From: Candidatus Buchananbacteria bacterium
GTDB lineage: Bacteria; Patescibacteriota; Patescibacteriia; Buchananbacterales; UBA6539
Assembly: GCA_013359225.1 (NCBI GenBank)
Contig: JABWCG010000001.1
Coordinates: 360,021 to 424,020 of the forward strand
Direction: 5' to 3'
DNA: 64,000 nt
Positions within the stretch are counted from its first letter, which is position 1. Each line of letters begins with the position of its first letter. Below the pieces are notes generated by a model, which had not been told where the DNA came from, did not search any database, and worked only from the letters and a program-made list of their open reading frames with translations. Of the stretch, positions 1-64,000 are shown piece after piece. The position numbers were made by a program, and so were the translations under genes.

Positions 1-81
1 ATGAATACTATTTTGTAACTTTTCATCCCATTACGACGTTATATTCACTGAGAGGTATTAAACAAATTGAAAGGATTAACT

Positions 82-663
82 ATGGAGAACCAAGAGTCTG
101 AGATTATTGGTCGTTGCCAGGCGGGCGATTCCCAAGCCTTTGGCCTGCTCTACGACCGATACGTCAAAAAAATCTACGATTTTATTTATTATAAAACCTG
201 GCACAAAGAAACGGCAGAAGATTTAACCAGCCAAACCTTTTTTAAGGCCTTAAATAAAATTAAAGATTTTAATGTGAATAAAGGCACCTTTCAAGCCTGG
301 ATTTACCAGATTGCCCGAAATACTGTTATTGATCACTACCGTTCCAGCAAGGCCGAATTGGCAATTGAGGATGTCTGGGGATTATCGGACGAGTCCGATA
401 TTGAACGCGATGTTGATACTGCCGCCAAGCTAGCCCAGGTTGAACAATATTTGCAAAAATTAAAACCACAGCAACGAGATATTATTATCTTGCGGTTGTG
501 GGAAAATAAAACATATCAAGAAATCAGCGAAATTACCGGATTAAGCCTAACAAACTGCAAAGTCACTTTTTCCCGCGTGATGTCGAAACTACGGGAAGAC
601 AAAGCCTTAATCGTCCTTTATTTAATAATTCTAAGCGAAAAATTACTATGGCTAACGAGATAA
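82..663 (+). CDS. RNA polymerase sigma-70 factor, ECF subfamily
   Basis: The ORF opens at TTG 67, but ATG 82 with AAAGGA 7 nt upstream is the likely start. Region-2-like (LLYDRYVKKIYDFIYY) and region-4 HTH (YQEISEITGLSLTNCKV) motifs are present. The 3' end overlaps the next ORF by 16 nt, as in sigma/anti-sigma coupling. Confidence 0.85.
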   Translation: MENQESEIIGRCQAGDSQAFGLLYDRYVKKIYDFIYYKTWHKETAEDLTSQTFFKALNKIKDFNVNKGTFQAWIYQIARNTVIDHYRSSKAELAIEDVWGLSDESDIERDVDTAAKLAQVEQYLQKLKPQQRDIIILRLWENKTYQEISEITGLSLTNCKVTFSRVMSKLREDKALIVLYLIILSEKLLWLTR

Positions 664-2234
664 AAACTATTTTGGCCGAACTCTACCAGCTTGATCCGGA
701 ACTTAAAAAGTACGAGCCGGATTTGATTAGAATTGTCAGTGAGATTATCAAGGTAAAGCCAAACACTAAATTTGACAAAAAATTCGCAGCGCAGCTACGT
801 AGTCAGCTGCTAAGCGAAACAAAAACCTCTCAATCTAATTCATTACGCGATTTATTTAATATGAAAAAACTAGCTTACGCGCTCGGTGGGGCGGTATTAG
901 CGGCATTAGTAATGATTCCGCTACTAAAAAACCCTCAAACCGGGCAAATGTTAAACCTTAACGCTCCAACCCCGGAAGTTTTGGACATGTCATTAAAAAT
1001 CAGCCGCCTTGGCAACGAAGCATTTGGCTCGCTTGTTAACCAGACCGTTGATCAGCTTGCCGCCGCTCCGCAGGCGATGGCCGACGGCACCGAGGCGACT
1101 AATGAACGGTCGCAGTCTGGTGGCGGCACCCCCGCTGCGCCGGTACCGATGGGATTTGGTGGCGGTGCGGGCGTTACTGGAGTAAGTATTGACGCCAAAA
1201 TGATTGCGCCAGCAGAAGGGTTTGTCACCTATAAATATGTCTATGCCGGTGATGAACTGACACTAGACGAATCAACTGTTGACGTCTTTAAAAGGGTAAA
1301 AGGCTTAAACAACCAATCTTCATTGAATAGCTTACTGTCCGGTTTTAATCTTGGCTTACTCAACCTCGGTTCATTTGGCCAGTCAACCATTGATAACATT
1401 ACCGTGACTGAAAGCGGACGTTATGGTTACATGATTAATATCCAGGCTAATGAAGGTTTTATCAGCATCAACAAAAACTGGTTAACCTGGCCGCAGGTTA
1501 CCTGTACCGATCCAAACTGTGAAAACTTGCGGATTCGCGAAAGTGATATTCCGGCTGACGACGTGCTCATCAAACTGGCTAATGATTTTATTGCCAAACA
1601 TAACATCAGTCTTGAAGGTTATGGCAGTCCAGAGGTTCAGACCAATTGGCGGCTTGCTTACGAGCAAACTCAAAACAAGTCAGAATATTGGTTCCCAGAT
1701 ACTGTTAATGTCATTTATCCTCTTGAGATCAACGGTCAGCAAGCGTATGAACAGTATGGTACCGATAAAGTCGGCTTGATCGTCAGTATCGACGTTCGCG
1801 AGAAGAAAGTTGCCGGTCTAAGCAACCTTACCAACCAAAATTACCAAAGCTCTTCCTATCAGTCCGAAACTTCCGCTGAAAAAATTCTAGCATTCGCCGA
1901 ACGCGGCGGCATTAATGCCGGCTGGTGGGCTCCAGAAGACAGCAAGGTTGTAGAGGTCACTCTTGGCACCCCAACCAAAGAACTTATCAGATATTACCGC
2001 TACCAGAATAATCAAACTGAAGAACTGCTGATTCCGGCCCTCATTTTCCCGGTTACTAAACGTCCGGACAACAGCGAATACTTCTACGCCCAGAGCGTTG
2101 TCGTACCATTGGTTAGCGAGCTGCTCAACCAGGATAACGGCGGCGGGCCAATCAGAATTATGCCGGCCGGCGAACCTGCTCAAATCAAAGCTGACGAACC
2201 AGCGGCTAATCCCGGAATCCAAGAACTAAAATAA
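648..2234 (+). CDS. membrane-anchored protein, putative anti-sigma factor with large extracytoplasmic domain
   Basis: Translationally coupled to the ECF sigma gene. About 75 aa of cytoplasmic N-terminus are followed by a single TM segment (LAYALGGAVLAALVMIPLL), a Gly-rich linker (GGGTPAAPVPMGFGGGAGVTG) and a roughly 400-aa C-terminal domain. The anti-sigma role is inferred from this architecture only. Confidence 0.5.
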   Translation: MANEIKTILAELYQLDPELKKYEPDLIRIVSEIIKVKPNTKFDKKFAAQLRSQLLSETKTSQSNSLRDLFNMKKLAYALGGAVLAALVMIPLLKNPQTGQMLNLNAPTPEVLDMSLKISRLGNEAFGSLVNQTVDQLAAAPQAMADGTEATNERSQSGGGTPAAPVPMGFGGGAGVTGVSIDAKMIAPAEGFVTYKYVYAGDELTLDESTVDVFKRVKGLNNQSSLNSLLSGFNLGLLNLGSFGQSTIDNITVTESGRYGYMINIQANEGFISINKNWLTWPQVTCTDPNCENLRIRESDIPADDVLIKLANDFIAKHNISLEGYGSPEVQTNWRLAYEQTQNKSEYWFPDTVNVIYPLEINGQQAYEQYGTDKVGLIVSIDVREKKVAGLSNLTNQNYQSSSYQSETSAEKILAFAERGGINAGWWAPEDSKVVEVTLGTPTKELIRYYRYQNNQTEELLIPALIFPVTKRPDNSEYFYAQSVVVPLVSELLNQDNGGGPIRIMPAGEPAQIKADEPAANPGIQELK

Positions 2235-2248
2235 AAATTAAACTCTTA

Positions 2249-2290
2249 CAGCCCGAAAATGCCCACTTGTTTTCGGGCTGTAACTTTTCT
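2249..2290. terminator. intrinsic terminator hairpin (CAGCCCGAAAA / TTTTCGGGCTG)
   Basis: An 11-bp perfect stem at 2249-2259 / 2270-2280. T-rich tracts follow on both strands, so it may act bidirectionally. Confidence 0.6.
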
Positions 2291-2370
2291 ACTAGTTCTT
2301 GCGTATTAATTAGTGAAAGGTAACATTTGTTCTTTCCACAACTTTAGTTCTCCAAAACCTCCTTTCAGCC

Positions 2371-2397
2371 AAAAAGCCCGTTTTTCGGGCCTTTTTG
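2371..2397 (+). terminator. short GC hairpin + T-run (GCCCG TTTTT CGGGC CTTTTT)
   Basis: A 5-bp GC stem flanked by an A-run and a T-run. It could function on either strand. Confidence 0.4.
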
Positions 2398-2405
2398 GTA
2401 TGATT

Positions 2406-2435
2406 TGACACGACTACTAGGGTAGTGATATCATT
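2406..2435 (+). promoter_or_regulatory. sigma-70-type promoter for the ArsR-family gene
   Basis: -35 TTGACA at 2406-2411, an 18-bp spacer, and an extended -10 TGaTATCAT at 2427-2435. Confidence 0.5.
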
Positions 2436-2467
2436 TGAATACTTGCTCAAATAATAAATCAATTACA

Positions 2468-2773
2468 ATGCTTAATAATCAGGAGATTCAAAAAAACAAG
2501 AATATTCTAGCCAAAAATGATCGACAGATTAAAAACCGATGTAATCTGCATTATTTGTCGTCAGACCCGACTCGCCTGAAAATCCTGTTATTGCTAAAAA
2601 AACACGAAGAGCTTTGTGTTAGCGATTTGGCAAAAATAATTAATGTTACTGTCAGTGCGGTTTCACATCAGTTAAAATTGCTGGAAAATTGCGGCATTGT
2701 CAAAGGATCAAAAACGGGAAAGACAGTCTGCTACTGTCTGACAGACAAAAACCTTGAACTCATTATTGAATAA
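2468..2773 (+). CDS. ArsR/SmtB-family metalloregulatory transcriptional repressor
   Basis: Winged-HTH signature (DPTRLKILLLL ... LAKIINVTVSAVSHQLKLLENCGIV). The start is moved from the track ORF at 2435 to ATG 2468 because the promoter -10 overlaps 2435. Confidence 0.8.
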   Translation: MLNNQEIQKNKNILAKNDRQIKNRCNLHYLSSDPTRLKILLLLKKHEELCVSDLAKIINVTVSAVSHQLKLLENCGIVKGSKTGKTVCYCLTDKNLELIIE

Positions 2774-2800
2774 AAATAATTTTAAAGAAAGGAAAAACAT

Positions 2801-2913
2801 ATGTGCGATCATTGCTCTTGCGGCCATAATCATGACCACAAAAAAACTACCAAAGCCGAAAATCAGGCTGAGACTACCAAGCAGCAACATGAAAACTGTG
2901 CCTGCTGTTCATA
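2801..2913 (+). CDS. 37-aa Cys/His-rich small protein (metallothionein-like candidate)
   Basis: Read directly: ATG 2801 with AAAGGA 7 nt upstream, ending at TAA 2911-2913. It translates to MCDHCSCGHNHDHKKTTKAENQAETTKQQHENCACCS (6 Cys, 5 His). It is absent from the ORF track because it is under 60 aa. It lies between the ArsR/SmtB gene and the glutaredoxin gene. Confidence 0.45.
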
Positions 2914-2928
2914 AATTAGTGAATAAAT

Positions 2929-3177
2929 ATGATCAACCTAACAATTTACACCACTCCGACTTGCGTCTACTGCAAAATGGCAAAGGAGTTTTTTACCAGT
3001 AATAACATCAACTATCAGGAAATCAATGTTGCTGCTGATCAGGCGGCAGCCCGGACCATGGTTCAAAAATCCGGCCAGCTCGGCGTTCCGGTTATTACCG
3101 TAGAAAAAGATGGCAAAGAGGAAATTATTATTGGATTTGACCGGCCACGACTCTCCCAGTTGTTGGACATCAAATAA
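2929..3177 (+). CDS. glutaredoxin-like protein (NrdH/Grx family, CVYC active site)
   Basis: CxxC motif TPTCVYCKMAKEFF followed by a thioredoxin-fold C-terminus (GVPVITV...IIGFD). Confidence 0.75.
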   Translation: MINLTIYTTPTCVYCKMAKEFFTSNNINYQEINVAADQAAARTMVQKSGQLGVPVITVEKDGKEEIIIGFDRPRLSQLLDIK

Positions 3178-3203
3178 AAAATAATCAATGAAAGGAGTAC
3201 ATT

Positions 3204-3821
3204 ATGAACAATAGCGGATACAAACTGCCTGCATTACCATACAGTTATGATGCGTTGGAACCATTTATCGACCAGCAAACAATGCAGCTGCATCACGACA
3301 AACATCACCAAACGTATGTTGACAAGCTCAACGCGGCGCTAACCGGACATGAAGAACTTAAAATGAAATCTCCCGAAGAGTTAATCAGTAATTTGGAATC
3401 ACTACCAGCTGAAATCAAAACCGCTGTTCAAAATCATGGCGGGGGACACATTAACCATTCGCTGTTTTGGAATATTCTTAAAAAAGATACTGCTATCACC
3501 GGCGAAATTAAAGAAGCCATCACTACCCAATTCGGCAGTTTTGATGCTTTTAAAGAACAATTCAGTAAAGCTGCCCTCAACCAATTCGGTAGCGGCTGGG
3601 CCTGGCTTGTTGTTAATCAGGCCGGAGCACTTGAAATAACTGCTACTGCCAACCAAAACTCGCCACTGTCAGATGGCAAAATGCCAATTCTGGCACTTGA
3701 TATCTGGGAACATGCCTATTATCTCAAATATCAAAACAAGCGTCCGGATTATATTGAAGCCTTCTTTAATATTATCAACTGGGACGAAGTCAATAATAAC
3801 TATCGCGCCGCCAAGAAATAA
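3204..3821 (+). CDS. sodA: superoxide dismutase, Fe/Mn family
   Basis: Hallmark motifs [10 protein letters not shown] and [20 protein letters not shown] strong SD (AAAGGAG) precedes the ATG. Confidence 0.95.
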
Positions 3822-3830
3822 ATAACTTCT

Positions 3831-5471
3831 ATGAAAGCTTCTGACCTACTCGTTCAAGCGCTCGAAAATGAGGGAGTAACCCATATTTTTGGCGTTCCAG
3901 GTGAAGAAAATTTGGATTTGATTGATTCCCTGAGAGATTCAAAAATCAAATTGATTGTCACTCGCCACGAACAAGCCGCCGGTTTTATGGCCGCCACCGT
4001 CGGCCGGCTGACTGGCGTACCCGGCGTTGCACTTTCAACGCTTGGACCGGGTGCCACAAATTTAATTACTGCGGCAGCGTACGCCAATCTTGGCGGCATG
4101 CCGTTGTTTCTATTGACTGGACAAAAACCGGTTAAACGTAGTAAGCAGGGAAAATTTCAAATGATTGATACGGTACAAATTATGAAACCGGTTACCAAAT
4201 TTTCCAAACAGATCGTCTATAGTGAAAGCATCCCTGCGCTGGTTCGCGAAGCATTCAAAAAAGCCGAGAGCGAGCGACCGGGTGCGGTCCACCTGGAATT
4301 GCCCGAAGATGTTGCCGCTGAAAAGGTGACCGAAAAACTTTTCGCAGTCACCCAAGTCCGACGGCCCGTCGCCGACAGCAAGGCAATCAGCCTCGCTGTT
4401 GAAATGATCAAGTCAGCAAAACTACCACTGTTGGTTATTGGCGCCGCTGCCAACCGTAAACAGACTGCTAAAATGCTCCAAGAATTCATAGACAAAACCG
4501 GCATTTACTTTATTGACACCCAAATGGGCAAAGGAGTAATCGATGAACGCCACGAAAAATATCTGGGCACAGCCGCACTATCGGCCAACGATTATGTTCA
4601 CTGTGCGCTTGATCGGGCCGATCTGATTATCAACGTCGGCCACGATATCATTGAAAAGCCGCCGTTTATTATGGCCCCGGATAAAAAACAAAAAGTCATA
4701 CATATCAATTTTTTTCCGGCGGAAATCGATCAAATTTATTTCCCGCAACTTGAGGTGGTTGGAGATATTGCCAACGCCGTTTGGCAAATAAAAGAGCAGC
4801 TCCCGTCGATTAATTGGAATTTTGATTACTACCAAAAAGTCAAAACTCTGTGCGCCGAACAAATGAAAATTGCATCAGAACAGAAGAATTTTCCGTTAAG
4901 TCCTCAATCGATCGTCGAACAAATCCGTCAGGCTATGCCCGACGATGGTATCGTGGCGCTTGATAACGGAATGTATAAAGTGTGGTTTGCCCGGCAGTAC
5001 CAAACATATCAACCAAATACCTTACTGCTTGATAACGCCCTTGCCACAATGGGGGCTGGACTGCCATCGGCAATCGCCGCAAAAATTGTACATCCAAGAA
5101 AAAAGGTGTTAGCCGTTGTTGGCGACGGTGGTTTTATGATGAATTCTCAAGAATTAGAAACAGCTGTCCGGCTGGGACTTAATATAACGATTGTTATTAT
5201 TAACGACAACGGGTTTGGAATGATAAAATGGAAACAACAGGCGATGAAATTTCAAGATTTTGGCTTGAGCTACCATAATCCCGATTTTGTTGCCTATGCT
5301 CAAAGCTACGGTGCCAGCGGTCACCGAATTGAAAACAACCACTCATTAAAAAATACCATTGATCAATGCCTTAATACTCCAGGCGTTCACGTTATTGAAG
5401 TGCCGGTTGATTACTCGTATAACCACAAAATTCTAACCGAAGAATTAGCTAAAAAAACCTGTAATCTATAA
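3831..5471 (+). CDS. thiamine-pyrophosphate enzyme, acetolactate synthase large-subunit-like
   Basis: TPP-enzyme N-terminal motifs (GVPGEENLDLIDSL) and central/C-terminal TPP-binding motifs (GDGGFMMNSQELETA). Confidence 0.8.
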   Translation: MKASDLLVQALENEGVTHIFGVPGEENLDLIDSLRDSKIKLIVTRHEQAAGFMAATVGRLTGVPGVALSTLGPGATNLITAAAYANLGGMPLFLLTGQKPVKRSKQGKFQMIDTVQIMKPVTKFSKQIVYSESIPALVREAFKKAESERPGAVHLELPEDVAAEKVTEKLFAVTQVRRPVADSKAISLAVEMIKSAKLPLLVIGAAANRKQTAKMLQEFIDKTGIYFIDTQMGKGVIDERHEKYLGTAALSANDYVHCALDRADLIINVGHDIIEKPPFIMAPDKKQKVIHINFFPAEIDQIYFPQLEVVGDIANAVWQIKEQLPSINWNFDYYQKVKTLCAEQMKIASEQKNFPLSPQSIVEQIRQAMPDDGIVALDNGMYKVWFARQYQTYQPNTLLLDNALATMGAGLPSAIAAKIVHPRKKVLAVVGDGGFMMNSQELETAVRLGLNITIVIINDNGFGMIKWKQQAMKFQDFGLSYHNPDFVAYAQSYGASGHRIENNHSLKNTIDQCLNTPGVHVIEVPVDYSYNHKILTEELAKKTCNL

Positions 5472-5475
5472 TTAT

Positions 5476-6840
5476 ATGGCTCTACAATCAATTAACCCGG
5501 CTACAGAAGAAATTTTTTCCAAAACCGAAGAATTAACCAATGAACAGATTAAAGAAAAAATTACTTTGGCGGATCATACTTTTGCCAAATGGAGGACCAC
5601 AACATTTGAAGACCGGGCAAAATTAATTAATGAGGTAGCTAAAATTTTAAGATCCGAAGCCCAGACGATTGGCGAAATTATGACCAAAGAAATGGGCAAA
5701 CCTATCAAACAAGCCATAGCCGAAGTCGAAAAGTGTGCTTGGGTTTGCGAATATTATGCTAAAGAAGCACCTAAATTTTTAACTCCGGAAAAAATTACCA
5801 CCGATGCCAGCGAAAGTCTGGTTCGATACGATCCGATCGGTATTGTGCTTGCAATTATGCCATGGAATTTCCCGTTTTGGCAGGTTATTCGTTTTGCCGC
5901 CCCGGCTCTTATGGCCGGAAATGTCGGACTGCTCAAGCATGCCTCCAATGTTCAGCTGGCGGCTAAAAAAATTGAAGAAATTTTTTTGCGTGCCGGCATT
6001 CCGGTTGGGGTATTTCAAAATCTTGCCATTAGTTCCGGAAAGGTTGAAACAATCATTCGCGATCCAAGGGTTAAGGCGGTCACTTTAACCGGCAGTGAAC
6101 ATGCTGGCGCTAAAGTTGCAGCTTTGGCCGCTTCAGAAATTAAAAAGTCTGTCTTAGAACTTGGGGGCAGCGATCCCTTTATCGTCCTGGAAGATGCGGA
6201 CATAGCAAATGCCTGTTCAGTCGCCGTTACCGCCCGCAATATCAATAACGGACAAAGCTGCATCGCCGCTAAACGGTTCATTGTGGTTTCAAGCGTTGCT
6301 GAAGAATTCAAAAAATTATTTAAAGAAAAGTTCGAAGCGTTAAAAATTGGCGACCCAATGGCTGAAACAACCGATATCGGCCCGGTTGTCAACAAGCAGG
6401 CTCTGGAAGAACTAGAAAATCAAATCAAAAAATCAGTTGCCGCCGGCGCCAAAATTCTAACTGGCGGAAAGCGGGTAGGAAACACCGGCTACTTCTTACA
6501 GCCAACCATTCTGACTGAGGTCGCACCGGGCATGCCAGCCTACCACGAAGAATTTTTTGGACCGGTTGCATCAGTTATTGTCGTTAAAGACGAGGCTGAA
6601 GCCGTTCAGGTTGCAAACGATACCCATTTTGGTTTAGGTGCCTCAATCTGGACAAGTAACATCAGCCGTGCCAAACAGCTTATTCCGCAAATTGACGCCG
6701 GCGCTGTCTTTGTTAACGGTCTGGTAAAATCCGATCCACGCTTGCCATTTGGCGGTGAAAAGCGTTCTGGTTTTGGTCGTGAATTATCACACCACGGCAT
6801 CAAAGAATTTGTTAATATAAAATCGGTCTGGATTAAATAA
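5476..6840 (+). CDS. NAD(P)-dependent aldehyde dehydrogenase family protein
   Basis: ALDH signatures: the catalytic-Cys region GQSCIAAKR and the Glu motif LELGGSDP. Confidence 0.85.
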   Translation: MALQSINPATEEIFSKTEELTNEQIKEKITLADHTFAKWRTTTFEDRAKLINEVAKILRSEAQTIGEIMTKEMGKPIKQAIAEVEKCAWVCEYYAKEAPKFLTPEKITTDASESLVRYDPIGIVLAIMPWNFPFWQVIRFAAPALMAGNVGLLKHASNVQLAAKKIEEIFLRAGIPVGVFQNLAISSGKVETIIRDPRVKAVTLTGSEHAGAKVAALAASEIKKSVLELGGSDPFIVLEDADIANACSVAVTARNINNGQSCIAAKRFIVVSSVAEEFKKLFKEKFEALKIGDPMAETTDIGPVVNKQALEELENQIKKSVAAGAKILTGGKRVGNTGYFLQPTILTEVAPGMPAYHEEFFGPVASVIVVKDEAEAVQVANDTHFGLGASIWTSNISRAKQLIPQIDAGAVFVNGLVKSDPRLPFGGEKRSGFGRELSHHGIKEFVNIKSVWIK

Positions 6841-6857
6841 TAAAACAGCCAAAAAAT

Positions 6858-7325
6858 ATGAAACTAAAAATTGGCCAAAAGGCTCCAGCTTTCTTATTGC
6901 CGGATCAAAATGGCACACTTCATAAACTTAGCCAATACGCCGGCGGCTGGCTACTGATCTATTTTTATCCCAAAGACGACACTCCCGGCTGTACTAAAGA
7001 AGCCTGCACCATTAAAGATAATTTTCCGGCATTTGGTGAGTTAAAAGCAAATGTGGTTGGCATCAGCGCCGATTCAGTCGCCAGCCATAAAAAATTTGCC
7101 GTTAAATATAAACTACCGTTTACCATTCTATCTGATGAAGAGAAAAAAATTATTACAGCTTATGGCGTCTACGGCAAAAAAAGTTTTATGGGAAAAACCT
7201 TTATGGGCATTAAAAGAACTTCATTTCTTATTGATCCTAAAGGCACAATCGTCAAAATTTATGAAAATGTCAAACCGCCACTTCATGCCAAAGAGGTAAT
7301 TGACGACCTTAAAGCCTTAAGCTAA
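6858..7325 (+). CDS. bcp: thioredoxin-dependent peroxiredoxin Bcp (PrxQ)
   Basis: The motif FYPKDDTPGCTKEAC contains the peroxidatic Cys of Bcp/PrxQ peroxiredoxins. Confidence 0.9.
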   Translation: MKLKIGQKAPAFLLPDQNGTLHKLSQYAGGWLLIYFYPKDDTPGCTKEACTIKDNFPAFGELKANVVGISADSVASHKKFAVKYKLPFTILSDEEKKIITAYGVYGKKSFMGKTFMGIKRTSFLIDPKGTIVKIYENVKPPLHAKEVIDDLKALS

Positions 7326-7338
7326 AAATTTGCCAAAT

Positions 7339-7375
7339 AATCCGCGCCGGTATTGTCGCGGATTATTTTTATTTA
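7339..7375 (+). terminator. intrinsic terminator after bcp (AATCCGCG ... CGCGGATT + T-run)
   Basis: An 8-bp GC-rich stem at 7339-7346 / 7357-7364, followed by TTATTTTTATTT. Confidence 0.7.
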
Positions 7376-7404
7376 ATTTTTTGGTATAATGAAATAACTG
7401 CCCT

Positions 7405-8940
7405 ATGATTGAAAAATTATTCAATAAATTTAGAAGAATAGTTGACTTGATTGAGAACTCCAATATCCATCTAGGGTATTTTATTTTTACCTTTTTATCA
7501 ATCATCACTATAAGAAATTTTTTAGAGCTCTTCTCTACCAAAATAGAGCTTAATACGGCTGTAGTTTTTTTTCATTTCTATATAGGATTTATTTCACTTG
7601 CCACACTATTAATTTTAACTTTTTATATTTTAACAAGAGAATCAATTGTTAAAAGTATTAAAATAGTTTTGATTGGTTTTTCGATCCTGCCACTACCACC
7701 AATAATAGATTTAATTGCTACCGGAGGGAGGGGATTCGCCATGACCTATCTGTTACCAGAATTTCATGATCATATCATATTGCGATTTTTTACATTTTTT
7801 GGACATTTTGAAGAACGGGGAGTGTCCTTAGGTATTAAAACTGAAATCTTTATTATTCTGGTGTTAACTTTTTTGTACTTTTTGGCAAAAAAACATGGCG
7901 TCTTTAGAAGTATCGCCAACGCCTTCATAGTTTATATCATAATTTTTGGTTTTTTTGCGATTCCTTTCATCTTAAAAGGAATTTTTCTATTGCTAGGCAT
8001 CAACTATGACTACTCCGTCGATGCATGGGAAATATTATCTTTCTTATTCCTGATGATGTTTTTCTGCGGAATAATTATTTTATATTTAATAGACAAAAAA
8101 AACTTTATCACTATTGCAAAAGATGCCAGATATTTGCGACTCTCATACTATTTAGGAATGTTTTTCTGCGGAATAATTGTGGCAAAATCAACGGCAACAC
8201 TTCCCATAACGGCGCAGAATTTATTTGACTTTTTATTCACTGCCATGGCAATAACCGCCGCCTGGTTGTTTTCAGTAACCACTAATAATATCGCTGATTA
8301 TCATATTGACAAAATTTCAAACAAAAATCGACCGCTAGTTCGCCGCACAATCGCTATTGAAGATTACAAAAAAATTTCCACCCTACTTTTAGTCTGGGCA
8401 ATAATATGTTCAACTGCCGTTGGACCGGACACCCTATTTCTAGTTATTTTATTTATTTCTAGTTATTTTATTTATTCCATGCCACCAATTAGGCTGAAGC
8501 GGGTTATAGTTTTATCAAAGCTGATAATTGCGTTAAATTCCTTAGTGCTGGTTTTATTAGGTTTTTTCACTATCACCAAAACTATCAAGAGTTTCCCGGG
8601 CATCTTATTTCCGACATTGCTTATTGGTATAACCATATTAGCTAATTTTATTGATATCAAAGATTACGAAGGGGATAGAAAGAATAACATTAAAACCCTA
8701 CCAACCGTCCTAGGATTAAAATTAACAAAAATAATCATTGGATTCTCCTTCGTATTTTTCTACACCATATTATATGTATTACTACCGTATTATAATTTAG
8801 GAAATTTTTGGAATTTTTTATTCATACCACTCGGATTGCTACAATTTTATTTTGTCAATCAAAAAAAATACCAAGACAGTTATATTATCGGAACCTGCGT
8901 TATAACGGTCTTCTTGTTTGCAATTTTAAATATCTTCTAA
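7405..8940 (+). CDS. polytopic membrane protein; C-terminal UbiA-family prenyltransferase domain fused to an N-terminal membrane domain
   Basis: Two Asp-rich motifs typical of UbiA-family prenyltransferases (NNIADYHIDK and DIKDYEGDRKNN) lie in the C-terminal half. The N-terminal 280 aa are hydrophobic with no recognisable motif. The gene is preceded by an extended -10 TGgTATAAT at 7381-7389. Confidence 0.5.
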   Translation: MIEKLFNKFRRIVDLIENSNIHLGYFIFTFLSIITIRNFLELFSTKIELNTAVVFFHFYIGFISLATLLILTFYILTRESIVKSIKIVLIGFSILPLPPIIDLIATGGRGFAMTYLLPEFHDHIILRFFTFFGHFEERGVSLGIKTEIFIILVLTFLYFLAKKHGVFRSIANAFIVYIIIFGFFAIPFILKGIFLLLGINYDYSVDAWEILSFLFLMMFFCGIIILYLIDKKNFITIAKDARYLRLSYYLGMFFCGIIVAKSTATLPITAQNLFDFLFTAMAITAAWLFSVTTNNIADYHIDKISNKNRPLVRRTIAIEDYKKISTLLLVWAIICSTAVGPDTLFLVILFISSYFIYSMPPIRLKRVIVLSKLIIALNSLVLVLLGFFTITKTIKSFPGILFPTLLIGITILANFIDIKDYEGDRKNNIKTLPTVLGLKLTKIIIGFSFVFFYTILYVLLPYYNLGNFWNFLFIPLGLLQFYFVNQKKYQDSYIIGTCVITVFLFAILNIF

Positions 8941-8958
8941 GCGCAAAAAATATAAATC

Positions 8959-8979
8959 AAGGGCTGGCAGCCTTTTTTT
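8959..8979 (+). terminator. possible short terminator (AAGGGCT GGC AGCCTT + T7)
   Basis: A 7-bp stem containing a G-T wobble, a 3-nt loop, then a T-run. Confidence 0.4.
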
Positions 8980-9007
8980 ATTGCTAATTTTTCAGTATAA
9001 TATATTC

Positions 9008-10447
9008 ATGTCAAACGCCAGTTTAACCAAGAACACTACGTACTATACCATTGCCTTAACTATCCAGAAAATTCTGGCTTTTGTTTATTTTTGGCTTATT
9101 TCAAATGCTTTATTCGCTGAACAGTTAGGCCAATATGTCTTTGCCCTGTCTTTTACCACCTTGTTTTCAATTTTCATTGACCTTGGCCTATCGCCAATCT
9201 TAACTCGAGAAGCCTCAAAGGATAAGCAGTCAGCCAATCAATATCTCCAAAATGTCTTAGGTATTAAGCTGCCGCTAACAATCATCACCCTAGCCGCAGC
9301 ATGGCTTGTCATCAATATTTCAAACAAACCAGACGACGTCCGACTTTTGGTCTACCTGGCCAGTTTCATTATGACGCTTGACTCGTTCTCTTTGAGTTTT
9401 TGGGTTATCTTTCGTGCCCGCCAGGTCTTAAAATATGAAAGCCTCACAACCGTTGCCGTACAAATAATTATCTTTACTCTTGGCGTCATTGCCCTTAAAA
9501 CCTCCGGCCAAGTCAAAGATTTAATTATTGCCTTACTGGTTGCCAGTATTTTTAACTTTTTAGTTTCTCTAGCATTACTTAAATTCAAACTTAAATTTTC
9601 AATTCGACCACGGTTTGACAAGACTATCGCTATTCACTTTCTTAAAATTGTCCCGGCTTTTGCCATTGCCGGAATTTTTGTCAAAATTTACAACACCTCA
9701 GATTCAGTTTTGCTTAGTTACCTTGACTCAGATGAAGCGGTTGGATTCTTTGCCGTCCCGGCCAAGGTGGTATATGCCTTACAACAAATTATCCCGGCTG
9801 CCTTTGCAGCCGTAATCTTTCCAGCGTTTAGTTATTATCACAAAAACTCTAAACCATTACTTGAAAAAACTTTTACTAAGGCCTTTAACTACCTAACAAT
9901 CATTAGTTTGCCGCTTACTGCCGGATTAATGGCAACCATTCCGGAAGTTACCCAAACAGTTTGGCCGGAATATACTGCCGTGGTTCCGACTTTTTATGTT
10001 ATGACGTTAGCCATTCCTTTTATATTTCTGGCGTTTCCCACTGGTTATTTATTAAACGCCTGCGATCGACAAAAAAACACCACCATCAACCGGGGCATTA
10101 TTACCTTTTTGGCCGTTACTCTTAATCTCATCTTAATTCCCAAGCTCAGTTATTTTGGCGCCGGAGTAACTTTTTTAATTACCAACTTTATTTTACTATT
10201 TCTTGACTTAATTTGGGTAAAACAAACCATCGTTTTGGAAACAAAAAAATTACTAAAGACCATTTTCAAATCATCATTAGCCGCCGCTCTGATGATTATT
10301 TTGGTTATCGCTATCAAATCATATTTTAATCTGCTGGTTATTATTCCGCTGGGTGCGCTGACATACTTTGGCGTACTACTGATGCTAAGGGGGATACAAA
10401 TCAAAGAACTAAATGAAATTTTTAACAAAGGTTTTCGCAATGGCTAA
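9008..10447 (+). CDS. polysaccharide/oligosaccharide flippase (Wzx-like, MOP superfamily)
   Basis: About 14 predicted TM helices arranged like an O-unit flippase. A -10 TATAAT at 8996-9001 lies 6 nt before ATG 9008, which suggests a leaderless transcript. The longer 8981 start in the track is less likely. Confidence 0.65.
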   Translation: MSNASLTKNTTYYTIALTIQKILAFVYFWLISNALFAEQLGQYVFALSFTTLFSIFIDLGLSPILTREASKDKQSANQYLQNVLGIKLPLTIITLAAAWLVINISNKPDDVRLLVYLASFIMTLDSFSLSFWVIFRARQVLKYESLTTVAVQIIIFTLGVIALKTSGQVKDLIIALLVASIFNFLVSLALLKFKLKFSIRPRFDKTIAIHFLKIVPAFAIAGIFVKIYNTSDSVLLSYLDSDEAVGFFAVPAKVVYALQQIIPAAFAAVIFPAFSYYHKNSKPLLEKTFTKAFNYLTIISLPLTAGLMATIPEVTQTVWPEYTAVVPTFYVMTLAIPFIFLAFPTGYLLNACDRQKNTTINRGIITFLAVTLNLILIPKLSYFGAGVTFLITNFILLFLDLIWVKQTIVLETKKLLKTIFKSSLAAALMIILVIAIKSYFNLLVIIPLGALTYFGVLLMLRGIQIKELNEIFNKGFRNG

Positions 10448-11630
10448 TGAAATCAAAAAAAGCTTACTAGTAACTTTGGATTTCCCGCCAAACAATGTCG
10501 GCGGCGTTGCTACTTTTTATTATAATGTTTGCAAAAATTTGCCCCCCGATAAAATTGTTGTCTTAGCCCCCGACCATCCAGACGCTAACAACTTTGACCA
10601 GAAGCAACATTTCACCATTATCAGAAAAAAATTGCTAAACCAATTTCCGCAAAAAATGCCAGCCGGGCTCGGAGGGATAATAAAAATCGCCGCGACTGTC
10701 CGTTGGCTTTCACTGATAAAAAATCTTAATGAAATTGTGAAAACCCACCAAATCAAGCTTATTCAAGTCGGTCAAGTATTACCGATCGGAACCTTGGCGT
10801 TGGTGCTCAAAAAAAGACTAAAAATCCCTTATATCTTTTATGCTCACGGTCTTGATATTTTATTGCCGCAAAAATTCATGCGCAAAAAGACAATATTAAA
10901 AAATATTATTAAAGAATCGTCAGGTATTGTCGCCAACAGTCACTTCACCAAAGATGAACTGTTAAAATTAGGAGCTAACAATGGCCAAGTTACCGTCGTT
11001 TATCCGGGAGCAAACATTAAAAATCATCATGTCGCCGACTCCGAAATTGCAGCACTAATCAAAAAACACCAACTGGAAAACAAAAAAATTCTTTTAACGG
11101 TTGGCCGGCTAGTCGAACGAAAAGGGCATGACGTTGTTATTAAATCATTGCCGGCAATCATAAAAAAAATCCCAAATATTACCTATCTTATCGTGGGCGA
11201 CGGTCCACGAAAAACTCAACTGGTCAACTTAGTACATCAGCTTCGACTGGGCCACTATGTCCAGTTTGTTGATCGCGTGGCAAACAGCATCTTGCCCGCT
11301 TACTATCAGCTGGCTGACGTCTTTATCATGCCATCGCGCCGGATCAACGGCTATGACGTTGAAGGCTTTGGCATTGTTTTCATTGAAGCCAATCTGTTTG
11401 GCAAACCGGTCATCGGCGGACGTAGCGGGGGAGTTGGCGAAGCAATTGTTGACGGTCAAACCGGCATACTTGTCAACCCAACAAGTGAAGAAGAAGTAAG
11501 CCGCTCGGTAATAAAATTACTCACCGATCCGGCCCTAGCCGAACGGCTAGGGCTCCAGGGTATGGAACGCGCATTGCGGGATTTTGATTGGCAAACTCAG
11601 ACTAAAAAAATAAAAGATTTATTAAGCTAA
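10440..11630 (+). CDS. glycosyltransferase family 4 (GT4, group 1)
   Basis: GT4 C-terminal signature EGFGIVFIEANLFGKPVIGGRSGGVGEAIVDGQTG. ATG 10440 overlaps the upstream stop (ATGGCTAATG). The track's alternative start at 10413 is possible. Confidence 0.85.
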   Translation: MANEIKKSLLVTLDFPPNNVGGVATFYYNVCKNLPPDKIVVLAPDHPDANNFDQKQHFTIIRKKLLNQFPQKMPAGLGGIIKIAATVRWLSLIKNLNEIVKTHQIKLIQVGQVLPIGTLALVLKKRLKIPYIFYAHGLDILLPQKFMRKKTILKNIIKESSGIVANSHFTKDELLKLGANNGQVTVVYPGANIKNHHVADSEIAALIKKHQLENKKILLTVGRLVERKGHDVVIKSLPAIIKKIPNITYLIVGDGPRKTQLVNLVHQLRLGHYVQFVDRVANSILPAYYQLADVFIMPSRRINGYDVEGFGIVFIEANLFGKPVIGGRSGGVGEAIVDGQTGILVNPTSEEEVSRSVIKLLTDPALAERLGLQGMERALRDFDWQTQTKKIKDLLS

Positions 11631-11635
11631 ACACT

Positions 11636-12313
11636 ATGGCTGAAATCAGCATTGTTATCCCGGTATATAATGCCCAAAAAACTCTACCAAATTGTCTGAA
11701 AAGTATTTTAAATCAAACATTTAAAAATTTTGAGATTATTGCCGTTAACGATGGTTCAACTGACGGCAGTCTGGCTGAATTAGAACAATATCGGAACAAA
11801 ATAACTATCATTAATCAACAAAATAAAGGTGCGGCTCACGCCCGAAACCAAGGTGCAAAAATTAGCCGTTCACCATTTATCATTTTTTGCGACGCCGATA
11901 TTATTATGTATCCAAAAATGCTTGAAACAATGATTAAAACGCTCAAGGTCAACCAAAACGCTTCGTACGCATATAGCTCATTTAAATTTGGCTTCAAAAA
12001 TTTTAAACTGTTTCCTTTTGACGGCGAAAAATTACGACAAATGCCGTACATCCACACCACGTCGCTTATTCGTCGCGAACATTTTCCCGGCTTTGACGAA
12101 AAACTAAAACGATTCCAGGACTGGGATTTATGGTTAACCATGTACAAACGGGGGTACGTCGGACACTTTATTCCTCAAGTTTTATTTGAGGTTGCTTCCG
12201 GCGGGACAATGAGCTCCTGGCTGCCGAAATTCATATACCGTTTTCCATTCTTAAAAAAGGTTAACGCCTATCAAGCCGCGAAAAAAATAATCCAGAAAAA
12301 ACATAACCTATGA
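11636..12313 (+). CDS. glycosyltransferase family 2
   Basis: GT2 N-terminal motif ISIVIPVYNAQKTL...IIAVNDGSTDGS and a DxD-like motif (CDADI). Confidence 0.85.
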   Translation: MAEISIVIPVYNAQKTLPNCLKSILNQTFKNFEIIAVNDGSTDGSLAELEQYRNKITIINQQNKGAAHARNQGAKISRSPFIIFCDADIIMYPKMLETMIKTLKVNQNASYAYSSFKFGFKNFKLFPFDGEKLRQMPYIHTTSLIRREHFPGFDEKLKRFQDWDLWLTMYKRGYVGHFIPQVLFEVASGGTMSSWLPKFIYRFPFLKKVNAYQAAKKIIQKKHNL

Positions 12314-12795
12314 TTGAAAAAGAAAAGAGCCAAGATCCGGAAAATTTTCAAGTATCATTAAAAATTTTACTTAAAAAAAATAATCAGTACCTACTTTTAA
12401 ATGTTGCTAAAACCGATCGGGTTGCCGGAATGGAAAAATTTGATTTACCCGGAGGACGGATCAATCGAGACGAACTCAACCTTCCTTTTCATCAGCTTGT
12501 TGACCGGGAAGTCAAAGAAGAGTTGGGGCCATTAATCACTTACAAACTAAGGCCAGACCCCGTTTCTCTCGGCCAGGCGATCATACCCGATTTCATTGAA
12601 ATTAAGCCAGGAGAAACCAGAAGCCGATTCTTTGTTCTGTTTGAGGCAGAATATCTTTCGGGAGAAATAGAAATATCGGATGAACATTCAGACTACCAAT
12701 GGACCGACTTGCAGCCAAATCACATTGAACAATTATTTACCCCATTACTATGGGATGTGCTAAAAAATTATTTTGATTGGAACACTAACATATGA
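12310..12795 (+). CDS. NUDIX-family hydrolase (atypical Nudix-box spacing)
   Basis: GGRINRDE ... REVKEELG resembles the Nudix box GX5EX7REUXEEXGU, but with 10 rather than 7 residues before RE. Its 4-nt overlaps with both neighbours place it in an operon. Confidence 0.55.
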   Translation: MIEKEKSQDPENFQVSLKILLKKNNQYLLLNVAKTDRVAGMEKFDLPGGRINRDELNLPFHQLVDREVKEELGPLITYKLRPDPVSLGQAIIPDFIEIKPGETRSRFFVLFEAEYLSGEIEISDEHSDYQWTDLQPNHIEQLFTPLLWDVLKNYFDWNTNI

Positions 12796-13469
12796 TGAGA
12801 TTACAAAAATTCTTGGCGAGCGCGGGAGTGGCTTCCAGACGGGCCGCCGAAGAATTAATTAGTGAAGGTAAAATTAAAATTAACGGCAAAGTTATTACTA
12901 AATTAGGAACAAGTATTGACGAAAATCTTGATGTTGTAGAATTTCAAAACAAAAAAATCACTCTGCCGCAGGATAAAATTTATATTGCGCTTCATAAGCC
13001 GGTTGGCTACATTTGCAGCACCAGCGACGAACAGGGCGAAACCGTACTTAGCTTAGTTAAATCAAAACAACGAATTTTTCCGGTCGGTCGACTCGATAAA
13101 GATTCCAGCGGTTTAATCATCCTAACCAACGACGGTGAATTTGCAAATCGCCTTACCCATCCGCGCTACGGCAGTGAAAAAGAATATTTTGTCACCCTCG
13201 ACCGAGATCTAAAGGAAGAAGACGTTAAGAAAATCCAGCGGGGAATGGTAATTGACGGCAAACGCTTACGTTCAGTTAAAGTTAACGATATTCGTAATAA
13301 AAGTGCCAAATTTATCCTACAGGAAGGCATTAACCGGCAAATCAGACGGATGCTTGGAAAACTTGGATATACTGTTATAAAATTAAAAAGAGTCAGGATC
13401 GGCAATTTGGAGCTGGGGGATTTAAAAATCGGCCAAAGTAAAAATATCCACAAAGAAGATGTCGGCTAA
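12792..13469 (+). CDS. rRNA pseudouridine synthase, RsuA/RluB family
   Basis: An N-terminal S4 domain (RLQKFLASAGVASRRAAEELI) and the catalytic motif VGRLDKDSSGLIILTNDG. Confidence 0.85.
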   Translation: MMRLQKFLASAGVASRRAAEELISEGKIKINGKVITKLGTSIDENLDVVEFQNKKITLPQDKIYIALHKPVGYICSTSDEQGETVLSLVKSKQRIFPVGRLDKDSSGLIILTNDGEFANRLTHPRYGSEKEYFVTLDRDLKEEDVKKIQRGMVIDGKRLRSVKVNDIRNKSAKFILQEGINRQIRRMLGKLGYTVIKLKRVRIGNLELGDLKIGQSKNIHKEDVG

Positions 13470-13481
13470 AAAAGTACCATT

Positions 13482-14264
13482 ATGAACAACCCGGAATTAT
13501 CAATCATTATTGTCAGCTGGAACGTTAAAGATTTGCTCAAGAAATGTCTCCAGTCAATTGAAAAATACCGAAACAAGCTGGCGGTTGAAATTATTGTTGT
13601 TGATAACGCCTCCAAAGACGGGACTGTTGAAATGCTCAAAACAGAATTTCCGGATGTTCGACTGATAACTAACAGTAATAATCTCGGTTTTGCCGCCGCC
13701 AATAACCAAGGCATCTTGCGTAGCCAAGGAGATTATATCTTATTGCTGAATCCCGATACTGAAGTCATTAAAGACACACTCAACAAAATGCTTAATTTTA
13801 TAAAAATCAGACCACAGATTGGCATTCTGGGTTGCAAGCATCTCAACCCTGACTGGACGCTCCAGCCGTCAGTCAGGCGTTTTCCGGCATTCTGGGCAAT
13901 ATTTTTTATTCTGACTAAATTGTACAAAATTTTTCCAAACATTCCTCCAATCTACTACTATTTTGCCGAGGACTTTAATTATAAAATTTCCCAACCAATT
14001 GATCAGGTTGCGGGCTCATGCATGATGATTCGTCGGCAGACCATTGAAGAAATCGGTTTGCTTGATGAGAGATTTTTTATCTGGTTTGAAGAAGTTGATC
14101 TCTGCAAACGCTCTAAAGATGCCGGCTGGGAAGTCTGGTACACACCAGACGCTGAACTGATTCATTACGGCGGACAAAGTTTTCGCCAGGTCGGAACCTG
14201 GAAAAAACAAAAAATATTCTTTCAAAGCGCCATTTATTACTTCCGCAAACACGGTCTACGCTAA
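13482..14264 (+). CDS. glycosyltransferase family 2
   Basis: LSIIIVSWNVKDLL...VVDNASKDGT, and a DxD region LLLNPDTE. Confidence 0.85.
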   Translation: MNNPELSIIIVSWNVKDLLKKCLQSIEKYRNKLAVEIIVVDNASKDGTVEMLKTEFPDVRLITNSNNLGFAAANNQGILRSQGDYILLLNPDTEVIKDTLNKMLNFIKIRPQIGILGCKHLNPDWTLQPSVRRFPAFWAIFFILTKLYKIFPNIPPIYYYFAEDFNYKISQPIDQVAGSCMMIRRQTIEEIGLLDERFFIWFEEVDLCKRSKDAGWEVWYTPDAELIHYGGQSFRQVGTWKKQKIFFQSAIYYFRKHGLR

Positions 14265-14270
14265 CAACCA

Positions 14271-14298
14271 AAAACGCCCCGCAGATGGGGCGTTTTTT
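14271..14298 (+). terminator. strong intrinsic terminator (AAAACGCCCC GCAGAT GGGGCGTTTT)
   Basis: A 10-bp perfect stem with a T-run. It closes the glycosyltransferase operon. Confidence 0.8.
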
Positions 14299-14326
14299 GA
14301 CAATATCAACAAAAAGAGGATAAAAT
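14297..14326 (+). promoter_or_regulatory. sigma-70-type promoter for the downstream leader/sRNA
   Basis: -35 TTGACA at 14297-14302, an 18-bp spacer, and -10 TAAAAT at 14321-14326. Confidence 0.5.
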
Positions 14327-14403
14327 CAAACTGTAACTTTACCCCGTGAGTTACCCTAACCGACGATCAGGCCGATCGTCAACCAGCCAAGGAGGGTAGG
14401 CTC

Positions 14404-14445
14404 ATGCGTCCGACAACTTGTTGGGCATGTACGGGAAGGAGGTGA
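14404..14445 (+). CDS. candidate leader micro-ORF (13 aa, MRPTTCWACTGRR)
   Basis: ATG 14404 lies 7 nt after AAGGAGGG (14389-14396). The TGA stop at 14443-14445 is embedded in the next SD-like element. It may be translated only as part of a regulatory mechanism. Confidence 0.2.
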   Translation: MRPTTCWACTGRR

Positions 14446-14500
14446 TCCGATCTAATCCCCAGGAAAGGAGGTGAACATCGGTTCACATTGCAGTTTGTAC

Positions 14501-14540
14501 GGGCTCCTGTGTCACTTGACGCAGGGCCCATTTTTATTTG
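14501..14540 (+). terminator. terminator-like hairpin inside the leader (GGGCtCCTG ... CAGGGCCC + ATTTTTATTTG)
   Basis: An 8-bp stem with one bulge and a 12-nt loop, followed by a T-rich tract. A -10-like TAGAAT at 14560-14565 follows, so the downstream gene may have its own weak promoter. Confidence 0.55.
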
Positions 14541-14578
14541 TCTTTTTAAGCCTGCTGGGCTAGAATAAAATTGCCAAT

Positions 14579-16555
14579 ATGAACGAAAATCTTTTTGAAA
14601 AAACTTTTATTGTTATCGTCGGTTTACTGTTAGCTACCGAAATAATGTCATTTCTTGGCCAACTATACCAACCACTCAACCTGGTTGGATTTTTTATCAT
14701 TATCATCGCCGCGGCCGTTGTTAGCTTCAAAAAATTGGAATATGGAATTTATCTCATACTCGCCGAACTCTGTATTGGCGGCAAGGGTTACCTTTTTAGT
14801 TTCGGCCTGAACAGCAGCGCCATATCCATTCGCATGGCGTTATTCCTGATATTATTTTCAGTCTGGACTGCCATAAAAATAAAAAATAAAAAAATTGGGT
14901 TTACCCTTAACAAAAAATTTCTCATACCATATAGCCTGCTGGCCCTAACTATCTGCTACGGCATCATAAACGGTTTTTTGCATAACCAAACCAGCAGTGT
15001 TATTTTTGATTTCAACGCCTGGATATTTTTTGCGTTACTTTTCATTTTTATCGACGCTCTCAACAGGCCCGATACCACCAGGGGTGCCATCAGAATTATT
15101 TTTGCCGCCACCAGCCTGCTGGCCGTAAAAACGATACTGACACTAGTGTTTTTTTCACACGGCTTAACGGAACTTGGCGACCCGTTCTATAAATGGATTC
15201 GCGACACCGGCGTAGGGGAGATTACCTATATTTCCGGAACATTATTTAGAGTCTTTTTTCAATCACAGCTCTACGTTTTAATCGGCCTGTTCATTGCATT
15301 AACGCTGGTGCTGCAAAAGAAAATCAGTCGGTCAAAAGAAGACATTCTTTTACTAATCTATATTTACCTAATGTCACTAACTTTAATTATCAGCCAATCG
15401 CGCAGTTTTTGGATAGGAGCAGCGTCAGCAATCATAGTTCTAATCGGATACCTTTGGTGGCGGTCGGAAAAGTCGTTTAAAAAAATTACTATTTTGATTA
15501 TCGCCATCATCGCCACTGTTGCGTCACAGATACTATTAATTCAAGTCCTGACCAACAATTTTTCCAGTAATCCGATTTCCGATCGTTTTAGGCACCTGTC
15601 AACCGATGCGGCCGGCAACAGCCGCCTCAACCAACTTGAACCTCTTTTATACAATATTTCTCAGCAATCCATTGTTGGTTATGGTTTCGGTAAGGAATTA
15701 ACCTATCAAAGTACTGACCCGCGGATTGTCGCATCAAATCCGGGCGGCATCTACACCACCTATGCCTTTGAGTGGGGATACTTAGACACTGTCTTAAAAC
15801 TAGGAATTTTAGGATTACTTGTCTATTTCTTTTTAGTCTATACCATTATCGTTTCTGGTCTCAAAAACCCGAGTCCAACGAATATTGGTTTATTAACGGG
15901 TTTAGTTGCCGTGCTTGCCACTAATATTTTTTCGCCTTATCTTAACCATCCGCTCGGTATTGGCTACTTATTATTATTATCAGCAATCTTTAATCAGGTC
16001 TCAATGCTGGAAAAAATCAAACAGTTTGTCCATCAATCATTTGCCCAAAGCCATTACCAAAAACAAAATACCCATTTCAAAAGAACTGAATATTGGTTTA
16101 AAAAATTAAATCCCAACTATGACGAAGCTGGCCAGATTGCTGCCTATGCTCATGATATCGAAAGGGCCTTTCGGAATAAAAACAGCGAAGAGACTTTTAA
16201 AAACATTGCTTTTAACAACCCTGAGTTTCTTAAACATCATGCCGAAACAGGAGCGGGTATTATCAGTAAATTTTTGGAAGGAAAATATGAGCCAACCGCC
16301 ATCACCAAAATTAACGAACTGATCAGACTTCACGAAATTGGTGGTACACCTGAAGCCGACCTACTGAAAGATGCTGATAGCATCAGCTATTTGGAGAATA
16401 ACGCGGCGCTTCACCTAAAGATGATTAATAAACTGGGCAAAGAAAAAGTTAAAGGAAAGATTGATTGGATGTACCAGCGCATCACTTCTAAAAAAGCCCG
16501 GGAAATTGCCCGGCCGCAGTATGAAAAAATTATCAAAATTTTAGAAAAAATCTAG
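14579..16555 (+). CDS. fusion protein: N-terminal O-antigen-ligase-like (Wzy_C) polytopic membrane domain + C-terminal HD-domain phosphohydrolase
   Basis: About 12 TM helices with a Wzy_C-like motif (LIISQSRSFWIGAAS). The C-terminal 170 aa carry HD-domain metal ligands (AAYAHDIER, LKHHAETG, RLHEIGG, LLKDADSISY). There is no SD; only a short 5' UTR. Confidence 0.6.
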   Translation: MNENLFEKTFIVIVGLLLATEIMSFLGQLYQPLNLVGFFIIIIAAAVVSFKKLEYGIYLILAELCIGGKGYLFSFGLNSSAISIRMALFLILFSVWTAIKIKNKKIGFTLNKKFLIPYSLLALTICYGIINGFLHNQTSSVIFDFNAWIFFALLFIFIDALNRPDTTRGAIRIIFAATSLLAVKTILTLVFFSHGLTELGDPFYKWIRDTGVGEITYISGTLFRVFFQSQLYVLIGLFIALTLVLQKKISRSKEDILLLIYIYLMSLTLIISQSRSFWIGAASAIIVLIGYLWWRSEKSFKKITILIIAIIATVASQILLIQVLTNNFSSNPISDRFRHLSTDAAGNSRLNQLEPLLYNISQQSIVGYGFGKELTYQSTDPRIVASNPGGIYTTYAFEWGYLDTVLKLGILGLLVYFFLVYTIIVSGLKNPSPTNIGLLTGLVAVLATNIFSPYLNHPLGIGYLLLLSAIFNQVSMLEKIKQFVHQSFAQSHYQKQNTHFKRTEYWFKKLNPNYDEAGQIAAYAHDIERAFRNKNSEETFKNIAFNNPEFLKHHAETGAGIISKFLEGKYEPTAITKINELIRLHEIGGTPEADLLKDADSISYLENNAALHLKMINKLGKEKVKGKIDWMYQRITSKKAREIARPQYEKIIKILEKI

Positions 16556-17502
16556 CCCAACCTCTTACCAACAATTTCGGGATACCCTTTCAAAAACTCC
16601 GGAGCCAAAACGCCTTTTTTCCCCTCCAGTTGAACCGTTATTAGAGTAATAGCCCCGTTGTCACATTTAACCGCGAGTTTCTTTTTAGGCGTTAAAAAAA
16701 CAGTGCCATTAGACAAATCTTTGCTTAAATCACCCTCTAAAACGCTTAAATTTAAGATTTTAAGGCGTTTATTATCAAAATAGGTAAATACCCCCGGCCA
16801 AGGAGTAAAAGCCCGAAATTGGTTAAATATTTCAAGGGGAGTCTTGTTCCAGTCAACCAGCCCATCTTCGCGCCGAATTAAGCTGGTATAGGTTGCCTGG
16901 GAATCGTCTTGATCAATCAGCTCGGCTTTCCCGGCCAAATAATTTGGCAAAACCGAAACCAGCAGCTCACCGCCAAGCTGTGCCAATGCGTCATGAAGTT
17001 TGGCGGCGTTTCTAGAACCGATGTCAAATGTCTGACGGCCAATAATCGGTCCGGCGTCAACCCTCTGAGTTAGTTTAATAATTGTCACTCCTGTTTGCAG
17101 ATCACCATGCAACAGTGCAGCCTGAATCGGCGAGGATCCACGATATTTTGGCAATAAAGAAGGATGAATATTCAAAAAACCATATGCTGGCTTTTTTAAA
17201 ATTTCATCGGGAATAATCATACCGTAAGCAACAACTACTGCTACTTGGCAACTTTCTTTCGCAAAAATCTGTGCAAGTTCTTTTTTATTCTTTGGCTGGA
17301 TAACCCTGATGCCATATTTTTCTGCCACTACCTTAACCGGCGAGCTGGATAACTTCTGATGGCGGCCGAGAGGCTGATCTGGCTGAGTGATAACCAGCTT
17401 CGGCTTAAAATCGTTTTCAACCAATGCCTTAAGAGCCGGCAAAGCAAATTCCGGCGTCCCTAAAAAAATAAGATCTGGCTTCTTAGTATTCATAGTCACC
17501 AA
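16552..17502 (-). CDS. fmt: methionyl-tRNA formyltransferase
   Basis: N-terminal formyltransferase fold (IFLGTPEFALPALKAL ... PKNKKE) plus a C-terminal domain. It forms a def-fmt operon with a 20-nt overlap. Confidence 0.9.
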   Translation of the reverse strand: MVTMNTKKPDLIFLGTPEFALPALKALVENDFKPKLVITQPDQPLGRHQKLSSSPVKVVAEKYGIRVIQPKNKKELAQIFAKESCQVAVVVAYGMIIPDEILKKPAYGFLNIHPSLLPKYRGSSPIQAALLHGDLQTGVTIIKLTQRVDAGPIIGRQTFDIGSRNAAKLHDALAQLGGELLVSVLPNYLAGKAELIDQDDSQATYTSLIRREDGLVDWNKTPLEIFNQFRAFTPWPGVFTYFDNKRLKILNLSVLEGDLSKDLSNGTVFLTPKKKLAVKCDNGAITLITVQLEGKKGVLAPEFLKGYPEIVGKRLG

Positions 17503-18001
17503 GTGGCAACGATTTCAGACGATCTAACTCTTTTTGTCCCTGAGTAATATCGTTAGTCTTGTCAATAAATAAAACACCATCAAGATGGTCAATCTCATGC
17601 TGGATCACCCGGGCGAAATAGCCAACGGCCTCAAACTTTACTTTTTTGCCATCCTTATTGAAAGCGATCAATTTTATTGTTTGCGGGCGCTTTACCATTC
17701 CAAAGATATTCGGCAAACTTAGGCAGCCTTCTTCCAAAATTTCTTTTTTCCAGCTTTTGCGTAAAATTTTTGGATTAACTAAAGCGATCGTACCGTCCTG
17801 AGTACTAATAACAATTATTCGCAAGCTTTGGCCAACCTGCGGTGCAGCTAAGCCAATGCCGTCACGGGCTTTCATTGTTGCTTCCATATTCAAAATAAGC
17901 TGCTTAATCTCCTGAGATTGCAGCTCTTCGGTTTTCAATTCCCGCGCCTTTTGGCGTAAAACCGGGCAAGGGTAAATTTTTATGGGTAAAACTTTCGCCA
18001 T
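17483..18001 (-). CDS. def: peptide deformylase
   Basis: All three PDF motifs are present: GIGLAAPQVG, EGCLSLP, HEIDHLDG. Confidence 0.9.
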   Translation of the reverse strand: MAKVLPIKIYPCPVLRQKARELKTEELQSQEIKQLILNMEATMKARDGIGLAAPQVGQSLRIIVISTQDGTIALVNPKILRKSWKKEILEEGCLSLPNIFGMVKRPQTIKLIAFNKDGKKVKFEAVGYFARVIQHEIDHLDGVLFIDKTNDITQGQKELDRLKSLPLGDYEY

Positions 18002-18028
18002 ACTACTATCTAACAGTATAGCACATTA

Positions 18029-18223
18029 TCATATTTTTTTCTCTAAATCAAGTATTTTTTTCTCCAGCGAACTATAGCGGTCCATATCGCTTTGATGATA
18101 GGCCTCAAGTTGCAGTGTTAAATAAAATTTTAATTCTTCGACTACTGAGTCGAAATCCTTCTGCATGATTTTTTGATTTTGATTTATTAATTTTTGTTCA
18201 AGAAATGAAAATCCCCCAAGCAA
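18029..18223 (-). CDS. hypothetical small coiled-coil protein (64 aa)
   Basis: The ORF lies directly upstream of def on the same strand and has heptad-like, Lys/Glu-rich composition. Coding status is uncertain. Confidence 0.25.
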   Translation of the reverse strand: MLGGFSFLEQKLINQNQKIMQKDFDSVVEELKFYLTLQLEAYHQSDMDRYSSLEKKILDLEKKI

Positions 18224-18393
18224 CTGGGAGAAAGTATCAACAGGAAAACTATATTATACAGCTAAGTAATAATGCTGTCAAACCAACAATTTTATTAATT
18301 TTCTGCCATGGTGTGGATAAATTGACTTAAAAAAATAAATCATCTACCCTATAATCTAGCTGGACACAGACATTTACCCGGAGGAAAGCCACC

Positions 18394-18603
18394 ATGGAAT
18401 GGTATCACGAAGCGATCGTTGGATTAGCGGCAGTTTATCTGCTCTATCTTTTCGCCGGAGTTGTCATCTCTGGCTACATTCCGCCGTGTGAATCGGGGAT
18501 TTGGGCATATTGCAAGAACGTTCACCTTATGCCTTTTATCATCACGTTGATCTTTTATTCTGAGTTAACCGAGGAAAAACCCCGCCCCGAAGGCTGGGAT
18601 TAG
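18394..18603 (+). CDS. small membrane protein (69 aa), hypothetical
   Basis: GGAGGAAAG SD 8 nt upstream, two TM segments and a conserved-looking Cys pair (PPCESGIWAYCKN). Confidence 0.5.
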   Translation: MEWYHEAIVGLAAVYLLYLFAGVVISGYIPPCESGIWAYCKNVHLMPFIITLIFYSELTEEKPRPEGWD

Positions 18604-18612
18604 GAACAAACC

Positions 18613-18795
18613 ATGCATTGGACTTTAATCATCCTAATCGCGGTAGTCGGCGGACTACTCTTGATTGCCTTGGCAATCAAATTAATCCGGTTTACCGGCG
18701 AAATCCTACTTGAACTACTTCTTGTCTTCACTCAAATTGAGGAAGATGAATTTCCCAACCGACCTGAAACCAGCCTGGACGGCCACGAACTATGA
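18613..18795 (+). CDS. small membrane protein (60 aa), hypothetical
   Basis: Starts 10 nt after the upstream gene. One TM helix and an acidic tail. A terminator follows. Confidence 0.45.
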   Translation: MHWTLIILIAVVGGLLLIALAIKLIRFTGEILLELLLVFTQIEEDEFPNRPETSLDGHEL

Positions 18796-18805
18796 TCTTT
18801 GTCTG

Positions 18806-18839
18806 TCCGCCGCGCAATTGCTCGTGGGCGGATTTTTTA
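18806..18839 (+). terminator. intrinsic terminator (TCCGCC ... GGCGGA + T7)
   Basis: A GC-rich stem at 18806-18811 / 18827-18832 followed by TTTTTTATTT. Confidence 0.7.
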
Positions 18840-18870
18840 TTTAACAATTTTTTGATACAATAATAACAAT

Positions 18871-19179
18871 ATGATTAACGACGGACCAGTCAATTTTAAA
18901 GACATTCTAAAAAATAAACAGGCTCTTAAACCGCCGGCACACCCCTGGCAAGATTTAGCATTACGCATTATTGACGAACTAGGCATTCCCAGTTTTAAGC
19001 GTAACTCCGTTTTTAAAGTCTGTAAGGAGCTGCCGCGACCGATGGTTGAAAAGGCTTTAAATGACACCAAAGAATTAGTTAAAGATGGCGAAAACTGGAA
19101 ATACTTCTTCAAAATTATTGGTACTATTCAAAACAAAAAAACGGCCTTTGAGCCGAAAAATTCACCAAAAAATAAATAA
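18871..19179 (+). CDS. hypothetical Lys-rich protein (102 aa)
   Basis: Only an ORF. It has no SD and no recognisable motif, and is convergent with the downstream minus-strand gene. Confidence 0.35.
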   Translation: MINDGPVNFKDILKNKQALKPPAHPWQDLALRIIDELGIPSFKRNSVFKVCKELPRPMVEKALNDTKELVKDGENWKYFFKIIGTIQNKKTAFEPKNSPKNK

Positions 19180-19182
19180 TTT

Positions 19183-19980
19183 TTAAAGCAGTTTAAAATT
19201 GCTCACCAAATATCCAACGCCAAAAGGCCCTTCATACGACAGAATTTCTGGCTCAATATTGAGAGACTCCAAAACTCCGCTCAAAATAATCAAAGACCGT
19301 AAACCATCCTCTTTAACTTCGGCGGCTTCAGCCGGACTGATTTTTTGCAGAGCAGCAAAATCTTTTTTCTTAATAGCCGTCACCACCTTTTGATCAAACT
19401 CCTTGGCTTTTTCCGAATAACCGCCCGGAGCGTCTTTAGTCAGCGTGTGGGCAAGGTCGGCAGAAGCAATCACTGCAAATCGCTTATTAATTCGTGAAAG
19501 TTCGCGATACAAAAAATTGCCAAATTTAAAATGCTGCTGATAGTCAAGCCCGGAGTGGGTGATAGGGATAATCGGAATGTTCTTCAAATGCTGAGTTAAA
19601 AAATAAAGCGGCACTGAAAAACCGTAATCAAGCTCCTCGGGGCTAGTCATGACTACCGGCGCTTCCTGATTACTTTCATCGGCGGCGCGAATTTCCTGAA
19701 TTGACATATAGTCGCTTTTAAAGGAAAGCTCCAGCTCAAAATCACCAAAATCTTTAAAATTAGACTTATACTCAGCGCTAAAATTAATATTAAAAGACTC
19801 GTCAAAAACCTGGCCGTGCGGAGAAACAATCAAAATACTTTCCGGTTTTGCCGCATACAACTGCTGCTCCAAGCTTTTCATTGCTTCTTCAGTTTTCTTT
19901 AATTTTTTGAGATTATCCTTGCCGATTTTTGGTATTAATACCGGCGGATGAGGAGTAATCGCCGCAAAAACGATTGGCAT
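19183..19980 (-). CDS. LigB-type (class III extradiol dioxygenase subunit B / Memo-like) family protein
   Basis: Motifs AITPHPPVLIP, SPHG and IASADLAHT match the metal-binding His pattern of the LigB/MEMO1/AmmeMemoRadiSam-B superfamily. Function is uncertain. Confidence 0.5.
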   Translation of the reverse strand: MPIVFAAITPHPPVLIPKIGKDNLKKLKKTEEAMKSLEQQLYAAKPESILIVSPHGQVFDESFNINFSAEYKSNFKDFGDFELELSFKSDYMSIQEIRAADESNQEAPVVMTSPEELDYGFSVPLYFLTQHLKNIPIIPITHSGLDYQQHFKFGNFLYRELSRINKRFAVIASADLAHTLTKDAPGGYSEKAKEFDQKVVTAIKKKDFAALQKISPAEAAEVKEDGLRSLIILSGVLESLNIEPEILSYEGPFGVGYLVSNFKLL

Positions 19981-19990
19981 ATATATAAAT

Positions 19991-21328
19991 TTATTCTACA
20001 TCTTCGCCTAACGGATGAACAGTCAAGGCTTGAGCAGAGGTAGTAATAATATTATCCCATTTATAGCTAAATTTGGCAAATGCCGCCTCAGTTTTAACCC
20101 ACCGCCGATAACCTCCGGCGACAACATACACTTTCGAATCTCCCTGGGCCTGAATCAACTCGCCATCACGGAATTTAACCGGGTCGCCAGTTTGATATTG
20201 ATCAAGAATTTCTGGCGCCACCTGTGTTAAAACTTTTTTTGGAAACCGTGATTCCATAATTTCACGAGCGTAAATCGGATGTTTTAATCCAGCCTCAACA
20301 AAATAAACGCCCCCTGTTTTATTATCCTGAAGCAGTGCTCCGGTCGGATAGGCTGTTTCTACCGTAATATCTTTTCCGTATTTATACCCGGCTAAGTCAG
20401 AAAATTCTACCACTTCAATTTCTTCTGGATTAAAACCAATTACCCGAAAAACTTCCGGCGAGGTGATGTGCCGAAGTTCATCGTCAACTAATAAATACAC
20501 TTTACCGTCCGGATCCTGGAGTAGGGAATAGTTATGAAATTGAATACTCGGGCCAATTTCGTACTTTTCAAGATCAAGCTTGCTAATGGTTAATATTTTT
20601 TTGGGATCAAACCGCGAAAGCAAGGCTCCCCAGGAAGTAATTAAACGCCTGGTACCGTACTGAATCAGCCACACTGCCGGACTGTCATTAGTTTTAACCA
20701 GTGAGCCATCCGGAAAATCGCGGCCCCAATAATTTTGCCATAATTGCCAAAACCGATTGTTGCCGGAATAGTGCGGGGTATAGTTGTACAATCCCGCGGT
20801 TGCTTTCGTCAGCGGCGTCACCAACCAACCGTCGATGGCGTAGTCGTTGCCAGCTTGATAATGCCAGTCACCGGGATTATCCATATATTGTCTAAACTGC
20901 CAGGCAGCACCGTCAACCTGCTTGCCAAAACCTAAAGCTTTTGGACTGCACGAACCGCTATCCGGACAACGATATCCCATCGCCTTATCAAGTTGATTTT
21001 GGCTCGGCGATGAATCGCCAATCAAACTTTGCTCTTTTTGCAATGTCACCAACAAAACCTTAGGGCTAATTTTACTTTCAATCGCCGCCTGCCAGATGAT
21101 CTCGGCAGCAGGACGATTCACCCCTAAATAATCGGGAAAAGAACGCCAGGCAAGAGAACTGCCTTTTTCCTCAAGAAATTGCTGAATTTCAGCGAGATTT
21201 AAAGATAAGTGGTCAGTCATTTCCTCATCACTAATAACAAAACTGGGATTAAAAAAAATCTCGGCCTGGGCGGCGATTGGGAAAATAATTAACTCTAAAA
21301 TTATGAGTAGCAATACTGCTCTTTTCAT
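19991..21328 (-). CDS. secreted hypothetical protein (signal peptide)
   Basis: Start set at the Met of MKRAVLLLIILELIIFPIAAQA, a Sec signal peptide. The 445-aa product has no recognised domain and is Trp/Tyr-rich (YNYTPHYSGNNRFWQLWQNYWG). Confidence 0.55.
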   Translation of the reverse strand: MKRAVLLLIILELIIFPIAAQAEIFFNPSFVISDEEMTDHLSLNLAEIQQFLEEKGSSLAWRSFPDYLGVNRPAAEIIWQAAIESKISPKVLLVTLQKEQSLIGDSSPSQNQLDKAMGYRCPDSGSCSPKALGFGKQVDGAAWQFRQYMDNPGDWHYQAGNDYAIDGWLVTPLTKATAGLYNYTPHYSGNNRFWQLWQNYWGRDFPDGSLVKTNDSPAVWLIQYGTRRLITSWGALLSRFDPKKILTISKLDLEKYEIGPSIQFHNYSLLQDPDGKVYLLVDDELRHITSPEVFRVIGFNPEEIEVVEFSDLAGYKYGKDITVETAYPTGALLQDNKTGGVYFVEAGLKHPIYAREIMESRFPKKVLTQVAPEILDQYQTGDPVKFRDGELIQAQGDSKVYVVAGGYRRWVKTEAAFAKFSYKWDNIITTSAQALTVHPLGEDVE

Positions 21329-21408
21329 CTTTTTATTATAGCATAAATCATGATCATTCTCATAGTGAAAAACTGGCTTGAAAGCCAAAATTTTGCTAAA
21401 ATATAACT

Positions 21409-21978
21409 ATGAAAAAACGAGTTTTTATTGCTATCAATCTACCGACCGAAACGAAAGATGAGCTTGGTCAGTTATTAAAAAAACTAAAAAAAATAAACCC
21501 TCAGCAACAAATTCGTTACGTGAAGGCAGATAGCCTACACCTGACCTTACATTTTTTAGGTGATCGTGGCGCCGAGGAAATTTCAACTATAAAAAAAGTT
21601 ATGCGCGACATTGCCAGCAGTCATTCACCATCAACTATTATCACTGGCGATATTGATGCATTTCCTAATTTGCAATCACCAAAAGTTGTTTATTTGTCAA
21701 TTATGGAAAAGCCTAAATCAAGTATCTCCAGCCTACAAAAAAAATTAGGATTTACGCTTGAACAAGCGGGTATTGATGTCGACCATCGCGCTTGGCAGCC
21801 TCATCTAACACTTGCACGAATTAACAGTCCGACTGTTTTTAAAACACAAAATGCTTTTCCGCCAATAATTGAAATTCCAGCTACTCACATTACCTTAATG
21901 GAAAGTAACTTAACGTCATACGGTGCGCAGTATACCGTGCTTGAATCATTTAGTTTTTCTAATCATGGACAAAATTGA
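21409..21978 (+). CDS. thpR: RNA 2',3'-cyclic phosphodiesterase (2H phosphoesterase, LigT/ThpR)
   Basis: Two H-x-T/S-x motifs (HLTLHFLGD and HLTLARI) at the spacing typical of the 2H family. Confidence 0.8.
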   Translation: MKKRVFIAINLPTETKDELGQLLKKLKKINPQQQIRYVKADSLHLTLHFLGDRGAEEISTIKKVMRDIASSHSPSTIITGDIDAFPNLQSPKVVYLSIMEKPKSSISSLQKKLGFTLEQAGIDVDHRAWQPHLTLARINSPTVFKTQNAFPPIIEIPATHITLMESNLTSYGAQYTVLESFSFSNHGQN

Positions 21979-22750
21979 AATTCTGGGAATCAAAATTGAT
22001 AATTTATCACTGCAAGAAGTTTTAGAAAAAATAAAACGCTTTTTAGATTCAGATCAACAGCACTATGTTGTCACACCAAATCCCGAGTTTATTGTTGCCA
22101 GTCAAACCGATGGACATTTTAAAGAAATTTTAAACTATGCCGACATCGCCGTTGCTGACGGCATCGGTTTGGTAAAGGCGGCAAAATTTTCAGGCAAAAG
22201 ACTTCAGCGGGTCACCGGTGTTGATTTGGTCTGGGCGGTGTGCGAATTAGCTGAACAAATTAATTGTTCAGTTTATTTACTTGGCGCTAAAGGAACTGTT
22301 GCACGTCGCGCCGGAACTGTCCTACAAGAAAATTTTAAAAATTTAACCATTGCCGGCGCCGAAAGCGGGGGAGAGATTAACGACCCCAAAGAAATTAATT
22401 TTGACATTGTTAATAAAATTAACGCCAGCCAAGCAAAAATTTTATTTGTGGCGCTGGGCCACGTCAAACAAGAAAAATGGATCTTTTACCATTTAGATAG
22501 ATTAAAAAATGTTAAAGTGGCAATTGGCGTTGGCGGCGCCTTTGATTATATCTCCGGCGAAGTCGTACGAGCGCCGCTATTTTTAAGGCGCCTTGGACTG
22601 GAATGGCTCTTTCGTCTGGTCACTCAACCGCAGCGCTTTAAAAGAATTTTTAACGCCACAATAGTTTTTACCTTTTTGCTGATCAAAAAAAAATTTTTAG
22701 ACTTTTTTCGAAAAGAAAATAACGATATCTCAACTCCCGATAAGCCTTAA
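21965..22750 (+). CDS. WecB/TagA/CpsF-family glycosyltransferase
   Basis: The ILGIKIDNLSLQEVLEKI ... YVVTPNPEFI N-terminus and overall length fit the family. The start is moved to ATG 21965 (MDKIEILG), giving a 14-nt overlap with thpR. Confidence 0.8.
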   Translation: MDKIEILGIKIDNLSLQEVLEKIKRFLDSDQQHYVVTPNPEFIVASQTDGHFKEILNYADIAVADGIGLVKAAKFSGKRLQRVTGVDLVWAVCELAEQINCSVYLLGAKGTVARRAGTVLQENFKNLTIAGAESGGEINDPKEINFDIVNKINASQAKILFVALGHVKQEKWIFYHLDRLKNVKVAIGVGGAFDYISGEVVRAPLFLRRLGLEWLFRLVTQPQRFKRIFNATIVFTFLLIKKKFLDFFRKENNDISTPDKP

Positions 22751-22816
22751 AATTAGGCCTGTTTTAAGCTATTTGGCCTATTTGTAAAAAAAACATAAAC
22801 CTAGTAAGATAACCCT

Positions 22817-24244
22817 ATGACTAAAAAGATAATAACCAGATTCGCACCCAGTCCGACCGGATTTGTCCACGTTGGCAGTTTGCGCACCGCTTTATATAAC
22901 TATCTATTTACCCGAGCTAACAAGGGTAAATTTTATTTACGAATTGAAGACACCGACCAGGAACGAAAAGTCGATGGAGCCGTTGAAAACCTACTGTCAA
23001 CGCTAAAAATTTTTGATTTGCTTTGGGACAACAAAAAAATTATGGTTCAGTCTGAACGGCTGGAAATGTATAAACAGGCAGCGGATCAACTTGTTAAATC
23101 AGGACACGCTTATTATTGTTTTTGTTCTAAAGAACGGCTGGAAAACCTGCGCCAGATTCAATCCAAAAAAGGCTTGCCGACAATGTATGACGGAAACTGC
23201 GCCAATTTGGACCAAGCCGAGATTGCGGCTAGCCTGAAAGAAAAACCGTTTGTAATCAGATTTAAAGTTCCGAAAACCGGCCAAACAGAATTTCATGATT
23301 TAATTCGGGGCAAAATCAGTTTTGACAATAAAATTTTAGATGACCCGATTATCCTGAAATCCGACGGATTTCCAACCTACCATTTAGCATCGGTTGTTGA
23401 CGATCATGAAATGGAGATTAGCCATGTTATCAGAGGAGAGGAGTGGTTGCCCTCAACACCAAAACATTTACTGCTTTATAAAGCGTTTGACTGGCAGGCA
23501 CCGGCATTTGCTCACTTGCCGCTTTTATTAAATCCGGACAAATCAAAATTATCAAAACGACAAGGTGATGTCGCCGTGGAAGATTACCTCAAAAAAGGCT
23601 ACCTGCCCGAAGCCTTGGTCAACTTTGTTTTACTGCTCGGCTGGAACCCTGGTACCGATCAAGAGATATTCAACCTAGATGAGATGATTAAACATTTTCA
23701 GCTTGAAAAAGTTAACAAATCAGGAGCAGTGTTCAACACTCAAAAATTGGACTGGCTTAATGGTTATTACCTGCGAAAAAAATCCAGCGCTGAATTTGCC
23801 AAACTTTGCCAGCCGTTTTTCGAACAAGCCGGGATTAAAACTGAATTAAAACAATTAGAAAAAATTGTTGCAACCGAGCAAGAAAGAATTAAACACCTTG
23901 ATGAAATCGTTGAGGCGACTAAATTTTTCTTTACCTCAGAACCGTACGATCCGGAATTACTGATTTGGAAAAAATCAACCAGACAGCAAACCATTGCCAA
24001 CCTCAAAACTATTTTAGCCAGACTGGCTCAAATTGACGAAAAAAATTGGAACCAAAAAAATCTGGAGGAAGAGATTATGACATTTTTGAAAGAAAATGAT
24101 TATGCTACCGGCGATATGCTCTGGCCAATGCGCGTGGCGTTAACTGGACGCAAATCAAGTCCGGGAAATTTTGAAGTAGCCCAGGCGCTTGGTAAAACCG
24201 AAAGCCTTAAAAGAATTGACCAGGCCATTAAAATTTTAGCGTAA
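22817..24244 (+). CDS. gltX: glutamyl-tRNA synthetase
   Basis: Class-I HIGH-type motif (PSPTGFVHVGSLRTAL) and KMSKS-type motif (KLSKRQG). Confidence 0.9.
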   Translation: MTKKIITRFAPSPTGFVHVGSLRTALYNYLFTRANKGKFYLRIEDTDQERKVDGAVENLLSTLKIFDLLWDNKKIMVQSERLEMYKQAADQLVKSGHAYYCFCSKERLENLRQIQSKKGLPTMYDGNCANLDQAEIAASLKEKPFVIRFKVPKTGQTEFHDLIRGKISFDNKILDDPIILKSDGFPTYHLASVVDDHEMEISHVIRGEEWLPSTPKHLLLYKAFDWQAPAFAHLPLLLNPDKSKLSKRQGDVAVEDYLKKGYLPEALVNFVLLLGWNPGTDQEIFNLDEMIKHFQLEKVNKSGAVFNTQKLDWLNGYYLRKKSSAEFAKLCQPFFEQAGIKTELKQLEKIVATEQERIKHLDEIVEATKFFFTSEPYDPELLIWKKSTRQQTIANLKTILARLAQIDEKNWNQKNLEEEIMTFLKENDYATGDMLWPMRVALTGRKSSPGNFEVAQALGKTESLKRIDQAIKILA

Positions 24245-24283
24245 ACTTGATTTTATCAAAATTTTATGCTATAATGATAGATA

Positions 24284-25534
24284 ATGAAAGAAAATAAAAA
24301 GAAAAATTCCACATCAAAAAATATTTTAGCAAAGAGCCTGATTATCACCTTTGTGCTGGCTCTTATTTTTATTAACCCAGGACCAGGTAAGGCTGAGGAA
24401 GATATCGGCGAATTAAACCGCTCAATTGAAAGCAAGCGCCGAGAAATCGATGCTATTCAAAAACAAATTGATGAATACGCCCAGCAAATCAAAGCAAAAA
24501 AACAGGAGGCGAGGGGACTGCAAAATCAGATTGCTATTTTAGACAACCAAATTGCCAAGGTTAACCTGGATGTTGAGGCAACTCAAAAACTTATTGAACA
24601 AACTAATTTAGAAATTCAAGCGACTAATATCCAAATTCAGGAACTTGAAGTTAAAATTGATAAACAAAAAGAAAAGATTGTTGAATATTTAAGATTAATT
24701 TACAAAGCGGATCAGGTTAGTTATTTTGAAATCTTACTGGTAAACAATTCATTCTCTGATTTTTTTGACCAAATCAAATATTCCGAACAGATTAATACTG
24801 ACCTCAAAGAAAGTCTGGACGAGTTAAAAACCGATAAAACGGATTTTGAAACTCAAAAACTAAATCTTGAGGCAAAAGTTACGCTTGAAGAAGAATTAAA
24901 ACAAAAACTCCAGGAGCAAAAGTCAGAGCTAGAAGAACGCAATGCAGCTAAGGGTATTTTATTAGTACAGACAAACTTAACTCAACGACAATACCAAAAC
25001 CAACAATATCAGCTGCAGCTTGAACAGCAGCAAATCAACTCCGATATTCTGGGACTTGAAAAAACTGTCCGAAAAAAACTTGAAGATCAGGCGGCTGAAG
25101 AAAAATTCAAAAATTTTGGGCCGGCCCGATTAGCTTGGCCAGTTGATCCATCACGGGGGATTAGCGCTTATTTTCATGATCCTGATTATCCTTTCCGCTA
25201 TATCTTTGAACATCCAGCTATTGATGTTCGAGCTTCTCAAGGTACTGCCATTAAGGCCCCTGAGGCTGGCTATGTTGCCAGAGTAAAATTTGCCGGCGAT
25301 ACTAGTTATGCATACGTGATGTTGATTCATAACGATGGTCTTTCAACAGTCTTTGGTCATATCTCGAAACCGCTGGTAAAAGAAGATGAATATGTCAGTA
25401 AGGGGCAAGTTATTGCTCTGTCCGGCGGAATGCCGGGCGGTATCGGTTCCGGCAATTTAAGTACCGGCGCCCATCTTCATTTCGAAGTGCGTTTGGATGG
25501 TATCCCAGTAAACCCGTTAGAATACCTGCCATAA
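24284..25534 (+). CDS. M23-family peptidase with N-terminal coiled-coil (EnvC-like murein hydrolase activator/peptidase)
   Basis: A long coiled-coil N-terminus and a C-terminal LytM/M23 domain (HPAIDV...GAHLHFEVRLDGIPVNP). Confidence 0.8.
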   Translation: MKENKKKNSTSKNILAKSLIITFVLALIFINPGPGKAEEDIGELNRSIESKRREIDAIQKQIDEYAQQIKAKKQEARGLQNQIAILDNQIAKVNLDVEATQKLIEQTNLEIQATNIQIQELEVKIDKQKEKIVEYLRLIYKADQVSYFEILLVNNSFSDFFDQIKYSEQINTDLKESLDELKTDKTDFETQKLNLEAKVTLEEELKQKLQEQKSELEERNAAKGILLVQTNLTQRQYQNQQYQLQLEQQQINSDILGLEKTVRKKLEDQAAEEKFKNFGPARLAWPVDPSRGISAYFHDPDYPFRYIFEHPAIDVRASQGTAIKAPEAGYVARVKFAGDTSYAYVMLIHNDGLSTVFGHISKPLVKEDEYVSKGQVIALSGGMPGGIGSGNLSTGAHLHFEVRLDGIPVNPLEYLP

Positions 25535-25537
25535 AAA

Positions 25538-25942
25538 ATGAGTGATAATCTTAACAGTAAAATCAGCTCGCTTGTTATTTGGACTCTGTTTGCCGGGCTG
25601 GTTTTTTTATATATTCGATTCTTTCCACACCTTAAAACGATTGGGGAAATTGTAATTTCAGCCTTACCGTCGATTATCTTTTTTACCATTGGTATTTTTA
25701 TTTCCCGACGAGATCAAGATCGCATTACACAAGCCAGAAAAAAAGATTCAACACAAATTTCTCTAACCACCACCCTTGAACAGGCTTTAAAACACGATTT
25801 ATTAACCTATTTAGTACCGGTAATAATCTTAGCAACGCCTTTTTTATTTGATCAAATCCCAAACGTTACTACCGTCATTCAGGCAGGAACTGCTTTTCTC
25901 GTGCTCGCGTACTTAAAGTTGATATACTGGGGCGAATTATAA
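25538..25942 (+). CDS. hypothetical membrane protein (134 aa)
   Basis: About 4 TM helices. It starts 4 nt after the M23 peptidase gene. Confidence 0.4.
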   Translation: MSDNLNSKISSLVIWTLFAGLVFLYIRFFPHLKTIGEIVISALPSIIFFTIGIFISRRDQDRITQARKKDSTQISLTTTLEQALKHDLLTYLVPVIILATPFLFDQIPNVTTVIQAGTAFLVLAYLKLIYWGEL

Positions 25943-25945
25943 AAT

Positions 25946-26001
25946 TTGACAAAGATATTTTTTTATCTTACTATTTAGATAGTTGTCTAAATATCTAAAT
26001 A
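25946..26001 (+). promoter_or_regulatory. promoter with overlapping palindromic operator upstream of the ArsR/SdpR-like gene
   Basis: -35 TTGACA at 25946-25951, a 17-bp spacer, and -10 TACTAT at 25969-25974. An 8-bp perfect inverted repeat TATTTAGA-n6-TCTAAATA (25972-25993) overlaps the -10, with an extra tandem TCTAAATA at 25994-26001. Confidence 0.6.
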
Positions 26002-26041
26002 TTTTAGCCTTAAATAACCGCCAAAAAGGGGATACTAGATT

Positions 26042-26308
26042 ATGAGCTTAAACAAAACCTTTAGCGCCCTTTCTGATCCAACAAGACGTAAAATTTTAGA
26101 ATTACTCAAAAAGAAAGATCTATCGGTAAATGATATTGCGCTTAATTTTTCAATATCATTACCGTCCTTATCTCATCACCTTACAATCTTAAAAAACGCT
26201 CAATTAGTCACGTCACAGCGCCGGGGACAACAAATGATTTATTCTTTAAATCTAAGCGTATTTGAAGAAATTGCCAAACAATTATACGGCTTTTTTAATA
26301 AAAAATAA
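26042..26308 (+). CDS. ArsR-family transcriptional regulator, SdpR-like
   Basis: ALSDPTRRKILELLKKKDLSVNDIALNFSISLPSLSHHLTILKNAQLV matches the ArsR-family winged HTH and the SdpR subgroup pattern. It is directly followed by an SdpI-family gene. Confidence 0.8.
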   Translation: MSLNKTFSALSDPTRRKILELLKKKDLSVNDIALNFSISLPSLSHHLTILKNAQLVTSQRRGQQMIYSLNLSVFEEIAKQLYGFFNKK

Positions 26309-26324
26309 ACTTACAATAAATAAT

Positions 26325-26987
26325 ATGAAACATCCATTAACCCCAAACATTAAAACTGAAATTATGCCAGTTATCACTCTAATTCTCCTGGCAGTTATCA
26401 GCGTCTATTTTTATAATAATTTTCCTAATCAAGTACCGACTCATTGGAATTATCGAGGAGAAGTAGATGGATATTCAGGCAAAGCCTTTGGAGCTTTTGG
26501 AATTCCGGTAATCATCGTCGTAATGTATGTAATGTTTTTACTGTTCCCATTGCTAGACCCAAAAAAAGACCGTTACCAACAATTCAAAAAGACATACCAC
26601 GTCTTCAAAACTATGATCATAGTTGTGATGGGGTTGATATATTTCTACAGCGGTTTGGCGGCTTTAGGGTATCCTGTGTCAATCAACATTGCTGTTCCAG
26701 CAACAATTGGATTATTATTCATAGTGATGGGTAACTACATGTCTAAAATAAAAAGCAACTGGTTTATTGGTATTAGGACTCCATGGACATTATCCAATGA
26801 AGAAGTTTGGAACAAAACTCATCGGGTTGGCGGAAAAATCTTTATCGCCCTAGGTGCCTTTATGATTATTGGGATATTTTTGCCAGACAAGATCTACTGG
26901 CAGGGTTTTATAGTAAGCCTTTTAGCATCGGTAGTCGGCATGATGGGGTATTCGTACTGGATATTCAAAAAGATTAATAAAAATTAA
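26325..26987 (+). CDS. SdpI/YhfL-family membrane immunity-type protein (DUF1648 + SdpI domains)
   Basis: VPTHWNYRGEVDGYSGKAFGAF matches the DUF1648 motif, and NWFIGIRTPWTLSNEEVWNKTHR matches the SdpI/YhfL signature. Six TM segments. The start is set at ATG 26325 (MKHPLTPN). Confidence 0.8.
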   Translation: MKHPLTPNIKTEIMPVITLILLAVISVYFYNNFPNQVPTHWNYRGEVDGYSGKAFGAFGIPVIIVVMYVMFLLFPLLDPKKDRYQQFKKTYHVFKTMIIVVMGLIYFYSGLAALGYPVSINIAVPATIGLLFIVMGNYMSKIKSNWFIGIRTPWTLSNEEVWNKTHRVGGKIFIALGAFMIIGIFLPDKIYWQGFIVSLLASVVGMMGYSYWIFKKINKN

Positions 26988-27082
26988 CGCTAAATAAAGT
27001 TTTACTATCTTTTAACCCCGCCTCCACACACGAGAGGAGGGGTTAAAAATTACTTTATTTATTAATCTTTTTGAAATATATA

Positions 27083-27445
27083 GCGTCGCACAATATATCT
27101 TATGCGACACTATAGGGATATATTTATCCACAAGCAAACAACTAATACAAATAGCTGCTAAAGCTATAAGATAAGCATTTAAATATAGTTTTAGACATTA
27201 ATGGACAACAAGGCCCTTAGGTAAATAAAACTTTTAAAATCAAGCAACTTACATATTACGTACTGATAAATTTTGTTTAATCAATCAAGATATGAATTTA
27301 TTAGCGCGGATGCTAATGAGAGATTAAATCATTTAAAAAGAAAGCTAGACGCCTAACCTTCTTTTTAAATGATTTAATTTGATATATTTTTCTCTAACCC
27401 CTCTTCCCTATTTGCCATTAAAAAAAGATTTATATTGTGCGACGC
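27083..27445. repeat. inverted-repeat-bounded 363-bp non-coding element (MITE-like / structured spacer)
   Basis: GCGTCGCACAATATA (27083-27097) is the exact reverse complement of TATATTGTGCGACGC (27431-27445). The flanks are TA-rich (..TATA | ATAC..). The interior is AT-rich, has no ORF, and contains a perfect 20-bp hairpin and one perfect DnaA-box 9-mer. Confidence 0.35.
27323..27378. other. perfect 20-bp stem / 16-nt loop hairpin (ATTAAATCATTTAAAAAGAA ... TTCTTTTTAAATGATTTAAT)
   Basis: Exact reverse-complement arms at 27323-27342 and 27359-27378 around the loop AGCTAGACGCCTAACC. A T-rich tract follows on the + strand. Confidence 0.6.
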
Positions 27446-27450
27446 ATACA

Positions 27451-28311
27451 CTAACTACCAAATAATTTATTGATTTCCTGATATAGCTGCTGTATTTGCC
27501 GACCGTGAAAACCAAGGCGACTCAGTAAAGTATCTTGGTTGATCAACTGTTTACATAAAACGATATTATGATGAAGTAAATCCCGAACCTGCTGATGATT
27601 CAGGCTAATCAAAACAGTAATTGGGTATAACCCCCTATTTTCAATAAGTTCCTGAAGATTATCACCCTCACTGGCGTAATCCCAGCCAATTGCTTTAATC
27701 CCAACACAGCCGCAATAAATTTTTACTTCACCAGTCACTTTGGTGTTTGTTACCAGCCAACTTTGTAGCGTGGCTTCACGCGGTTTGGCGCCCTTATTTT
27801 TTTTAATATTCCAAGCCTCTTTAATATCTAAAAACCGAGCGTACGTGTACAACGCATCCTTACTGCCGGTTTTACCACCGCCATGAGAATGAAATTTAGC
27901 CTCAATGATAGCGTGAATATTTTTTTCATACTTTTCAGCAATCACGTCCACCTCATGAGAAATACATTTACCTCTAACAATAACATTGGTTTTTGTTTCA
28001 TACCCTTGTTCCTCCAATAAAGCCGCAAAATACTTTTCAAACGGAAAACCATCGGGGCCAAGACGCATAATTGCCTTTTTAAGATTATAACGAGCCGCAT
28101 AACTCTTGTCCTCTGATTTTAAAAGATCAAAAGCCAACCGATGAATCTGGGCCGTTGTAGTGCCTGGCTTTATTTTTGGTCTTATCTGGCTGATTACTCT
28201 TTTTGCTACCCCGCTAGCCACACCAGAAGACATCATTGATTTCTTTAATTTTATAATTGAAAAAATTTCTTTTTCTCCACTTGCTTTTTTAATTAAAATT
28301 TTTTTTGCCAT
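27451..28311 (-). CDS. ATP-cone domain protein fused to Mrr-like PD-(D/E)xK restriction-endonuclease-fold nuclease domain
   Basis: The N-terminal 90 aa (KILIKKASGEKEIFSIIKLKKSM...AARYNLKKAIMRL) resemble an NrdR/RNR ATP-cone. The central region (FEKYFAALLEEQGYE...HEVDVIAEK...IIEAKF) matches the Mrr_cat D...(D/E)xK core. The last 100 aa are unassigned. The start is set at ATG 28311 (MAKKIL), 10 nt after the ftsQ stop. Confidence 0.6.
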   Translation of the reverse strand: MAKKILIKKASGEKEIFSIIKLKKSMMSSGVASGVAKRVISQIRPKIKPGTTTAQIHRLAFDLLKSEDKSYAARYNLKKAIMRLGPDGFPFEKYFAALLEEQGYETKTNVIVRGKCISHEVDVIAEKYEKNIHAIIEAKFHSHGGGKTGSKDALYTYARFLDIKEAWNIKKNKGAKPREATLQSWLVTNTKVTGEVKIYCGCVGIKAIGWDYASEGDNLQELIENRGLYPITVLISLNHQQVRDLLHHNIVLCKQLINQDTLLSRLGFHGRQIQQLYQEINKLFGS

Positions 28312-28321
28312 ATATAAAATA

Positions 28322-29188
28322 TTACTTCCAAAACACCTTCTCGCCAAACCGCAAATCAATATAATCAAGTTTTGACCGGTCATTAGCGCGCTGTTTTAAA
28401 ACAATGGCTAATGAATTAATTTGAGATGTAACAGAATTTTGAAGGCTAAATTTTACCAGCCAGCCTTCTTGGGTAACGAGCGTAATATCTTGTGCGGCCG
28501 GTCGATTAATCTCATAATGTGCAATTTCAAAATCCGCCTCGGTCCTCAGGCGACTTGTCAACTCAAGAATGAAAGCAACCGTTTCGGGCGACAATATCGA
28601 TTCACCAACGTTCACTTCTCTATTGCTCAAATCTTTTATTAAAGGGTATTGACTTGCATTAACGCCAGAACGTATCACATTGCTACCGCTTTCTGTGTTC
28701 ATTACCAATGATTGGGGGTCAATCAGCTTGGTCGCCCTTCCTTCTAAATCAAGGTAGTATTGATTATTGGCGTTAGCCCAAATCACGCCCGAATTATTTC
28801 TTTGCAAATCAACTTCAATCTGATTAAAATATTTTTTCTTAATTTTAAAATCGTTCAATAAATAAGTTTGTTGGATTCTTTCTTCAGCCTGTTTCTTGTT
28901 AAAGAAAAAAATATTTGATTGATGAAACAATAACCAACGGCGTTCATCTAACTGGTCAGCAATCAGATTTTTTATTTCTTGATCATTTATAAACTCAACC
29001 CCTTTAACCGTAACGGACGTAATCTTGAAGTATTTCAACGTATCAAAAAAATAAGCACTCAATACCACTGCCAATAAAACTCCCACGAACACCAAGCGCT
29101 TTTTCTTTTTTAATGCAGTTTGACCGTCTTTTTTAGAAAAAAAAGGGTTATTAAGTTTTTTTCTCTGATAATCTATTCTTCTAGCCAT
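28322..29188 (-). CDS. ftsQ: cell division protein FtsQ/DivIB
   Basis: A single N-terminal TM segment, a POTRA-like region and a beta domain. It sits immediately downstream of ddl, as in dcw clusters. Confidence 0.65.
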   Translation of the reverse strand: MARRIDYQRKKLNNPFFSKKDGQTALKKKKRLVFVGVLLAVVLSAYFFDTLKYFKITSVTVKGVEFINDQEIKNLIADQLDERRWLLFHQSNIFFFNKKQAEERIQQTYLLNDFKIKKKYFNQIEVDLQRNNSGVIWANANNQYYLDLEGRATKLIDPQSLVMNTESGSNVIRSGVNASQYPLIKDLSNREVNVGESILSPETVAFILELTSRLRTEADFEIAHYEINRPAAQDITLVTQEGWLVKFSLQNSVTSQINSLAIVLKQRANDRSKLDYIDLRFGEKVFWK

Positions 29189-29191
29189 AAA

Positions 29192-30343
29192 TTATTTATA
29201 CCAGTCTTCTTTTGGCTGATAAGAAGTGGCAAGACTATTCTTTTCGCGATGTCGTTCAAGCGCTAAATCAATCAGTTGATCAAGTAATTTAGAATAGCTA
29301 AGTCCGGAAGCCTCCCAAAGTTTTGGATACATTGAGATAGAGGTGAAACCTGGAATTGTATTGACTTCATTTAGGTAGACTTTATGATTTTTCTTTTTTA
29401 CCAAAAAATCAACCCTGGCTAGTCCGGAAAGGTTCAAGGCTCTAAACGCCATTTCGGCGATTAATCTGATTTCTTTAATGGTCTTTTTCGGCAACCGAGC
29501 CGGTATTACTGCTTGAGATTTGCCGTCAACATATTTAGCATCGTAATCATAAAATTCGTTGGAAGAAATAATCTCACCAGGCACCGACGCTTTTGGTTTA
29601 TCATTGCCCAAAACCGAAACTTCAATTTCTCTAATATCTTCTATCCCCTGCTCAACAATAATTTTTCGGTCATATTTTAATGCATCAATAATTCCATTGA
29701 TCAACTCTTTTCGATTATGGCATTTACCGATACCAACGCTTGAACCAAGATTGGCCGGTTTTGTAAACATCGGGTACCCCAACTTTTTTTCCAAACGACT
29801 AATTATTTTTGATCGATTATTTTTGAATTCCTTTTTAAAAAACCAATCATACCTAACGCTCGGCAATCCCGCTAGATCAGTTAATTGTTTTTGGACAACC
29901 TTATCCATTGCCAAAGCCGACCCCAAAACCTCTGAACCAACGTAGGCAATATTTGCCATTTCCAATAAGCCTTGCAACTTACCGTCTTCGCCGTAAGTAC
30001 CATGAACCAACGGAAAAACAACATCAATTTCGGTCATTGTTGGCTTGAAATTTGAAGTTGATTTCAAACTGCTTGTTTTAATATTCATCAAACTTTTTTC
30101 GGTTGGGTCAGGCGCAAAAATTGATTTAAAAGGGAGCTGCCTCATCCCCTCTTTTAAAAAATAAACTGCTTGGTTACCACTAATCCAGCGGCCTTCTTTG
30201 GTGATACCAATAGGAATAACTTGGTACTTTTTTTTGTCCAAAGCCTTCATTACGGAAACGGCTGAAACAATAGAAACTTCGTGTTCGCCGGAACGACCGC
30301 CAAAAATTACCCCAACCTTTATTTTTTTACTAATTTTAGCCAT
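29192..30343 (-). CDS. ddl: D-alanine--D-alanine ligase
   Basis: The N-terminal domain ([16 protein letters not shown]), an ATP-grasp core and the C-terminal motifs ([11 protein letters not shown]) are present. Confidence 0.9.
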
Positions 30344-30359
30344 TTTTTTACTATACTAA

Positions 30360-31607
30360 TTACTTTTTCTCAATTTTCTTAAACCCACAATATTTTTGCA
30401 GCGGTTTAGGAATATTCACGCTGCCATCTTCATTTTGAAACTGTTCTAAAATTGCCGGGAACAATCGACTGGTTGCTAACCCCGAAGCGTTTAAAGTATG
30501 AACGAACTCATTCTTACCGGTCTCTGGATTTTTGAACCGAATGTTTCCTCTTCGAGCCTGATAATCAAGGGCGTTAGAAACGCTGCTAACTTCTTTATAA
30601 ATCTCCATACTTGGTATCCAAACTTCAACATCAATTGTTTTAGCCATTGCCGATGAAGCGTCACCAGCTGCCAGTTGCACCGTTTGATAATGCAAACCCA
30701 ATCCTTCAACTAAGCTGGAGGCATTCTCAATCAATTCATCAAAAGATTCCCATGATTGTTCTGGCTTAGCATAATGAAACATTTCAATTTTATTAAATTG
30801 ATGACCACGAATCATCCCCCGCTCTTCCTTGCGGTACCCCCCGGCTTCACGCCGAAAACAAGTTGAATATGCCGCGTATTTTATCGGCAAGTCGTCAATG
30901 GCCAAAATTTCATCACGGTGATAATTACCAAGCATCATTTCACTAGTGGCATTAAGGCAAGTTTTGTCCTGAGTCCAAAACAAGTCATCGCGGAATTTAG
31001 GCAAATGGCCAGAAGTATAGGCCGATTCTTCAGTTAATAAAAACGGCGGAATCATAAAAATATAGCCATTCTTCTGGTGAAATCCAATAAAATAATTAAG
31101 TAATGCCCATTCTAAAATTGCCCCCTGGCCACGATACACCCAAAAACCAGTACCAGACATTTTGACCGCTCGCTCATAATCAATAATGCCTAAATCGGTT
31201 GCCAGCTGGTAGTGATCTTTTGGCGTAAATTTAAAGTCGGGTTTTTTACCAAAACTTTTTAAAACTTTATTATTCTCCTTCCCACCAGCCAAAACATCAT
31301 CAGCCGGTAGATTTGGCAGGGCAGAAAGTTTCTCTTTAAATTCAGCCTCTACTTCCCTAACTTTATCATCTAATTTTTTAATCTGATCGCCGACCGATTT
31401 CATTTTTGCAATGACTTCCGGACTTGGTTTAGTCTTAGAAAATTTATTTCGTTCAGCCTTAAGGTTTTCGGATTCTTGTAATAATTTTCGACGCTGATCG
31501 TCAATGGCCAAAATTTCATCAAGTTGCAAATCTTTTTTATCCAGGCGCTTCAGCAAAGCTGCTTCTACTTCCGCTCGCGACTCCCTAATTTTATTAATGT
31601 CTAACAT
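30360..31607 (-). CDS. serS: seryl-tRNA synthetase
   Basis: An N-terminal coiled-coil arm plus class-II motifs (FRREAGG..., GLATSR). Confidence 0.9.
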   Translation of the reverse strand: MLDINKIRESRAEVEAALLKRLDKKDLQLDEILAIDDQRRKLLQESENLKAERNKFSKTKPSPEVIAKMKSVGDQIKKLDDKVREVEAEFKEKLSALPNLPADDVLAGGKENNKVLKSFGKKPDFKFTPKDHYQLATDLGIIDYERAVKMSGTGFWVYRGQGAILEWALLNYFIGFHQKNGYIFMIPPFLLTEESAYTSGHLPKFRDDLFWTQDKTCLNATSEMMLGNYHRDEILAIDDLPIKYAAYSTCFRREAGGYRKEERGMIRGHQFNKIEMFHYAKPEQSWESFDELIENASSLVEGLGLHYQTVQLAAGDASSAMAKTIDVEVWIPSMEIYKEVSSVSNALDYQARRGNIRFKNPETGKNEFVHTLNASGLATSRLFPAILEQFQNEDGSVNIPKPLQKYCGFKKIEKK

Positions 31608-31613
31608 ACGTGA

Positions 31614-32009
31614 TTATTTTTTAGCTTTAAGTTTCGAAGATTTATAGATCTCTGGTTGATATGCTTCCAATCGAACAATATTGATTTCTGGAAATTTAGC
31701 CGCTAAATTTCCAGTAAATACCTCTTGATCATACCCCAGACAAATAACCTGCGGCCGTTTTGTCCTGATAATTTCATGCGGGTCACCCTCACCACCCAAA
31801 ATCACCTCATCGGCGACACCGGCTTCCTGCACCGCCACCAAACGTTCATCTTCTGAAAAGTCTGGCTTTTTACCCTTAATCGTTTCAACATTTCTGTCCC
31901 GAGCAACAACCACAATTAAATAATCACCATAGGCTCTGGCTTGCCGAAAAAAATCAAGATGGCCATCGTGCAAGATATCAAAAGTTCCAAAAACCATTAC
32001 ACGCTTCAT
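31614..32009 (-). CDS. cytidylyl/adenylyl-transferase-like nucleotidyltransferase (HxGH family)
   Basis: VFGTFDILHDGHLDFF carries the HxGH nucleotidyltransferase motif, as in FAD synthase RibL or glycerol-3-phosphate cytidylyltransferase-type proteins. The substrate is unknown. Confidence 0.7.
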   Translation of the reverse strand: MKRVMVFGTFDILHDGHLDFFRQARAYGDYLIVVVARDRNVETIKGKKPDFSEDERLVAVQEAGVADEVILGGEGDPHEIIRTKRPQVICLGYDQEVFTGNLAAKFPEINIVRLEAYQPEIYKSSKLKAKK

Positions 32010-32019
32010 AGCGATTAAA

Positions 32020-32436
32020 TTACTTATCTAATTTGAAAAATTTTCTTAAAAATTCGTCGCTGAAGAAATATAATGTCATCAATGAGATTGCCACAGTTAC
32101 TACCGCCGGTAAATAGTATCCAGCACCTACAGCTAAGCCAATAGCTGAAACAACCCAAACCATCGCCGCGGTAGTAATTCCATGAACTTCACTGCGACCA
32201 TGAATAATCAATCCACCGCCGATAAAACCAATACCCGTCACCACTCCGGCAGCGATTCGCGCCGAATCAAAATCAAACATAAGAGAAATTATCATCACCA
32301 AAGCTGAACCCGTTCCAACAAGAATATTTGTTCTCAATCCGGCTGGTTTGTCCTTAAATTCTCGTTCAATACCCAGCAAAGCCGACAAAAATGCTGCCAG
32401 CAGCAGGCGGATAATAATATCGTTTGTTTCAATCAT
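32020..32436 (-). CDS. MgtC/SapB-family membrane protein
   Basis: IIRLLLAAFLSALLGIEREFKDKPAGLRTNILVGTGSALV matches the MgtC N-terminal domain. Confidence 0.8.
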   Translation of the reverse strand: MIETNDIIIRLLLAAFLSALLGIEREFKDKPAGLRTNILVGTGSALVMIISLMFDFDSARIAAGVVTGIGFIGGGLIIHGRSEVHGITTAAMVWVVSAIGLAVGAGYYLPAVVTVAISLMTLYFFSDEFLRKFFKLDK

Positions 32437-32440
32437 ATAT

Positions 32441-33919
32441 TTATTTTTCCGGACGTAGTAATGGGAATAATACTACATCTCGTAAATTATCTTGTTGACT
32501 TAAAAGCGTGATTAGGCGATCGACGCCCATTCCCCAGCCGGACATCGGCGGTGCGCCGTGTTCCAAAGCCCGCACAAAGTCATCATCCTTGCCGTGAGCC
32601 TCGTCGTCTCCCTGAGCTTTGGCCTTGGCTTGAGTTTCAAAGCGGTTTTTCTGATCAACCGGATCAACCAATTCAGAATAAGCATTAACCACTTCCCAGG
32701 TATTGATCACCAGCTGGAAGCGGTCGACGATAGCAGGGTTTTGATCGTTACGCCGCGCCAGAGGCGAAACGTCCACCGGATGATTAATAACGAACGTTGG
32801 CTGAATAATCTTTGGCCGCGATACCTCTTTATAAAGCGCATCAATCAAATTGCCGCGGCCGAGATTCTCAACGTTTTCCAAAGCAATCTTTTTCTTTTTG
32901 ATTTGGGTGCGTAATTCCGTAACGGTTTTACAGGCGTCAATATCAATACCCGAATCTTTCAAAATCAGATCACGAAATGACACAGTCTTAAACGGCGGTT
33001 TAAAATCAACCTTAACTGCTTGGCCGGTCCGGTCTTTAATAGTAACAGTGGTAGTGCCAAACAATTTTTTAAGCAGAGTGCCAAACAATTTTTCGGTGAA
33101 ACGCATGTTATCTTCATAGTTCCAATAGGCAACATAATGCTCAACCGAGGTGTAATCCTGAAGATGCGACGGATCAATGCCTTCGTTTCGAAACAAACGG
33201 CCGAGCTCAAACACCTTTTCAAATCCGCCAACAACCGCTTCCTTTAAATAGGTTTCGGGTGCGATGCGCAGGTAAACGTCAATATCAAGAGCGTTATGAT
33301 GAGTTTTGAATGGCTTGGCCAGGGCGCCGGAAGCAGTATTGGTCAAGATTGGCGTTTCTAGTTCAATAAAACCTTCCTGCCAATAAAACTCCCGCAAAGC
33401 TCTGATAAAGTTACTACGAAAAACAAATCGATCATACGTCGTTTTATCTGAAATCAAATCCAAATAGCGTTGGCGATATTTTAATTCCTGATCTTTTATA
33501 CCGTGCCACTTTTCTGGCAAGGGCCGTAAAGCCTTAGCCAACATCACAAAAGTTTTAACCAAAATGGAAATTTCACCTTTTTGGGTCTTAAAAATTTCAC
33601 CCTCAACACCGATAAAATCTCCCGGGTCAAAAATCTTCAAAAAACTTTTAAATTCTTCTTTGCCAATTTCATCCTGTTTTAAAACAATTTGAATTTTTCC
33701 CGAGGCGTCCTGAATATGCCCAAAAGATATTTTACCCATATCGCGCAGGGTTAAAATACGCCCCGCTGTTTTAACCTTTGCCCCAAGCCTTGATGTCAGG
33801 GCATCCGAAATGGAGTGGGTTTTATCAAACTTATCCGGAAAGGGGTTTATGCCCTGTTCGGCAATTTTTTTTAATTTTTGAAGACGAGTCTGATACTCGT
33901 CATTTAGCATTTCAGGCAT
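32441..33919 (-). CDS. lysS: lysyl-tRNA synthetase, class II
   Basis: An OB-fold anticodon-binding N-terminus and class-II motifs 1-3 (e.g. GMGVDRLITLL...LFP). Confidence 0.9.
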   Translation of the reverse strand: MPEMLNDEYQTRLQKLKKIAEQGINPFPDKFDKTHSISDALTSRLGAKVKTAGRILTLRDMGKISFGHIQDASGKIQIVLKQDEIGKEEFKSFLKIFDPGDFIGVEGEIFKTQKGEISILVKTFVMLAKALRPLPEKWHGIKDQELKYRQRYLDLISDKTTYDRFVFRSNFIRALREFYWQEGFIELETPILTNTASGALAKPFKTHHNALDIDVYLRIAPETYLKEAVVGGFEKVFELGRLFRNEGIDPSHLQDYTSVEHYVAYWNYEDNMRFTEKLFGTLLKKLFGTTTVTIKDRTGQAVKVDFKPPFKTVSFRDLILKDSGIDIDACKTVTELRTQIKKKKIALENVENLGRGNLIDALYKEVSRPKIIQPTFVINHPVDVSPLARRNDQNPAIVDRFQLVINTWEVVNAYSELVDPVDQKNRFETQAKAKAQGDDEAHGKDDDFVRALEHGAPPMSGWGMGVDRLITLLSQQDNLRDVVLFPLLRPEK

Positions 33920-33978
33920 AGATATAATGATATTTTATAGAGTAATTTTACTAAAAAAACCAATTTTAGTCAAAAACA

Positions 33979-34004
33979 AAAATGCCGCTTTAAAGCGGCA
34001 TTTT
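33979..34004 (-). terminator. palindromic terminator after greA (AAAATGCCGCTT TA AAGCGGCATTTT)
   Basis: A perfect palindrome with A- and T-runs on both sides. It lies 17 nt downstream of the greA stop on the minus strand. Confidence 0.75.
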
Positions 34005-34021
34005 AAGCTAAAAATTAGCTA

Positions 34022-34480
34022 TTATTCAATTTCTAAAACTTCACATTCCATTTCACCCCGAGGCACCCGCACTTTGACCTTATCGCCTTTCTTTCTGCCA
34101 AGAAAACTACGGCCAATCGGCGATTCATTCGAAATCAAACCCTGGGCCGGATCAGCTTCATTCGAACCGACGATTGTGTATGTAAACTTATTGCCATCGC
34201 AGGTGACTTTAATAGTACTGCCGATATCAACGTAATCTCGATTATTCTTTTGTTCAATCACATGAGATTTATTAATCAAATGCTCAAGCTCCGCGATCCG
34301 TCCGGCAATAAAGCCCTGTTCATCTTTAGCATCTTGATATTCGGCGTTCTCTGATAAATCACCAAGTTCTTTAGCCCGCGCAATCCTCTCAATTACTTCA
34401 GGCATCTTGGTTTTTTTAAGAAGCTCTAGCTCTTCTTTTAGCTTCTCCAAACCGTTTTTAGTAATATAGTTCTGACCCAT
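34022..34480 (-). CDS. greA: transcription elongation factor GreA
   Basis: An N-terminal coiled-coil (ITKNGLEKLKEELELLK) and a C-terminal FKBP-like domain. Confidence 0.9.
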   Translation of the reverse strand: MGQNYITKNGLEKLKEELELLKKTKMPEVIERIARAKELGDLSENAEYQDAKDEQGFIAGRIAELEHLINKSHVIEQKNNRDYVDIGSTIKVTCDGNKFTYTIVGSNEADPAQGLISNESPIGRSFLGRKKGDKVKVRVPRGEMECEVLEIE

Positions 34481-34685
34481 AATTTTAAATTGAATTTATA
34501 TAAAAAATACAGTCAATTTCCTGTATTTAACCGACAACTCTTATTTAATTAGTCTCGGTATTTAGAAGAATTGTATTCTGATTAACTCTCATTGTCAAGC
34601 GTTATAAAAATACTTATCCACAATACAAAAAGAAAGACGGTATTCCTTACTATACAAGATGGCCAAAAACAAGTCAACCTAAATG

Positions 34686-35060
34686 CTACAATTGGCAACC
34701 GGTCTTTTCTGATAATGCCTGCAACGACATCACCCCAACCTGTCGCTGACCGTTAAATTCCCAGGTTGGATATGATTCAATTTTAGCCTGCTGACAAACA
34801 ATGGTTTGACTCTGGCCATTTGAACTTGAACACTCAACATACGGCAATAATCGTTCTGAGCGGCCAAACAGGTCTTTTTGACTATTGCAAGCGCTACACC
34901 AAAACGCGCCGTAAAATTTTGCGCCACTATCGCTAATGCATCGAGCAAACGAGTCAAGCTCGCCCGGACGGTTATTGTTGATAATTAATACTACAAACAA
35001 AATAATAACCAAAACAATCACGCCAATCCATGGCAACTTCTTTTTTATTTTTTGATTCAT
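34686..35060 (-). CDS. membrane-anchored thioredoxin-like protein (CSAC active site)
   Basis: An N-terminal TM anchor followed by FYGAFWCSACNSQK, a thioredoxin-fold CxxC motif as found in VKOR-associated Trx domains. Confidence 0.55.
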   Translation of the reverse strand: MNQKIKKKLPWIGVIVLVIILFVVLIINNNRPGELDSFARCISDSGAKFYGAFWCSACNSQKDLFGRSERLLPYVECSSSNGQSQTIVCQQAKIESYPTWEFNGQRQVGVMSLQALSEKTGCQL

Positions 35061-35102
35061 ACGTATATTATTTATTTAATAGTTATATCTAATTATATAT
35101 GA

Positions 35103-37055
35103 TTATCTATTTTCTGACCACCATTTTAGTATATCATACACTACCGGGATTGCTACTCGACTACCCTCGCCACTTTCTTCAGCCAACACTGTTAAAACAA
35201 TTTGGGGGTTTTCATATGGTGCAAATGCCGTTGCCCAAGCATGATTCTCTTTGTTGCTTGACCATTGCGCCGTACCGGTTTTAGCTGCAGCAGCGATAGG
35301 CAACCCCGATAAATAACGAGCACTACCACTGGTCACCCCTTGGCGCAAGCCGGCGCTAATGGCTGCAATATTTTTTTGACTGATGAAGTTTTGATTAATC
35401 ACTCTTGGCTTTGCCGTTTCAATTAAGTTATTTTCTGAGTCAAGGATCTCTTTAACAAGATACGGCTGATACAAAATGCCACTATTGGCAAATACCGAGG
35501 TCCAGGCCGCTACCTGCAGAGGTGTAACTAGAATATCTCCTTGGCCAATTGATATGTTATATGTATCACCAATATACCAAATTTCATTTTTGGTTTTTTC
35601 TTTCCATTCCGGGTCAGGGAAAAAACCGTCTGCTTCATTTGGTAAATCAATGCCAAGCGGCTTGGTTAAACCAAAAGCTTGCGCATACTTTTTAATCCTA
35701 TTAACACCAAGTCCCTCAAAATCGTTATAGCCGCCACCAACCATATAAAAATAGGTATTAACCGATTCGGCAATTGCTTTATAAATTGTGGTCCAGCCAT
35801 GACCACCGGCTTTCCAATCGGGAAAAAACCACTTGCCCACCGCCACGCCGCCGACGCTGTTAAATCCGGTATTGACGTTTGCAACCCCTTCTTCTAAGGC
35901 CGCGGCGCCGACCACCAGCTTAAACGTTGATCCGGACGGATACTCGCCGCTGATCGCCCGCGGGAATAAAGGTTTATCAGGATCATTAATCAGATTCGAG
36001 AAATCTTCCTGTTTAATGCCGCGCGTGAATAAATTATTATCATATGCCGGTAAACTCACCATAATCAAAACTTCGCCTGATTTTGGATCTAAGCCGATGA
36101 CTGCTCCCCGATTTTTATTGTTAGCCTTTAAATTCTTACGTAAACTTTCTTCAGCCACTTTCTGCAGCTCTGAATCAATCGTCAAAACCAAATTATTTCC
36201 GGGCAAAGCTTTTTGATAGGCTAAAATTTCTTTTGTTTCACCCAAGGCGTCAACCTCAACCTGCTCCTTGCCGTTTACTCCCTTTAACTTTTTCTCATAC
36301 GACATTTCTAAACCGGCTTTTCCAATATAATCATCAATAAGATACCCGTTGGCCAAGTATTCTTGAAGCTTGCTTTCTTCAATTTTTCCAGTATACCCCA
36401 AAATATGAGACAGACTAGGCTGGTTTGGCGTTGTCAGATAATGACGATAACTATTTGAATATAATGTTACTCCAGGGTAACGGCTGCTGATAATTTCTGT
36501 AACAATTGCCTGATCATCGGTTAAATTCTCGCGTAATACCAACGGTTGATACGAATACGGCGACTGCTCCTTCATTAAATTGTAGATTTCCTCGCCTGAT
36601 TTCTCGGCAATCGGCGACAACTCTTCAGCCAGCCTTCGACGCTCATCTTCATCGTGCGGCAAGTCAACCGGAATAACCGCCAAAGAAAAGGCTGAAATAT
36701 TTTCAACAAGTAGATTGCGGTGGCGGTCGTAAATCACTCCACGACTGGCTTTAATGTCTCTAATTCGAATTCGATTCCCCTCAGCAACGGTACTAAAATG
36801 ATTACCCTGAGAAATTTGCAAATAAGCGGCCCGCCCAAGCAAAATTAACAATCCAAACATGATTAAAACTAGCCACAAGTTTATCGCTTGTACATTAACC
36901 AAAGAACCCAGTGAAGTGGTATTGTTCGGATTTGATTTTCTTGAGGCAAACGAGTCTACCTCAAGCCATTTGCCGTTGGCCCGGCGGCTCACTCGATAGT
37001 CTTTTGAGCCGCTATCTACACTAATGACAAACGGATTACGGTTATGGTATATCAT
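35103..37055 (-). CDS. mrdA: peptidoglycan D,D-transpeptidase PBP2 (elongasome)
   Basis: A TM anchor, a dimerisation domain, and a transpeptidase domain with SxxK (STFK), SxN and KTG (KTGTA) motifs. Adjacent to mreBCD. Confidence 0.85.
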   Translation of the reverse strand: MIYHNRNPFVISVDSGSKDYRVSRRANGKWLEVDSFASRKSNPNNTTSLGSLVNVQAINLWLVLIMFGLLILLGRAAYLQISQGNHFSTVAEGNRIRIRDIKASRGVIYDRHRNLLVENISAFSLAVIPVDLPHDEDERRRLAEELSPIAEKSGEEIYNLMKEQSPYSYQPLVLRENLTDDQAIVTEIISSRYPGVTLYSNSYRHYLTTPNQPSLSHILGYTGKIEESKLQEYLANGYLIDDYIGKAGLEMSYEKKLKGVNGKEQVEVDALGETKEILAYQKALPGNNLVLTIDSELQKVAEESLRKNLKANNKNRGAVIGLDPKSGEVLIMVSLPAYDNNLFTRGIKQEDFSNLINDPDKPLFPRAISGEYPSGSTFKLVVGAAALEEGVANVNTGFNSVGGVAVGKWFFPDWKAGGHGWTTIYKAIAESVNTYFYMVGGGYNDFEGLGVNRIKKYAQAFGLTKPLGIDLPNEADGFFPDPEWKEKTKNEIWYIGDTYNISIGQGDILVTPLQVAAWTSVFANSGILYQPYLVKEILDSENNLIETAKPRVINQNFISQKNIAAISAGLRQGVTSGSARYLSGLPIAAAAKTGTAQWSSNKENHAWATAFAPYENPQIVLTVLAEESGEGSRVAIPVVYDILKWWSENR

Positions 37056-37067
37056 TATGATAAAACA

Positions 37068-37589
37068 CTAGGACTGAAAAAATAAAACATTGCGCAACCG
37101 CCCAGTAGAAAAATTAAAAGTAAAAAAGATAATGCCTAAAATAAGGACGTTCAAGATTGGCTGCCAAAAGAATGTTGAAACAAAATCAAAATTAAACAAA
37201 TATACCGCGTTGAAAGCCACAACGCCGACAAGACTGAATAAAAAAATTAACAAATTATAGATAACCGATACCACAAATCCCAACAAGATCAGGGAATAAA
37301 GAGAACGGTTCGTAAAAAAATTACTAAATAAAAAATTAATTGCAATAACTGAAAAAATGAGGCTTAAGCTAGTTACCCCGAATGGTAGCGCCGTATATAA
37401 TTCAAAGAAAAGTCCGGAAACAAATGCCCAGATCAATGCTTGGCGGTACGAAACAATTACTGCCAAAAAAGTAATTAAGCTTAACATTAGGTTAAGACTG
37501 CTGATTGGTCGCGGCCAAGTCGTCAAAAAACTTACCTGTACCATGCCAACCAAAATTACCACGAATATATTAATCAGTATTCGGTTCAT
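37068..37589 (-). CDS. mreD: rod shape-determining protein MreD
   Basis: A 173-aa polytopic membrane protein between mreC and mrdA. Assigned by position and hydropathy. Confidence 0.55.
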   Translation of the reverse strand: MNRILINIFVVILVGMVQVSFLTTWPRPISSLNLMLSLITFLAVIVSYRQALIWAFVSGLFFELYTALPFGVTSLSLIFSVIAINFLFSNFFTNRSLYSLILLGFVVSVIYNLLIFLFSLVGVVAFNAVYLFNFDFVSTFFWQPILNVLILGIIFFTFNFSTGRLRNVLFFQS

Positions 37590-38397
37590 CGGTACGATTA
37601 ATTAACACTGAAACGATGGTTATATTATCAATCCTGACGAATGGCTGGATATACGCCGTTTGAAAGAGGCCATTTGGTTCTGATTCGATTCGACTTATTT
37701 TACCAATTACCAACCCCCTGGTAATGCCCGGCTCTAAACCGGATGTTACCACCAAATCTCCTTGCACCACACTCTCATTTTGCGGTATAAGTTCCATTCG
37801 TAAGCTCAAACCATGTTCGCCAACCACCACTCCCTGCGAAGCGGTTTGATTTTGAATCACTGCCGCAATTCGACTACGGGAATCATTAATCAAAATAGCC
37901 TGCGAACTATTATCAGTAACGCTAAAAATTTTTCCGACTAAAATACCCTGACCGGTAATTAGCGGCGCATCGAGGCGAATTCCGTCTTTGGCGCCTTTAT
38001 TGAGGACAATGGACTGAAAATTAGCCTCGGGGTTTTTCCCGATTACCCGGGCCGTTACTGATTCAAGACCAAGATAATCAATAAAAGTCCTTTGTTCTGC
38101 CAGTTCCTGGCTTTCTTGGATTAAAACTTTTAACTGAGCATTCTCTGTTGCGAGCGATGCAACCTCTTGTTTTAATTTCTCATTGTCTTTTACCAAAGTA
38201 TCACGCGAGGTTAACCCGGAATAAATATTATTAAAACCGGAACCGAAAGAATAGATTCGGTGTTGAATCGGCGAAAAGACTCTGAAAAATACATTTTCAA
38301 AAAAACCTAAGACACCAAGATAATGCAAAAAAATTAGCAGTACAATAACTACTAATAAAATGAAAGATAATGGTTTGGTTCTAAGAAATCTAAACAT
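37570..38397 (-). CDS. mreC: rod shape-determining protein MreC
   Basis: An N-terminal TM segment, a coiled-coil and a beta-rich C-terminal domain (GDLVVTSGL...GLVIGKI). Confidence 0.8.
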   Translation of the reverse strand: MFRFLRTKPLSFILLVVIVLLIFLHYLGVLGFFENVFFRVFSPIQHRIYSFGSGFNNIYSGLTSRDTLVKDNEKLKQEVASLATENAQLKVLIQESQELAEQRTFIDYLGLESVTARVIGKNPEANFQSIVLNKGAKDGIRLDAPLITGQGILVGKIFSVTDNSSQAILINDSRSRIAAVIQNQTASQGVVVGEHGLSLRMELIPQNESVVQGDLVVTSGLEPGITRGLVIGKISRIESEPNGLFQTAYIQPFVRIDNITIVSVLINRTDEPNTD

Positions 38398-38403
38398 ACA
38401 CGA

Positions 38404-39462
38404 TTACCGTGAGGCTTTTTCTTCACGAGTTGAAGAAGGAATCGCCACTTCCCGCAACAAATTATCATCTTCAAGAATTAAGCCCATTCCGCGAACAGCA
38501 CAAGTCAAAGGGTCTTCAATCACTTTGACTGGAATTTTAGTAGCCTGGGAAATAATCCGTTCTAGTCCCGCCAGTAATGCGCCACCGCCTGCCAACACAA
38601 TGCCGCGCTGGTAAATATCGGCGACCAATTCCGGCGGAGTAATTTCAATGGTACTTTTAATACCGTCAATAATTAAGGCTACTGACCGCTGTAGTGCGAA
38701 TTTAATTTGATCCGCCGAAACGGTTATCTCTTTAGGTAGTCCGGTGATTAAATCTCGGCCTCTCATTTTAAGCTCAATCGTTTCATCAGTATCAATAATT
38801 TTTCCGGCCCGATTCTTGGCATCTTCAGCCACTCGTTCACCAATCAATAGATTAAATTCTTGGCGAGCAAAATTGATAATATCCTGATTCAAACGAGCAC
38901 CAGCAGTTCGTAAAGATTTCCAAGCAACAACCCCGGATAATGAAATAACGGCAATTTCCGTTACGCCGCCGCCCAAGTCCACCACCATATTGCCGGAAGG
39001 ATCTTGAATCGGTAGTCGGGCGCCAACAGCTGTAGCAATGACATTTTCAACCAGGTAAACTTCCCGCGCGCCGGCAGACAAGACCACATCTTCAACTGCT
39101 TTTTTTTCAACTTCAGTAACATCAAGCGGCACGCCAATAACAACTCGCGGTCGCGGCGCCAAACCAAACCGTTCTTGATAAATCCGATCAATAAAATATT
39201 TCAACATTTTTTCCGTTACTTCAAAATCGGAAATAATACCGTCAACCAACGGTCGGGAAATGGTGATATGAGGTGGCGTTCGGCCCAACATTTTTTGAGC
39301 CTCTTCCCCTACTGCCAAAATCTGATCATTCCGATTGTTGATGGCAACAATTGACGCTTCGTTCACCACAATTCCACGATCCTTAACGTAAATCAAAGTA
39401 TTGGCCGTACCTAAATCAATACCGACATCTCGTGAAAATTTTTTAAATAATTTATTAATCAT
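38404..39462 (-). CDS. mreB: rod shape-determining protein MreB
   Basis: Actin-fold motifs DLGTANTLIYV, DLGGGVTEIAV, LAGGGALL. The start is set at MINKLF (ATG 39462) rather than the upstream in-frame Met. Confidence 0.85.
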   Translation of the reverse strand: MINKLFKKFSRDVGIDLGTANTLIYVKDRGIVVNEASIVAINNRNDQILAVGEEAQKMLGRTPPHITISRPLVDGIISDFEVTEKMLKYFIDRIYQERFGLAPRPRVVIGVPLDVTEVEKKAVEDVVLSAGAREVYLVENVIATAVGARLPIQDPSGNMVVDLGGGVTEIAVISLSGVVAWKSLRTAGARLNQDIINFARQEFNLLIGERVAEDAKNRAGKIIDTDETIELKMRGRDLITGLPKEITVSADQIKFALQRSVALIIDGIKSTIEITPPELVADIYQRGIVLAGGGALLAGLERIISQATKIPVKVIEDPLTCAVRGMGLILEDDNLLREVAIPSSTREEKASR

Positions 39463-39547
39463 AATTAGGTGTAGATGACATAAAACCGGCTCATCAAACC
39501 GCAACGTGTGCCGGTGGATTTTTACGGTTTTTGTTTTTTTACTGCCC

Positions 39548-40789
39548 CTACTCTAAAATCTTAATCAAGGCTGGCAAATCAACTATCTGGCTCTGCGTTT
39601 CTGATCGTTTTTTGACTTCAATTTTATTTTTCGTTTTATTAGAAACCACTAGTCGGTATGGCACTCCGATCAAATCGGAATCGGCAAACTTTTGCCCGGC
39701 AGTCACTTCGGCCCGGTCATCAAACAATACCTCAACGCCACGATCCAATAACTGTTTATATACCGCTTCGGCGGCGGCCATTACTTCGGCGTCTTCCCCT
39801 AATCTGATCAAATGAGCTTTAAACGGAGCTACATTTCCCGGCCACACAATGCCTTTATCGTCATTATATACTTCAACGATCGAACCCATGACCCGGCTCG
39901 GACCAATACCATAGCAGCCCATTATAACCGGACGCTTTTTACCGGTTTCGTCGACATACTCTAATTTAAACGGTTCTGAATATTTGGTCTTGAGTTGAAA
40001 AATATTTCCGACTTCAATCGCTTTTCCTTCTTGAATTTTTCCTGTCGCACACTTAGGACAAACGTTTCCTTGAGCTACTTCAGCAACTTCTTTATTTTGG
40101 CAATAGCGGCACTGGTTGCAATAATAAACCGTATCTTCGCCATATGGAGTTAAAACCTGAAACTCGTGGGAATATTTTGAAAAACTGCCTCCCGAAGCCT
40201 CCGTAACCAGCGCATCTAGCCCGCAGCGGCTAAACACCCGCTGATAGGCCGCTAACGCTTTTTCATAGTAGGCAACCAAATCGGCTTCGTCTTTATGAAA
40301 ACTATACAAATCTTTCATTGAAAACTCAATGCCGCGCATCAGACCCGATTTTGCCCGCGGTTCATTACGAAATTTATCCTGAATTTGATACAAATATAAT
40401 GGTAAATCTTTATACGAATTGACAAACTTTTTAACTAGCGGCGTGACTACCTCTTCATGAGTCCAGCCTAAACCGAATTCTTTCTTGCCACGCCCCTCAA
40501 ATTGAAACATCACCTCAGTGCCAGGATCCGTCCAACGACCGGTCTTTTCCCAAACTTCTTTAGGGTGAAGTGCCGGCATTAAAATTTCTTGTCCATCAAT
40601 ACCATCCATTTCTTCGCGAACAATTTTTTTAATTTTGTCCAGCACCCGCAACCCCAGCGGCAAATAAGTATACACTCCAGCCGTTAACTTATCAATAAAG
40701 CCGGCGCGGGTAAGCAATGTCGCATTAAGACTCACTTCGTCTTTTGGGGTTTCTTTTCTTGTTTTTCCAAATAGTTTAGATTGTCTCAT
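39548..40789 (-). CDS. proS: prolyl-tRNA synthetase (short form without editing insertion)
   Basis: Class-II core plus a C-terminal zinc-binding Cys cluster (YYCNQCRYCQN...CPKC). Its 413-aa length fits the archaeal/eukaryote-like ProRS type. Confidence 0.85.
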   Translation of the reverse strand: MRQSKLFGKTRKETPKDEVSLNATLLTRAGFIDKLTAGVYTYLPLGLRVLDKIKKIVREEMDGIDGQEILMPALHPKEVWEKTGRWTDPGTEVMFQFEGRGKKEFGLGWTHEEVVTPLVKKFVNSYKDLPLYLYQIQDKFRNEPRAKSGLMRGIEFSMKDLYSFHKDEADLVAYYEKALAAYQRVFSRCGLDALVTEASGGSFSKYSHEFQVLTPYGEDTVYYCNQCRYCQNKEVAEVAQGNVCPKCATGKIQEGKAIEVGNIFQLKTKYSEPFKLEYVDETGKKRPVIMGCYGIGPSRVMGSIVEVYNDDKGIVWPGNVAPFKAHLIRLGEDAEVMAAAEAVYKQLLDRGVEVLFDDRAEVTAGQKFADSDLIGVPYRLVVSNKTKNKIEVKKRSETQSQIVDLPALIKILE

Positions 40790-40795
40790 GATAGT

Positions 40796-41164
40796 TTATT
40801 TACCAAATAATTTTGTCAGCCAACTTTTTGGTTTTTCCGCAACCTGCGCCCGATTATCAAGTTGATTTTTCATTAATCCCTCTAACCGATTTGCTTCTTT
40901 TTCAACCACCTCGCCGTCATATTCTCCGTTATGAGCCGACGACCCCGCATAAGAAGGTTTCTTTTGATCCAAGTGAAGATTAATATACGTCTTTAAATCA
41001 GAATCTTCATTTAGATAAGCGTGAAACCGGGGGTAAAAATCTCTGCTGAATCGCTTAGTGTAACTGGTAATACCGGTGTTTGGATCATTAAACTCCGCAT
41101 ACCCCGAGCGGCGCATAAAATTTCTGGGCGACTCCGGAAAGTTAAACGGGAAATATATCTTCAT
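40796..41164 (-). CDS. hypothetical protein (122 aa)
   Basis: An ORF in operon context between rseP and proS. No motif recognised. Confidence 0.4.
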   Translation of the reverse strand: MKIYFPFNFPESPRNFMRRSGYAEFNDPNTGITSYTKRFSRDFYPRFHAYLNEDSDLKTYINLHLDQKKPSYAGSSAHNGEYDGEVVEKEANRLEGLMKNQLDNRAQVAEKPKSWLTKLFGK

Positions 41165-41167
41165 ATC

Positions 41168-42337
41168 CTAGAACATTCCGCCTAAACTGTTCCACCAGTT
41201 CAAAAATCCCGCCGACACTCTGGCAATATCACGAAAAGTCACAATTACCACCAAAATCATCAACAAAGCAAAACCAATATTGTGCATCAATGCCTCCAAT
41301 TTTGGATTAACCGGCTTTTTACGAACAGCTTCAAGTAGCAAAAAAGCAACTCGACCGCCATCAAGCGCCGGAAACGGCAGAAAGTTAATTACTGCAATAA
41401 TAACTGACAAAGCTGCAGTAAACTGCATTAAGTACAAGAAACCAAGCCGTGCAGCGTCACCAACTAATCCGGCGATACCGACCGGACCATAGACATCACC
41501 GATCAACTCTTGCGATACTACCAGACTCTTAATGATCAAGAAAAAACCAAAGATAACACCACCAATCATTTTTAAGGTTTCCCAAACACCAAAAACCGGC
41601 GCCAAATACCACGGATACGAAACCAGACCGGTTTCTAACAATGCAACACCCATCCCAGCACGTTGAGTTTCAGCTAAAATTTGAGGAACCACTTGCTTTT
41701 CCAAAACTTCGGACTTGCGTTCAATTTTCAAATTGACTGTCTGACCAACTTTCTGATCAAAATATTCCTGAAATTCTGCGATTTTGGTAAATGTCTGGTC
41801 ATCAACTGCTAAAATTGTATCAGCTACTTCAATCCCCGACTGAGCCGCTGGGGAACCTTCAAGCACCTGAAAAATTTTGATTTCAACGTTACTTACTTTG
41901 GCAAATCCAGAAAGCTTACCATCGTCAATAACCTGCGGCGACCCGATTGCCAAACTAATACTCAAGATCACAGCCGCTAAAATGACATTCATCGTCACCC
42001 CGGCAGAAAGCACCATAATTCGCTGCCAAATACTCTTACTACCAAAACTATCCGGCTCAACTACTTCGCTACCATCTTCGCCTTTAATTTTGACAAAGCC
42101 ACCTAGCGGGATCCAGTTCAACGACCAAATTGTCCCCGGGGCTTCTTTGGCTCGCAAACCAACGGCGCGCCAGTTACCTTCAGCTGATTTATAAAACCCA
42201 AACATTCTTGGGGGCAACCCAAGTCCGAACTCTTCAACTTTGATTCCGGCTCGTCGAGCAGTAATAAAATGTCCGAGCTCATGGACTAAAACCAAAATCC
42301 CTAAAACCGCAAAAAAAGCTATAAGTGTTATAAGCAT
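41168..42337 (-). CDS. rseP: RIP zinc metalloprotease RseP (site-2 protease)
   Basis: HELGHF zinc motif, a PDZ domain, and the LDG motif (FLPFPALDGGR). Confidence 0.85.
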   Translation of the reverse strand: MLITLIAFFAVLGILVLVHELGHFITARRAGIKVEEFGLGLPPRMFGFYKSAEGNWRAVGLRAKEAPGTIWSLNWIPLGGFVKIKGEDGSEVVEPDSFGSKSIWQRIMVLSAGVTMNVILAAVILSISLAIGSPQVIDDGKLSGFAKVSNVEIKIFQVLEGSPAAQSGIEVADTILAVDDQTFTKIAEFQEYFDQKVGQTVNLKIERKSEVLEKQVVPQILAETQRAGMGVALLETGLVSYPWYLAPVFGVWETLKMIGGVIFGFFLIIKSLVVSQELIGDVYGPVGIAGLVGDAARLGFLYLMQFTAALSVIIAVINFLPFPALDGGRVAFLLLEAVRKKPVNPKLEALMHNIGFALLMILVVIVTFRDIARVSAGFLNWWNSLGGMF

Positions 42338-42343
42338 AAAAGT

Positions 42344-42922
42344 TTAAATCGTCATTATTTCTTTTTCTTTTTTTTCTCCGACCAATTTTATTTTTTCGTT
42401 ATACTCCTTAACTAGATCATCAAGCTTCTTTTGTAAGGCATACTTATCATCCTCGGTAATTTCTTTGTTCTTTTCCTGCTTGGCAATATCATCACGAACC
42501 TTATCGCGGATCTGACGGATAGCGATCTTAGCTTTTTCCATTTTTTCACCAACCGCTTTCACCAACTCCTTGCGGCTTTCTTCAGTCAACGGCGGAACGC
42601 TTAAACGAATCTGAGCGCCCTCATTAACCGGGTTAATACCAATATTCGCCAGCACAATTCCCTTTTCAATGTCTTTTGAAATAGTTTTGTCCCAGGGCTG
42701 AATTAAAATAGTCCGGGCCTCTGGCACTGAAATTGAGGCAAGCTGTTTAAGCGGCGTTTTGGCGCCATAGGCTTCAATCAATATGTTCTCAACAATCATC
42801 GGATTAGCTCGACCGACACGCATGGTTGCCAAATCATTATTCAAATTCTCTAATGATTTATCAAGTTCTTTTTTATGAATATCTAATAGTGGTTCCATAA
42901 TTTTATCTTTTGGGATTAGCAA
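42344..42922 (-). CDS. frr: ribosome recycling factor
   Basis: An Frr-like three-helix bundle with conserved residues (GRANPMIVENI ... IRDKVRDD). The true start may instead be the Met of MEPLLD, which would end the CDS at 42898. Confidence 0.9.
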   Translation of the reverse strand: MLIPKDKIMEPLLDIHKKELDKSLENLNNDLATMRVGRANPMIVENILIEAYGAKTPLKQLASISVPEARTILIQPWDKTISKDIEKGIVLANIGINPVNEGAQIRLSVPPLTEESRKELVKAVGEKMEKAKIAIRQIRDKVRDDIAKQEKNKEITEDDKYALQKKLDDLVKEYNEKIKLVGEKKEKEIMTI

Positions 42923-43952
42923 AACTTAAATAAATAACATTTGGATCAACCGGATCAATTTTTAATTCACTTGCCACTGCCGATGAAGGTAGGCGCCGCG
43001 TAATCCAGTTCTGTCCGCCATCGGTAGTTTTATAAAATGTAGAAGCGGTTGCATAATAGATTTCCTGGTTATTTTGCGATCCAATGGCGACAGCAAAAAT
43101 ATCAGTTGTCGCCGGCGGAGTAATTAATGTGATAGGCTGCCAGGATCCACCGCCGTCCTCAGTCTTTAACAAACCATATTTAGCAACCAATAGTAACGAA
43201 TTAGCCTTGGTCGGATCAAAAATTAAATCTCGGTATTCAAATGATCCGGAATACTGTTTTAGCCCTTCGTTTATCTCCAACCAATCAGAACCACTACTAA
43301 TTGTCTTAAAAATTCCCTTACCCTGAGTTGCCGCATATGCAACCCGTGAATCGTTAGGATCTATCAGAATTTTACGAATCGGGCTGTTTAATCGTCCAAT
43401 CACCCGCCAGTTACCACCACCATCAACACTCTTTAAAATATCACCTGCCGAATTACCAGCATAAACTACTAAGTTATCAAACCAATCTACCGCCAACGCC
43501 GTCAACGACTTATCAGTTCTGGTATCAATATAAACTTCTGACCAAGTACGACTGCAATCAGTGGTCTTTAAAAGCGTATTGGCATATGTAGCGTAAATAA
43601 CGCACTTATTTTTAGGATCAATTGCCACCGACTCAATTTTGCCATTCCCGATCTGATTAACTTTCATCCAGCTTTCACCGCCGTCATATGTATAAAACAA
43701 ACCGTCGGCTTCAGTGGTCATATAAATTGCGCCTCGGTCCTGAGGATCAAATGTCAAATCAATGACATTAACTCCCGCAATGTTACCGACACCCCCGGAA
43801 TATAGAAACAAATTTTTCTCTGTCCAGTCGTCACCCTTGTTAAAAGATTTAAAAACGCCGGCCACGCCTTGCGGTGCCGTATTACCAAATTTAATAACAC
43901 AACCACTGACAAAAACTGACACTAATAACAGAGAACATAAAATTTTTTTCAT
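42903..43952 (-). CDS. BNR/Asp-box repeat lipoprotein (beta-propeller, Ycf48/sialidase-like)
   Basis: A lipoprotein signal peptide (LLLVSVFVSGC) and at least five S/TxDxGxxW Asp-box repeats (TYDGGESW, SVDGGGNW, TEDGGGSW, TTDGGQNW, ISSGSDW). Confidence 0.65.
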   Translation of the reverse strand: MKKILCSLLLVSVFVSGCVIKFGNTAPQGVAGVFKSFNKGDDWTEKNLFLYSGGVGNIAGVNVIDLTFDPQDRGAIYMTTEADGLFYTYDGGESWMKVNQIGNGKIESVAIDPKNKCVIYATYANTLLKTTDCSRTWSEVYIDTRTDKSLTALAVDWFDNLVVYAGNSAGDILKSVDGGGNWRVIGRLNSPIRKILIDPNDSRVAYAATQGKGIFKTISSGSDWLEINEGLKQYSGSFEYRDLIFDPTKANSLLLVAKYGLLKTEDGGGSWQPITLITPPATTDIFAVAIGSQNNQEIYYATASTFYKTTDGGQNWITRRLPSSAVASELKIDPVDPNVIYLSFANPKR

Positions 43953-43963
43953 AAAGTTTTAAA

Positions 43964-44989
43964 TTAAAATTTTAAAACTAGATTTTCTAAAGTTAATTTG
44001 GGGCCAACATTGCTGTCCAAATATCTTTTTGCTAAATCAATTTCATTAATCATTGCAGTAATATCACCGGCTTCAAAGCGAGCGGCTAGACGCTCCAGAT
44101 CATTTGCTACCAAACCATTACTGATCAAATTAGGCACACTATTTTTTATTAACAGCACATCACGCAAAATTTTGCGCCAGGTTAATAACACTTCTTTTGT
44201 TTCATCAACGTCATTGCTGACCAGTTCACTAATAAACTTAAACCGACTTGAAATGTCTTGATTTATAAGGGCGAGAAACATCCGAACCGTTTCCTGAAAA
44301 TCAAGGTAGCCATCATGGTCTTCATAATACCGCAAAGCAAGGCCCGGCAGACCAAAAGATACTGCTGTTAATGTTTTAGCTTTCTTGCGTTCAACTTTTA
44401 TAGAAGTCAGATAATCAATAATTTCTTTGTCGGAAACTGGACGAAATTTAATGACCTGACAGCGGGAAACAATCGTTTTTGGCAATCGGCTTGACGTATT
44501 ACTCAAAAGAATCAAAACTGTTTTTGCCGAAGGCTCTTCCAAGCCTTTCAATAAAGCATTTGCCGCTTCGAGGCTTAATGTCTGAGCATCACTGATAACG
44601 GCAACTTTATAAGAGTTTAAAAAGGATCGCAAATTCAATTTTGACTGTAGTTCCCTGATCTGTTCAATACTGATATTCTTTTTTAACTTGCCGGTTTTTT
44701 CGTTTATTTCTCGTTTAAGCCAATAAATGTCGGGATGAATTTCCTGAATCGCCTGCCGGCACCCCGGACACTCGCCGCACGGCAAACTGCCTTTATGCTG
44801 ATCAAAATTATGGCAGACCAAGGCGTGAGTAAACAATTTTGCAACTGTTGCCTTACCAAGATGATCCGGTCCCACAAATAAATACGCGTGGGCTAAATTC
44901 TTATTGGCTAAACTATTTTGTAGATAAGTAACAATATTAGAGTGGCCGATTATAGGCCACCTTAGATGATTACTTGCCTCTTTTGACAT
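43964..44989 (-). CDS. holB: DNA polymerase III subunit delta'
   Basis: AAA+ clamp-loader Walker A-like motif (GPDHLGKAT), the zinc module CGECPGCRQ, and an SRC-like SRCQ motif. Confidence 0.75.
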   Translation of the reverse strand: MSKEASNHLRWPIIGHSNIVTYLQNSLANKNLAHAYLFVGPDHLGKATVAKLFTHALVCHNFDQHKGSLPCGECPGCRQAIQEIHPDIYWLKREINEKTGKLKKNISIEQIRELQSKLNLRSFLNSYKVAVISDAQTLSLEAANALLKGLEEPSAKTVLILLSNTSSRLPKTIVSRCQVIKFRPVSDKEIIDYLTSIKVERKKAKTLTAVSFGLPGLALRYYEDHDGYLDFQETVRMFLALINQDISSRFKFISELVSNDVDETKEVLLTWRKILRDVLLIKNSVPNLISNGLVANDLERLAARFEAGDITAMINEIDLAKRYLDSNVGPKLTLENLVLKF

Positions 44990-45091
44990 GGTTACATTTT
45001 AACACAAAATTAGCTTTTGGCAAGTATTAATTAGACCACAAAATAGCAAAAATAAAAAGGATTAAATTTGCCTAAATTTTTAATCCTATAT

Positions 45092-46105
45092 TTAGTCCTG
45101 CCAAAGCTTTTTTGCCTCATTCCAAATCTCCGGCCGACCCTGCTGTTTTGCCCAGTACCAGTATTCAACACCCCAAAGATACACTTCATTAAACCCTGCC
45201 TGCCGGACATATGAAATATTGTTTTTAAAACGATTCAAATCAAACGACCGAGCCTGCTGTGCCTCAGTCAACTCAATCATCCTTTTGTCAAGCGTCCACG
45301 GCTCCATTTGTAATTCTGTGACCAAAACTCCTTTTAAATTGCCGTTCAAAAATCCGGTGATGTCTGCCTTAAAGCGATATGCTGCCGGCGGCACGAAAAA
45401 ATAATCCCAAAAACCCAAATATTTATTCCAAACGATGCGATACAACGTAATACCAAGTTTGTCCGCCAGACCAGCCGCTGTTTGCCAGTGGTTGAGCTCA
45501 CCACTATCAGTAATAATAATGTCGCGGCTATCAAGCGCCCGAACAGCATCAACTTCCTGCCGCAAAAACTGCTTATCCGGTTTCGGACACTTCCCAAACC
45601 AGGAGAATAAAGGTTCGTTTTCTATCTGCCAGCTTTTAACTACCTGACGATCACGATACCGATTAATTGTCTCCTTAACAAATTCCAATTGATGCTGCTG
45701 GACTGCCAGCTTCGCTAAATCATTGATCCAGGCCGGATCATGACACTCCGGCCAGCGCGGTGCGCGACGGCCAACTGTCAGTATAACCTCAACATCGCGC
45801 CGCTCGGCCTCGGCTAATTGCCAATCAAGCTTCGAAAAATCAAATTGATCCTGAATTGCCTCAATGTCGTCCCAATAGGCAATTAATCGAATTTTATCGA
45901 CCCCTAAATCGTCTAAGATTGCCAAATAGCTTTCTTGCCAGTTTAATTCTAAATCACTAGCATATTTATCGCTGAATGTAACCCCAAAATTCACTTCCTG
46001 CTGTCCAAAATCAAGACTAAATAAAAAAAGCCAGCCAATGGCCAAAATTGCCGCAACTGTCAAAAAAATAACCAATCTTTTAACGATTTTATAAGATTTA
46101 TACAT
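45092..46105 (-). CDS. GH5-like (clan GH-A) glycoside hydrolase, membrane-anchored/secreted
   Basis: An N-terminal TM/signal segment. The WQIENEP motif matches the GH-A acid/base NEP signature and VLVTELQ is a candidate nucleophile region. GC content is visibly higher than in neighbouring genes. Confidence 0.55.
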   Translation of the reverse strand: MYKSYKIVKRLVIFLTVAAILAIGWLFLFSLDFGQQEVNFGVTFSDKYASDLELNWQESYLAILDDLGVDKIRLIAYWDDIEAIQDQFDFSKLDWQLAEAERRDVEVILTVGRRAPRWPECHDPAWINDLAKLAVQQHQLEFVKETINRYRDRQVVKSWQIENEPLFSWFGKCPKPDKQFLRQEVDAVRALDSRDIIITDSGELNHWQTAAGLADKLGITLYRIVWNKYLGFWDYFFVPPAAYRFKADITGFLNGNLKGVLVTELQMEPWTLDKRMIELTEAQQARSFDLNRFKNNISYVRQAGFNEVYLWGVEYWYWAKQQGRPEIWNEAKKLWQD

Positions 46106-46133
46106 ATTTTAATTATAACAATTTAAAACAGCC

Positions 46134-46162
46134 TTGACAAAGAAACTAAAATCATTTATAGT
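46134..46162 (+). promoter_or_regulatory. near-consensus sigma-70 promoter (-35 TTGACA, 17 bp, -10 TATAGT)
   Basis: TTGACA at 46134-46139 and TATAGT at 46157-46162 with an exact 17-bp spacer. It drives the GC-rich small-ORF cassette. Confidence 0.65.
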
Positions 46163-46264
46163 GTTATACATAATTTCTCCTTTTTCCGGGGGATTTTATT
46201 GTTCATTCGGCGAGACCATCAGGTCTCATAACCCTCTAAAAGAAGAGGAAGTGGAGGCAGGACA

Positions 46265-46444
46265 TTGAAGCAGTGTTCCGACAAGCAGAATGATGGCGGT
46301 TTTCATGCCGGTGTGGGCGTACAACGTCACCTCATCGTCCCCGACGATGCTTCTGGCGATCAACGCGAAATGACCTCACAACAGGGTATGACCCTGAGTG
46401 AAGCATACCGCGCTGTTGCCCAGCACCTGGCATTTGCCCGTTAA
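46265..46444 (+). CDS. orphan small protein (59 aa) in GC-rich cassette
   Basis: TTG start 7 nt after GGAGG (46253-46257), stop TAA at 46442-46444. It translates to MKQCSDKQNDGGFHAGVGVQRHLIVPDDASGDQREMTSQQGMTLSEAYRAVAQHLAFAR. Its codon usage (CTG, GCG, CGC) is unlike the host genes. It is bracketed by a consensus promoter and a terminator. Confidence 0.35.
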   Translation: MKQCSDKQNDGGFHAGVGVQRHLIVPDDASGDQREMTSQQGMTLSEAYRAVAQHLAFAR

Positions 46445-46463
46445 TCCTGCTTAATCCGTCCCC

Positions 46464-46520
46464 GACGAGGCGCAACTCAACCCTACAAGGTTGTTTTGCT
46501 CCTCGTCTCTTTTTTTAAAT
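46464..46520 (+). terminator. compound stem-loop + T-run (GACGAGG ... CCTCGTC TCTTTTTTT)
   Basis: A 7-bp outer stem (46464-46470 / 46501-46507) enclosing an inner hairpin CAACC-ctacaa-GGTTG, followed by T7. A weaker opposite-strand hairpin (46526-46549) immediately follows. Confidence 0.55.
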
Positions 46521-46547
46521 AAAAAGACTCTCGTTAAAAAACGACAG

Positions 46548-46763
46548 TCAAAGGATATCGCTATCCCACGTATGCTTGCCGGCTTTAATTTCGGCAACAA
46601 TTGAATCCTCCTCAGCTCGTGATGAAGCATTCCACAACTTCATCAAAATCCGAAATGGCACTTTCTGCAGAAGCGCCCAAGAATACAAAAAGTCTTTTCG
46701 GCACGCATGCGCCAACTCTGGACGAAGATAGCCGTCCGATGACGGCTTGCCATTATCAGACAT
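46548..46763 (-). CDS. hypothetical small protein (71 aa) downstream of mreB paralog
   Basis: ATG 46763 with GGAGG 7 nt upstream on the minus strand, 31 nt after the stop of the preceding gene. It translates to MSDNGKPSSDGYLRPELAHACRKDFLYSWALLQKVPFRILMKLWNASSRAEEDSIVAEIKAGKHTWDSDIL. The track's longer 114-aa ORF extends antisense into the mreB paralog and is rejected. Confidence 0.4.
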   Translation of the reverse strand: MSDNGKPSSDGYLRPELAHACRKDFLYSWALLQKVPFRILMKLWNASSRAEEDSIVAEIKAGKHTWDSDIL

Positions 46764-46794
46764 ACCCCAACCTCCTGTCGGGTGGTGAAAGGAA

Positions 46795-47802
46795 CTACTT
46801 AATTGCCAAGATGCTTCGTTTGTACGACTCAAGATTTTCCAGCGCGATGCCGGTACCTTTTGCCACACAAAACAAAGCTTCATCGGCAACATAAGCCGGA
46901 ACGCCTGTTACTTGGGTAATCAGTTGGTCGATATTACGAAGCAAACTTGAACCACCAGACATAATAATTCCCTTATCGATCACGTCTGCCGAAAGCTCTG
47001 GCGGGGTTTTATGCAATACATCTTTTACTGCCTGAATAATGCCTTCAAGCTCAGCCTGAATAGCATCGGTAATGTCATCGGAAGTTACTGTAATCGTTCG
47101 CGGCAAACCACTTACCACATCACGACCGCGAACTTCTTCAGTCAAACGTTCTTCTAAATACATCGCTGAACCGATATCAATTTTGATTCGTTCAGCGCTG
47201 CGCTCACCAATCGCCAAATTGTAGCGACGACGAATATGTTCAGCAATTGCACTGTCAAAACGGTTACCACCAATTCGTACCGATGTTGAGGCCACGATAC
47301 CGCCCAAAGAAATAACTGCCATTTCTGAAGTGCCGCCACCAATATCAATAATCATATGGCCAGACGGCGAACCAATCGGAATATCAGCGCCAATTGCCGC
47401 TACAATCGGCTCCTTAATGATATACGCCGCCTTCGCACCAGCAGCAATAGTTGCGTCAATCACCGCACGACGCTCAGTTGAAGTGATACCAGCCGGTACG
47501 GCAACCATCACTTCAGGACGAAATAATCGTACACCACCCAATGCCTTATTGACGAAATATCTCAACATCGCAGCGGTTGTTTTATAATCAGCAATTACAC
47601 CATCTTTCATCGGCCGCACGGCAATGATCGTGTCAGGAGTGCGTCCCAACATTTCTTTTGCCTCTGCTCCAACGGCCAAAATTTTCTTATCAACAACAGA
47701 AACTGCCACCACGGACGGTTCATTAATAACGATTCCTCGCTTTGGTACATATACTAGCGAATTCGTAGTTCCCAGATCAATTCCGATCTTCTTTATCAAC
47801 AT
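46795..47802 (-). CDS. MreB-like actin homolog, second paralog (Mbl/MreBH-like)
   Basis: A full actin-fold motif set (IDLGTTNSLVYV, IDIGGGTSEMAVISL, MSGGSSLL). It is divergent from the mreB at 38404-39462. Confidence 0.85.
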   Translation of the reverse strand: MLIKKIGIDLGTTNSLVYVPKRGIVINEPSVVAVSVVDKKILAVGAEAKEMLGRTPDTIIAVRPMKDGVIADYKTTAAMLRYFVNKALGGVRLFRPEVMVAVPAGITSTERRAVIDATIAAGAKAAYIIKEPIVAAIGADIPIGSPSGHMIIDIGGGTSEMAVISLGGIVASTSVRIGGNRFDSAIAEHIRRRYNLAIGERSAERIKIDIGSAMYLEERLTEEVRGRDVVSGLPRTITVTSDDITDAIQAELEGIIQAVKDVLHKTPPELSADVIDKGIIMSGGSSLLRNIDQLITQVTGVPAYVADEALFCVAKGTGIALENLESYKRSILAIK

Positions 47803-47863
47803 TGAAAAAATAGTTAATTTTGTTCCTTAATAGTAGTAGAAAAGCCTTTTTTTGTCCAGCCAG

Positions 47864-48730
47864 TTAACGATTCGGCAACCTGGCTCCCAAATATTTAACA
47901 AAATATTTAATACCTGAAATAATGTGAATCCGCCCCCCTCTGCTGAATACACCCAACACCCCACTGCGCTCGGCGGAAAGGCGCTGGTGGTAATGTACCA
48001 TTTCCACTTCAGTAAAATAAATGACTTGATAGCCCGCTGTCCAACATCGCCGGCACAAATCCAAATCTTCAAAATACATAAAAAATCTTTCATCAAGCAG
48101 ACCAATCTTATCAAGTACTGGCCGGCTAATCAGCAGACAAGCACCAAACAGCCAATCAACTTCTTGGTTTAACTGGTGTGTCAGGTCTTTCATCAAATAG
48201 CTGTCAACCGATCGTCTGGCCCACGGTAACCGACCCACTAATGTCCGGCGATACAATGGCGTCAAAAAATTAGGAAACCGCCTGGCGGAATATTGGACTG
48301 AACCATCAGGATTAATCAATTTCGGCCCGATAATACCGGTAGCCGGGTGTGACCTCATATAATCAACCATTTTTTCCAAAGCACCAGGGACTACGGCGAT
48401 ATCGGGATTAAGGACCATGATATACTCCCCCGCAGCCGCTTTAATGCCCAAATTATTGCCAACCGCAAAGCCCCCATTGGTCTTAGCGGCAATAGTTTTA
48501 ATTGGCGGAATAACTAAATTATTTCCCAACGGTAGCGTTTGCTGCTGATTTCGGGCAGAACTTTGCGCTAGAAACATATTTTGGACCATCTCTAAAACAC
48601 CGTCGCCGGAATTATTATCTACCACGATAATTTCATATGACAACTGGGGCTGCGCTGTCACAATACCTTTAACACATTGTTTAACCAGCCCCTTTTGTTT
48701 GTAATTTAAAATGACAATTGATAAATCCAT
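47864..48730 (-). CDS. glycosyltransferase family 2
   Basis: LSIVILNYKQKGL...VVDNNSGDG, and a DxD region (LNPDIA). Confidence 0.85.
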   Translation of the reverse strand: MDLSIVILNYKQKGLVKQCVKGIVTAQPQLSYEIIVVDNNSGDGVLEMVQNMFLAQSSARNQQQTLPLGNNLVIPPIKTIAAKTNGGFAVGNNLGIKAAAGEYIMVLNPDIAVVPGALEKMVDYMRSHPATGIIGPKLINPDGSVQYSARRFPNFLTPLYRRTLVGRLPWARRSVDSYLMKDLTHQLNQEVDWLFGACLLISRPVLDKIGLLDERFFMYFEDLDLCRRCWTAGYQVIYFTEVEMVHYHQRLSAERSGVLGVFSRGGRIHIISGIKYFVKYLGARLPNR

Positions 48731-48734
48731 ACGT

Positions 48735-49763
48735 TTAGATGAACCATCTTCTAATTTCTCGCGGTTGAACTTTCTTGTGTGACATTGTAATCCGGCGCTT
48801 TAGAAACATTTTTGGTGCCAACCGGAAAAATTCAACAAAACTTTTCAACTGAAAATGTTCAAAAAATAGCGCATAAAAAACAATTCGCATTTCCCGTCCG
48901 ACAAACCACGGCAATGCCAAAAATATATTCAACCACTGGTCATTTTTTAGGATCATCAAATGATGATTTCTAAAAGAATATTGGCGTAACATTTTTGAAA
49001 CCGCCTTACGTGACTGCATCACTTTCTTGATTGCATGTTCAGTCGTAACTGACAGCCGACGATGATGATAACAAATCGCACTTGGAACATACCAAGAACT
49101 AAAACCATATAGTCGAAGCCTCCAGGCTAAATCAATATCTTCTTTATAGGCGAAAAAATCATTATCAAAATATTCATTTTTTACCATCACCTCATCTAAT
49201 GCCGTCCGACGATATAACACGCAAGCACCGGTCAAGCCAAACACTTCCTCTGTCCGGTCAAATTGCCCCTGATCTTTCTGGCCTTCGCCGCGATTAATTA
49301 CTTTACGGCTTTTAAACACCAGCAGTCCGGTTGAATCAATAACGTTTGATTTAACCGTTTCCCGTAAGCCTTCCTGATCATTTTCGTCATACGCTTCCGT
49401 GCTCATTTTTAAAATCTTACCGCCAAAGCTGCCCGCCTCCGGATGCGCCTCGGCGAAGTTGATTATTGTTTGCAAAAAATTGTCGGCTAAAACCACATCC
49501 GGATTCATCACTAACACATACTCCGACTTAGACAGCTGGATTCCCTGGTTATTGGCCTTAGAAAAACCAAAATTTTTAAAGTTTTGTAAAATAGAAACCG
49601 TCGGATAATTAGAGCGAACAAACTCAACCGTGCCGTCGTCAGAGCCGTTATCAATTACCATTACTGAAAAATCCCGAAAATTCTGGCGCATCAATGATTC
49701 AAGGCAATCAAAGATATACCTCATTGAATTCCAGGTGACAATTTGAATGGAAATTTTATTCAT
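48735..49763 (-). CDS. glycosyltransferase family 2
   Basis: ISIQIVTWNSMRYI...VIDNGSDDGT, and a DxD (MNPDV). Confidence 0.85.
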   Translation of the reverse strand: MNKISIQIVTWNSMRYIFDCLESLMRQNFRDFSVMVIDNGSDDGTVEFVRSNYPTVSILQNFKNFGFSKANNQGIQLSKSEYVLVMNPDVVLADNFLQTIINFAEAHPEAGSFGGKILKMSTEAYDENDQEGLRETVKSNVIDSTGLLVFKSRKVINRGEGQKDQGQFDRTEEVFGLTGACVLYRRTALDEVMVKNEYFDNDFFAYKEDIDLAWRLRLYGFSSWYVPSAICYHHRRLSVTTEHAIKKVMQSRKAVSKMLRQYSFRNHHLMILKNDQWLNIFLALPWFVGREMRIVFYALFFEHFQLKSFVEFFRLAPKMFLKRRITMSHKKVQPREIRRWFI

Positions 49764-49766
49764 AGA

Positions 49767-51260
49767 TTATTTTTTTTCTGTTACCCAAAAACCGAGCCGA
49801 AACTTTCCACCAAGCATCAGTCTGGTTTGAGCGTCAGTAGCAGGCAACGAACCAAAAAGAATTAGAGTAACCGGAACCATAATCCACTGTAATAACATAA
49901 CTAATTGATGATACCGGCTATGGGTCTGCGGCCGGCGGGGCAACATAATTGTATACAGTACCGCAATGATAATCAAACCAACCATCGACGCTCTCATTAA
50001 AAGAGATAGAATATGAGGTGCATTCTGAAATAACGCCGTGGTTCGATCCTGTGTTCCGGCCAACCACAGCGGAAGATGTCCGGCAATCAAAATAATAATT
50101 GGCGCTGTTGCCCAGGAATACACACCCTCGGTCTGGTTCCATAAATAATATATCTTTTTTAAAAACGGCACGCTTCTGCCTTCGCCAGACTTAAACCAAA
50201 ACTGTTTTACCATCCAGGGAAAATGCTCCACTCCCCAAGCCCAGCGCCTCATTTGTTTATACTGATTTTTCAAGCTACGCCAAAACTGACCGATATCAAC
50301 CGTGTTCATATAGACTGGAATATACATCGGGACTGTTTCATAATCACCATTATACCGAACTAACCCCTGAAGAAAAATCCGAGAATCTTCAGTCACAATT
50401 GTCTTATCCCAAAAACCAACATCGACCAACGCTCGAAAACTCATTGAATGGGAAGAGAAAGTAAACAACCGTTCTGATCGTGACAAATCAGTGAATAGCC
50501 AAAACGTTGTTGAAGAAGCAACCACTCGCACCACCGGGTTTGATTCCCAAATATTATTATTGTAGATTGCCACTGGCTGATAGCTTGCCCGAGTCGGTTT
50601 CGGATGAGTTAAATATTTGTATGTCAGGCAAGCAAAATACTGCGTATGAACACAGGTATCAATGTCAAAATTTGAAACGATGACTTTGTCATAGTCAACT
50701 CCCAATTGATCAATATACTGTTGGGCTTGCCGACCGGCATAATGGGTATTTGATCCTTTGCCCGGCAATTCATCAGGGAGATTTTTTGGATGAACAGTTA
50801 TTAAGAGATTAAAAAATTTATCAGCATACTGTTTTTTGATTTCCTCAGCAATCAATAAAAAATTTTCCTGATCGCGCTCTTCACCAGCTAACACCACAAT
50901 AAACTTTTTTAAATCATAGTTAGATTGAATCAAGGCCTTAAAAGGCTTTTCAACAATCTGATATGGTTCTTTATAGGTTGGTAAAAAAATTAGATGGTAA
51001 TAATCCAAGTAATTTTTGTCTAGTTGTTTTACTTTATCAAACCAATCAACCTTGCTGTCATGTCTAAATCTTTTCCAGGAAGCCAGTAAATGAATTAACA
51101 TATACGAAATCCGCAGCAGCCAATAGACGTCAAAAGCGATAATGAAATAAATCGCCCAAAGTGGCTTAAATAAAGAAAGGCTGATTGTAAAAATGAAAGT
51201 CAGCCAGACTAAAAAACCTGGAATAATCTCCAGAATTCTGTATTTAGCTTTATCTGTCAT
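49767..51260 (-). CDS. membrane-integrated processive family-2 glycosyltransferase (cellulose/chitin/hyaluronan-synthase-like)
   Basis: Multiple TM helices flank a GT2 core that carries the TED motif (TEDSRIF) and the QxxRW motif (QMRRWAWG), which are diagnostic of processive beta-glycan synthases. Confidence 0.7.
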   Translation of the reverse strand: MTDKAKYRILEIIPGFLVWLTFIFTISLSLFKPLWAIYFIIAFDVYWLLRISYMLIHLLASWKRFRHDSKVDWFDKVKQLDKNYLDYYHLIFLPTYKEPYQIVEKPFKALIQSNYDLKKFIVVLAGEERDQENFLLIAEEIKKQYADKFFNLLITVHPKNLPDELPGKGSNTHYAGRQAQQYIDQLGVDYDKVIVSNFDIDTCVHTQYFACLTYKYLTHPKPTRASYQPVAIYNNNIWESNPVVRVVASSTTFWLFTDLSRSERLFTFSSHSMSFRALVDVGFWDKTIVTEDSRIFLQGLVRYNGDYETVPMYIPVYMNTVDIGQFWRSLKNQYKQMRRWAWGVEHFPWMVKQFWFKSGEGRSVPFLKKIYYLWNQTEGVYSWATAPIIILIAGHLPLWLAGTQDRTTALFQNAPHILSLLMRASMVGLIIIAVLYTIMLPRRPQTHSRYHQLVMLLQWIMVPVTLILFGSLPATDAQTRLMLGGKFRLGFWVTEKK

Positions 51261-51290
51261 ACTCTAATTTAACCAAAAAAGACTTGATTT

Positions 51291-51324
51291 GGCAAATTAA
51301 AAAACCGGCAACACTTAACCGGTT
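51291..51324 (-). terminator. terminator after gpmI copy 1 (AACCGG ... CCGGTT + T-run on minus strand)
   Basis: A 6-bp stem at 51303-51308 / 51319-51324 with TTTTTAATTT on the minus strand. Confidence 0.5.
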
Positions 51325-51330
51325 TAATGG

Positions 51331-52917
51331 CTATATCAATGGACTGCCTGTCATATCTTCCGGCTGATCAATTTCCAGCAGCTTAAGCAGGGTCGGTGAG
51401 ATATCGGCCAGGATGCCGGCAGGCGTCAACACACTTAAATCGCCGTTAGCACTGTCTAGTCCGGATACTAACGTTTTTCCCTTCCAGCGGTCGCCAACAA
51501 CAATAAACGGCACGGGATTAGTACTATGTTCTTTAGAGACCTCGCCCGTTTGCAAGTTAATCATTTCGTCGCAATTACCATGATCCGCTGTAATAATAAT
51601 TGAACCTCCGCTGGCCATCACGGCATCCGCAATCTGCCCTAAGCAACGGTCACAGGTTTCAACCGCTTTTACTGCCGCCGGAATTACACCAGTATGCCCC
51701 ACCATGTCGGGGTTGGCAAAATTAACGACATAAAAATCATTCTGACCTTCCTTAATACTTTTAACTAGCTTTTCAGTCAGCTCAACCACACTCATTTCCG
51801 GCTTTTGGTCATAGCTTGGAACAGCTGGTGATGGCACTAAAATTCGGCTTTCTCCTGGAAAAGGATCTTCGCGCCGGCCGTTAAAAAAGAAGGTGACATG
51901 TGCATACTTCTCAGTTTCAGCCGCATGCATCTGCTTTAAATTCTTGTCGGAAATAATTTTAGCAATCGGCGTTTGGATGTTCTCGTCCGGGAATGCAATA
52001 TCAACCGGTAAATCTTTTTCATATTCCGTAAAAGCCGTGAACTGCAAATCTTTAACTGGCTTGCGTTTAAATTTATCAAAACCCGGCAATGAAAAAATTG
52101 CTGTCATTTGTCGGGCACGGTCCGCTCGAAAATTAAAAAATATCATTGCATCTTTATCATCAACCGGTGCTACTGGTTTACCGCTGGATATAATTGCCGT
52201 CGGGACAAATTCTTCATCAAAAACATTCTTGGCGTATGACGCCTCAATAGCTTTAATTGGATCATCGAAAGCGACTTCAGCGGCACCTTCCGCAATAGCA
52301 CGATATGCCCGCTCCTCGCGATCCCAATGGTTGTCTCGATCCATGGCGTAAAATCGTCCGCTCAAACTGGCAATTTTACCAATGCCCACTTCTTTAATTT
52401 TATTCTGCAGTAGTTTAATAAAACCAATCGCCCCGTCTTTTGCTGTATCCCGGCCGTCCAAAAAAGCATGAATATATACATCTTTAAAATCATGCTTCTT
52501 GCACAAATCAAGCAAAGCATACAAATGATCTTGGTGGGAATGCACTCCGCCATTGGAGACTAGCCCCATTAGATGTAGCTTAGTTTTATTCTTCTTTGCA
52601 TATTTAACCGAAGCCACCAGTTTTTCATTAGTCAAAAAAGTGCCGTCTTCAATTGATTTGTTAATTTTCGGCAACGTCTGATAGATAATTTGACCAGAGC
52701 CCAAGTTAAGGTGACAGACTTCAGAATTTCCCATTTCACCCCACGACAAACCAACGGCTTCGCCCGATGCCTGCAGAGTCAAAGTTGGATAGTCACTAAT
52801 AAAACTGTTTAATACCGGTTTTTTTGCTAAAGCTACAGCATTGCCATTACCGGGAGCGGCAATGCCAAAACCGTCTAAAATTAAAAGCATTACTGGTTTT
52901 GGTCTGGTTTGGGCCAT
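51331..52917 (-). CDS. gpmI: 2,3-bisphosphoglycerate-independent phosphoglycerate mutase
   Basis: The phosphoserine loop GNSEVCHLNLGSG and a C-terminal metal-binding domain (ITADHGN). LILDGFGI is at the N-terminus. Confidence 0.9.
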   Translation of the reverse strand: MAQTRPKPVMLLILDGFGIAAPGNGNAVALAKKPVLNSFISDYPTLTLQASGEAVGLSWGEMGNSEVCHLNLGSGQIIYQTLPKINKSIEDGTFLTNEKLVASVKYAKKNKTKLHLMGLVSNGGVHSHQDHLYALLDLCKKHDFKDVYIHAFLDGRDTAKDGAIGFIKLLQNKIKEVGIGKIASLSGRFYAMDRDNHWDREERAYRAIAEGAAEVAFDDPIKAIEASYAKNVFDEEFVPTAIISSGKPVAPVDDKDAMIFFNFRADRARQMTAIFSLPGFDKFKRKPVKDLQFTAFTEYEKDLPVDIAFPDENIQTPIAKIISDKNLKQMHAAETEKYAHVTFFFNGRREDPFPGESRILVPSPAVPSYDQKPEMSVVELTEKLVKSIKEGQNDFYVVNFANPDMVGHTGVIPAAVKAVETCDRCLGQIADAVMASGGSIIITADHGNCDEMINLQTGEVSKEHSTNPVPFIVVGDRWKGKTLVSGLDSANGDLSVLTPAGILADISPTLLKLLEIDQPEDMTGSPLI

Positions 52918-52918
52918 A

Positions 52919-54499
52919 TTAAATTAAACTTTTACCCGTCATTTCTTTCGGTTTTTTAGCATTCAATAACTTTAAAATAGTTGGGGCGATGTCTCCCAAC
53001 TTTCCTTTTTTCAATTTTCTTTTCTTGTCAGACTTCTCAATTAATATAAAGGGAACCGGATTGGTCGTGTGCTCAGTATACATCTCTCGCGTCTCTAAGT
53101 CCAGCATTTTCTCAGCATTACCGTGGTCCGCCGTAATAATAAATATCCCGTTTCGTTTAAGCACTGCCGCAGCGATTTTACCGATTGATTCATCAATTGC
53201 CTCAACTGCCTTAATGCAAGCCTGAATGTTTCCGGTATGAGCAATCATATCGGCGGCGGCAAAATTAATGACAATAAAATCATAACTATCAAGCGATTTT
53301 AAAACCCTGCTGGTGATTTTACGAGTTGACATTTCCGGAACCTGATCATAAGAATCAACCGGCGGCGAGTCAAGCACTACTCGATCTTCCCCATTAACCG
53401 GGTCGGCATAACCGCCATTAAAGAAGTATGTTACGTGAGCATACTTTTCCTTCTCGGCAATATAAAGCTGCTTCCTGTCTTTTAATACCATCGGTAACGT
53501 TCCAGTAATATCTTCAGAAGGAAAAGCAGTTAAAATGGCTCCCAGGTCAGGACCAAAATCAGTCATAGCGGTAAACAAAATATCTTTCAAAACTTTTTTT
53601 CTTTTGAACGAACCAGGATTTAATTCATTAAACCCGTCTTGAACAAACGATTTTGCCAGTTGCCTTGCCCGATCAGACCGTAAATTAAAAAAGATTATTG
53701 CATCCTTATCTTTGATTTTAGCAATTGGTTTATCCTGGCGACAAATCACATAGGGCCTAATAAATTCATCTGTTTCACCGCGGTTATACGACTGAGTTAT
53801 TGCCGCCTGCGGACTTTTTATTTTTATTCCTTTCGCCATCACCATCGCGTCATACGCGGCTTCAGTTCTTGACCATTCTTTCTTTCGATCCATAGCATAA
53901 AATCGCCCCATAATCGTTGCAATCCACTCACCCGTCCTGACACCATTTTTAGTTTCTTTATTCTTTAGTGACCGCATCAGTGCCTCAACCATTTTTAACG
54001 CACCGTGCGGCACCGAATCTCGACCATCGGTAAAGATATGCAAATATACATTTTTAATCTTTTTTTTCCTGGTCCAACTTAACAGCGCCAACAAATGATC
54101 CGGGTCGCTATGAGCGCTGCCGCCGTCAGACAACATTCCCATCAAATGCAGGTCAGAATTATTTTTTTGCGTATGAACATACGCCGCCTCAAAGGCTGGA
54201 TTCTTAAAGAATTTACCAGTACTAATTGCCTTAGAAATATAAACCGAATCCTGATCAACAACCCGGCCAGCGCCGATATTCATGTGTCCAGCTTCTGAAT
54301 TTCCAGGTTGGTCGGCCGGTAAACCGACCTCCCTGCCGTGAGCAACCAACTCGGTATGAGAATATTTTTTCAGCAACGCGTCATAATTTGGTTTCTTTGC
54401 TAATTCAATCGCGTTTGCGTCCGACTTGGGCGCGATACCAAAGCCGTCTAAAACCAACAGCACTAACGGTTTTTTTGTTTTGGAAAGATTCTTATTCAT
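52919..54499 (-). CDS. 2,3-bisphosphoglycerate-independent phosphoglycerate mutase, divergent tandem paralog
   Basis: Same architecture: LVLDGFGIA, GNSEAGHMNIGAGR, ITADHGN. Only about one third identical to copy 1 by eye. Confidence 0.85.
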   Translation of the reverse strand: MNKNLSKTKKPLVLLVLDGFGIAPKSDANAIELAKKPNYDALLKKYSHTELVAHGREVGLPADQPGNSEAGHMNIGAGRVVDQDSVYISKAISTGKFFKNPAFEAAYVHTQKNNSDLHLMGMLSDGGSAHSDPDHLLALLSWTRKKKIKNVYLHIFTDGRDSVPHGALKMVEALMRSLKNKETKNGVRTGEWIATIMGRFYAMDRKKEWSRTEAAYDAMVMAKGIKIKSPQAAITQSYNRGETDEFIRPYVICRQDKPIAKIKDKDAIIFFNLRSDRARQLAKSFVQDGFNELNPGSFKRKKVLKDILFTAMTDFGPDLGAILTAFPSEDITGTLPMVLKDRKQLYIAEKEKYAHVTYFFNGGYADPVNGEDRVVLDSPPVDSYDQVPEMSTRKITSRVLKSLDSYDFIVINFAAADMIAHTGNIQACIKAVEAIDESIGKIAAAVLKRNGIFIITADHGNAEKMLDLETREMYTEHTTNPVPFILIEKSDKKRKLKKGKLGDIAPTILKLLNAKKPKEMTGKSLI

Positions 54500-54501
54500 T
54501 G

Positions 54502-56563
<2,062 letters not shown>

Positions 56564-56581
56564 ACGTTTTTTATTTAATTA

Positions 56582-57814
56582 TTATTTTTTAATAATTGAT
56601 TTTAATGCTGGCAACTCCTTGCCGGATAAAAAGACTAAACTGGCGCCGCCGCCGGTTGAGACATGGGTAAATTTTCCTTCCAGATGATACTTCTGCAAAA
56701 CCATTTCAGTATCGCCGCCGCCAACCACTGTAATCGCCTGACGATTACGACTGATTGCTTCGGCAATTTTCTTAGTGCCAAACGCAAATTTGTCAATTTC
56801 AAAGACACCCATCGGACCATTGAAAAAAATAGTTTTAGCTTTTTTAATTTCTGCTAGATATCGGGCAATAGTGGCCGGACCAATATCCAAAAATTTCCAA
56901 CGCTTATTGATAGTTTGTTTTTGTGATACGTCAACAATCTCAATCAACGCCTGCTGATCCATTTTATTTCCGGCGATTAAATCTGTCGGTAAAATAATTT
57001 TATCTTTGTTCTTACGGTAAATCGTCCGGGCCAAAGATACAAAATTAACTTTTTTTCGTTTGGCTTTGTCGACAAACACATCTTCCACAAAAGAATCTCC
57101 GATTGGCGTACCATCAGCTTTCAAAAAAATATTAGCCAAACCGCCGCCGATTAAAATTTTGTCGGCGATTTTTACTAACTCCTGCAAAACGTCTACCTTA
57201 TCAGAAATTTTGGCGCCACCCAAAACAATTACCAACGGCTTTTTAGGTTTTTTATTAATTTTACTTAGTTGCGTAATTTCTTTTTCCAATAACAGCCCAG
57301 CATAGGTGGGTAATAGTTTCGTGATCCCTACCGTTGAAGAGTGGACTCGGTGCGACTGTGCAAAGGCGTCAAATACAACTAAATCAAAGCCGTGAGCCAA
57401 AAGTGCGGAAAATAATTTATTATTTTTTTCTTCTTCCGCATAAAACCGGACATTTTCCAGCATAATAAGTTCGCCATTTTTCATCCGGCTTACGGCCTCA
57501 TATACTTTTGGTCCGACGCAGTCATCAAGTTTTTTAACCGGTTTCTTTATCAATGTTGCCAAACGTTTTGCCACCGGATCCATTTTATACTTATCAACCA
57601 CTTTGCCTTCTGGTCTTTTAAGCCAAGATAAAAGAACAATTTTGCAATTGTTCTTCAGTAAATATTTTATCGTTGGTAAAGTTTCGGTGATCCGTCGGTC
57701 ATCGGCTACAACATAATTCGCACCTTTTTTTGTCAGCGGCAAATCATAGGCCACTCGCAGTAAAACCTTTTTTCCGCTAAGGTCTTTGACGCTGGTAATT
57801 GATTTTAGCTTCAT
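56582..57814 (-). CDS. pgk: phosphoglycerate kinase
   Basis: N- and C-domain motifs (RVAYDLPL, GGGDTEMV ... GGGASL). Confidence 0.9.
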   Translation of the reverse strand: MKLKSITSVKDLSGKKVLLRVAYDLPLTKKGANYVVADDRRITETLPTIKYLLKNNCKIVLLSWLKRPEGKVVDKYKMDPVAKRLATLIKKPVKKLDDCVGPKVYEAVSRMKNGELIMLENVRFYAEEEKNNKLFSALLAHGFDLVVFDAFAQSHRVHSSTVGITKLLPTYAGLLLEKEITQLSKINKKPKKPLVIVLGGAKISDKVDVLQELVKIADKILIGGGLANIFLKADGTPIGDSFVEDVFVDKAKRKKVNFVSLARTIYRKNKDKIILPTDLIAGNKMDQQALIEIVDVSQKQTINKRWKFLDIGPATIARYLAEIKKAKTIFFNGPMGVFEIDKFAFGTKKIAEAISRNRQAITVVGGGDTEMVLQKYHLEGKFTHVSTGGGASLVFLSGKELPALKSIIKK

Positions 57815-57905
57815 TAATTAAAAAATTTTAGATAAAGATAACTAGCTCTTCATCTAAAATTATACCACAGTAATCAATTTTTAACTAGGGCGCAACCTGC
57901 CCGAC

Positions 57906-58298
57906 TTACTTACTGACGGTAAACTTCTCGTACATTACCTGCTGTTCCTGATCACCCTTTAAATAAACCACCTTAATTTCATAATCACCGGGTTTAATAC
58001 CGGTAATTTCAGCGGCAAATTTTTGGCTGCAGCGCTGGTCGGTTTCATTGCCCTGCAAAGTCAGGATAAAGGTATTCATCTCCCGCTTTAGTACCCCCTT
58101 TACGTTTGCCACGTCACAGCTAAAGTCAGCAAATGGAATTTCCAATTTAAGTCCAGTACCAGTCGGCTCAACTTTAGTTACCGTTGAAAGCTCATTAATA
58201 AAACTGTACTGAACAGCGTATTCTTCTTTCAGATGGCAAGCGCTGAAAAACAGTGTTCCAAATAGCAGGGTAATAAAAAAGTAAATTCTTGGTTTCAT
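57906..58298 (-). CDS. hypothetical lipoprotein (130 aa)
   Basis: A signal peptide with lipobox FFSAC. Confidence 0.45.
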   Translation of the reverse strand: MKPRIYFFITLLFGTLFFSACHLKEEYAVQYSFINELSTVTKVEPTGTGLKLEIPFADFSCDVANVKGVLKREMNTFILTLQGNETDQRCSQKFAAEITGIKPGDYEIKVVYLKGDQEQQVMYEKFTVSK

Positions 58299-58326
58299 AT
58301 ATAAAAGTATAGCATAAAAATAAAAA

Positions 58327-58354
58327 GCGGGAAAAACCTGACGGATTTTCCCGC
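58327..58354 (-). terminator. terminator after thrC (GCGGGAAAA ... TTTTCCCGC)
   Basis: A 9-bp stem. The T-run lies on the minus strand (TTTTTATTTTTAT). Confidence 0.7.
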
Positions 58355-58371
58355 ATCTAACCCTTAATGAA

Positions 58372-59748
58372 CTAAAGCTTCATCAGCCGGGCCACTGTGT
58401 CCGGCTGGCAATCGTCGGCCAAAACCGGCTGAGTACCCTTTGGTTCCAGGAAGGGCTGACTGAATTTGAGTCCGTCGGCAGTGCAAATGACCACAACGGT
58501 TTCGCCTTCATGCACCAACCCTCGACTGACCGCTTTTTTCAGACCGGCCAACGCGACGCCGCTTTGCGGACAAACGAAATGGCCGTCTTTAGCGCAGGCC
58601 AGCACTGCCGGGTAAGCTTCCTGGTCAGAAGCGTCCAGAATCGCGCCGTTAGAGGCGATGATTTCCCGCATCACCTTGCGCTTAGACACCGGGTCGCCGA
58701 TTCTCATCGCCGTTGCCATTGTTTCGCCAACCTTAACCGGTTGGTAAATTTCAAGCCACTGCCGGACCAGTGCCGCCTGTTCATCGGCCGATAAATCCGG
58801 CCTGATGGCAATGTTCGGCCATGATATTGCCAGAGGGTTTGCAGCATTTGACTGGCAGCCAATAATCCGGGTCTGATGTTCAAACCCAAGGCTGGTCAGC
58901 AACCGTAAGGCCTTACCCACCGAACTGGCATTACTGCCATTACCAATCGGCACGAAAACGACATCAAGAGATTTCCAGCCGAACTGGCGAATCGCTTGAA
59001 AGACCGTTGTCTGATGTCCTTGAATCCGCGCCGGATTCAGACTGTTGCCAGGGTAAACCCCGCGCTTGACTAACTCACGAAATACTCGCATACAATCATC
59101 AAACGTTCCGGGCAGCAGGATCACTTGCGCGCCAAACAGCCTGACTTGCATCAGTTGCTCGGGCGTAATCTTGCCAGCCGGCAAGATGACTGTGCACTTA
59201 ATTCCGGCGTGGGCGCAAAATGCCGCCAGCGAAGCTGAGGTGTCACCCGTTGAAACACAGGCAATAAATTCGACACCGCCGGCTTTGGCGATGGAAACCA
59301 AGACGGTCATGCCATCGTCCTTGAAACTGCCGGTCGGATTTTTACCGCGAAGCGAAAGCCACAGCTTCAACGGCATGCCGATATATTCCTTAAGATGCCG
59401 TCCGGCCTCAACCAGCGGCACCAAGCCTTCACCAATCGAAACGATGTTGTCCGCCGATAAATCAGGCGCTACCCAGGGTTTGAAATCCCACACCCCGGAG
59501 TTAAAGTCTGACTTCCTGGCGAATAACGCCTTCCAATCGGCCGGGCGGTGATGTAGTGGTACCGGCACGATCATATCGTACAGATTGCCACAATCCGGGC
59601 ATGAAAAGGCCCGTTCAGTGAGCACGTCGGCTTTTCGGCCGCAGCCGATACATGACAGAAAAGACGTTTCTAATTCGTTCATATGTCCTCCCGGTCCGGT
59701 TAGGTTGGTTGTGAAAGGGACAAAAATAAGGTTTGAGACATTATTCAA
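58372..59748 (-). CDS. thrC: threonine synthase (with N-terminal zinc-ribbon)
   Basis: The PLP-lysine motif NPTGSFKDDG, an N-terminal C4 ribbon (CIGCGRK...CPDCGN) and a strong GGGAGGA SD. It lies in a high-GC block. Confidence 0.8.
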   Translation of the reverse strand: MNNVSNLIFVPFTTNLTGPGGHMNELETSFLSCIGCGRKADVLTERAFSCPDCGNLYDMIVPVPLHHRPADWKALFARKSDFNSGVWDFKPWVAPDLSADNIVSIGEGLVPLVEAGRHLKEYIGMPLKLWLSLRGKNPTGSFKDDGMTVLVSIAKAGGVEFIACVSTGDTSASLAAFCAHAGIKCTVILPAGKITPEQLMQVRLFGAQVILLPGTFDDCMRVFRELVKRGVYPGNSLNPARIQGHQTTVFQAIRQFGWKSLDVVFVPIGNGSNASSVGKALRLLTSLGFEHQTRIIGCQSNAANPLAISWPNIAIRPDLSADEQAALVRQWLEIYQPVKVGETMATAMRIGDPVSKRKVMREIIASNGAILDASDQEAYPAVLACAKDGHFVCPQSGVALAGLKKAVSRGLVHEGETVVVICTADGLKFSQPFLEPKGTQPVLADDCQPDTVARLMKL

Positions 59749-59828
59749 GCCTCAAAACACCTTAGACAAAAAATGCCGTTGCGTCAAGAAAAAACGAGCC
59801 TTGCAACCACAAGACTCGTCAAAAACCC

Positions 59829-60743
59829 TTAACGAACAAACAGACTGATTGGCACAACCACGATAGCGGTTGCGCCAGCCGCCTTCAATTCGGGGATCAG
59901 GCGCTCTACTGCCGACTCCTCAACAACCGCCTCCAAGGCAAAGCCTCCCGACTTCGAAAGATCCGACCTCGTCGGCTCGTCCGCCGACGGCAGAATTCGG
60001 CAGACATCACTGCAGTTTCTAGCCGCCACATTGCACTTGACAAGGACTTTGGTTCGCGCAGCAATCACGGCATTTAACAGCAGCCGAAATTCGGCGATGA
60101 TGTTTGCCTGAACCTTATTTTCCAGCGCCGCCGGATAAGTAATCAGACACGTCTGCGATTCCAGCGCCTGTTCAACAATGCGCCAGCCGCCGACTTTCAG
60201 CGAAAGCCCCGTTTCGGTGTTCTCAAAAATCGCGTCGGCCAAGCCATGAAACGCCTCAAGCGAACCATGAACATGAATGATATCGGGACTGACTCTCTTG
60301 CCATCAAGCCAGCGCCTGGCAAATGATGGATATTCGGTCGCCACCTCATGCTCTGGCATCAAATCAGTCACCGACTGGATCGGCGAATTTTCCGGCACCG
60401 CCAACACCAACTTAGTTGACCCGTACCCGCCACGCGACAACGGATACCTGTCTAAGACCACTACCTGGTCTTCAACGCCGGCCTCCGCAATCAAATCCTG
60501 AGCGGTAAACGCCAGTTCCGCCAAACCGCGGGCCACTACTTTAGGCGAATCCCACGGCCGCATTCGGCGAACAACATCAAACGGTGGCGCAAACAAACGC
60601 TTGTTGGCGATAATACCACGATACGATCGATCACCCCCCGGATAACTAACCGCACAATGGGCATCGGCAAGTAACCGGTGAATCACTTCCTTTAGTGATC
60701 CGTCCGGAACTACCAAGCGACATCCCTCACGACCCTCGTTCAA
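59829..60743 (-). CDS. hisG: ATP phosphoribosyltransferase, long form with C-terminal regulatory domain
   Basis: The periplasmic-binding-like catalytic fold and a C-terminal HisG_C-like segment (AAGATAIVVVPISLF). It overlaps hisI by 17 nt. Assignment is moderately confident. Confidence 0.65.
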   Translation of the reverse strand: MNEGREGCRLVVPDGSLKEVIHRLLADAHCAVSYPGGDRSYRGIIANKRLFAPPFDVVRRMRPWDSPKVVARGLAELAFTAQDLIAEAGVEDQVVVLDRYPLSRGGYGSTKLVLAVPENSPIQSVTDLMPEHEVATEYPSFARRWLDGKRVSPDIIHVHGSLEAFHGLADAIFENTETGLSLKVGGWRIVEQALESQTCLITYPAALENKVQANIIAEFRLLLNAVIAARTKVLVKCNVAARNCSDVCRILPSADEPTRSDLSKSGGFALEAVVEESAVERLIPELKAAGATAIVVVPISLFVR

Positions 60744-61125
60744 ATACGTATCCTCCTTCCTGCACTACACCATCAAGCTTAGTGAAAAAACAGCTTGGTT
60801 TACCAAAATGGCAGGCATACCCGTCGCCTGACACTTCAACCAAAAGTAGCACACAGTCTTTGTCGCAGTCAAGATAAGCGTCCCGGATTTTCATTGTGTT
60901 ACCGGATTCACCACCCTTATACCAAAGCAAATGGCGCGAAGTTGACCACAGCCAAACCTCGCCAGTCGCTTTAGTGTTTGACCAGGCTTCCTGATCAATA
61001 AAGCCGTGCATCAGTACCTCCTTTGTCCGGTAGTCCTGGACAATCGCCAGTACCAAACCGCCGCGCTGATTCAGCGACAAATCCAGTCGTGCTGAAAAAT
61101 CAGGAGCAAGCTCTTCTTTTTCCAT
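60727..61125 (-). CDS. hisI: phosphoribosyl-AMP cyclohydrolase (HisI domain only)
   Basis: LVLAIVQD ... the Cys-rich metal site (DCDKDCVLLLVE...GYACH). At 132 aa there is no HisE domain. Confidence 0.8.
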   Translation of the reverse strand: MEKEELAPDFSARLDLSLNQRGGLVLAIVQDYRTKEVLMHGFIDQEAWSNTKATGEVWLWSTSRHLLWYKGGESGNTMKIRDAYLDCDKDCVLLLVEVSGDGYACHFGKPSCFFTKLDGVVQEGGYVFERGS

Positions 61126-61186
61126 GTTCGTTCCCTCGCTTCTTGTGTTAAAAGATCAAAAAAACTTTTCTTACCCATAAGAAAAG

Positions 61187-61203
61187 CCCCGCCGAAGGCG
61201 GGG
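61187..61203 (-). terminator. terminator after yerC-like gene (CCCCGCC GAA GGCGGGG)
   Basis: A 7-bp GC stem with a moderately T-rich tract on the minus strand. Confidence 0.5.
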
Positions 61204-61294
61204 TAAGCTGACATTATCAAAAAATATCAAATTACCTCGACTCCGGCGAGTTTATTTGATGATGATTAAATTTTTGATTTATTACTGCAACCAT

Positions 61295-61588
61295 TTATTT
61301 ATCAATCCTTTTTAGGGCAAGATTATAGCCTCCCTCGCCGCGGTACAGCCAATGGGCCACGCGCGCTACTGTCGTAGTGCTTAAACCGGTTTGTCGCGCT
61401 ACTTCGCGGTATGACTTGTTTTGATTAAGTAACCGTACTGCCTGCCACCGTTTTGAAAATTCAGTGATTTCTTCAATCGTCAATAAATCGCGAAAAAACC
61501 GTCGGCAATCTTGAGTGGTTTTCAGACTTAAAATAGCACGATATAGCGCGTCAATCTGACTATGGTGCCCCTGGTGAGTTCCTTTCAT
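61295..61588 (-). CDS. TrpR-related YerC/YecD-family DNA-binding protein
   Basis: A 97-aa protein with a C-terminal HTH (YREVARQTGLSTTTVARVAHWL) and the YerC/YecD pattern. Confidence 0.7.
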   Translation of the reverse strand: MKGTHQGHHSQIDALYRAILSLKTTQDCRRFFRDLLTIEEITEFSKRWQAVRLLNQNKSYREVARQTGLSTTTVARVAHWLYRGEGGYNLALKRIDK

Positions 61589-61611
61589 ATTAGTGGTGAT
61601 TAGTTCTGTAT

Positions 61612-61637
61612 TACTGTATTAATATATTAATACAGTA
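61612..61637. promoter_or_regulatory. 26-bp perfect palindrome TACTGTATTAATATATTAATACAGTA upstream of yerC-like gene (candidate operator)
   Basis: An exact reverse-complement palindrome centred about 36 bp upstream of the yerC-like start. It has CTGT/ACAG arms like LexA/SOS boxes, but a 14-bp rather than 8-bp spacer. Confidence 0.5.
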
Positions 61638-61684
61638 GCATAAGACAAAAAAACTGTCAAGCGGGCGCCTTATTTAATAATCAT

Positions 61685-61710
61685 AAAACCCGAAACATGT
61701 TTCGGGTTTT
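61685..61710. terminator. palindromic bidirectional terminator AAAACCCGAAACATGTTTCGGGTTTT
   Basis: A perfect palindrome 10 nt downstream of the Cys-rich peptide stop. It terminates the gap-peptide transcript on the minus strand. Confidence 0.7.
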
Positions 61711-61720
61711 ATGATATTTT

Positions 61721-61837
61721 TTAATTACAGTCGCAAGTACAGCCCGGTTCGTGATCACAGCAATTTTTGCAAACGTCGCTCTGACAGCTGCAACGGATAT
61801 CATTGGTGATTTCCTCACCGCAATGTTGACACTCCAT
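61721..61837 (-). CDS. 38-aa Cys-rich small protein (10 Cys; metallothionein-like / zinc-ribbon-like)
   Basis: Read directly on the minus strand: ATG at 61837, TAA at 61721-61723. It translates to MECQHCGEEITNDIRCSCQSDVCKNCCDHEPGCTCDCN. It lies 26 nt downstream of the gap stop and shares CxHC / CSC / NCxC motifs with the peptide at 2801-2913. The 270-aa + strand ORF covering it is antisense to gap and is rejected. Confidence 0.4.
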   Translation of the reverse strand: MECQHCGEEITNDIRCSCQSDVCKNCCDHEPGCTCDCN

Positions 61838-61863
61838 ACTTTACTTTTTTATTTTTTATTTAA

Positions 61864-62886
61864 TTATTTTATTAGTTTACCAATTTGTCCGGCGATGTCA
61901 ATAAGTCTGGTGCTATATCCCCATTCATTATCATACCACGCTAAAATTTTTACCATATTACCGCCAACCACCCTCGTAAATTCCAAGTCCACAATTGAAG
62001 AATACGGACTTTTTACAAAGTCTGAAGAAACTAAAGGTTTGTCGGAAACCGCCAAAACATTTTTGAAGGCCGGATTTTTGACAGCTTGTTTAAACTCGTC
62101 ATTAATTTCCTCAACAGTAACTGTCTTTTTCTTTAATACTGCCGTAATATCAGACACTGATCCGGTAATCACCGGCACCCGCAACGCAATACCGTCAAAC
62201 AAATTATTTAAGCTCTTGACTACCTTCGTGGTCGCAATCGCCGCGCCGGTTGAAGTAGGGATAATGTTTTGTGCCGCTGCGCGCGCTCGACGCAAATCTT
62301 TACTGGGGCCATCAACTAAATTCTGGGTTGAAGTATATGCATGCACAGTAGTCATCATGGCCTTTTCAATACCAAACTTTGATTCTAAAACCTGCATCAC
62401 TGGCGAAATACAGTTGGTAGTGCAAGATGCCATGGAAACAATTTTTTCGTGCTTGCCGGTTTTAACCCGCTCATTTGAATCTTTGGTTCCCAAAACCATT
62501 GTTTGGGTTTCATCTTTAGCTGGCGCAGAAATTACCACTCGCTTGGCTCCGGCACGCAAATGAGCCGATGCAGCTTCAGTGGTTTTAAATATACCGGTAC
62601 ACTCTAAAACGACATCAACCCGATGGGCTGCCCATGGTAACTGTGAAGGGTCTTTCTGATTAAACACCGGGTACAATCTACCATCAACCTTAATACCTTC
62701 TTTAGTGCCCTGAATTACTCCCGGCTGCTCGCCGTAGACAGTATCATATTTCAATAAATGAGCTAAAGTCTTATTGTCCATTAGATCATTGATGGCGACA
62801 ACCTCAATGTCCTTTCGCGTCAATGCGATTTTAAATGCAGCCCGGCCAATTCGGCCAAAACCATTAATAGCTATTCGTGTTGGCAT
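61864..62886 (-). CDS. gap: glyceraldehyde-3-phosphate dehydrogenase
   Basis: The NAD motif INGFGRIGR and the catalytic ASCTTNC motif. Confidence 0.95.
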   Translation of the reverse strand: MPTRIAINGFGRIGRAAFKIALTRKDIEVVAINDLMDNKTLAHLLKYDTVYGEQPGVIQGTKEGIKVDGRLYPVFNQKDPSQLPWAAHRVDVVLECTGIFKTTEAASAHLRAGAKRVVISAPAKDETQTMVLGTKDSNERVKTGKHEKIVSMASCTTNCISPVMQVLESKFGIEKAMMTTVHAYTSTQNLVDGPSKDLRRARAAAQNIIPTSTGAAIATTKVVKSLNNLFDGIALRVPVITGSVSDITAVLKKKTVTVEEINDEFKQAVKNPAFKNVLAVSDKPLVSSDFVKSPYSSIVDLEFTRVVGGNMVKILAWYDNEWGYSTRLIDIAGQIGKLIK

Positions 62887-62936
62887 ATGGAAAAAAATTA
62901 GTAGTAATTAGTTACAGTATATCACAAACAAAAAAA

Positions 62937-62959
62937 CCGCCCAAGGCGGGCGGCCTTTT
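62937..62959 (-). terminator. terminator after GerMN-like gene (CCGCCC ... GGGCGG + T7 on minus strand)
   Basis: A GC stem with GGTTTTTTTG on the minus strand. Confidence 0.7.
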
Positions 62960-62967
62960 AAATTCGC

Positions 62968-63819
62968 TTAGGGTTGCAAAATCGTTTCTGTTTCACCATC
63001 AATAGATATCACCACCTGTTTAACCGTATCAAACTGCTTTAGAGTCTCAGTAATCTGCGATCTAATCGCCGTCACCCGGCACGATCCGCCGACACCTGCC
63101 TGCAATGCCTGATCAAAATCAACATTCAGGACGCCGTCTTTTAGTTCAATCTTTTGGACTTTAACGTCTTCGGGCAGGCTGTCTACAAATCCATTTTTCA
63201 TTTCTTCTTCGGTTGTACCGGCTAAAAGCTGGTCAAGGGCTCCGGCAATCGGATTAACGTCAAATTGAATTTCCCGAACAGTCGGATATACCTTTGAACA
63301 ATCTTTTACTTCCGGGTCCTCTTTAATATTAGTAAAAAAAACTTTCACTGTCGGATTTTTATAATCGGCAAATACAATCGGCAGCTTAATCACATTTTGT
63401 ACCGATCCGTCATCCTTATTAACACTAAAAACTTCCAGCCAACCCCGAGGAGATGTCGGGGTGCCAAATGCCAATTCAGCGGAGAAAGAACCAAACGACA
63501 CCTCACTGTTATTAACCGTAATAGTGGTGGTGGCCATTGGATTATTAAGCGCATTTAATAGCCTTACTTGAATCTCCCCCAGACTGGCTACTGCCCGGCC
63601 TTGAATCATCAACGGGCTAGTAACCTGATCAAAGCTTAACGGCTTGTTAACTATAATATTACTGTCTAAAACCGCAACTTCACCCGGCTGCACGCTTGAA
63701 TTGGTGACCGCTGCATTATTTTGATTTATGTCTGTTTTCGATTGGCGAAAACAACCGGAAACAAAAAACGAACTAAACAAAATCAGGCCTAAGAAAAAAA
63801 TCCTTTTATGATGAAGCAT
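62968..63819 (-). CDS. GerMN-domain lipoprotein (Gmad2-like N-terminus)
   Basis: The lipobox FFVSGC and a C-terminal GerMN-like segment (GGSCRVTAIRSQITETLKQFDTVKQVVISIDGE). Confidence 0.55.
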   Translation of the reverse strand: MLHHKRIFFLGLILFSSFFVSGCFRQSKTDINQNNAAVTNSSVQPGEVAVLDSNIIVNKPLSFDQVTSPLMIQGRAVASLGEIQVRLLNALNNPMATTTITVNNSEVSFGSFSAELAFGTPTSPRGWLEVFSVNKDDGSVQNVIKLPIVFADYKNPTVKVFFTNIKEDPEVKDCSKVYPTVREIQFDVNPIAGALDQLLAGTTEEEMKNGFVDSLPEDVKVQKIELKDGVLNVDFDQALQAGVGGSCRVTAIRSQITETLKQFDTVKQVVISIDGETETILQP

Positions 63820-63830
63820 ATATCAATAAA

Positions 63831-64000
63831 TTATTGACTAATGACTTTGAGTTCAAAACTCTTTTTTGCTTCAAGTGGCTTAGTTGGCATAACATAGCTG
63901 AATTGCAGTTGAGTTTCTCCTGCCTCTTGAACCTTAAGCCACCACTCATCAGTGAACTTTCCGCCCAAAACATTCGGGTCGTCAATACCAACAACTTTGT
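63831..64000 (-). CDS. 3' end of an unidentified gene extending beyond the window (partial)
   Basis: The reading frame runs open from the window edge to TAA at 63831-63833 on the minus strand (..KVVGIDDPNVLGGKFTDEWWLKVQEAGETQLQFSYVMPTKPLEAKKSFELKVISQ). The 62-aa track ORF 63806..63994 in another frame is rejected. Confidence 0.35.
   Translation of the reverse strand, partial: KVVGIDDPNVLGGKFTDEWWLKVQEAGETQLQFSYVMPTKPLEAKKSFELKVISQ

Follow-up and report, generated by a model that had tools for sequence, protein, structure and literature searches.

In the SmtA/BmtA metallothioneins, a Zn4 cluster is held by nine Cys and two His residues, and the gene for this small Cys/His-rich protein lies beside, and divergent from, that of an ArsR/SmtB-family regulator. 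MymT, the mycobacterial Cu(I) metallothionein, is likewise a small, cytosolic, Cys-rich and metal-sequestering peptide under the control of a metal/stress repressor, in its case one of the CsoR family. Short, probably disordered, His/Cys-rich sequences that hold nickel or zinc are also found in the C-terminal tail of SlyD and in Hpn and Hpn-like of Helicobacter pylori, and these take part in the maturation of hydrogenase or urease. In HypB, the CxxCGC motif at the N-terminus is a picomolar Ni(II) site, whose ligands, once the initiator Met has been removed, are the terminal amine and Cys2, Cys5 and Cys7 (PMC12284835). Some species have a His-rich tract as well, and such His-rich HypB N-termini bind several nickel ions and have been proposed to be nickel stores (PMC7055735). 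An arrangement that involves a regulator is known from Streptomyces griseus, where the ArsR-family protein SrnR needs the Ni-binding SrnQ to regulate sodF (PMC7055735; PMC11672702); SrnQ reportedly resembles no known protein (PMC7055735).

The stretch of DNA analysed here (64,000 nt, hereafter the window) comes from contig JABWCG010000001.1 of Candidatus Buchananbacteria (Patescibacteria; assembly GCA_013359225.1) and contains a gene for a 37-aa Cys/His-rich peptide, referred to as peptide 1. As in the SmtA/BmtA systems, the gene lies beside that of an ArsR/SmtB regulator, and buffering of thiophilic metals can be presumed; unlike in those systems, it is co-directional and apparently co-transcribed with the regulator gene, its product has only six Cys, and the alpha5 site of SmtB is missing from the regulator. 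Peptide 1 differs from MymT in its Cys pattern and in the family of the repressor, and no search detected any similarity between the two. It shares no sequence similarity with SlyD or Hpn, is much poorer in His than they are and, in contrast to them, begins with a defined CxxCxC site. The closest resemblance of peptide 1, which the earlier sequence-only reading of the window had missed, is to the N-terminal CxxCGC site and His-rich tract of HypB.

Peptide Gene and Its Product

The gene and its ribosome-binding site are as follows.

2787–2795, plus strand: Shine-Dalgarno sequence of the peptide 1 gene, GAAAGGAAA, identical in locus L004
2801–2914 (stop codon included), plus strand: gene for the 37-aa Cys/His-rich peptide, identified from the sequence, its L004 ortholog and selection

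Direct reading of the sequence places the start codon (ATG) at 2801 and the stop codon (TAA) at 2912–2914. The product, MCDHCSCGHNHDHKKTTKAENQAETTKQQHENCACCS, contains 6 Cys and 5 His, and its two Cys/His clusters, N-terminal (C2, H4, C5, C7 and H9/H11) and C-terminal (H30, C33, C35 and C36), are joined by a Lys/Thr/Gln/Glu linker. The AGGA of the Shine-Dalgarno sequence is 7 nt from the ATG, the stop codon of the ArsR gene lies 27 nt upstream of the ORF, and a glutaredoxin-like gene begins 14 nt downstream. The start codon, the well-spaced Shine-Dalgarno sequence and the Cys and His counts had all been given correctly before. The only record of peptide 1 is a gene call from a single Logan contig, while the neighbouring ArsR carries NCBI names, which suggests that the peptide is unannotated in the NCBI record.

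Comparison of peptide 1 with Pfam-A (hmmscan, E-values up to 10) and with NCBIfam yielded zero families in both cases. The absence of a match to SmtA/BmtA patterns, noted earlier, thus holds at the level of profiles, and membership of that group was rejected, as neither PF02069 nor any other metallothionein profile was matched. A phmmer search of 1.84 billion representatives returned only the peptide itself, and so did a word-index search of 5.8 billion proteins, in which the query was padded with five upstream codons because of the 40-aa minimum. A PDB sequence search gave a single chance-level match, and tblastn of peptide 1 and of the product of a second small ORF (see below) against plasmids gave none. 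When genome contigs were searched with the ArsR, two distant matches only (a Firmicutes MAG and Neobacillus) were obtained. The Rfam scan of the whole window produced no match, and an RNA element is therefore unsupported. The AlphaFold single-sequence models of peptide 1 (pLDDT 56) and of the second peptide (pLDDT 61) showed no confident fold and, at these values, are unusable. In the full-text literature that was searched, no Patescibacteria metallothionein and no ArsR-linked small Cys-rich protein was found.

Conservation and Selection

An ortholog of peptide 1, MCEHCSCGHDQKKVAKPTNQAESAEKKHEDCACC, is encoded at positions 386–490 of locus L004, in the same slot and uncalled, next to an ArsR that is 85% identical to that of the window. 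The Shine-Dalgarno sequence and the ATG are kept in L004, the two peptide genes differ by an in-frame 6-nt indel, and all 6 Cys as well as His4, His11 and His30 are retained, with synonymous changes in codons for Cys, Ser, Gly, His and Ala. Synonymous and nonsynonymous sites, equal conservation of which had been named as grounds for abandoning the gene, differ widely between the two sequences (pN 0.17, pS 0.97); in the same comparison, the neighbouring known genes have pN values of 0.085–0.13 and pS values of 0.77–0.88. Read in frame, peptide 1 has a pN/pS ratio of 0.19, and the two shifted frames give 1.04 and 1.9. The differences at codon positions 1, 2 and 3 number 9, 3 and 19, respectively, with an excess at third positions (P ~8 × 10−5).

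Mononucleotide-shuffled windows each contain about one ORF of 25–60 aa with at least six Cys. By composition, then, peptide 1 is not beyond chance, and it is the conservation that makes it a real gene. Judged by its substitution pattern, the ORF is a genuine protein-coding gene under purifying selection, in line with the earlier claim of an unannotated small gene. As to the accompanying claim of a novel family, no more than two distinct sequences of peptide 1 are known, and both nearer and farther relatives lack it, so that "family" is a generous word.

Regulator, Promoter and Operon

Peptide 1 is followed and preceded by the features listed below.

2405–2434, plus strand: sigma-70-like promoter (TTGACA, 18 nt, TG-n-TATCAT; 11/12 matches)
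2433–2452, no strand assigned: putative ArsR operator, the palindrome ATTTGAATACTTGCTCAAAT, which overlaps the −10 element or comes directly after it; conserved
2468–2773, plus strand: ArsR/SmtB-family regulator, 101 aa, short form (PF01022, 2.6 × 10−17; NF033788, 79 bits, cut-off 55)
2929–3177, plus strand: glutaredoxin-like protein with a CVYC active site (PF00462, 7 × 10−17; TIGR02196, 82 bits, cut-off 88.55)
3204–3821, plus strand: Fe/Mn superoxide dismutase (PF00081, PF02777)
3831–5471, plus strand: TPP enzyme, acetolactate synthase large-subunit-like (NF006187, 868 bits, cut-off 509)
5476–6840, plus strand: aldehyde dehydrogenase resembling succinic semialdehyde dehydrogenase, though under the cut-off (PF00171 in the syntenic locus L005)
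6858–7325, plus strand: thiol peroxidase Bcp/PrxQ, with which the inferred operon ends (PF00578; NF006960, 163 bits, cut-off 140)

The domain matches bear out both the ArsR/SmtB neighbour directly upstream and the downstream redox block (glutaredoxin-like protein, SOD and Bcp) that had been described from the letters of the DNA. The glutaredoxin-like protein is closest to the YruB family, yet scores under the YruB cut-off. Two terminator-like hairpins (2246–2283 and 2376–2390) precede the promoter, and no terminator is predicted between the genes of ArsR, peptide 1 and the glutaredoxin-like protein, which are separated by gaps of 27 and 14 nt. It is likely that the seven genes, for ArsR, peptide 1, the glutaredoxin-like protein, SOD, the TPP enzyme, the aldehyde dehydrogenase and Bcp, form one operon behind one promoter/operator. 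The TTGACA...TATCAT layout upstream of arsR is also present in L005, L009, L012 and L015. The palindrome, of which the window has a single copy, is kept 5′ of arsR in L004, L005, L008/L009 and L015 and, in a looser form, in L012, that is, in five lineages; it is the putative binding site of ArsR.

Alignment with SmtB revealed that His106 of alpha5 is replaced by Asn in the window ArsR, and that its C-terminus ends before His117/Glu120. Of the alpha3 CVC motif, a single Cys is retained, together with an Asp. The members of its clade (alignment A1) are C-terminally short and share an invariant ELCVSDL, whereas more distant homologs keep the alpha5 DxH...H..E. Within the clade alignment, Cys91 (CYCL) was found only in the two genomes with peptide 1. 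The proposed analogy with SmtB/SmtA regulation is thus right as to the type of the neighbour, but weaker than assumed, the alpha5 site being missing.

Slot after arsR in Relatives

A check of synteny with arsR, recommended along with the original observation, gave a divided answer: peptide 1 does lie next to arsR in L004, but what is conserved beside the regulator is the glutaredoxin-like gene, which follows the ArsR clade in L004, L005, L008 and L015. In relatives whose ArsR is 71% and 52% identical to that of the window, the operator and the glutaredoxin-like gene are kept and the peptide is absent, from which it follows that peptide 1 is dispensable; L005/L006 and L015/L016 have the operator, the short ArsR and the glutaredoxin-like gene but no peptide. 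Elsewhere, other small Cys proteins occupy the slot: in L008 it is a zinc ribbon of DUF1451-like type, and in L012 a peptide with a SEC-C zinc motif. In three lineages of the clade, a small Cys protein is encoded right after arsR, and these proteins are mutually unrelated. The clade is linked throughout to thiol-disulfide genes, with glutaredoxin everywhere and DsbA/DsbB/DsbD in L015. From this distribution, peptide 1 is best regarded as an accessory that the operon has acquired in a restricted lineage and not as part of its core.

HypB-like N-Terminus

The N-terminus of peptide 1, MCDHCSCGHNHDH, has Cys2, Cys5 and Cys7 in the spacing of the HypB CxxCGC Ni(II) site, at the extreme N-terminus and with a removable Met1; in both proteins, Gly8 and then a His/Asp-rich stretch follow, and Cys as the second residue permits Met removal, which leaves a free amine beside Cys2. 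The full CxxCGC motif is not present, since Ser6 replaces the motif Gly in both orthologs (MCDHCSCG in the window, MCEHCSCG in L004). Unlike the HypB extension, peptide 1 is free-standing: the 37-codon ORF has no match to PF02492, and a CobW/HypB/UreG (G3E) GTPase domain is lacking. It also has a conserved C-terminal HxxCxCC cluster, and it is encoded in an ArsR/oxidative-stress operon, not in a hyp/hydrogenase cluster. Among the annotated genes (those of ~19 kb at the 5′ end, 1–18001, and a few at 59.8–63.8 kb of the 64-kb window, on a contig of 601 kb), no hydrogenase, hyp, urease or nickel-transport genes were found.

When 241 million metagenome records were scanned with the pattern ATG-C-[DE]-H-C-x-C-G-H, six matches were obtained, with no peptide 1 ortholog among them. 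Four of the six are the first codons of HypB, starting MCDHCGCGHPHDH, and the two of these that were tested pass TIGR00073 (233 and 276 bits, cut-off 121). As the pattern was derived from peptide 1 itself, identity of the HypBs at the pattern positions is by construction; outside the pattern, three closely related HypBs run on as ...GHPHDH..., compared with ...GHNHDH... in peptide 1. The remaining matches, L021 and L022, look like chance hits, the pattern carrying ~39 bits of information and ~1–4 chance matches being expected by our own estimate. The resemblance to HypB spans only ~13 residues, too few to show common descent of peptide 1 and the HypB N-terminus.

Second Small ORF of the Window

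Peptide 1 had been paired with another short ORF near the far end of the window.

61721–61837, minus strand: gene for a separate mini-protein of 38 aa with 10 Cys, located downstream of gap (GAPDH) and followed by a hairpin terminator

Its product, MECQHCGEEITNDIRCSCQSDVCKNCCDHEPGCTCDCN, was absent from the records in an exact look-up. Four orthologs (loci including L023, L026 and L027) were identified, in which the 10 Cys are invariant and no His is conserved, and the pN/pS ratio is 0.25 in frame, and 0.63 and 2.2 out of frame. On these grounds, the second ORF is taken as a real gene of a separate, all-Cys family. Paralogy of the two ORFs was rejected: hhalign of the peptide 1 family against the second family gave a probability of 0.85%, and His are conserved in the former only. 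The common motif M-x-C-[DQ]-H-C that had been proposed does not describe peptide 1, which starts M-C-D-H-C, and the Q-H of the second ORF becomes E-Y, E-Q or T-K in its orthologs. Both ORFs are therefore real, as had been argued, but do not belong to one family. In sum, the sequence-only reading was accurate as to the ORF, its product, Shine-Dalgarno sequence and position, though not as to a motif common to the two ORFs; its interpretation as a genuine, non-SmtA gene in a redox context with a metal role is kept, paralogy is given up, and the SmtB/SmtA analogy is weakened.

Possible Function

Since the first residues of peptide 1 copy the nickel site of HypB, a small metal-buffering peptide is the most likely function. 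We consider that there is about an even chance that peptide 1 is an accessory Ni-, Zn- or Cu-binding buffer or chaperone peptide made with the oxidative-stress operon, and metal binding, which had been suggested before, is the best reading of its residues. The peptide would be a real, translated and cytosolic product of 37 residues, from which Met1 would be cleaved off as in E. coli HypB, given that Cys is permissive as the second residue. The free N-terminal amine and the Cys2, Cys5 and Cys7 thiolates could then form a high-affinity Ni(II) site of the HypB type, assisted by His4, His9 and His11, and Zn(II) or Cu(I) might be bound as well. The H30-x2-C33-x-C35-C36 cluster would provide a second site, or close the first one across the flexible linker. 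Upon release of the ArsR repressor, the peptide would be made alongside the thiol and oxidative-stress enzymes and, as a small buffer or chaperone that is metallothionein-like in function, may hold thiophilic or redox-relevant metal ions freed or turned toxic under stress. Metal-dependent induction is only putative, because the ArsR has no canonical alpha5 metal site.

The gene neighbours, with their thiol and oxidative-stress functions, fit a purely redox role of the Cys residues equally well. In a host with little low-molecular-weight thiol, the six Cys might form a thiol buffer, whether sacrificial or regenerable, or the adjacent glutaredoxin-like protein might use them as its disulfide-relay substrate; metals would be inessential. 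The operon shared with the glutaredoxin-like protein, SOD and Bcp and the constant association of the ArsR clade with thiol-disulfide genes agree with such a role, and the 14-nt gap together with the weak Shine-Dalgarno sequence of the glutaredoxin-like gene suggests coupled expression. It would leave unexplained, however, why His4, His11 and His30 and the metal-site spacing of Cys2/5/7 are conserved, and in relatives the glutaredoxin-like gene does without the peptide; on balance a pure redox role appears unlikely. A somewhat fainter prospect is that peptide 1 acts as SrnQ does: loaded with metal, it would bind the alpha5-less ArsR and alter its affinity for DNA, thereby conveying the Ni/Zn status to the SOD operon. 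As in the S. griseus system, an ArsR-family DNA binder is combined with a separate small, here putatively Ni-binding, protein and linked to an SOD (Fe-type there, Fe/Mn here), which is a resemblance in layout only. The order of an alpha5-less ArsR and a peptide with a HypB-like nickel motif, with the SOD nearby, the restriction of Cys91 to the two peptide-bearing genomes and the presence of some small Cys protein after arsR in three lineages would all be in keeping with it. Against this, the Cys91 correlation amounts to effectively one clade, the slot proteins are unrelated to one another, and, unlike in SrnR/SrnQ, regulator, operator and glutaredoxin-like gene persist in relatives without the peptide, which indicates, indirectly and by comparison, that the repressor works without it. 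A wider version, in which Patescibacteria with minimal genomes have free-standing HypB-type N-termini, such a 37-residue peptide and an ArsR that has lost its own metal site make up a two-piece metalloregulator with the peptide as the detachable metal sensor, the Ni/Zn status gates the oxidative-stress regulon, and the slot after arsR (zinc ribbon, SEC-C or HypB-like peptide) is a swappable sensor cassette, is more speculative still and seems improbable.

That the ORF has no function as a protein is very unlikely. An ORF arisen by chance, a leader peptide or regulatory uORF for the glutaredoxin-like gene and a RiPP precursor were all considered, given that about one Cys-rich short ORF occurs per shuffled window, that just two sequences are known, and that only 14 nt separate the end of the ORF from the glutaredoxin start, so that its translation could serve coupling alone. 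The codon-position pattern (9/3/19), pN/pS ratios that reach at least 1.0 only out of frame and the retention of all Cys at saturated synonymous sites speak against it. A leader peptide or attenuator was ruled out, as the 14 nt from stop to ATG leave no room for a terminator or antiterminator, neither of which is predicted, and Rfam gave no match; a RiPP precursor was discarded, with no modifying enzymes adjacent. Least probable of all appears a tiny Fe-S or other cofactor protein, in which the N- and C-terminal Cys clusters would jointly bind an Fe-S cluster for the reporting or repair of oxidative damage. The two clusters with their six conserved Cys, the flexible linker and the oxidative-stress operon would suit such a protein, but no Fe-S family of Pfam or NCBIfam shows similarity to peptide 1, no Fe-S assembly genes lie nearby, and Ni/Zn sites are where a CxxCxC right at the N-terminus, followed by a His-rich tail, is typically found.

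Conclusions

With two known sequences, dispensability in close relatives and a chemistry that is inferred only, the practical value of peptide 1 is modest. Two unrelated families of Cys-rich mini-proteins were nevertheless missed in one 64-kb window, an illustration of how conserved genes of fewer than 40 codons escape annotation in candidate-phyla genomes. If the proposed function is true, the nickel site of HypB can stand as an independent mini-protein, and, if peptide 1 binds metal, no metallothionein-like or metallochaperone peptide would have been described from Patescibacteria before it.

Peptide 1 Is a Conserved Coding Gene between arsR and grx

The 37-aa Cys/His-rich ORF picked out in the sequence-only reading (peptide 1) was verified in the sequence: it lies between an ArsR/SmtB-family regulator gene (arsR) and a glutaredoxin-like gene (grx), with the Shine–Dalgarno (SD) sequence and the 6 Cys and 5 His residues ascribed to it. 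It starts 27 nt after the arsR stop codon and ends 14 nt ahead of grx.

Features of the peptide 1 locus
2405–2434: strong promoter-like site (TTGACA, 18 nt, TATCAT; 11 of 12 matches, with TG)
2433–2452: palindrome ATTTGAATACTTGCTCAAAT, over and just past the −10 element of the arsR promoter
2468–2773, + strand: ArsR/SmtB-family gene, 101 aa (PF01022, 2.6e-17; NF033788, 79 bits vs. cut-off 55)
2787–2795, + strand: SD of peptide 1, GAAAGGAAA, AGGA-to-ATG spacing 7 nt
2801–2914, + strand: peptide 1, ATG at 2801, TAA stop at 2912–2914, 37 codons, MCDHCSCGHNHDHKKTTKAENQAETTKQQHENCACCS
2929–3177: glutaredoxin-like gene

No short ORFs of the window are richer in Cys than peptide 1 and a second ORF (peptide 2). 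By itself, the Cys-rich composition of the two is no better than chance, as shuffled window copies contain about one ORF of 25–60 aa with at least 6 Cys per copy. The ArsR protein is 100% identical to a protein of a Candidatus Buchananbacteria (Patescibacteria) MAG, encoded on a contig of 601,517 bp. The sole database entry for peptide 1 is a gene called on a 2.2-kb Logan contig that matches the window without a difference along its whole length, and an exact look-up found no record of peptide 2 anywhere.

In the search for orthologs of peptide 1, contigs bearing the closest ArsR homologs were retrieved. In one of them (L004, ArsR 85% identical), the arsR–grx gap of 156 nt, without a called gene, holds the ORF MCEHCSCGHDQKKVAKPTNQAESAEKKHEDCACC, whose SD and ATG align exactly with those of the window and whose length differs by an in-frame 6-nt indel. 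All six Cys, as well as His4, His11 and His30, are conserved, and conserved codons, including those of Cys and His, differ synonymously (TGC/TGT, TCT/TCA, GGC/GGT, CAT/CAC, GCC/GCT). For this single sequence pair of 34 codons, the Nei–Gojobori method gave pN 0.17 and pS 0.97 (ArsR, 0.085/0.88; Grx, 0.12/0.78; SOD, 0.13/0.77), pN/pS was 0.19 in frame and 1.04 and 1.9 in the two shifted frames, and the 31 differences fell 9/3/19 on codon positions 1/2/3 (third-position excess, P ~8e-5 by permutation). Equal conservation of synonymous and nonsynonymous sites, named earlier as an outcome that would speak against the gene, was not what was found; the ORF therefore codes for protein. It is under purifying selection, has a conserved Cys/His pattern and is packed into the operon.

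Distribution of Peptide 1 and Content of the Slot after arsR

Neither peptide 1 nor its ortholog matches any family in Pfam or NCBIfam, and the earlier remark that peptide 1 does not fit SmtA/BmtA is upheld at the sequence level. Peptide 1 itself was the only sequence retrieved from 5.8 billion proteins by word-index search and from 1.84 billion representatives by a full phmmer run, and searches of PDB and plasmids returned nothing. The family is thus very narrow, with two genomes known.

Content of the position after arsR on contigs with ArsR homologs (ArsR identity in brackets)
L004 (85%): 34-aa peptide 1 ortholog, then grx
L005/L006 (71%): grx 18 nt after arsR, the rest of the operon alike
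L008–L011 (60%): unrelated 71-aa CxxC...CxxC protein (L008, 385–600; weak DUF1451 zinc ribbon match), then grx
L012–L014 (53%): 49-aa peptide (L012, 1109–1258), CxCxxC at its N-terminus, SEC-C zinc motif at its C-terminus (25 bits vs. cut-off 20.4); without grx
L015/L016 (52%): grx directly, with DsbA/DsbB/DsbD genes on either side

The ArsR-linked synteny of peptide 1 thus extends to L004, while the other relatives have either nothing in its place or unrelated Cys proteins. Since the content of the slot varies among relatives, peptide 1 is a lineage-restricted accessory gene, dispensable in relatives, and the conserved core consists of ArsR and the glutaredoxin-like gene. The post-arsR position seems to be a slot in which small metal-binding proteins recur; the zinc-ribbon-like protein of L008 and the SEC-C peptide of L012 are unrelated to each other.

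The Regulator and the Operon

In the alignment with SmtB, the alpha5 ligand His106 is replaced by Asn, and the regulator ends ahead of His117/Glu120. The six sequences of its clade (P0002–P0007), all from Patescibacteria-like contigs, are C-terminally short and without the alpha5 DxH...H..E site; distant ArsR homologs in the same alignment (A1) retain this tail. One Cys of the alpha3 "CVC" is left in the regulator (ELCVSDL, invariant), Cys25 is present in most of the clade, and Cys91 is confined to the two peptide-1-bearing genomes. Glutaredoxin-like and Dsb/peroxiredoxin genes consistently accompany the clade, and such thiol-disulfide neighbours would favour a redox or thiol-stress regulon. 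This suggests that the short ArsR clade is a thiol or redox sensor, not a classical metal sensor; the regulator itself may respond to thiol oxidation or to a metal at a non-canonical site. On another contig with an ArsR homolog (L003, Neobacillus drentensis), a 45-aa ORF with three vicinal Cys pairs (1948–2085, − strand, MSFINSLIGKEVSKASSCCGVEIKEVEKTEEESCCGTSQANPSCC) is divergent from the ArsR-family gene, another possible small Cys-rich ORF beside ArsR; a 147-aa Cys-pair-rich ORF (1468–1911, − strand), glyoxalase/CadI-like by eye, lies downstream of it on the same strand.

The promoter-like site at 2405–2434 is preceded by two terminator-like hairpins. The palindrome, of the form ATTTGAATAnTTGyTCAAAT, occurs once in the 64-kb window and is found in five lineages, namely the window and upstream of arsR in L004, L005, L008/9 and L015; it probably serves the short ArsR clade as autoregulatory operator. 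As no terminator-like sites were predicted in the short intergenic gaps as far as the Bcp gene, we infer a single transcript in the order arsR, peptide 1, grx-like, Fe/Mn SOD, acetolactate-synthase-like TPP enzyme, aldehyde dehydrogenase and Bcp/PrxQ.

Just upstream of the operon, an ECF sigma factor gene (67–663, + strand) overlaps the start of a gene (648–2234, + strand) for a 528-aa protein without a Pfam or NCBIfam match. Because this gene pair is syntenic in L005/L006, the 528-aa product is a possible anti-sigma factor or partner protein of unassigned family. A 161-aa ORF (12310–12795, + strand) in a glycosyltransferase/polysaccharide cluster had no Pfam match at E ≤ 1e-6, and the whole 64 kb gave no Rfam match at the gathering threshold, whether to a tRNA, a riboswitch or another known RNA.

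Likeness of Peptide 1 to HypB

The JGI metagenome collection was scanned for ATG-C-[DE]-H-C-x-C-G-H, a pattern derived from peptide 1 itself, and six matches were obtained. Four lie at the very start of genes for longer proteins, with the N-termini MCDHCGCGHPDGAQ... (L017) or MCDHCGCGHPHDHSHEHNH... (L018–L020, mutually close relatives); L017 and L018 are HypB by TIGR00073 (233 and 276 bits, cut-off 121). The other two look like chance matches, about 1–4 of which are estimated for 39 bits of pattern information and a collection as large as this one. The N-terminal motif of peptide 1 is identical to the starts of these HypBs, but, because the match is short and the pattern came from peptide 1, homology to HypB is not claimed.

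According to the literature, the N-terminal extension of HypB carries a conserved CxxCGC motif with picomolar Ni(II) affinity, the ligands of the square-planar site being the Cys2, Cys5 and Cys7 thiolates plus the N-terminal amine, and the initiator Met is cleaved in vivo (PMC12284835). The His-rich N-termini of rhizobial HypBs bind 4–9 Ni ions and have been proposed to be nickel stores (PMC7055735). In peptide 1, Cys2, Cys5, Cys7 and Gly8 keep this register, the second residue is small, and the sequence continues with GHNHDH, compared to GHPHDH in the metagenomic HypBs, at positions outside the search pattern. Unlike HypB, both peptide 1 orthologs have Ser in place of Gly6, and peptide 1 lacks the GTPase domain and ends in an additional conserved HxxCxCC. 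In the annotated parts of the window, neither hyp nor hydrogenase genes were found near it.

Peptide 2 Represents a Separate Cys-Rich Family

Peptide 2 is encoded downstream of gap (GAPDH), and a hairpin terminator and a YerC/TrpR-like gene follow. Orthologs were found on three contigs with GAPDH homologs and are absent from two others, L024 and L025 (GAPDH 80% and 79% identical).

Peptide 2 and its orthologs
Window, 61721–61837, − strand: MECQHCGEEITNDIRCSCQSDVCKNCCDHEPGCTCDCN
L023, 3547–3663 (GAPDH 88% identical): MDCEYCGNEITDDIKCSCQGNICKNCCDHEPGCNCECN
L027, 3615–3737 (GAPDH 75% identical): MECTKCSMSIDDNSVCSCESGVCCHCCGCDSGCTCGCKEK
L026, 3558–3683 (GAPDH 70% identical): MECEQCGLPLDEQTSCLCEMIICYHCCSCESGCRCGCHERS

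The unannotated family, known from four Buchananbacteria-like genomes, comprises proteins of 38–41 aa with 10 invariant Cys (M-x-C-x2-C-x9-C-x-C-x4-C-x2-C-C-x5-C-x-C-x-C); both His of peptide 2 are variable. With a pN/pS of 0.25 in frame vs. 0.63 and 2.2 out of frame, peptide 2 is a real gene. It matches no family, save for a weak sub-threshold Metallothio_5 hit of the L026 copy (E-value, 0.14), and may be an all-Cys metallothionein-like or zinc mini-protein. The sequence-only reading took it for a paralog of peptide 1, a proposal rejected here, since the supposedly shared C-[DQ]-H-C varies among peptide 2 orthologs and the profile–profile comparison with the peptide 1 pair gave a probability of 0.85%. 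Judged by these comparisons, the peptides belong to separate families of Cys-rich mini-proteins with no relation to each other. This removes paralogy as an argument for peptide 1, whose support rests on its own ortholog evidence.

Proposed Role of Peptide 1

Metal-binding peptides that are small, rich in Cys and His and controlled by ArsR-family regulators are already known (SmtA/BmtA), and MymT is a metal-binding peptide under a CsoR-family repressor. By sequence, peptide 1 falls in none of these families; it is a free-standing peptide of an oxidative-stress operon with an apparently HypB-type N-terminal site, a combination with no description in the literature searched. The favoured reading, held at roughly even odds, is that peptide 1 is a small metal-binding buffer or chaperone, metallothionein-like in function. 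Met1 would be removed, the HypB-type site would bind metal (both binding and choice of metal are predicted), and the C-terminal thiolate cluster would accompany this site. Once ArsR is released, peptide 1 would be made alongside the operon's thiol and oxidative-stress enzymes, its presumed physiological setting.

Alternatively, peptide 1 may be a co-sensor partnering the alpha5-less ArsR, as in the control of the SOD gene sodF by the Streptomyces griseus regulator SrnR and its Ni-binding partner SrnQ (PMC7055735, PMC11672702), but relatives retain the regulator and the operator without peptide 1. If peptide 1 were instead a thiol redox peptide that the Grx-like protein services, the conserved His and the N-terminal register would be left unexplained; an Fe-S mini-protein is a further alternative. 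The codon statistics oppose a non-functional ORF or leader peptide, and the latter would find no space for an attenuator, none of which is predicted. The AlphaFold models of the two peptides are of low confidence (pLDDT 56 and 61), which would fit a peptide folding only around metal, yet counts as no evidence. The peptide 1 gene is a real one that lends itself to a neat interpretation, but it is known from two genomes, relatives do without it, and its chemistry is predicted.

Follow-up and report, generated by a model that had tools for sequence, protein, structure and literature searches.

The segment between a GT2 glycosyltransferase gene and a Wzy_C/DUF4202 gene of a Candidatus Buchananbacteria bacterium, an ultra-small and uncultured host, holds an element that reads from its sequence as a small gene in its own right: an independent transcription unit with its own promoter and terminator, and not the leader of the gene that follows. 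The element has relatives in other genomes and represents a new conserved RNA family outside Rfam. The RNA probably docks ribosomes and yields no protein product. More specifically, it is proposed here, tentatively and with somewhat less than even confidence, that it pairs with the 3' tail of 16S rRNA and serves ribosomes as a decoy or parking site, gated by the translation of its own short open reading frame (ORF). Each feature that the original prediction lists was recovered at the position given there. All coordinates refer to the window, that is, the whole 64,000-nt stretch of DNA that was analysed, and all features described lie on its plus strand.

The left boundary of the element is the intrinsic terminator of the upstream GT2 gene (13482–14264), which is outside the element itself. 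This terminator, originally placed at 14271–14298, was read directly in the sequence at 14274–14298 (stem ACGCCCC / GGGGCGT followed by TTTTTT); weak Rfam models align there as a terminator hairpin, and it is absent from the output of the pattern scan. The sigma-70-type promoter that had been suspected is present at 14297–14326, with TTGACA (14297–14302) and TAAAAT (14321–14326) separated by an 18-nt spacer and 11/12 matches. Equivalent 11/12 promoters occupy the same place at the related loci L015 and L190, and the promoter is also visible at L092, L004 and L008. The predicted transcript is about 205 nt long (14333–14540), its 5' end being inferred from the −10 box and its 3' end being the T-tract of the intrinsic terminator that belongs to the element (14501–14540). 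The latter was recovered where it had been predicted, by pattern scan and by folding, and consists of the stem GGGC-T-CCTGTGTC / GACGCAGG-GCCC (14501–14529) followed by TTTTTATTT. A terminator occurs at the equivalent position, 25–190 nt downstream, in every lineage examined except L202. As the original prediction also stated, the plus strand contains no ORF of at least 60 aa between 14265 and 14578.

Within this unit, three Shine–Dalgarno (SD) sequences are found. SD1, AAGGAGGG (14389–14396), is located 7 nt before the ATG at 14404, and it is partly masked by 14345–14357 (CGTGAGTTACCCT) in the predicted fold. SD2, a "super-SD" with the sequence AAGGAGGTGATCC (14436–14448), is the 13-nt complement of the 16S rRNA tail on which the element was first picked out; it matches positions 1529–1541 of E. 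coli 16S rRNA (rrsH) perfectly. SD3, AAAGGAGGTGA (14464–14474), starts 28 nt after SD2, as described earlier, and is a weaker orphan SD and a degenerate repeat of the SD2 unit. Both are orphans, as claimed, with no ATG, GTG or TTG 4–12 nt after either of them in the window. The 3' tail of 16S rRNA is thought to be near-universal; the host's own 16S gene lies outside the window, and the tail GGAUCACCUCCUU was assumed from this conservation with E. coli as a proxy (B. subtilis subunits have the same tail). Against this tail, the predicted duplex energy is −29.2 kcal/mol for SD2 and −22.2 kcal/mol for SD3. The ribosome-binding sites of the window's genes have a median of −2.2 kcal/mol, with 3/59 reaching −8 kcal/mol, and a recognisable SD is present in only 3 of the 59 genes. 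An exact 13-mer is expected by chance 0.002 times per 128 kb, and of the six AAGGAGG copies on the two strands of the window, three are packed into 87 nt of the element. No other GGATCACC-type partner for SD2 rises above chance in the window. Pairing of a spacer motif, AUCUAAUCC, with the 790 loop of 16S rRNA was considered and rejected: the site ranks 622nd of 1529 in an unbiased scan, and 8-mer matches to 16S rRNA are common by chance, at about four per member of the family.

The RNA is also predicted to be highly structured. Its fold of −88.9 kcal/mol (z = −5.3) is equalled by none of 200 shuffled sequences. The perfect short hairpins reported earlier are found at 14362–14380 (7 bp, GACGATC-AGGCC-GATCGTC, pairing probability about 1), at 14408–14426 (hairpin P1, GTCCGACA / TGTTGGGC, with a 3-nt loop and lying within the short ORF) and at 14471–14486 (GTGAAC-ATCG-GTTCAC), together with the terminator stem at 14501–14529. 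The third of these overlaps the 3' end of SD3, and in an alternative pairing of the fold its segment 14477–14486 pairs with SD2. A further candidate pairing in the element is UGGUCGAU/AUCGACCA. The motif ATCTAATCC (14450–14458) lies just downstream of SD2 and is seen in some family members; its significance is unproven.

Comparison of orthologous upstream regions, which the original prediction had named among its tests, revealed that the SD copies, the short ORF and a covarying hairpin are kept, and the element survives that test. The family comprises 12 loci in about 10 lineages, all of them from Buchananbacteria-like Patescibacteria so far: the window, L190/L204, L015, L004/L139, L092/L095, L006, L008, L002, L201, L202, L211 and L221. 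Gene order is kept as NUDIX – RsuA-like – GT2 – element – Wzy_C – fmt – def, and the slot that the element occupies every time, between GT2 and Wzy_C, is variable; the relatives L207, L210 and L219 lack the element. The island in this slot differs in gene content between genomes and includes genes for secreted Ala/Thr-rich and zinc-ribbon proteins, which are SD-led; a Pfam search of the island proteins gave no matches. Rfam assigns the element to no known riboswitch or other RNA family, as anticipated. There were no hits in the whole window at the gathering threshold, only terminator-driven matches in 14200–14650 at E up to 10 (14–22 bits against thresholds of 40–79), and nothing on the element when six homologous loci were searched with an E cut-off of 0.5. 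No tRNA or tmRNA is present in the window. When metagenomes were scanned with the pattern AAGGAGGTGATCC-N15-19-AGGAGG, the true relatives among the matches listed were L092/L095, L139 and L190 only. Most of the matches listed are coding sequence that, going by the flanking codons, apparently encodes the (K/Q)GGDP motif found in cyclophilin-type isomerases and in corrin methyltransferases; one 16S gene end is also among them. A phage origin was rejected, since the six matches of a viral scan all lie, where they were read, after the stop codon of the preceding gene, and annotated phage records gave none.

Complementarity to the 16S tail varies in length between members. SD2 is an exact 13–16-nt complement of 16S positions 1526/1529–1541 in six lineages and an 8–10-nt complement around GGUGAUC at the other six loci (lengths computed for the first eleven loci, L221 being read by eye). 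For the first eleven loci, which this calculation covered, the predicted duplex amounts to −22 to −30 kcal/mol. A comparable SD3, again degenerate, is located about 28–37 nt downstream of SD2 in 9 of the first 11 members. GGTGATC is invariant in 12/12 members, whereas the GGAGG core of SD2 is replaced by GGCGG in L006, by GCAGG in L202 and by GGGGG in L211 and L221, and is interrupted by an inserted A in L002. A core less conserved than GGUGAUC is odd for a plain SD and counts against docking; the invariance could reflect another partner, such as a protein (on GGUGAUCC) or a site acting at the DNA level. The docking proposal is also weakened by SD2 often being predicted as base-paired inside the RNA, with a different partner each time. 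A duplex search found no consistent intramolecular partner for SD2 across members, and a fixed partner was rejected, as it changes from member to member.

In one rival reading, the repeats are binding sites for a protein, either on the RNA, as a CsrB/RsmZ-like sponge perhaps serving the neighbouring zinc-ribbon proteins, or on the DNA, with GGTGATCC as an operator or methylation site of the surface-glycan island. The better conservation of GGUGAUC than of the GGAGG core fits it, as do the repetition of the unit two or three times along a short RNA with a terminator, four GATC sites within 90 bp in the window, and a zinc-ribbon gene as the immediate downstream neighbour in L092, L211 and L002 and as the second one in L008. 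This association is not strict in either direction, however, as the zinc-ribbon gene is missing in the window, L015, L004 and L006 and is present without the element in L003, L005 and L010. The GGA that CsrA requires, found in most units of the element, is missing from SD2 in L006 (GGCGG) and in L211 and L221 (GGGGG), and a protein site gives no reason for an exact 13–16-nt match to the complement of the 16S tail. Binding of a protein is considered improbable as the role of the repeats.

The short ORF described by the original prediction is seen in the sequence, with its own SD1. It spans 14404–14445 (13 codons, MRPTTCWACTGRR), starts at the ATG at 14404 and ends at a TGA (14443–14445) embedded in SD2. 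Among family members, AAAGGAGGG(T) is followed by a start codon 5–11 nt on in 11/12, with ATG, GTG and TTG alternating, and the homologous SD-led ORFs have 13–51 codons and encode unrelated peptides. In 9/11, the distance of the stop codon from GGTGATC is −8 to +24 nt, and the ORFs cross GGTGATC in all three phases across members. A coding gene on the minus strand was rejected because no minus-strand frame is conserved, and an ORF starting from SD3, including near-cognate AUC or AUU starts, because frame, length and spacing are all inconsistent; no consistent ORF follows SD3 in the homologues. Taken together, the crossing in three phases, the lack of a minus-strand frame and the lack of a consistent ORF after SD3 suggest that the element is conserved as RNA and not as codons. 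A minus-strand RNA with two mimics of the 16S tail was likewise rejected, as promoter and terminator lie on the plus strand in all members.

Hairpin P1 covaries. Across seven members, compensatory changes affect four of its seven pairs, pairing is kept in 95.9% of cells, and none of 500 shuffles reaches the observed score. The arms were pulled out by hand for this tally because the loop varies from 3 to 30 nt in length, which defeats MAFFT and RNAalifold on the core. P1 also bears on the question of whether the short peptide itself is the product, the element being a tiny protein gene in which SD2 and SD3 are incidental or serve only mRNA stability. Retention of SD1 and a properly spaced start codon with interchanging initiation triplets is what such a gene would show, and GGUCGA (GGCCGG in L006) is in frame as Gly-Arg in six members. 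The peptides are nevertheless unrelated and range from 13 to 51 residues, substitutions between the close relatives L004 and L092 keep P1 pairing and alter amino acids, and GGUGAUC lies at or past the stop codon and is crossed in three phases. A functional peptide is rated as improbable. The placement of an SD-like AGG AGG before an in-frame UGA in the window, L004 and L092 recalls the frameshift site of prfB (RF2); unlike prfB, the element has no slippery CUU codon and no extended +1 frame, and in other members the phase in which SD2 is crossed, or the position of the stop, is different.

The right boundary of the element, and likewise outside it, is the promoter of the Wzy_C gene at 14538–14566 (TTGTCT-17-TAGAAT, 9/12, −10 at 14561–14566; ATG at 14579). 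The −10 box, (a/g)GCTAAAAT / GCTAGAAT, is kept in orthologous loci 6–18 nt upstream of the Wzy_C ATG. This holds for every kind of upstream neighbour (the element, a zinc-ribbon gene, a secreted-protein gene) and for loci without the element. The Wzy_C gene has no SD in the window, as had been noted, and it looks leaderless or short-leadered from its sequence; an exact-protein look-up of its product returned no record. The original prediction had described 14297–14578 as a promoter-to-gene leader. This description was not upheld, given that the RNA stops at its own terminator and that Wzy_C has its own conserved −10 box.

The translation-coupled attenuator that had been suggested, which would make formation of the 14501–14540 terminator ahead of Wzy_C depend on translation of the short ORF, fares no better. 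Its layout of short ORF, hairpins, terminator and gene is the classic one: as in leader-peptide and erm/cat attenuation, SD1 and a short ORF with a non-conserved peptide are combined with hairpins that a ribosome would melt, a second SD can be masked by pairing, and an ORF with its own ribosome-binding site precedes an intrinsic terminator. Moreover, the two copies of UGUACGGG (14429–14436 and 14496–14503) are both potential pairing partners of a 5' CCCCGU. Unlike the gene behind a leader-peptide attenuator, however, Wzy_C does not depend on read-through, as its own promoter is conserved in all relatives with or without the element. For a gene that seems to have little or no leader, read-through would leave the SD-less start codon buried within the transcript. 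The element and Wzy_C are separated by genes that carry promoters of their own in L092, L211, L002, L201 and L204. No consistent antiterminator pairing and no conserved mutually exclusive helices were found in a duplex search of about 10 lineages, which are poorly alignable outside the core, and, unlike in erm/cat, neither SD2 nor SD3 is consistently followed by an ORF with a start codon. Attenuation of Wzy_C is thus very improbable.

A precedent is STAB-SD, an orphan SD in the 5' UTR of cryIIIA in Bacillus thuringiensis, which is described, in the passage of PMC5737220 that refers to Agaisse and Lereclus (1996), as thought to bind the 30S subunit without translation. SD2 and SD3 resemble it in complementing the 3' end of 16S rRNA, in lying on untranslated RNA and in having no start codon near enough to be used. 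They differ from it in the length of the complement (13 nt versus 9, reaching into the GGAUCA of the tail), in being two copies that follow a short, translated-looking ORF, and in belonging, in most members, to a transcript of about 200–300 nt that ends at its own terminator and consequently has no downstream cistron to stabilise, L202 excepted. STAB-SD sits in the 5' UTR of a longer mRNA, a placement matched only by the L202 element and not by the window or the other lineages.

Another rival reading is that the element is a 5' stabiliser or leader, of the STAB-SD type, of SD-led island genes and that the copy in the window has lost its cargo and is possibly a decaying short unit. The L202 copy, which lacks a terminator, forms the 5' leader of SD-led ORFs at 2057–2191 and 2188–2625. 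Island genes of L201, L204 and L001 have long 5' UTRs that contain orphan SD units such as ACGGAAAGGAGGGAT, and the window copy could therefore be a stabiliser without its gene; variable island content, with three relatives that have no element, is also in line with this. Against it, stand-alone copies immediately before the Wzy_C promoter are kept in four divergent lineages (the window, L015, L004 and L006) with Wzy_C proteins only about 40–50% identical. The terminator is intact in all four, an SD-led short ORF is present in all but L015, and a promoter lies directly upstream in the window, L015 and L006, that of L004 being further upstream, ahead of an 80-aa ORF. Decay would not preserve such features as the compensatory changes in P1 and the invariant GGUGAUC. 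A stabiliser remnant is therefore judged unlikely.

The ribosome-docking proposal can be outlined as follows. SD2 and SD3 would pair with the single-stranded 3' tail of 16S rRNA, so that a 30S subunit docks without initiating. The short ORF would be translated from SD1; its ribosome would open P1 and, in most members, reach the stop codon on or beside SD2. Through this melting and termination at SD2, translation of the short ORF would thus gate access to the docking site or load it by passing on the terminating subunit. 30S subunits with a free anti-SD may then be decoyed or parked by the RNA, and a docked subunit may in turn shield the RNA, as the orphan SD does in STAB-SD. Patescibacteria are reported in the cited literature to contain few ribosomes per cell; with initiation nearly free of SDs, a decoy under strong transcription could thus adjust those few genes that depend on an SD, or keep ribosomes idle. 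A more far-reaching version, in which the RNA is a natural anti-anti-SD decoy whose pairing over at least 13 nt parks or silences 30S subunits as a hibernation or partitioning device loaded by short-ORF translation, in a ribosome-poor organism with mostly SD-independent, leaderless initiation, is speculative and regarded as rather unlikely. It should be added that two to three sites per RNA are few for a sponge, and that the terminator-less copy of L202 and the orphan SD units in island 5' UTRs also speak against docking.

The original prediction had considered an sRNA sponge that mimics the rRNA tail. The sponge part of this idea survives and the mimicry does not: the RNA is complementary to the tail and therefore mimics the ribosome-binding site of an mRNA. 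In being short, terminated, independently transcribed and built on repeats of a target-site mimic, the element resembles CsrB/RsmZ, which act on CsrA, 6S RNA, which acts on RNA polymerase, and RosA, a sponge for the C-rich sRNA RoxS (PMC8216469). It differs from these RNAs in its presumed target, the 16S rRNA tail, in having only two to three sites and in carrying a translatable short ORF. No natural decoy of the 16S tail was found in the literature searched on decoy RNAs, and nothing direct was found on a 16S-tail sponge or on SD-led versus leaderless initiation in Patescibacteria. A type III toxin–antitoxin system of the ToxI kind is not matched, as the downstream gene is Wzy_C/DUF4202 and not ToxN/AbiE-like, and only two degenerate units of about 29 nt are present. 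In SD-poor Bacteroidetes, the anti-SD is sequestered and a few strong regulatory SDs drive real genes (PMC7797042). The genome studied here likewise hardly uses SDs, so the rare strong ones stand out and may report ribosomes with a free anti-SD; unlike those of Bacteroidetes, SD2 and SD3 drive nothing.

To our knowledge, almost no regulatory RNAs have been described in Patescibacteria. Even on a conservative view, the element marks a hypervariable island of surface-glycan and secreted-protein genes, which stand out as SD-led. If the proposed docking is true, it would represent a natural RNA that regulates through the 16S rRNA tail and not through an mRNA or a protein. It would also give a handle on the role of the conserved anti-SD in lineages that barely use SDs, and on the control of ribosomes in the ultra-small, ribosome-poor cells of CPR/Patescibacteria.

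The source MAG, Candidatus Buchananbacteria (Patescibacteria/CPR), is SD-poor and largely leaderless. Among the 59 window ORFs of at least 120 aa, a Shine–Dalgarno (SD) sequence, taken as an upstream duplex with the 16S rRNA tail of -8 kcal/mol or better, is recognisable in only three, namely hisG (59829-60743), a hisI-type gene (60727-61125) and the Fe/Mn superoxide dismutase (SOD) gene (3204-3821). The median upstream duplex of the set is -2.2 kcal/mol, and in 18 of the 59 a -10 box ends 4-15 nt ahead of the start, which marks these ORFs as leaderless or almost so. AAGGAGG occurs six times in 128 kb (both strands of the window), and three of these copies lie within 87 nt, at a predicted RNA of about 205 nt (14333-14540, plus strand; hereafter the element). 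Against the SD-poor genome, this cluster is conspicuous.

A reading of 13900-15000 found every feature of the original prediction in place. On the plus strand, the GT2 gene (13482-14264, by Pfam) ends with a terminator hairpin (14274-14298), the T-run of which overlaps the -35 box of the element promoter, TTGACA-18-TAAAAT (14297-14326; 11/12 matches). The first SD-like site, SD1 (AAGGAGGG, 14389-14396), heads a short ORF of 13 codons, which starts with ATG at 14404 and stops with TGA at 14443-14445, inside the second site, SD2 (AAGGAGGTGATCC, 14436-14448). A third site, SD3 (AAAGGAGGTGA, 14464-14474), is followed by a terminator with its stem at 14501-14529 and a T-tract up to 14540. The region folds far better than its shuffles (z = -5.3; 0/200 equally good). 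Because the window lacks an rRNA gene, E. coli 16S rRNA was used as a proxy; its positions 1529-1541 are the exact complement of SD2, and the predicted tail duplexes reach -29.2 kcal/mol for SD2 and -22.2 kcal/mol for SD3.

At 2240-2400 (minus strand), a further SD-led mini transcription unit consists of a terminator, then GAAAGGAGGTTTTGG, a tiny ORF (TTG TGG AAA GAA CAA ATG TTA CCT TTC ACT AAT TAA) and a second terminator hairpin (CAGCCCGAAAA...TTTTCGGGCTG). A GC-richer gap of 690 nt (46105-46795, minus strand), downstream of an ORF at 46795-47802 named mreB-like solely from its translation, holds a 71-aa ORF headed by CAGGAGGTTGGGGT-ATG, without a Pfam match, and several more AGGAG motifs.

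Relatives of the element were collected in several ways. A protein-anchored scan of GTDB genomes and nhmmer searches located loci L004 and L015, upstream of the orthologous gene; GT2–Wzy_C gaps read by eye added L006, L008 and L002; a metagenome pattern scan gave L092/L095, L139 (= L004) and L190 among the matches listed; and Wzy_C protein homologues traced to contigs led to L201, L202, L204/L205 (= L190), L211 and L221. The family comprises at least 12 loci in about 10 lineages, all Patescibacteria, and every member occupies one slot, between GT2 and Wzy_C, in a conserved gene order: NUDIX, RsuA-like, GT2, a variable island, Wzy_C, fmt and def. Relatives L207, L210 and L219 lack the island entirely. 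No tRNA or Rfam match was obtained across the 64-kb window, nor an Rfam match for six homologues, placing the element outside known Rfam families, as suspected. The proposed comparison of orthologous upstream regions recovered the SD copies, the short ORF and its hairpin with compensatory changes.

The original prediction regarded this region as a promoter-to-gene leader, and possibly an attenuator, of the Wzy_C/DUF4202 gene (ATG 14579). That gene has a promoter-like site of its own, TTGTCT-17-TAGAAT (14538-14566, plus strand). Comparison of window 14538-14578 with matching positions in L001-L012, L202 and L204 revealed strong conservation of a T-rich run (TTTTTATTTGTTTTTTT-like) and then (a/g)GCTAAAAT, which ends up 6-18 nt upstream of the start codon and persists whether the neighbour on that side is the element, a gene for a zinc-ribbon protein or one for a secreted protein. 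In several relatives, genes with their own promoters separate the element from Wzy_C. At corresponding positions, L015 and L190 each have a promoter with 11/12 matches as well as a strong terminator; the plus strand bears promoter and terminator across members, with the terminator kept in all lineages examined but L202, and no minus-strand ORF is conserved in the family. The leader is thus not borne out, since both units have their own signals: the element is predicted to be an independent transcription unit. Attenuation of Wzy_C, despite the adjacent terminator, is disfavoured by the conserved promoter and the intervening genes, and appears very improbable.

In the window and relatives, the terminator of the upstream unit, whichever it is, runs into the Wzy_C promoter. 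The Wzy_C protein itself (14579-16555, 658 aa) is the only one among the 120 best matches listed with a C-terminal DUF4202/HD-like domain; the remaining ones are 418-555 aa long, with coverage of no more than 73%, and lack a DUF4202 match.

In 11/12 members, a start codon (ATG, GTG or TTG) lies 5-11 nt beyond SD1 (AAAGGAGGG). The ORFs are 13-51 codons long and encode unrelated peptides; in 9/11 members the stop lies -8 to +24 nt from GGTGATC, which is traversed in all three phases. The hairpin within the ORF, P1 (14408-14426), has compensatory changes in 4/7 pairs, and 95.9% of cells are paired in seven members; none of 500 shuffles scored as high as the real alignment, and slid registers collapse. 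Its arms were extracted by hand because loops of 3-30 nt defeat automatic alignment. L004 and L092, two close relatives, differ by substitutions that alter amino acids yet preserve P1 pairing. Beside the conserved SD-led start stand these unrelated peptides, and a peptide-coding mini-gene is considered improbable. The loop motif UGGUCGAU could pair with AUCGACCA, located nearby in L190 and downstream of SD3 in L015 and L008, where the resulting helix would bracket both SD2 and SD3; as the sequences do not differ, the pairing does not count as covariation.

SD2 has its own pattern of conservation. GGUGAUC is invariant (12/12 members), while the GGAGG core can be GGCGG, GCAGG or GGGGG, or can carry an inserted A. 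Throughout the first 11 loci (all but L221), the predicted duplex with the tail is -22 to -30 kcal/mol, and exact complementarity extends to 16 nt in L004 and L092 and 14 nt in L190. SD3, which repeats the SD2 unit in degenerate form, is present in 9/11 of these members, at -17 to -22 kcal/mol. Neither site has a start codon at working distance; no consistent ORF follows them and no fixed intramolecular partner of SD2 exists across members, nor does any other GGATCACC-type partner occur above chance within the window. GGUGAUC outconserves the core, which is the chief caveat to a docking role for SD2: the critical contact could be 16S 1530-1536 or some other partner. A protein-binding RNA or DNA site would also account for an invariant motif, and beside the long tail complements it is given only a slim chance.

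A motif, (A)UCUAAUC(C/U), occurs 1-25 nt after SD2 in the window (14450-14458), L008, L211 (twice), L221 and, as a wobble version, L004; in L211 and L221 it occupies a hairpin loop with a covarying stem (GGGAG/CUCCC versus GAGAG/CUCUC). Its complement lies in the 16S 790 loop (785-793), a site that an unbiased 16S scan did not single out. Three IMG/VR proviruses (L213, L214, L217) contain AAGGAGGTGATCCG-TCTAAT(C/T)C-AAATAGA(A/G)AGGAGG, sharing both SDs with the window; the spacer motif TCTAATCC is also in L214, and TCTAATTC in L213 and L217. In L214, the whole sequence follows the stop of a terminase-large-subunit-like ORF. The likeness may be fortuitous or may reflect a common motif for ribosome contact. 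Where readable, each viral-contig match comes after the preceding gene's stop codon and so looks like an ordinary intergenic SD.

The island also encodes small SD-led zinc-ribbon proteins (CPxC...C..C) with a C-terminal (D/N)Pxx-F(K/R)xIFG, often in tandem (L003 5672-5926; L005 ~5250-5990; L010 ~530-1640; L008 ~1770-2290; L211 2424-2876; L092 ~1070 onward, reverse-complement coordinates); two copies tested (L003, L211) had no Pfam match. Further proteins, GC-rich and Ala/Thr-rich, have N-termini that resemble signal peptides (MKRCT...) and contrast in composition with the surrounding AT-rich genomes; they are SD-led and have long 5' UTRs with orphan SD units (L204 2317-2877; L202 2188-2625; L201 ~2400-2810; L007 ~4790-5280; L001 ~5380 onward); the two tested (L204, L202) lacked Pfam matches. 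Such UTRs resemble what would be expected if the element were a stabiliser or leader module for SD-led island genes that has lost its cargo; beside the terminator retained outside L202, this seems unlikely. A structured terminator-like element, CC(T/C)CACTCAA(A)TGGTT(T)AAGCGATGAACC...GAGTG(A/G)GG with a T-run, is conserved just upstream of the element promoter in L004 (5310-5385) and L092 (~570-660, reverse-complement coordinates). In L004, the promoter is further upstream, and the transcript carries an SD-led 80-aa ORF (GAGGAGGAAGGAGAT-ATG, 5465-5707; no Pfam match) ahead of the element.

To our knowledge, the 16S rRNA 3' tail is the only cellular sequence accounting for the conserved 13-16-nt identity with AAGGAGGUGAUCC(AAC/AGC), which suggests that SD2, and more weakly SD3, would dock 30S subunits non-productively. 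A ribosome on the short ORF would have to melt P1 and would usually terminate on or beside SD2, so translation may gate or load the docking site. The element can tentatively be read as a predicted decoy or parking site for 30S subunits with a free anti-SD, a role made plausible by the few ribosomes reported in these cells (PMC12641178). The nearest precedent is STAB-SD (Agaisse & Lereclus 1996, cited in PMC5737220), in which 30S binds to an orphan SD and the RNA is protected; unlike it, the element, L202 excepted, has no downstream cistron to protect.

The SD-led short ORF, the orphan SD and the terminator are each already known as building blocks. Their stand-alone arrangement, the 13-nt tail complement and the retention of it across a CPR lineage poor in SDs are undescribed in Rfam or the searchable literature, and the element would be considerably more interesting if its reading as a 16S-tail decoy is true.

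Follow-up and report, generated by a model that had tools for sequence, protein, structure and literature searches.

Does a gene that joins an O-antigen-ligase-like membrane domain to an HD-type phosphohydrolase domain mark a partnership between two activities, or have two abutting genes simply run together? Such a gene lies in the 64,000-nt stretch of a Candidatus Buchananbacteria genome that we analyzed (hereafter, the window; features are listed in Table 1). The fusion is a true, inherited gene, and its combination of Wzy_C with DUF4202 is a new domain architecture. We assign a probability of roughly 0.55 to the reading that it arose by stop-codon loss and was inherited within a small clade, with an HD domain that still performs the reaction of its stand-alone relatives and has no dedicated part in recycling the lipid carrier.

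Two domains in one reading frame

The open reading frame exactly matches a database protein from a 601,517-bp contig, whose record name, [quoted passage not shown] conceals the second domain. As the original prediction had it, the N-terminal half is of the Wzy_C/O-antigen ligase type. It scored 38.0 bits against the Pfam Wzy_C profile over residues 262–417 (gathering cut-off 31.7; 37.7 for the orthologue in L004, the second fused genome described below), and residues 1–475 are orthologous to Wzy_C-only proteins of 470–500 aa in Patescibacteria. A PDB sequence search with the Wzy profile returned no match to any solved structure. The AlphaFold2 model (pLDDT ∼90 over residues 1–480) had WaaL as its best PDB match in Foldseek (7tpg; E 2.3e-5, probability 1.0), with a TM-score of 0.52 normalized to the target; FtsW and RodA ranked next. 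We counted 14 hydrophobic helices, where 12 had been proposed. Across 34 orthologues, the SQSRSFW motif keeps S272, S274, R275, S276, and W278 without exception. R336, R349, R382, and H457 are likewise invariant; together with R275 they lie in predicted outer loops and may correspond to catalytic residues of WaaL. In relatives, small secreted ORFs rich in Ser, Thr, Ala, and Pro sit just upstream of the Wzy_C gene, and they would allow a role in protein O-glycosylation.

Lysine and arginine are concentrated in the predicted inner loops (19, vs. six in the outer loops), and the large outer loop is followed by three predicted TM helices, with both termini inside, in a WaaL-like arrangement. This charge bias and helix order place the HD domain, by prediction, in the cytoplasm, in keeping with the original proposal. 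The full-length AlphaFold2 model is poor in its C-terminal part (pLDDT <50 over residues 499–597), which makes the mutual orientation of the domains unreliable; at that low confidence, TM14 is nearly continuous with helix 1 of the HD domain. A combined alignment of the full protein, Wzy orthologues, and DUF4202 homologues was discarded, because some 50% of the residues of the DUF4202 part ended up scattered over the N-terminal domain.

The C-terminal half, residues 476–658, aligned with stand-alone DUF4202 proteins of 176–250 aa at 44%–56% identity and 97%–100% coverage (E 8e-56 to 1e-31; more than 100 proteins carrying PF13875), and many of these free homologues also carry the HD family PF01966. 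Judged by these alignments, homology to DUF4202 is unambiguous. The original prediction had staked the domain on HD profile matching, and on that point the picture is mixed. The window sequence fell just below the Pfam gathering cut-offs for DUF4202 (PF13875; 32.9 vs. 35.1 bits) and HD (PF01966; 19.9 vs. 22) and did not reach that of TIGR00277 HDIG (14.3 vs. 27.6), but the L004 domain passed both Pfam cut-offs (44.3 and 30.5), the homology to DUF4202 is full-length, and precomputed database annotation lists PF13875 for the window protein.

The fold was confirmed as an all-helical HD bundle. HD domains are defined by the motif H..HD..D, with the dinuclear extension H..HD..H..H..D (PMC8177086). 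The full extended set was correctly recognized at the outset: All 35 homologues examined, and L004 as well, share the six ligands H499, H525-D526, H554, H585, and D600 without change, and the domain is probably dinuclear. At the Arg position that the same review describes for phosphohydrolases, DUF4202 has no conserved Arg; R27 and R54 (domain numbering) are conserved instead. A PDB profile search with the DUF4202 domain gave only marginal matches (E 0.014), and in the literature library that was searched no paper mentions DUF4202. The literature and database look-up agreed with the original statement that no such fusion was known, and the fusion appears to be undescribed so far.

Table 1. Features of the fusion gene and its upstream region (window coordinates)
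Feature	Position	Strand	Remarks
Near-consensus sigma-70-like promoter, TTGACA-18-TAAAAT	14297..14326	+	11/12; start of upstream intergenic element
GC-rich structured transcript-like element	14333..14535	+	z = -4.7; start inferred from promoter
15-mer GGAAGGAGGTGATCC	14434..14448	+	Matches reverse complement of probable 16S rRNA 3' end (L164)
Weaker promoter-like site, TTGTCT-17-TAGAAT	14538..14566	+	-10-like box ends 12 nt before ATG
Fused ORF, Wzy_C/WaaL-like membrane domain + DUF4202 (HD-superfamily) domain	14579..16555	+	658 aa; ATG start; NUM25382.1
Membrane domain, residues 1–475	14579..16003	+	14 predicted TM helices, N-in/C-in, WaaL-like fold
Pfam Wzy_C (PF04932) match, residues 262–417	15362..15829	+	Profile match
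SQSRSFW motif, residues 272–278	15392..15412	+	Short outer loop between TM9 and TM10
Large predicted extracytoplasmic loop, residues 326–399	15554..15775	+	Holds invariant R336, R349, D380, R382, E398
Junction TCA-ATG, Ser475-Met476	16001..16006	+	
Complete DUF4202/HD-fold domain, residues 476–658	16004..16555	+	All-helical, predicted cytoplasmic
Six predicted metal ligands	16073..16378	+	H499, H525, D526, H554, H585 (with E586), D600
CTAG, palindromic 4-nt overlap	16552..16555	.	Fusion-gene stop (TAG) with stop of convergent fmt

A second fused genome and the origin of the junction

A matching fusion was found in L004 (JAVEXP010000001.1), the 331-kb contig of a Patescibacteria MAG from another study. 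Its one fused ORF of 653 aa is 52% identical to ours over the full length, keeps all catalytic invariants, and has its junction at the identical position (Ser then Met). Synteny is also shared with the window, down to a 4-nt palindromic stop overlap with fmt, which reads TTAA in L004. Since an independent MAG carries the matching fusion, the gene is no assembly artefact, and the single fused ORF of ligase-like and HD halves has stood up. Separate genes in relatives would, by the original prediction, have counted against the fusion; L004 is fused, and our search among relatives for an unfused intermediate, with the two genes adjacent yet separate, found none.

That the stop between two separate genes is missing through an error of sequencing or assembly, or through a recent inactivating mutation at a decaying locus, is thus highly improbable. 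Such an event would account for the fact that this is the sole such protein among the listed best hits in databases of 5.8e9 and 1.84e9 sequences, for the presence of Wzy_C alone in the closest relative (L001), and for a junction codon a single change away from a stop; L004, with the same junction and flanks at 52% identity, largely refutes it already, and neither family's invariant residues have been lost.

The fusion is nonetheless rare. Of the 150 best hits of an exhaustive phmmer search through 1.84e9 representatives, none but the query matched along all of residues 1–658, and a word-indexed search of 5.8e9 sequences gave no other fusion among the 120 best listed hits. Among 80 metagenomic Wzy-ortholog loci, none was fused and none had DUF4202 within 4 kb. 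Conversely, 80 DUF4202 loci from species-representative genomes included a single Wzy_C+DUF4202 fusion; the domain stood alone in 75 of them. The fusion is so far known from two genomes only.

DUF4202 itself behaves as a floating gene. Its neighborhood is not conserved, with the largest neighbor family present in five out of 80 loci, and the most frequent neighbor family, NUDIX, accounted for just six out of 149 ORFs. We found four other fusions, with YdjC (L022), GrpB (L042), ApbA/PanE (L064), and NUDIX (L082). Every fusion is one ORF that has DUF4202 at its C-terminal end, and every one comes from a genome of the Patescibacteria type; the partners of DUF4202, at least five in number, are mutually unrelated. 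Given this lack of a conserved neighborhood and the variety of partners, the Wzy_C fusion is probably opportunistic as well.

When six flanking proteins were concatenated, the resulting tree grouped the window with L001 (100% bootstrap) and this pair with L004 (93%). L001 lacks the DUF4202 domain, and the pattern is consistent with a single gain within a small clade and a loss in L001. Neighbor-joining trees of the single domains did not place the window and L004 as sisters (bootstrap 4% for Wzy and 13% for DUF4202), their resolution being too poor, so the case for a single origin rests on the flanking genes and the shared junction features. The closest free DUF4202 genes (P0128 and P0123) lie in unrelated gene contexts.

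The junction suggests how the frames were joined. In alignments, Met476 falls on the initiator Met of many free DUF4202 proteins, Wzy_C orthologues end 10–14 residues past their GIGY motif, at the exact site of Met476, and the codon TCA is a single substitution away from TAA or TGA. Because the internal Met coincides with the free start and TCA is one change from a stop, loss of a stop codon between abutting genes is the likely origin. We envisage that a free DUF4202 gene inserted into the variable slot between Wzy_C and fmt, abutting the Wzy_C stop codon, and that this stop (TAA or TGA) then mutated to TCA, joining the frames and leaving the former DUF4202 start as Met476.

Expression signals and gene neighborhood

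Retention of Met476 in both genomes is a counterpoint to our main reading, as separate translation of DUF4202 is possible. An extra start of translation or transcription there would yield a free 183-aa DUF4202 protein, making the locus two proteins in practice and the fused form minor or irrelevant. We regard this as unlikely. In its favor, Met476 is present in both fused genes at the position of the native start of free homologues, the other four DUF4202 fusions have no junction Met, and a TTTAAT hexamer lies 9 nt 5' of the ATG at 16004. The missing Shine-Dalgarno site is uninformative: Such sites precede only four of the 51 genes in the window, where -10-like boxes are often found just 5' of the ATG. 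However, no recognizable -35 element lies upstream of the ATG at 16004, promoter-like sites in the region are no commoner than in shuffled sequence (six found vs. 5.2 expected), and an open junction frame would be unexpected in two diverged genomes if the separate products were all that counted, a stop being so easily regained.

The region upstream of the fusion gene had been taken as an elaborate leader pointing to regulation. It looks instead like a separate promoter-to-terminator unit and gives no evidence for regulation of the fusion gene, which has a -10-like box of its own, a site that would give a leaderless or near-leaderless mRNA. The upstream element contains three Shine-Dalgarno-like boxes and a 13-codon ORF and ends in an intrinsic terminator (stem 14505-14526 plus a T-run); Rfam had no match for it or elsewhere in the window. 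Its 15-mer is kept in the matching intergenic gap of six other Wzy-ortholog loci, and the blastn match of the leader to relatives is confined to the short region of this 15-mer. No consensus structure was found for the element, and the pairing partner of the 15-mer varies between loci.

The genes upstream of the fusion are, in order, UbiA, Wzx, GT4, GT2, NUDIX, pseudouridine synthase, and GT2, with fmt and def convergent on the other side. On our main reading, the WaaL-like domain would transfer or polymerize a polyprenyl-PP-linked glycan at the outer face, the glycan being supplied by the upstream Wzx/GT4/GT2 genes. Cells of Patescibacteria are not known to have lipid A, and for that reason the acceptor in this monoderm CPR cell should differ from that of WaaL. 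Between the last TM helix and helix 1 of the HD domain there would be almost no linker. This domain, probably dinuclear and on the cytoplasmic side, would most likely go on hydrolyzing a soluble substrate of the cytoplasm, a nucleotide or another phosphoester, but now at the membrane. Nucleotide (pyro)phosphates are the substrates of its nearest characterized structural relatives (YpgQ, small alarmone hydrolases, MESH1, and YqeK), and a nucleotide-type substrate is expected on that account. Such a fusion would be tolerated and perhaps mildly useful, as it guarantees co-expression where Shine-Dalgarno sites are rare.

A different role, recycling of the lipid carrier, had originally been suggested for the HD domain. 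The enzymes BacA and PAP2 work on the outer side of the membrane. A cytoplasmic HD domain could not reach undecaprenyl-PP released on that side, which disfavors recycling, and the absence of DUF4202 within 4 kb at all 80 Wzy loci and the unrelated fusion partners also speak against it. Pfam and NCBIfam scans of the fused protein at E-values up to 10 found no BacA or PAP2 family match.

The fused HD domain might still serve the glycan pathway in another way, having been selected for placing a phosphohydrolase at the site of assembly. Its substrates could then be UDP/UMP by-products, a sugar-phosphate or nucleotide-sugar precursor near the glycosyltransferases, or an inner-leaflet polyprenyl-phosphate-linked intermediate. 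We consider such coupling doubtful, though several observations point its way. The fusion persisted in two lineages that are ∼50% diverged with catalytic residues conserved in both halves, a counterpoint to our main reading that could reflect selection for being fused; continuity between TM14 and the first HD helix, modeled at low confidence, would keep the active site near the membrane; and the glycan cluster itself counts NUDIX among its conserved genes. Moreover, the slot between Wzy and fmt holds other phosphohydrolases in relatives: His_Phos_1 in six loci, two of which (L002 and L003) have an 8-nt overlap with the Wzy stop, as well as NUDIX (with GNAT), HAD, and CYTH. In 149 control ORFs, NUDIX (six) was the sole recurring phosphohydrolase family, with His_Phos_1, HAD, and CYTH each seen fewer than two times. 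This hints that a phosphohydrolase beside this Wzy_C gene may not be accidental.

Against coupling, the slot also houses the unrelated Vut_1, GNAT, 2-hydroxyacid dehydrogenase, and AMMECR1, along with unknown genes, and the enrichment argument is post hoc and drawn from lineages that are not independent. No conserved linkage ties DUF4202 to envelope genes. Since DUF4202 occurs near none of the 80 metagenomic Wzy-ortholog loci and the slot is empty in 17 out of 39, the Wzy_C ligase needs no such partner. An analogy with DPPR phosphatase, in which the UbiA-family enzyme would produce a polyprenyl-phospho-sugar-phosphate in need of a phosphatase, was dropped because NCBIfam gave only weak generic prenyltransferase matches for the upstream UbiA-family gene and none to the decaprenyl-phosphate phosphoribosyltransferase model. 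A version in which the HD domain is integral to the glycan machinery, handling an inner-leaflet polyprenyl-(pyro)phosphate intermediate or nucleotide by-products, while His_Phos_1, NUDIX, HAD, and CYTH proteins do so in trans elsewhere, seems to us distinctly unlikely.

Significance and comparison with known systems

If opportunistic, the fusion offers a clean, datable case of abutting genes merging by stop-codon loss in compact CPR genomes, and it warns against reading "Rosetta-stone" fusions as functional links in these genomes. If the halves cooperate, the fusion gives a handle on the function of DUF4202, a family widespread in CPR bacteria and DPANN archaea, and on the role of a conserved Wzx/GT/Wzy_C cluster in cells without lipopolysaccharide. 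Were the HD domain integral to the glycan machinery, this would be the first function for DUF4202 and would imply a CPR-specific turnover of carrier lipid or nucleotides on the cytoplasmic side that uses neither BacA nor PAP2.

The Wzy_C family (PF04932) comprises WaaL, the protein O-oligosaccharyltransferases PglL/PilO/TfpO, and some Wzy polymerases. The membrane half resembles WaaL of Cupriavidus metallidurans (7tpg) in being polytopic with termini inside, in the large outer loop before its last three helices, in the nearby genes for a Wzx flippase and glycosyltransferases, and perhaps in the conserved Arg, His, and Asp residues of its outer loops. It differs in having 14 predicted helices instead of 12, and no known member of the family has a C-terminal HD domain.

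The C-terminal half closely resembles stand-alone DUF4202 (PF13875) of Patescibacteria and DPANN archaea, with which it shares an equal length and the invariant residues H24, H50, D51, H79, H110, E111, and D125; the free proteins have 176–223 aa, whereas here the domain is tethered to the membrane. We also compared it with small HD phosphohydrolases, namely, YpgQ (an NTP pyrophosphohydrolase, 5dqv), 2pq7, YedJ (3gw7), and the small alarmone hydrolases/MESH1. The characterized enzymes of this kind are only 14%–21% identical to the DUF4202 domain in sequence, but the spacing of its ligands (H24, H50, D51, H79, H110, D125) nearly equals that in the dinuclear Ap4A hydrolase YqeK (H21, H50, D51, H83, H109, D127; 2o08/8wmy).

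In overall layout, with its polytopic membrane part placed ahead of a dinuclear HD domain in the cytoplasm, the fusion recalls the PgpH-type 7TM receptor-HD proteins (membrane-anchored c-di-AMP phosphodiesterase, 4s1b), although it tested negative for the 7TM receptor module and the PgpH-type HD. The YdjC-, GrpB-, ApbA/PanE-, and NUDIX-DUF4202 fusions differ from the present one in that their partners are soluble and unrelated to Wzy_C.

A fused reading frame found in two genomes

NUM25382.1, listed as 'O-antigen ligase family protein [Candidatus Buchananbacteria bacterium]' from a 601,517-bp MAG contig, is identical to the 658-aa ORF of the fusion gene. Pfam placed Wzy_C at residues 262–417 (38.0 bits vs. 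a cut-off of 31.7), DUF4202 at residues 489–644 (32.9 vs. 35.1) and HD at residues 499–604 (19.9 vs. 22), and NCBIfam added only a weak HDIG match. A scan for relatives of DUF4202, with each GTDB species represented by a single genome, gave 80 loci (the best 80 of 154), of which L004 alone (JAVEXP010000001.1, a 331-kb contig of Patescibacteria bacterium BF4_175) had a Wzy-domain match directly upstream. There, a single 653-aa ORF aligns end to end with the window protein at 52% identity and scores above the Pfam cut-off for each of the three families (Wzy_C 37.7, DUF4202 44.3, HD 30.5). The junctions are equivalent (…GIGYLLLLSAIFNQVS/MLEKIKQF in the window, …GIGYLMLTTALIYQPPS/MFDKIKKY in L004), flanking gene order is identical, and each fused gene ends in a 4-nt palindrome in which the convergent fmt stop lies too (CTAG and TTAA, respectively). 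A shared assembly error is impossible in two independent, so diverged assemblies; the fused reading frame is therefore genuine, as the original prediction had claimed.

The gene order in the window is UbiA-family protein, Wzx, GT4, GT2, NUDIX, pseudouridine synthase, GT2, a 314-nt gap and the fusion gene, with fmt and def convergent to it, which agrees, with two additions, with the predicted position downstream of a Wzx/GT4/GT2 cluster. In the 511-aa protein heading this glycan cluster, the UbiA prenyltransferase domain is confined to residues 272–484; the N-terminal ∼270 residues matched no Pfam family, and NCBIfam gave only weak generic prenyltransferase matches.

Among the 120 best matches of a word-indexed search of 5.8e9 clusters, no protein except the query had both domains. 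An exhaustive phmmer search of 1.84e9 representatives returned the query alone as spanning residues 1–658 in the top 150; all other matches end near residue 470–490, and two carry N-terminal extensions instead. DUF4202 was a free gene (178–223 aa) in 75 of the 80 species loci, and neither the fusion nor DUF4202 within 4 kb was seen in metagenomic Wzy-ortholog loci (0/80, the best 80 of at least 348). Known instances amount to two genomes, and the fusion is a new domain architecture from two known families: real, heritable and very rare.

Coordinates of features in the window and in related loci
Feature	Locus	Position	Details
UbiA-family gene	window	7405–8940 (+)	
Hairpin + T-run	window	after GT2 gene, first in gap	seen in sequence
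Near-consensus promoter	window	14297–14326	
GC-rich, strongly folding stretch	window	between promoter and terminator of gap	z = -4.7
Tiny ORF	window	14386–14427 (+)	
15-mer	window	14434–14448 (+)	
15-mer, exact	L001; L084; L110	3311; 2911; 3833	same strand
15-mer, 1 mismatch	L088; L100	3807; 829	same strand
15-mer, 2 mismatches	L087	3012	same strand
Intrinsic terminator	window	14505–14535	
Weaker promoter-like site	window	ends 12 nt before fusion-gene ATG	within gap
Fusion gene	window	14579–16555 (+)	
Fusion gene	L004	4585–6546	
Small gap ORF	L002; L004; L084	4761–5288; 3979–4479; 3302–3862	
Small gap ORF	L087; L089	3134–3622; 2295–2894	
Small gap ORF	L001	gap around 3708–4118	
His_Phos_1 gene	L002	7484–8026	in slot
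YdjC-DUF4202	L022	4113–5321	single ORF, DUF4202 C-terminal
GrpB-DUF4202	L042	139–1230	single ORF, DUF4202 C-terminal
ApbA/PanE-DUF4202	L064	5074–6543	single ORF, DUF4202 C-terminal
NUDIX-DUF4202	L082	5503–6528	single ORF, DUF4202 C-terminal
Stretch without called genes	L164	2089–5000	probably holds a 16S rRNA gene ending near 3934–3948

Origin of the fusion

By flanking-gene identity (mean 69%), the closest relative of the window is L001, in which the end of fmt lies 27 nt downstream of Wzy_C and DUF4202 is lacking. When six flanking proteins were concatenated (1,603 positions), neighbour joining grouped the window with L001 (100% bootstrap) and this pair with L004 (93% bootstrap); single-domain trees (Wzy or DUF4202) left the window and L004 poorly grouped (bootstrap for a sister pairing, 4% and 13%). 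The simplest history is one gain in the ancestor of all three and one loss in L001.

What lies in the slot between the Wzy_C gene and fmt varies: 17/39 loci have nothing there, and the others carry His_Phos_1, Vut_1, NUDIX+GNAT, HAD, CYTH, 2-hydroxyacid dehydrogenase, AMMECR1 or unknown genes. A sister lineage carries a 180-aa His_Phos_1 phosphatase gene there (L002, with equivalents in L003, L085, L087, L089 and L111), and L002 and L003 show an 8-nt overlap between this gene and the Wzy_C stop. Unfused orthologues stop 10–14 residues past the GIGY motif, at the position of Met476, and the junction ATG is preceded by TCA, a single substitution away from TAA or TGA. These sequences suggest that the fusion most likely arose by stop-codon loss in the slot, where a DUF4202 gene would have abutted the Wzy_C stop and the loss of that stop would have joined both frames. 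Adjacent but separate Wzy_C and DUF4202 genes were not found among the Wzy-ortholog loci and the nearest free DUF4202 contexts.

With four further fusion partners (YdjC, GrpB, ApbA/PanE and NUDIX), DUF4202 seems unusually prone to fuse with any upstream gene. Its gene neighbourhood is not conserved; in the 281 ORFs that flank it at the 80 DUF4202 loci, the largest family was a serine hydrolase (five loci), and the others were unrelated housekeeping genes.

The gap upstream of the fusion gene

The gap has the appearance of an independent unit, with a leaderless or short-leader gene after it, and read-through control of the fusion gene from it is possible. Rfam gave no match for the gap element, and a gathering-threshold search of the 64-kb window returned no RNA family, not even tRNA. 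With its promoter-to-terminator layout, the 'elaborate leader' of the original prediction is not riboswitch-type in look. Across the window, a Shine-Dalgarno-like sequence precedes 4/51 ORFs of >150 aa (two of the four in a high-GC stretch at 58–61 kb), and many genes have a TATAAT-like -10 box 6–14 nt before the ATG, suggesting that leaderless mRNAs are widespread.

The 15-mer GGAAGGAGGTGATCC recurs in the same gap and strand, with two mismatches or fewer, in six other Wzy-ortholog loci (seven in all); we estimate that chance alone would give ∼0.003 exact matches across the 2.75 Mb scanned. Read in reverse complement, the probable 16S rRNA 3' end in L164 matches it. This locus served only to check that tail: a 2.9-kb stretch without called genes carries GGATCACCTCCTTTC on the + strand. 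Two further Shine-Dalgarno-like boxes flank the 15-mer, and 'ATCT' lies 5–9 nt downstream. Its reading frame and predicted pairing partner vary among loci, so it seems to be conserved as primary sequence. The tiny ORF begins 7–9 nt past the first Shine-Dalgarno-like box and has its TGA stop inside the 15-mer (peptides MRPTTCWACTGRR in the window, MSNDISVRLVKAGRCHSGRASTERR in L088 and MMSFYDISVCLISDGRCRIRQACTERR in L100); the frame through the 15-mer differs in L084 and L110. Given the intrinsic terminator downstream, the tiny ORF could encode the leader peptide of an attenuator.

The closest relatives have a small ORF (160–200 aa) in this gap, which is absent from the window genome. These ORFs start with a hydrophobic anchor (often MKRCT…), consist of 40%–49% Ser/Thr/Ala/Pro, have 57%–64% GC (vs. 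35%–42% for their loci) and share almost no sequence similarity. Their position recalls that of the pilin gene adjoining TfpO, a Wzy_C-family O-oligosaccharyltransferase, and by this analogy suggests that the product may be a glycoprotein substrate.

Topology and putative roles of the two halves

More than 100 Patescibacteria proteins (470–550 aa) match residues 1 to ∼475 at 37%–57% identity, and all end there. An alignment of 34 orthologues of this domain had 52 invariant columns, including S272, S274, R275, S276 and W278 of the SQSRSFW motif as well as R336, R349, D380, R382, E398, D403 and N456-H457-P458. A profile search of PDB sequences with the Wzy domain gave no match; the AlphaFold2 model of the fusion protein (pLDDT ∼90 over residues 1–480) best matched WaaL (7tpg; Foldseek E 2.3e-5, probability 1.0), followed by FtsW and RodA. 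Together with the Wzy_C score, this upholds the proposed polytopic O-antigen-ligase-like domain, although we counted 14 hydrophobic helices and not 12. With the N-terminus taken as inside, short inner loops hold 19 K+R and outer loops six, and the SQSRS and NIFSPYLNHPLG motifs and a 74-residue loop (residues 326–399) are predicted outside. Three helices follow this loop, so the C-terminus of the membrane domain is predicted to be inside.

Residues 476–658 matched 152 proteins; the 120 listed are 159–250 aa long, annotated PF13875 with or without PF01966, and almost all have 97%–100% query coverage at 40%–56% identity (E down to 8e-56). H499, H525, D526, H554, H585, E586 and D600 (domain H24, H50, D51, H79, H110, E111 and D125) are invariant across homologues, bearing out the full H..HD..H..H..D ligand set first proposed. 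This six-residue motif marks a dinuclear site in the HD superfamily (PMC8177086), and its spacing almost equals that of the YqeK ligands H21, H50, D51, H83, H109 and D127 (PMC8177086). The HD assignment is sound although the window protein falls slightly short of the DUF4202 and HD thresholds of Pfam. A literature search found no paper mentioning DUF4202.

The family is spread over Patescibacteria and DPANN archaea. The subfamily closest to the window (L005–L083; 40%–55% identity) is common to Patescibacteria and to Woesearchaeota, Nanoarchaeota, Pacearchaeota, Iainarchaeum and Nanohaloarchaea, suggesting exchange between the two groups, both of them small-celled. For several records, the label (Methanosarcinales, Gammaproteobacteria or Scalindua) may have been given to the bin in error.

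Met476 lines up with the annotated start of many free homologues (MLDKVKQFV…, MLEKIKRFV…) and is present in both Wzy_C-DUF4202 fusions but missing from the other four DUF4202 fusions. Internal initiation there, yielding a separate DUF4202 product besides the fused protein, is possible; Shine-Dalgarno sites are so rare in the window that their absence before Met476 is uninformative.

Most evidence indicates that fusion does not necessarily mean cooperation, given the absence of a conserved DUF4202 neighbourhood, the unrelated fusion partners, the variable and often empty slot, and the topology. On these grounds we consider it unlikely that the HD and ligase domains work together. Two observations nevertheless favour a functional link. 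The fusion has persisted, with neither active site lost, while the sequences diverged by ∼50%; and the slot genes include several small phosphohydrolases that belong to different superfamilies, with NUDIX (six) alone recurring among 149 control ORFs. This comparison is post hoc and its lineages are non-independent. Undecaprenyl-PP is freed by the ligase at the outer face, which is also where the known phosphatases BacA and PAP2 work. The predicted inside location of the HD domain disfavours the carrier recycling originally proposed. The original observation stands and its interpretation is supported in part. The fusion would be more interesting if the HD domain acts on a glycan-pathway intermediate.

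In the structural comparison, the DUF4202 domain scored 15.2 with 2pq7 (a predicted HD hydrolase), 13.8 with YpgQ, 12.5 with a small alarmone hydrolase, 11.9 with YedJ, 11.6 with MESH1, and 10.9 (2o08) and 9.6 (8wmy) with YqeK. NUDIX is both the commonest DUF4202 neighbour and one of its fusion partners. Every structural neighbour with a characterised activity is a hydrolase of nucleotide (pyro)phosphates: NTPs and dNTPs for YpgQ, (p)ppGpp or NADPH for small alarmone hydrolases and MESH1, and Ap4A for YqeK. By analogy with these enzymes, and from the NUDIX association, our best guess, held with low confidence, is that the HD domain may act on a nucleotide-type substrate.
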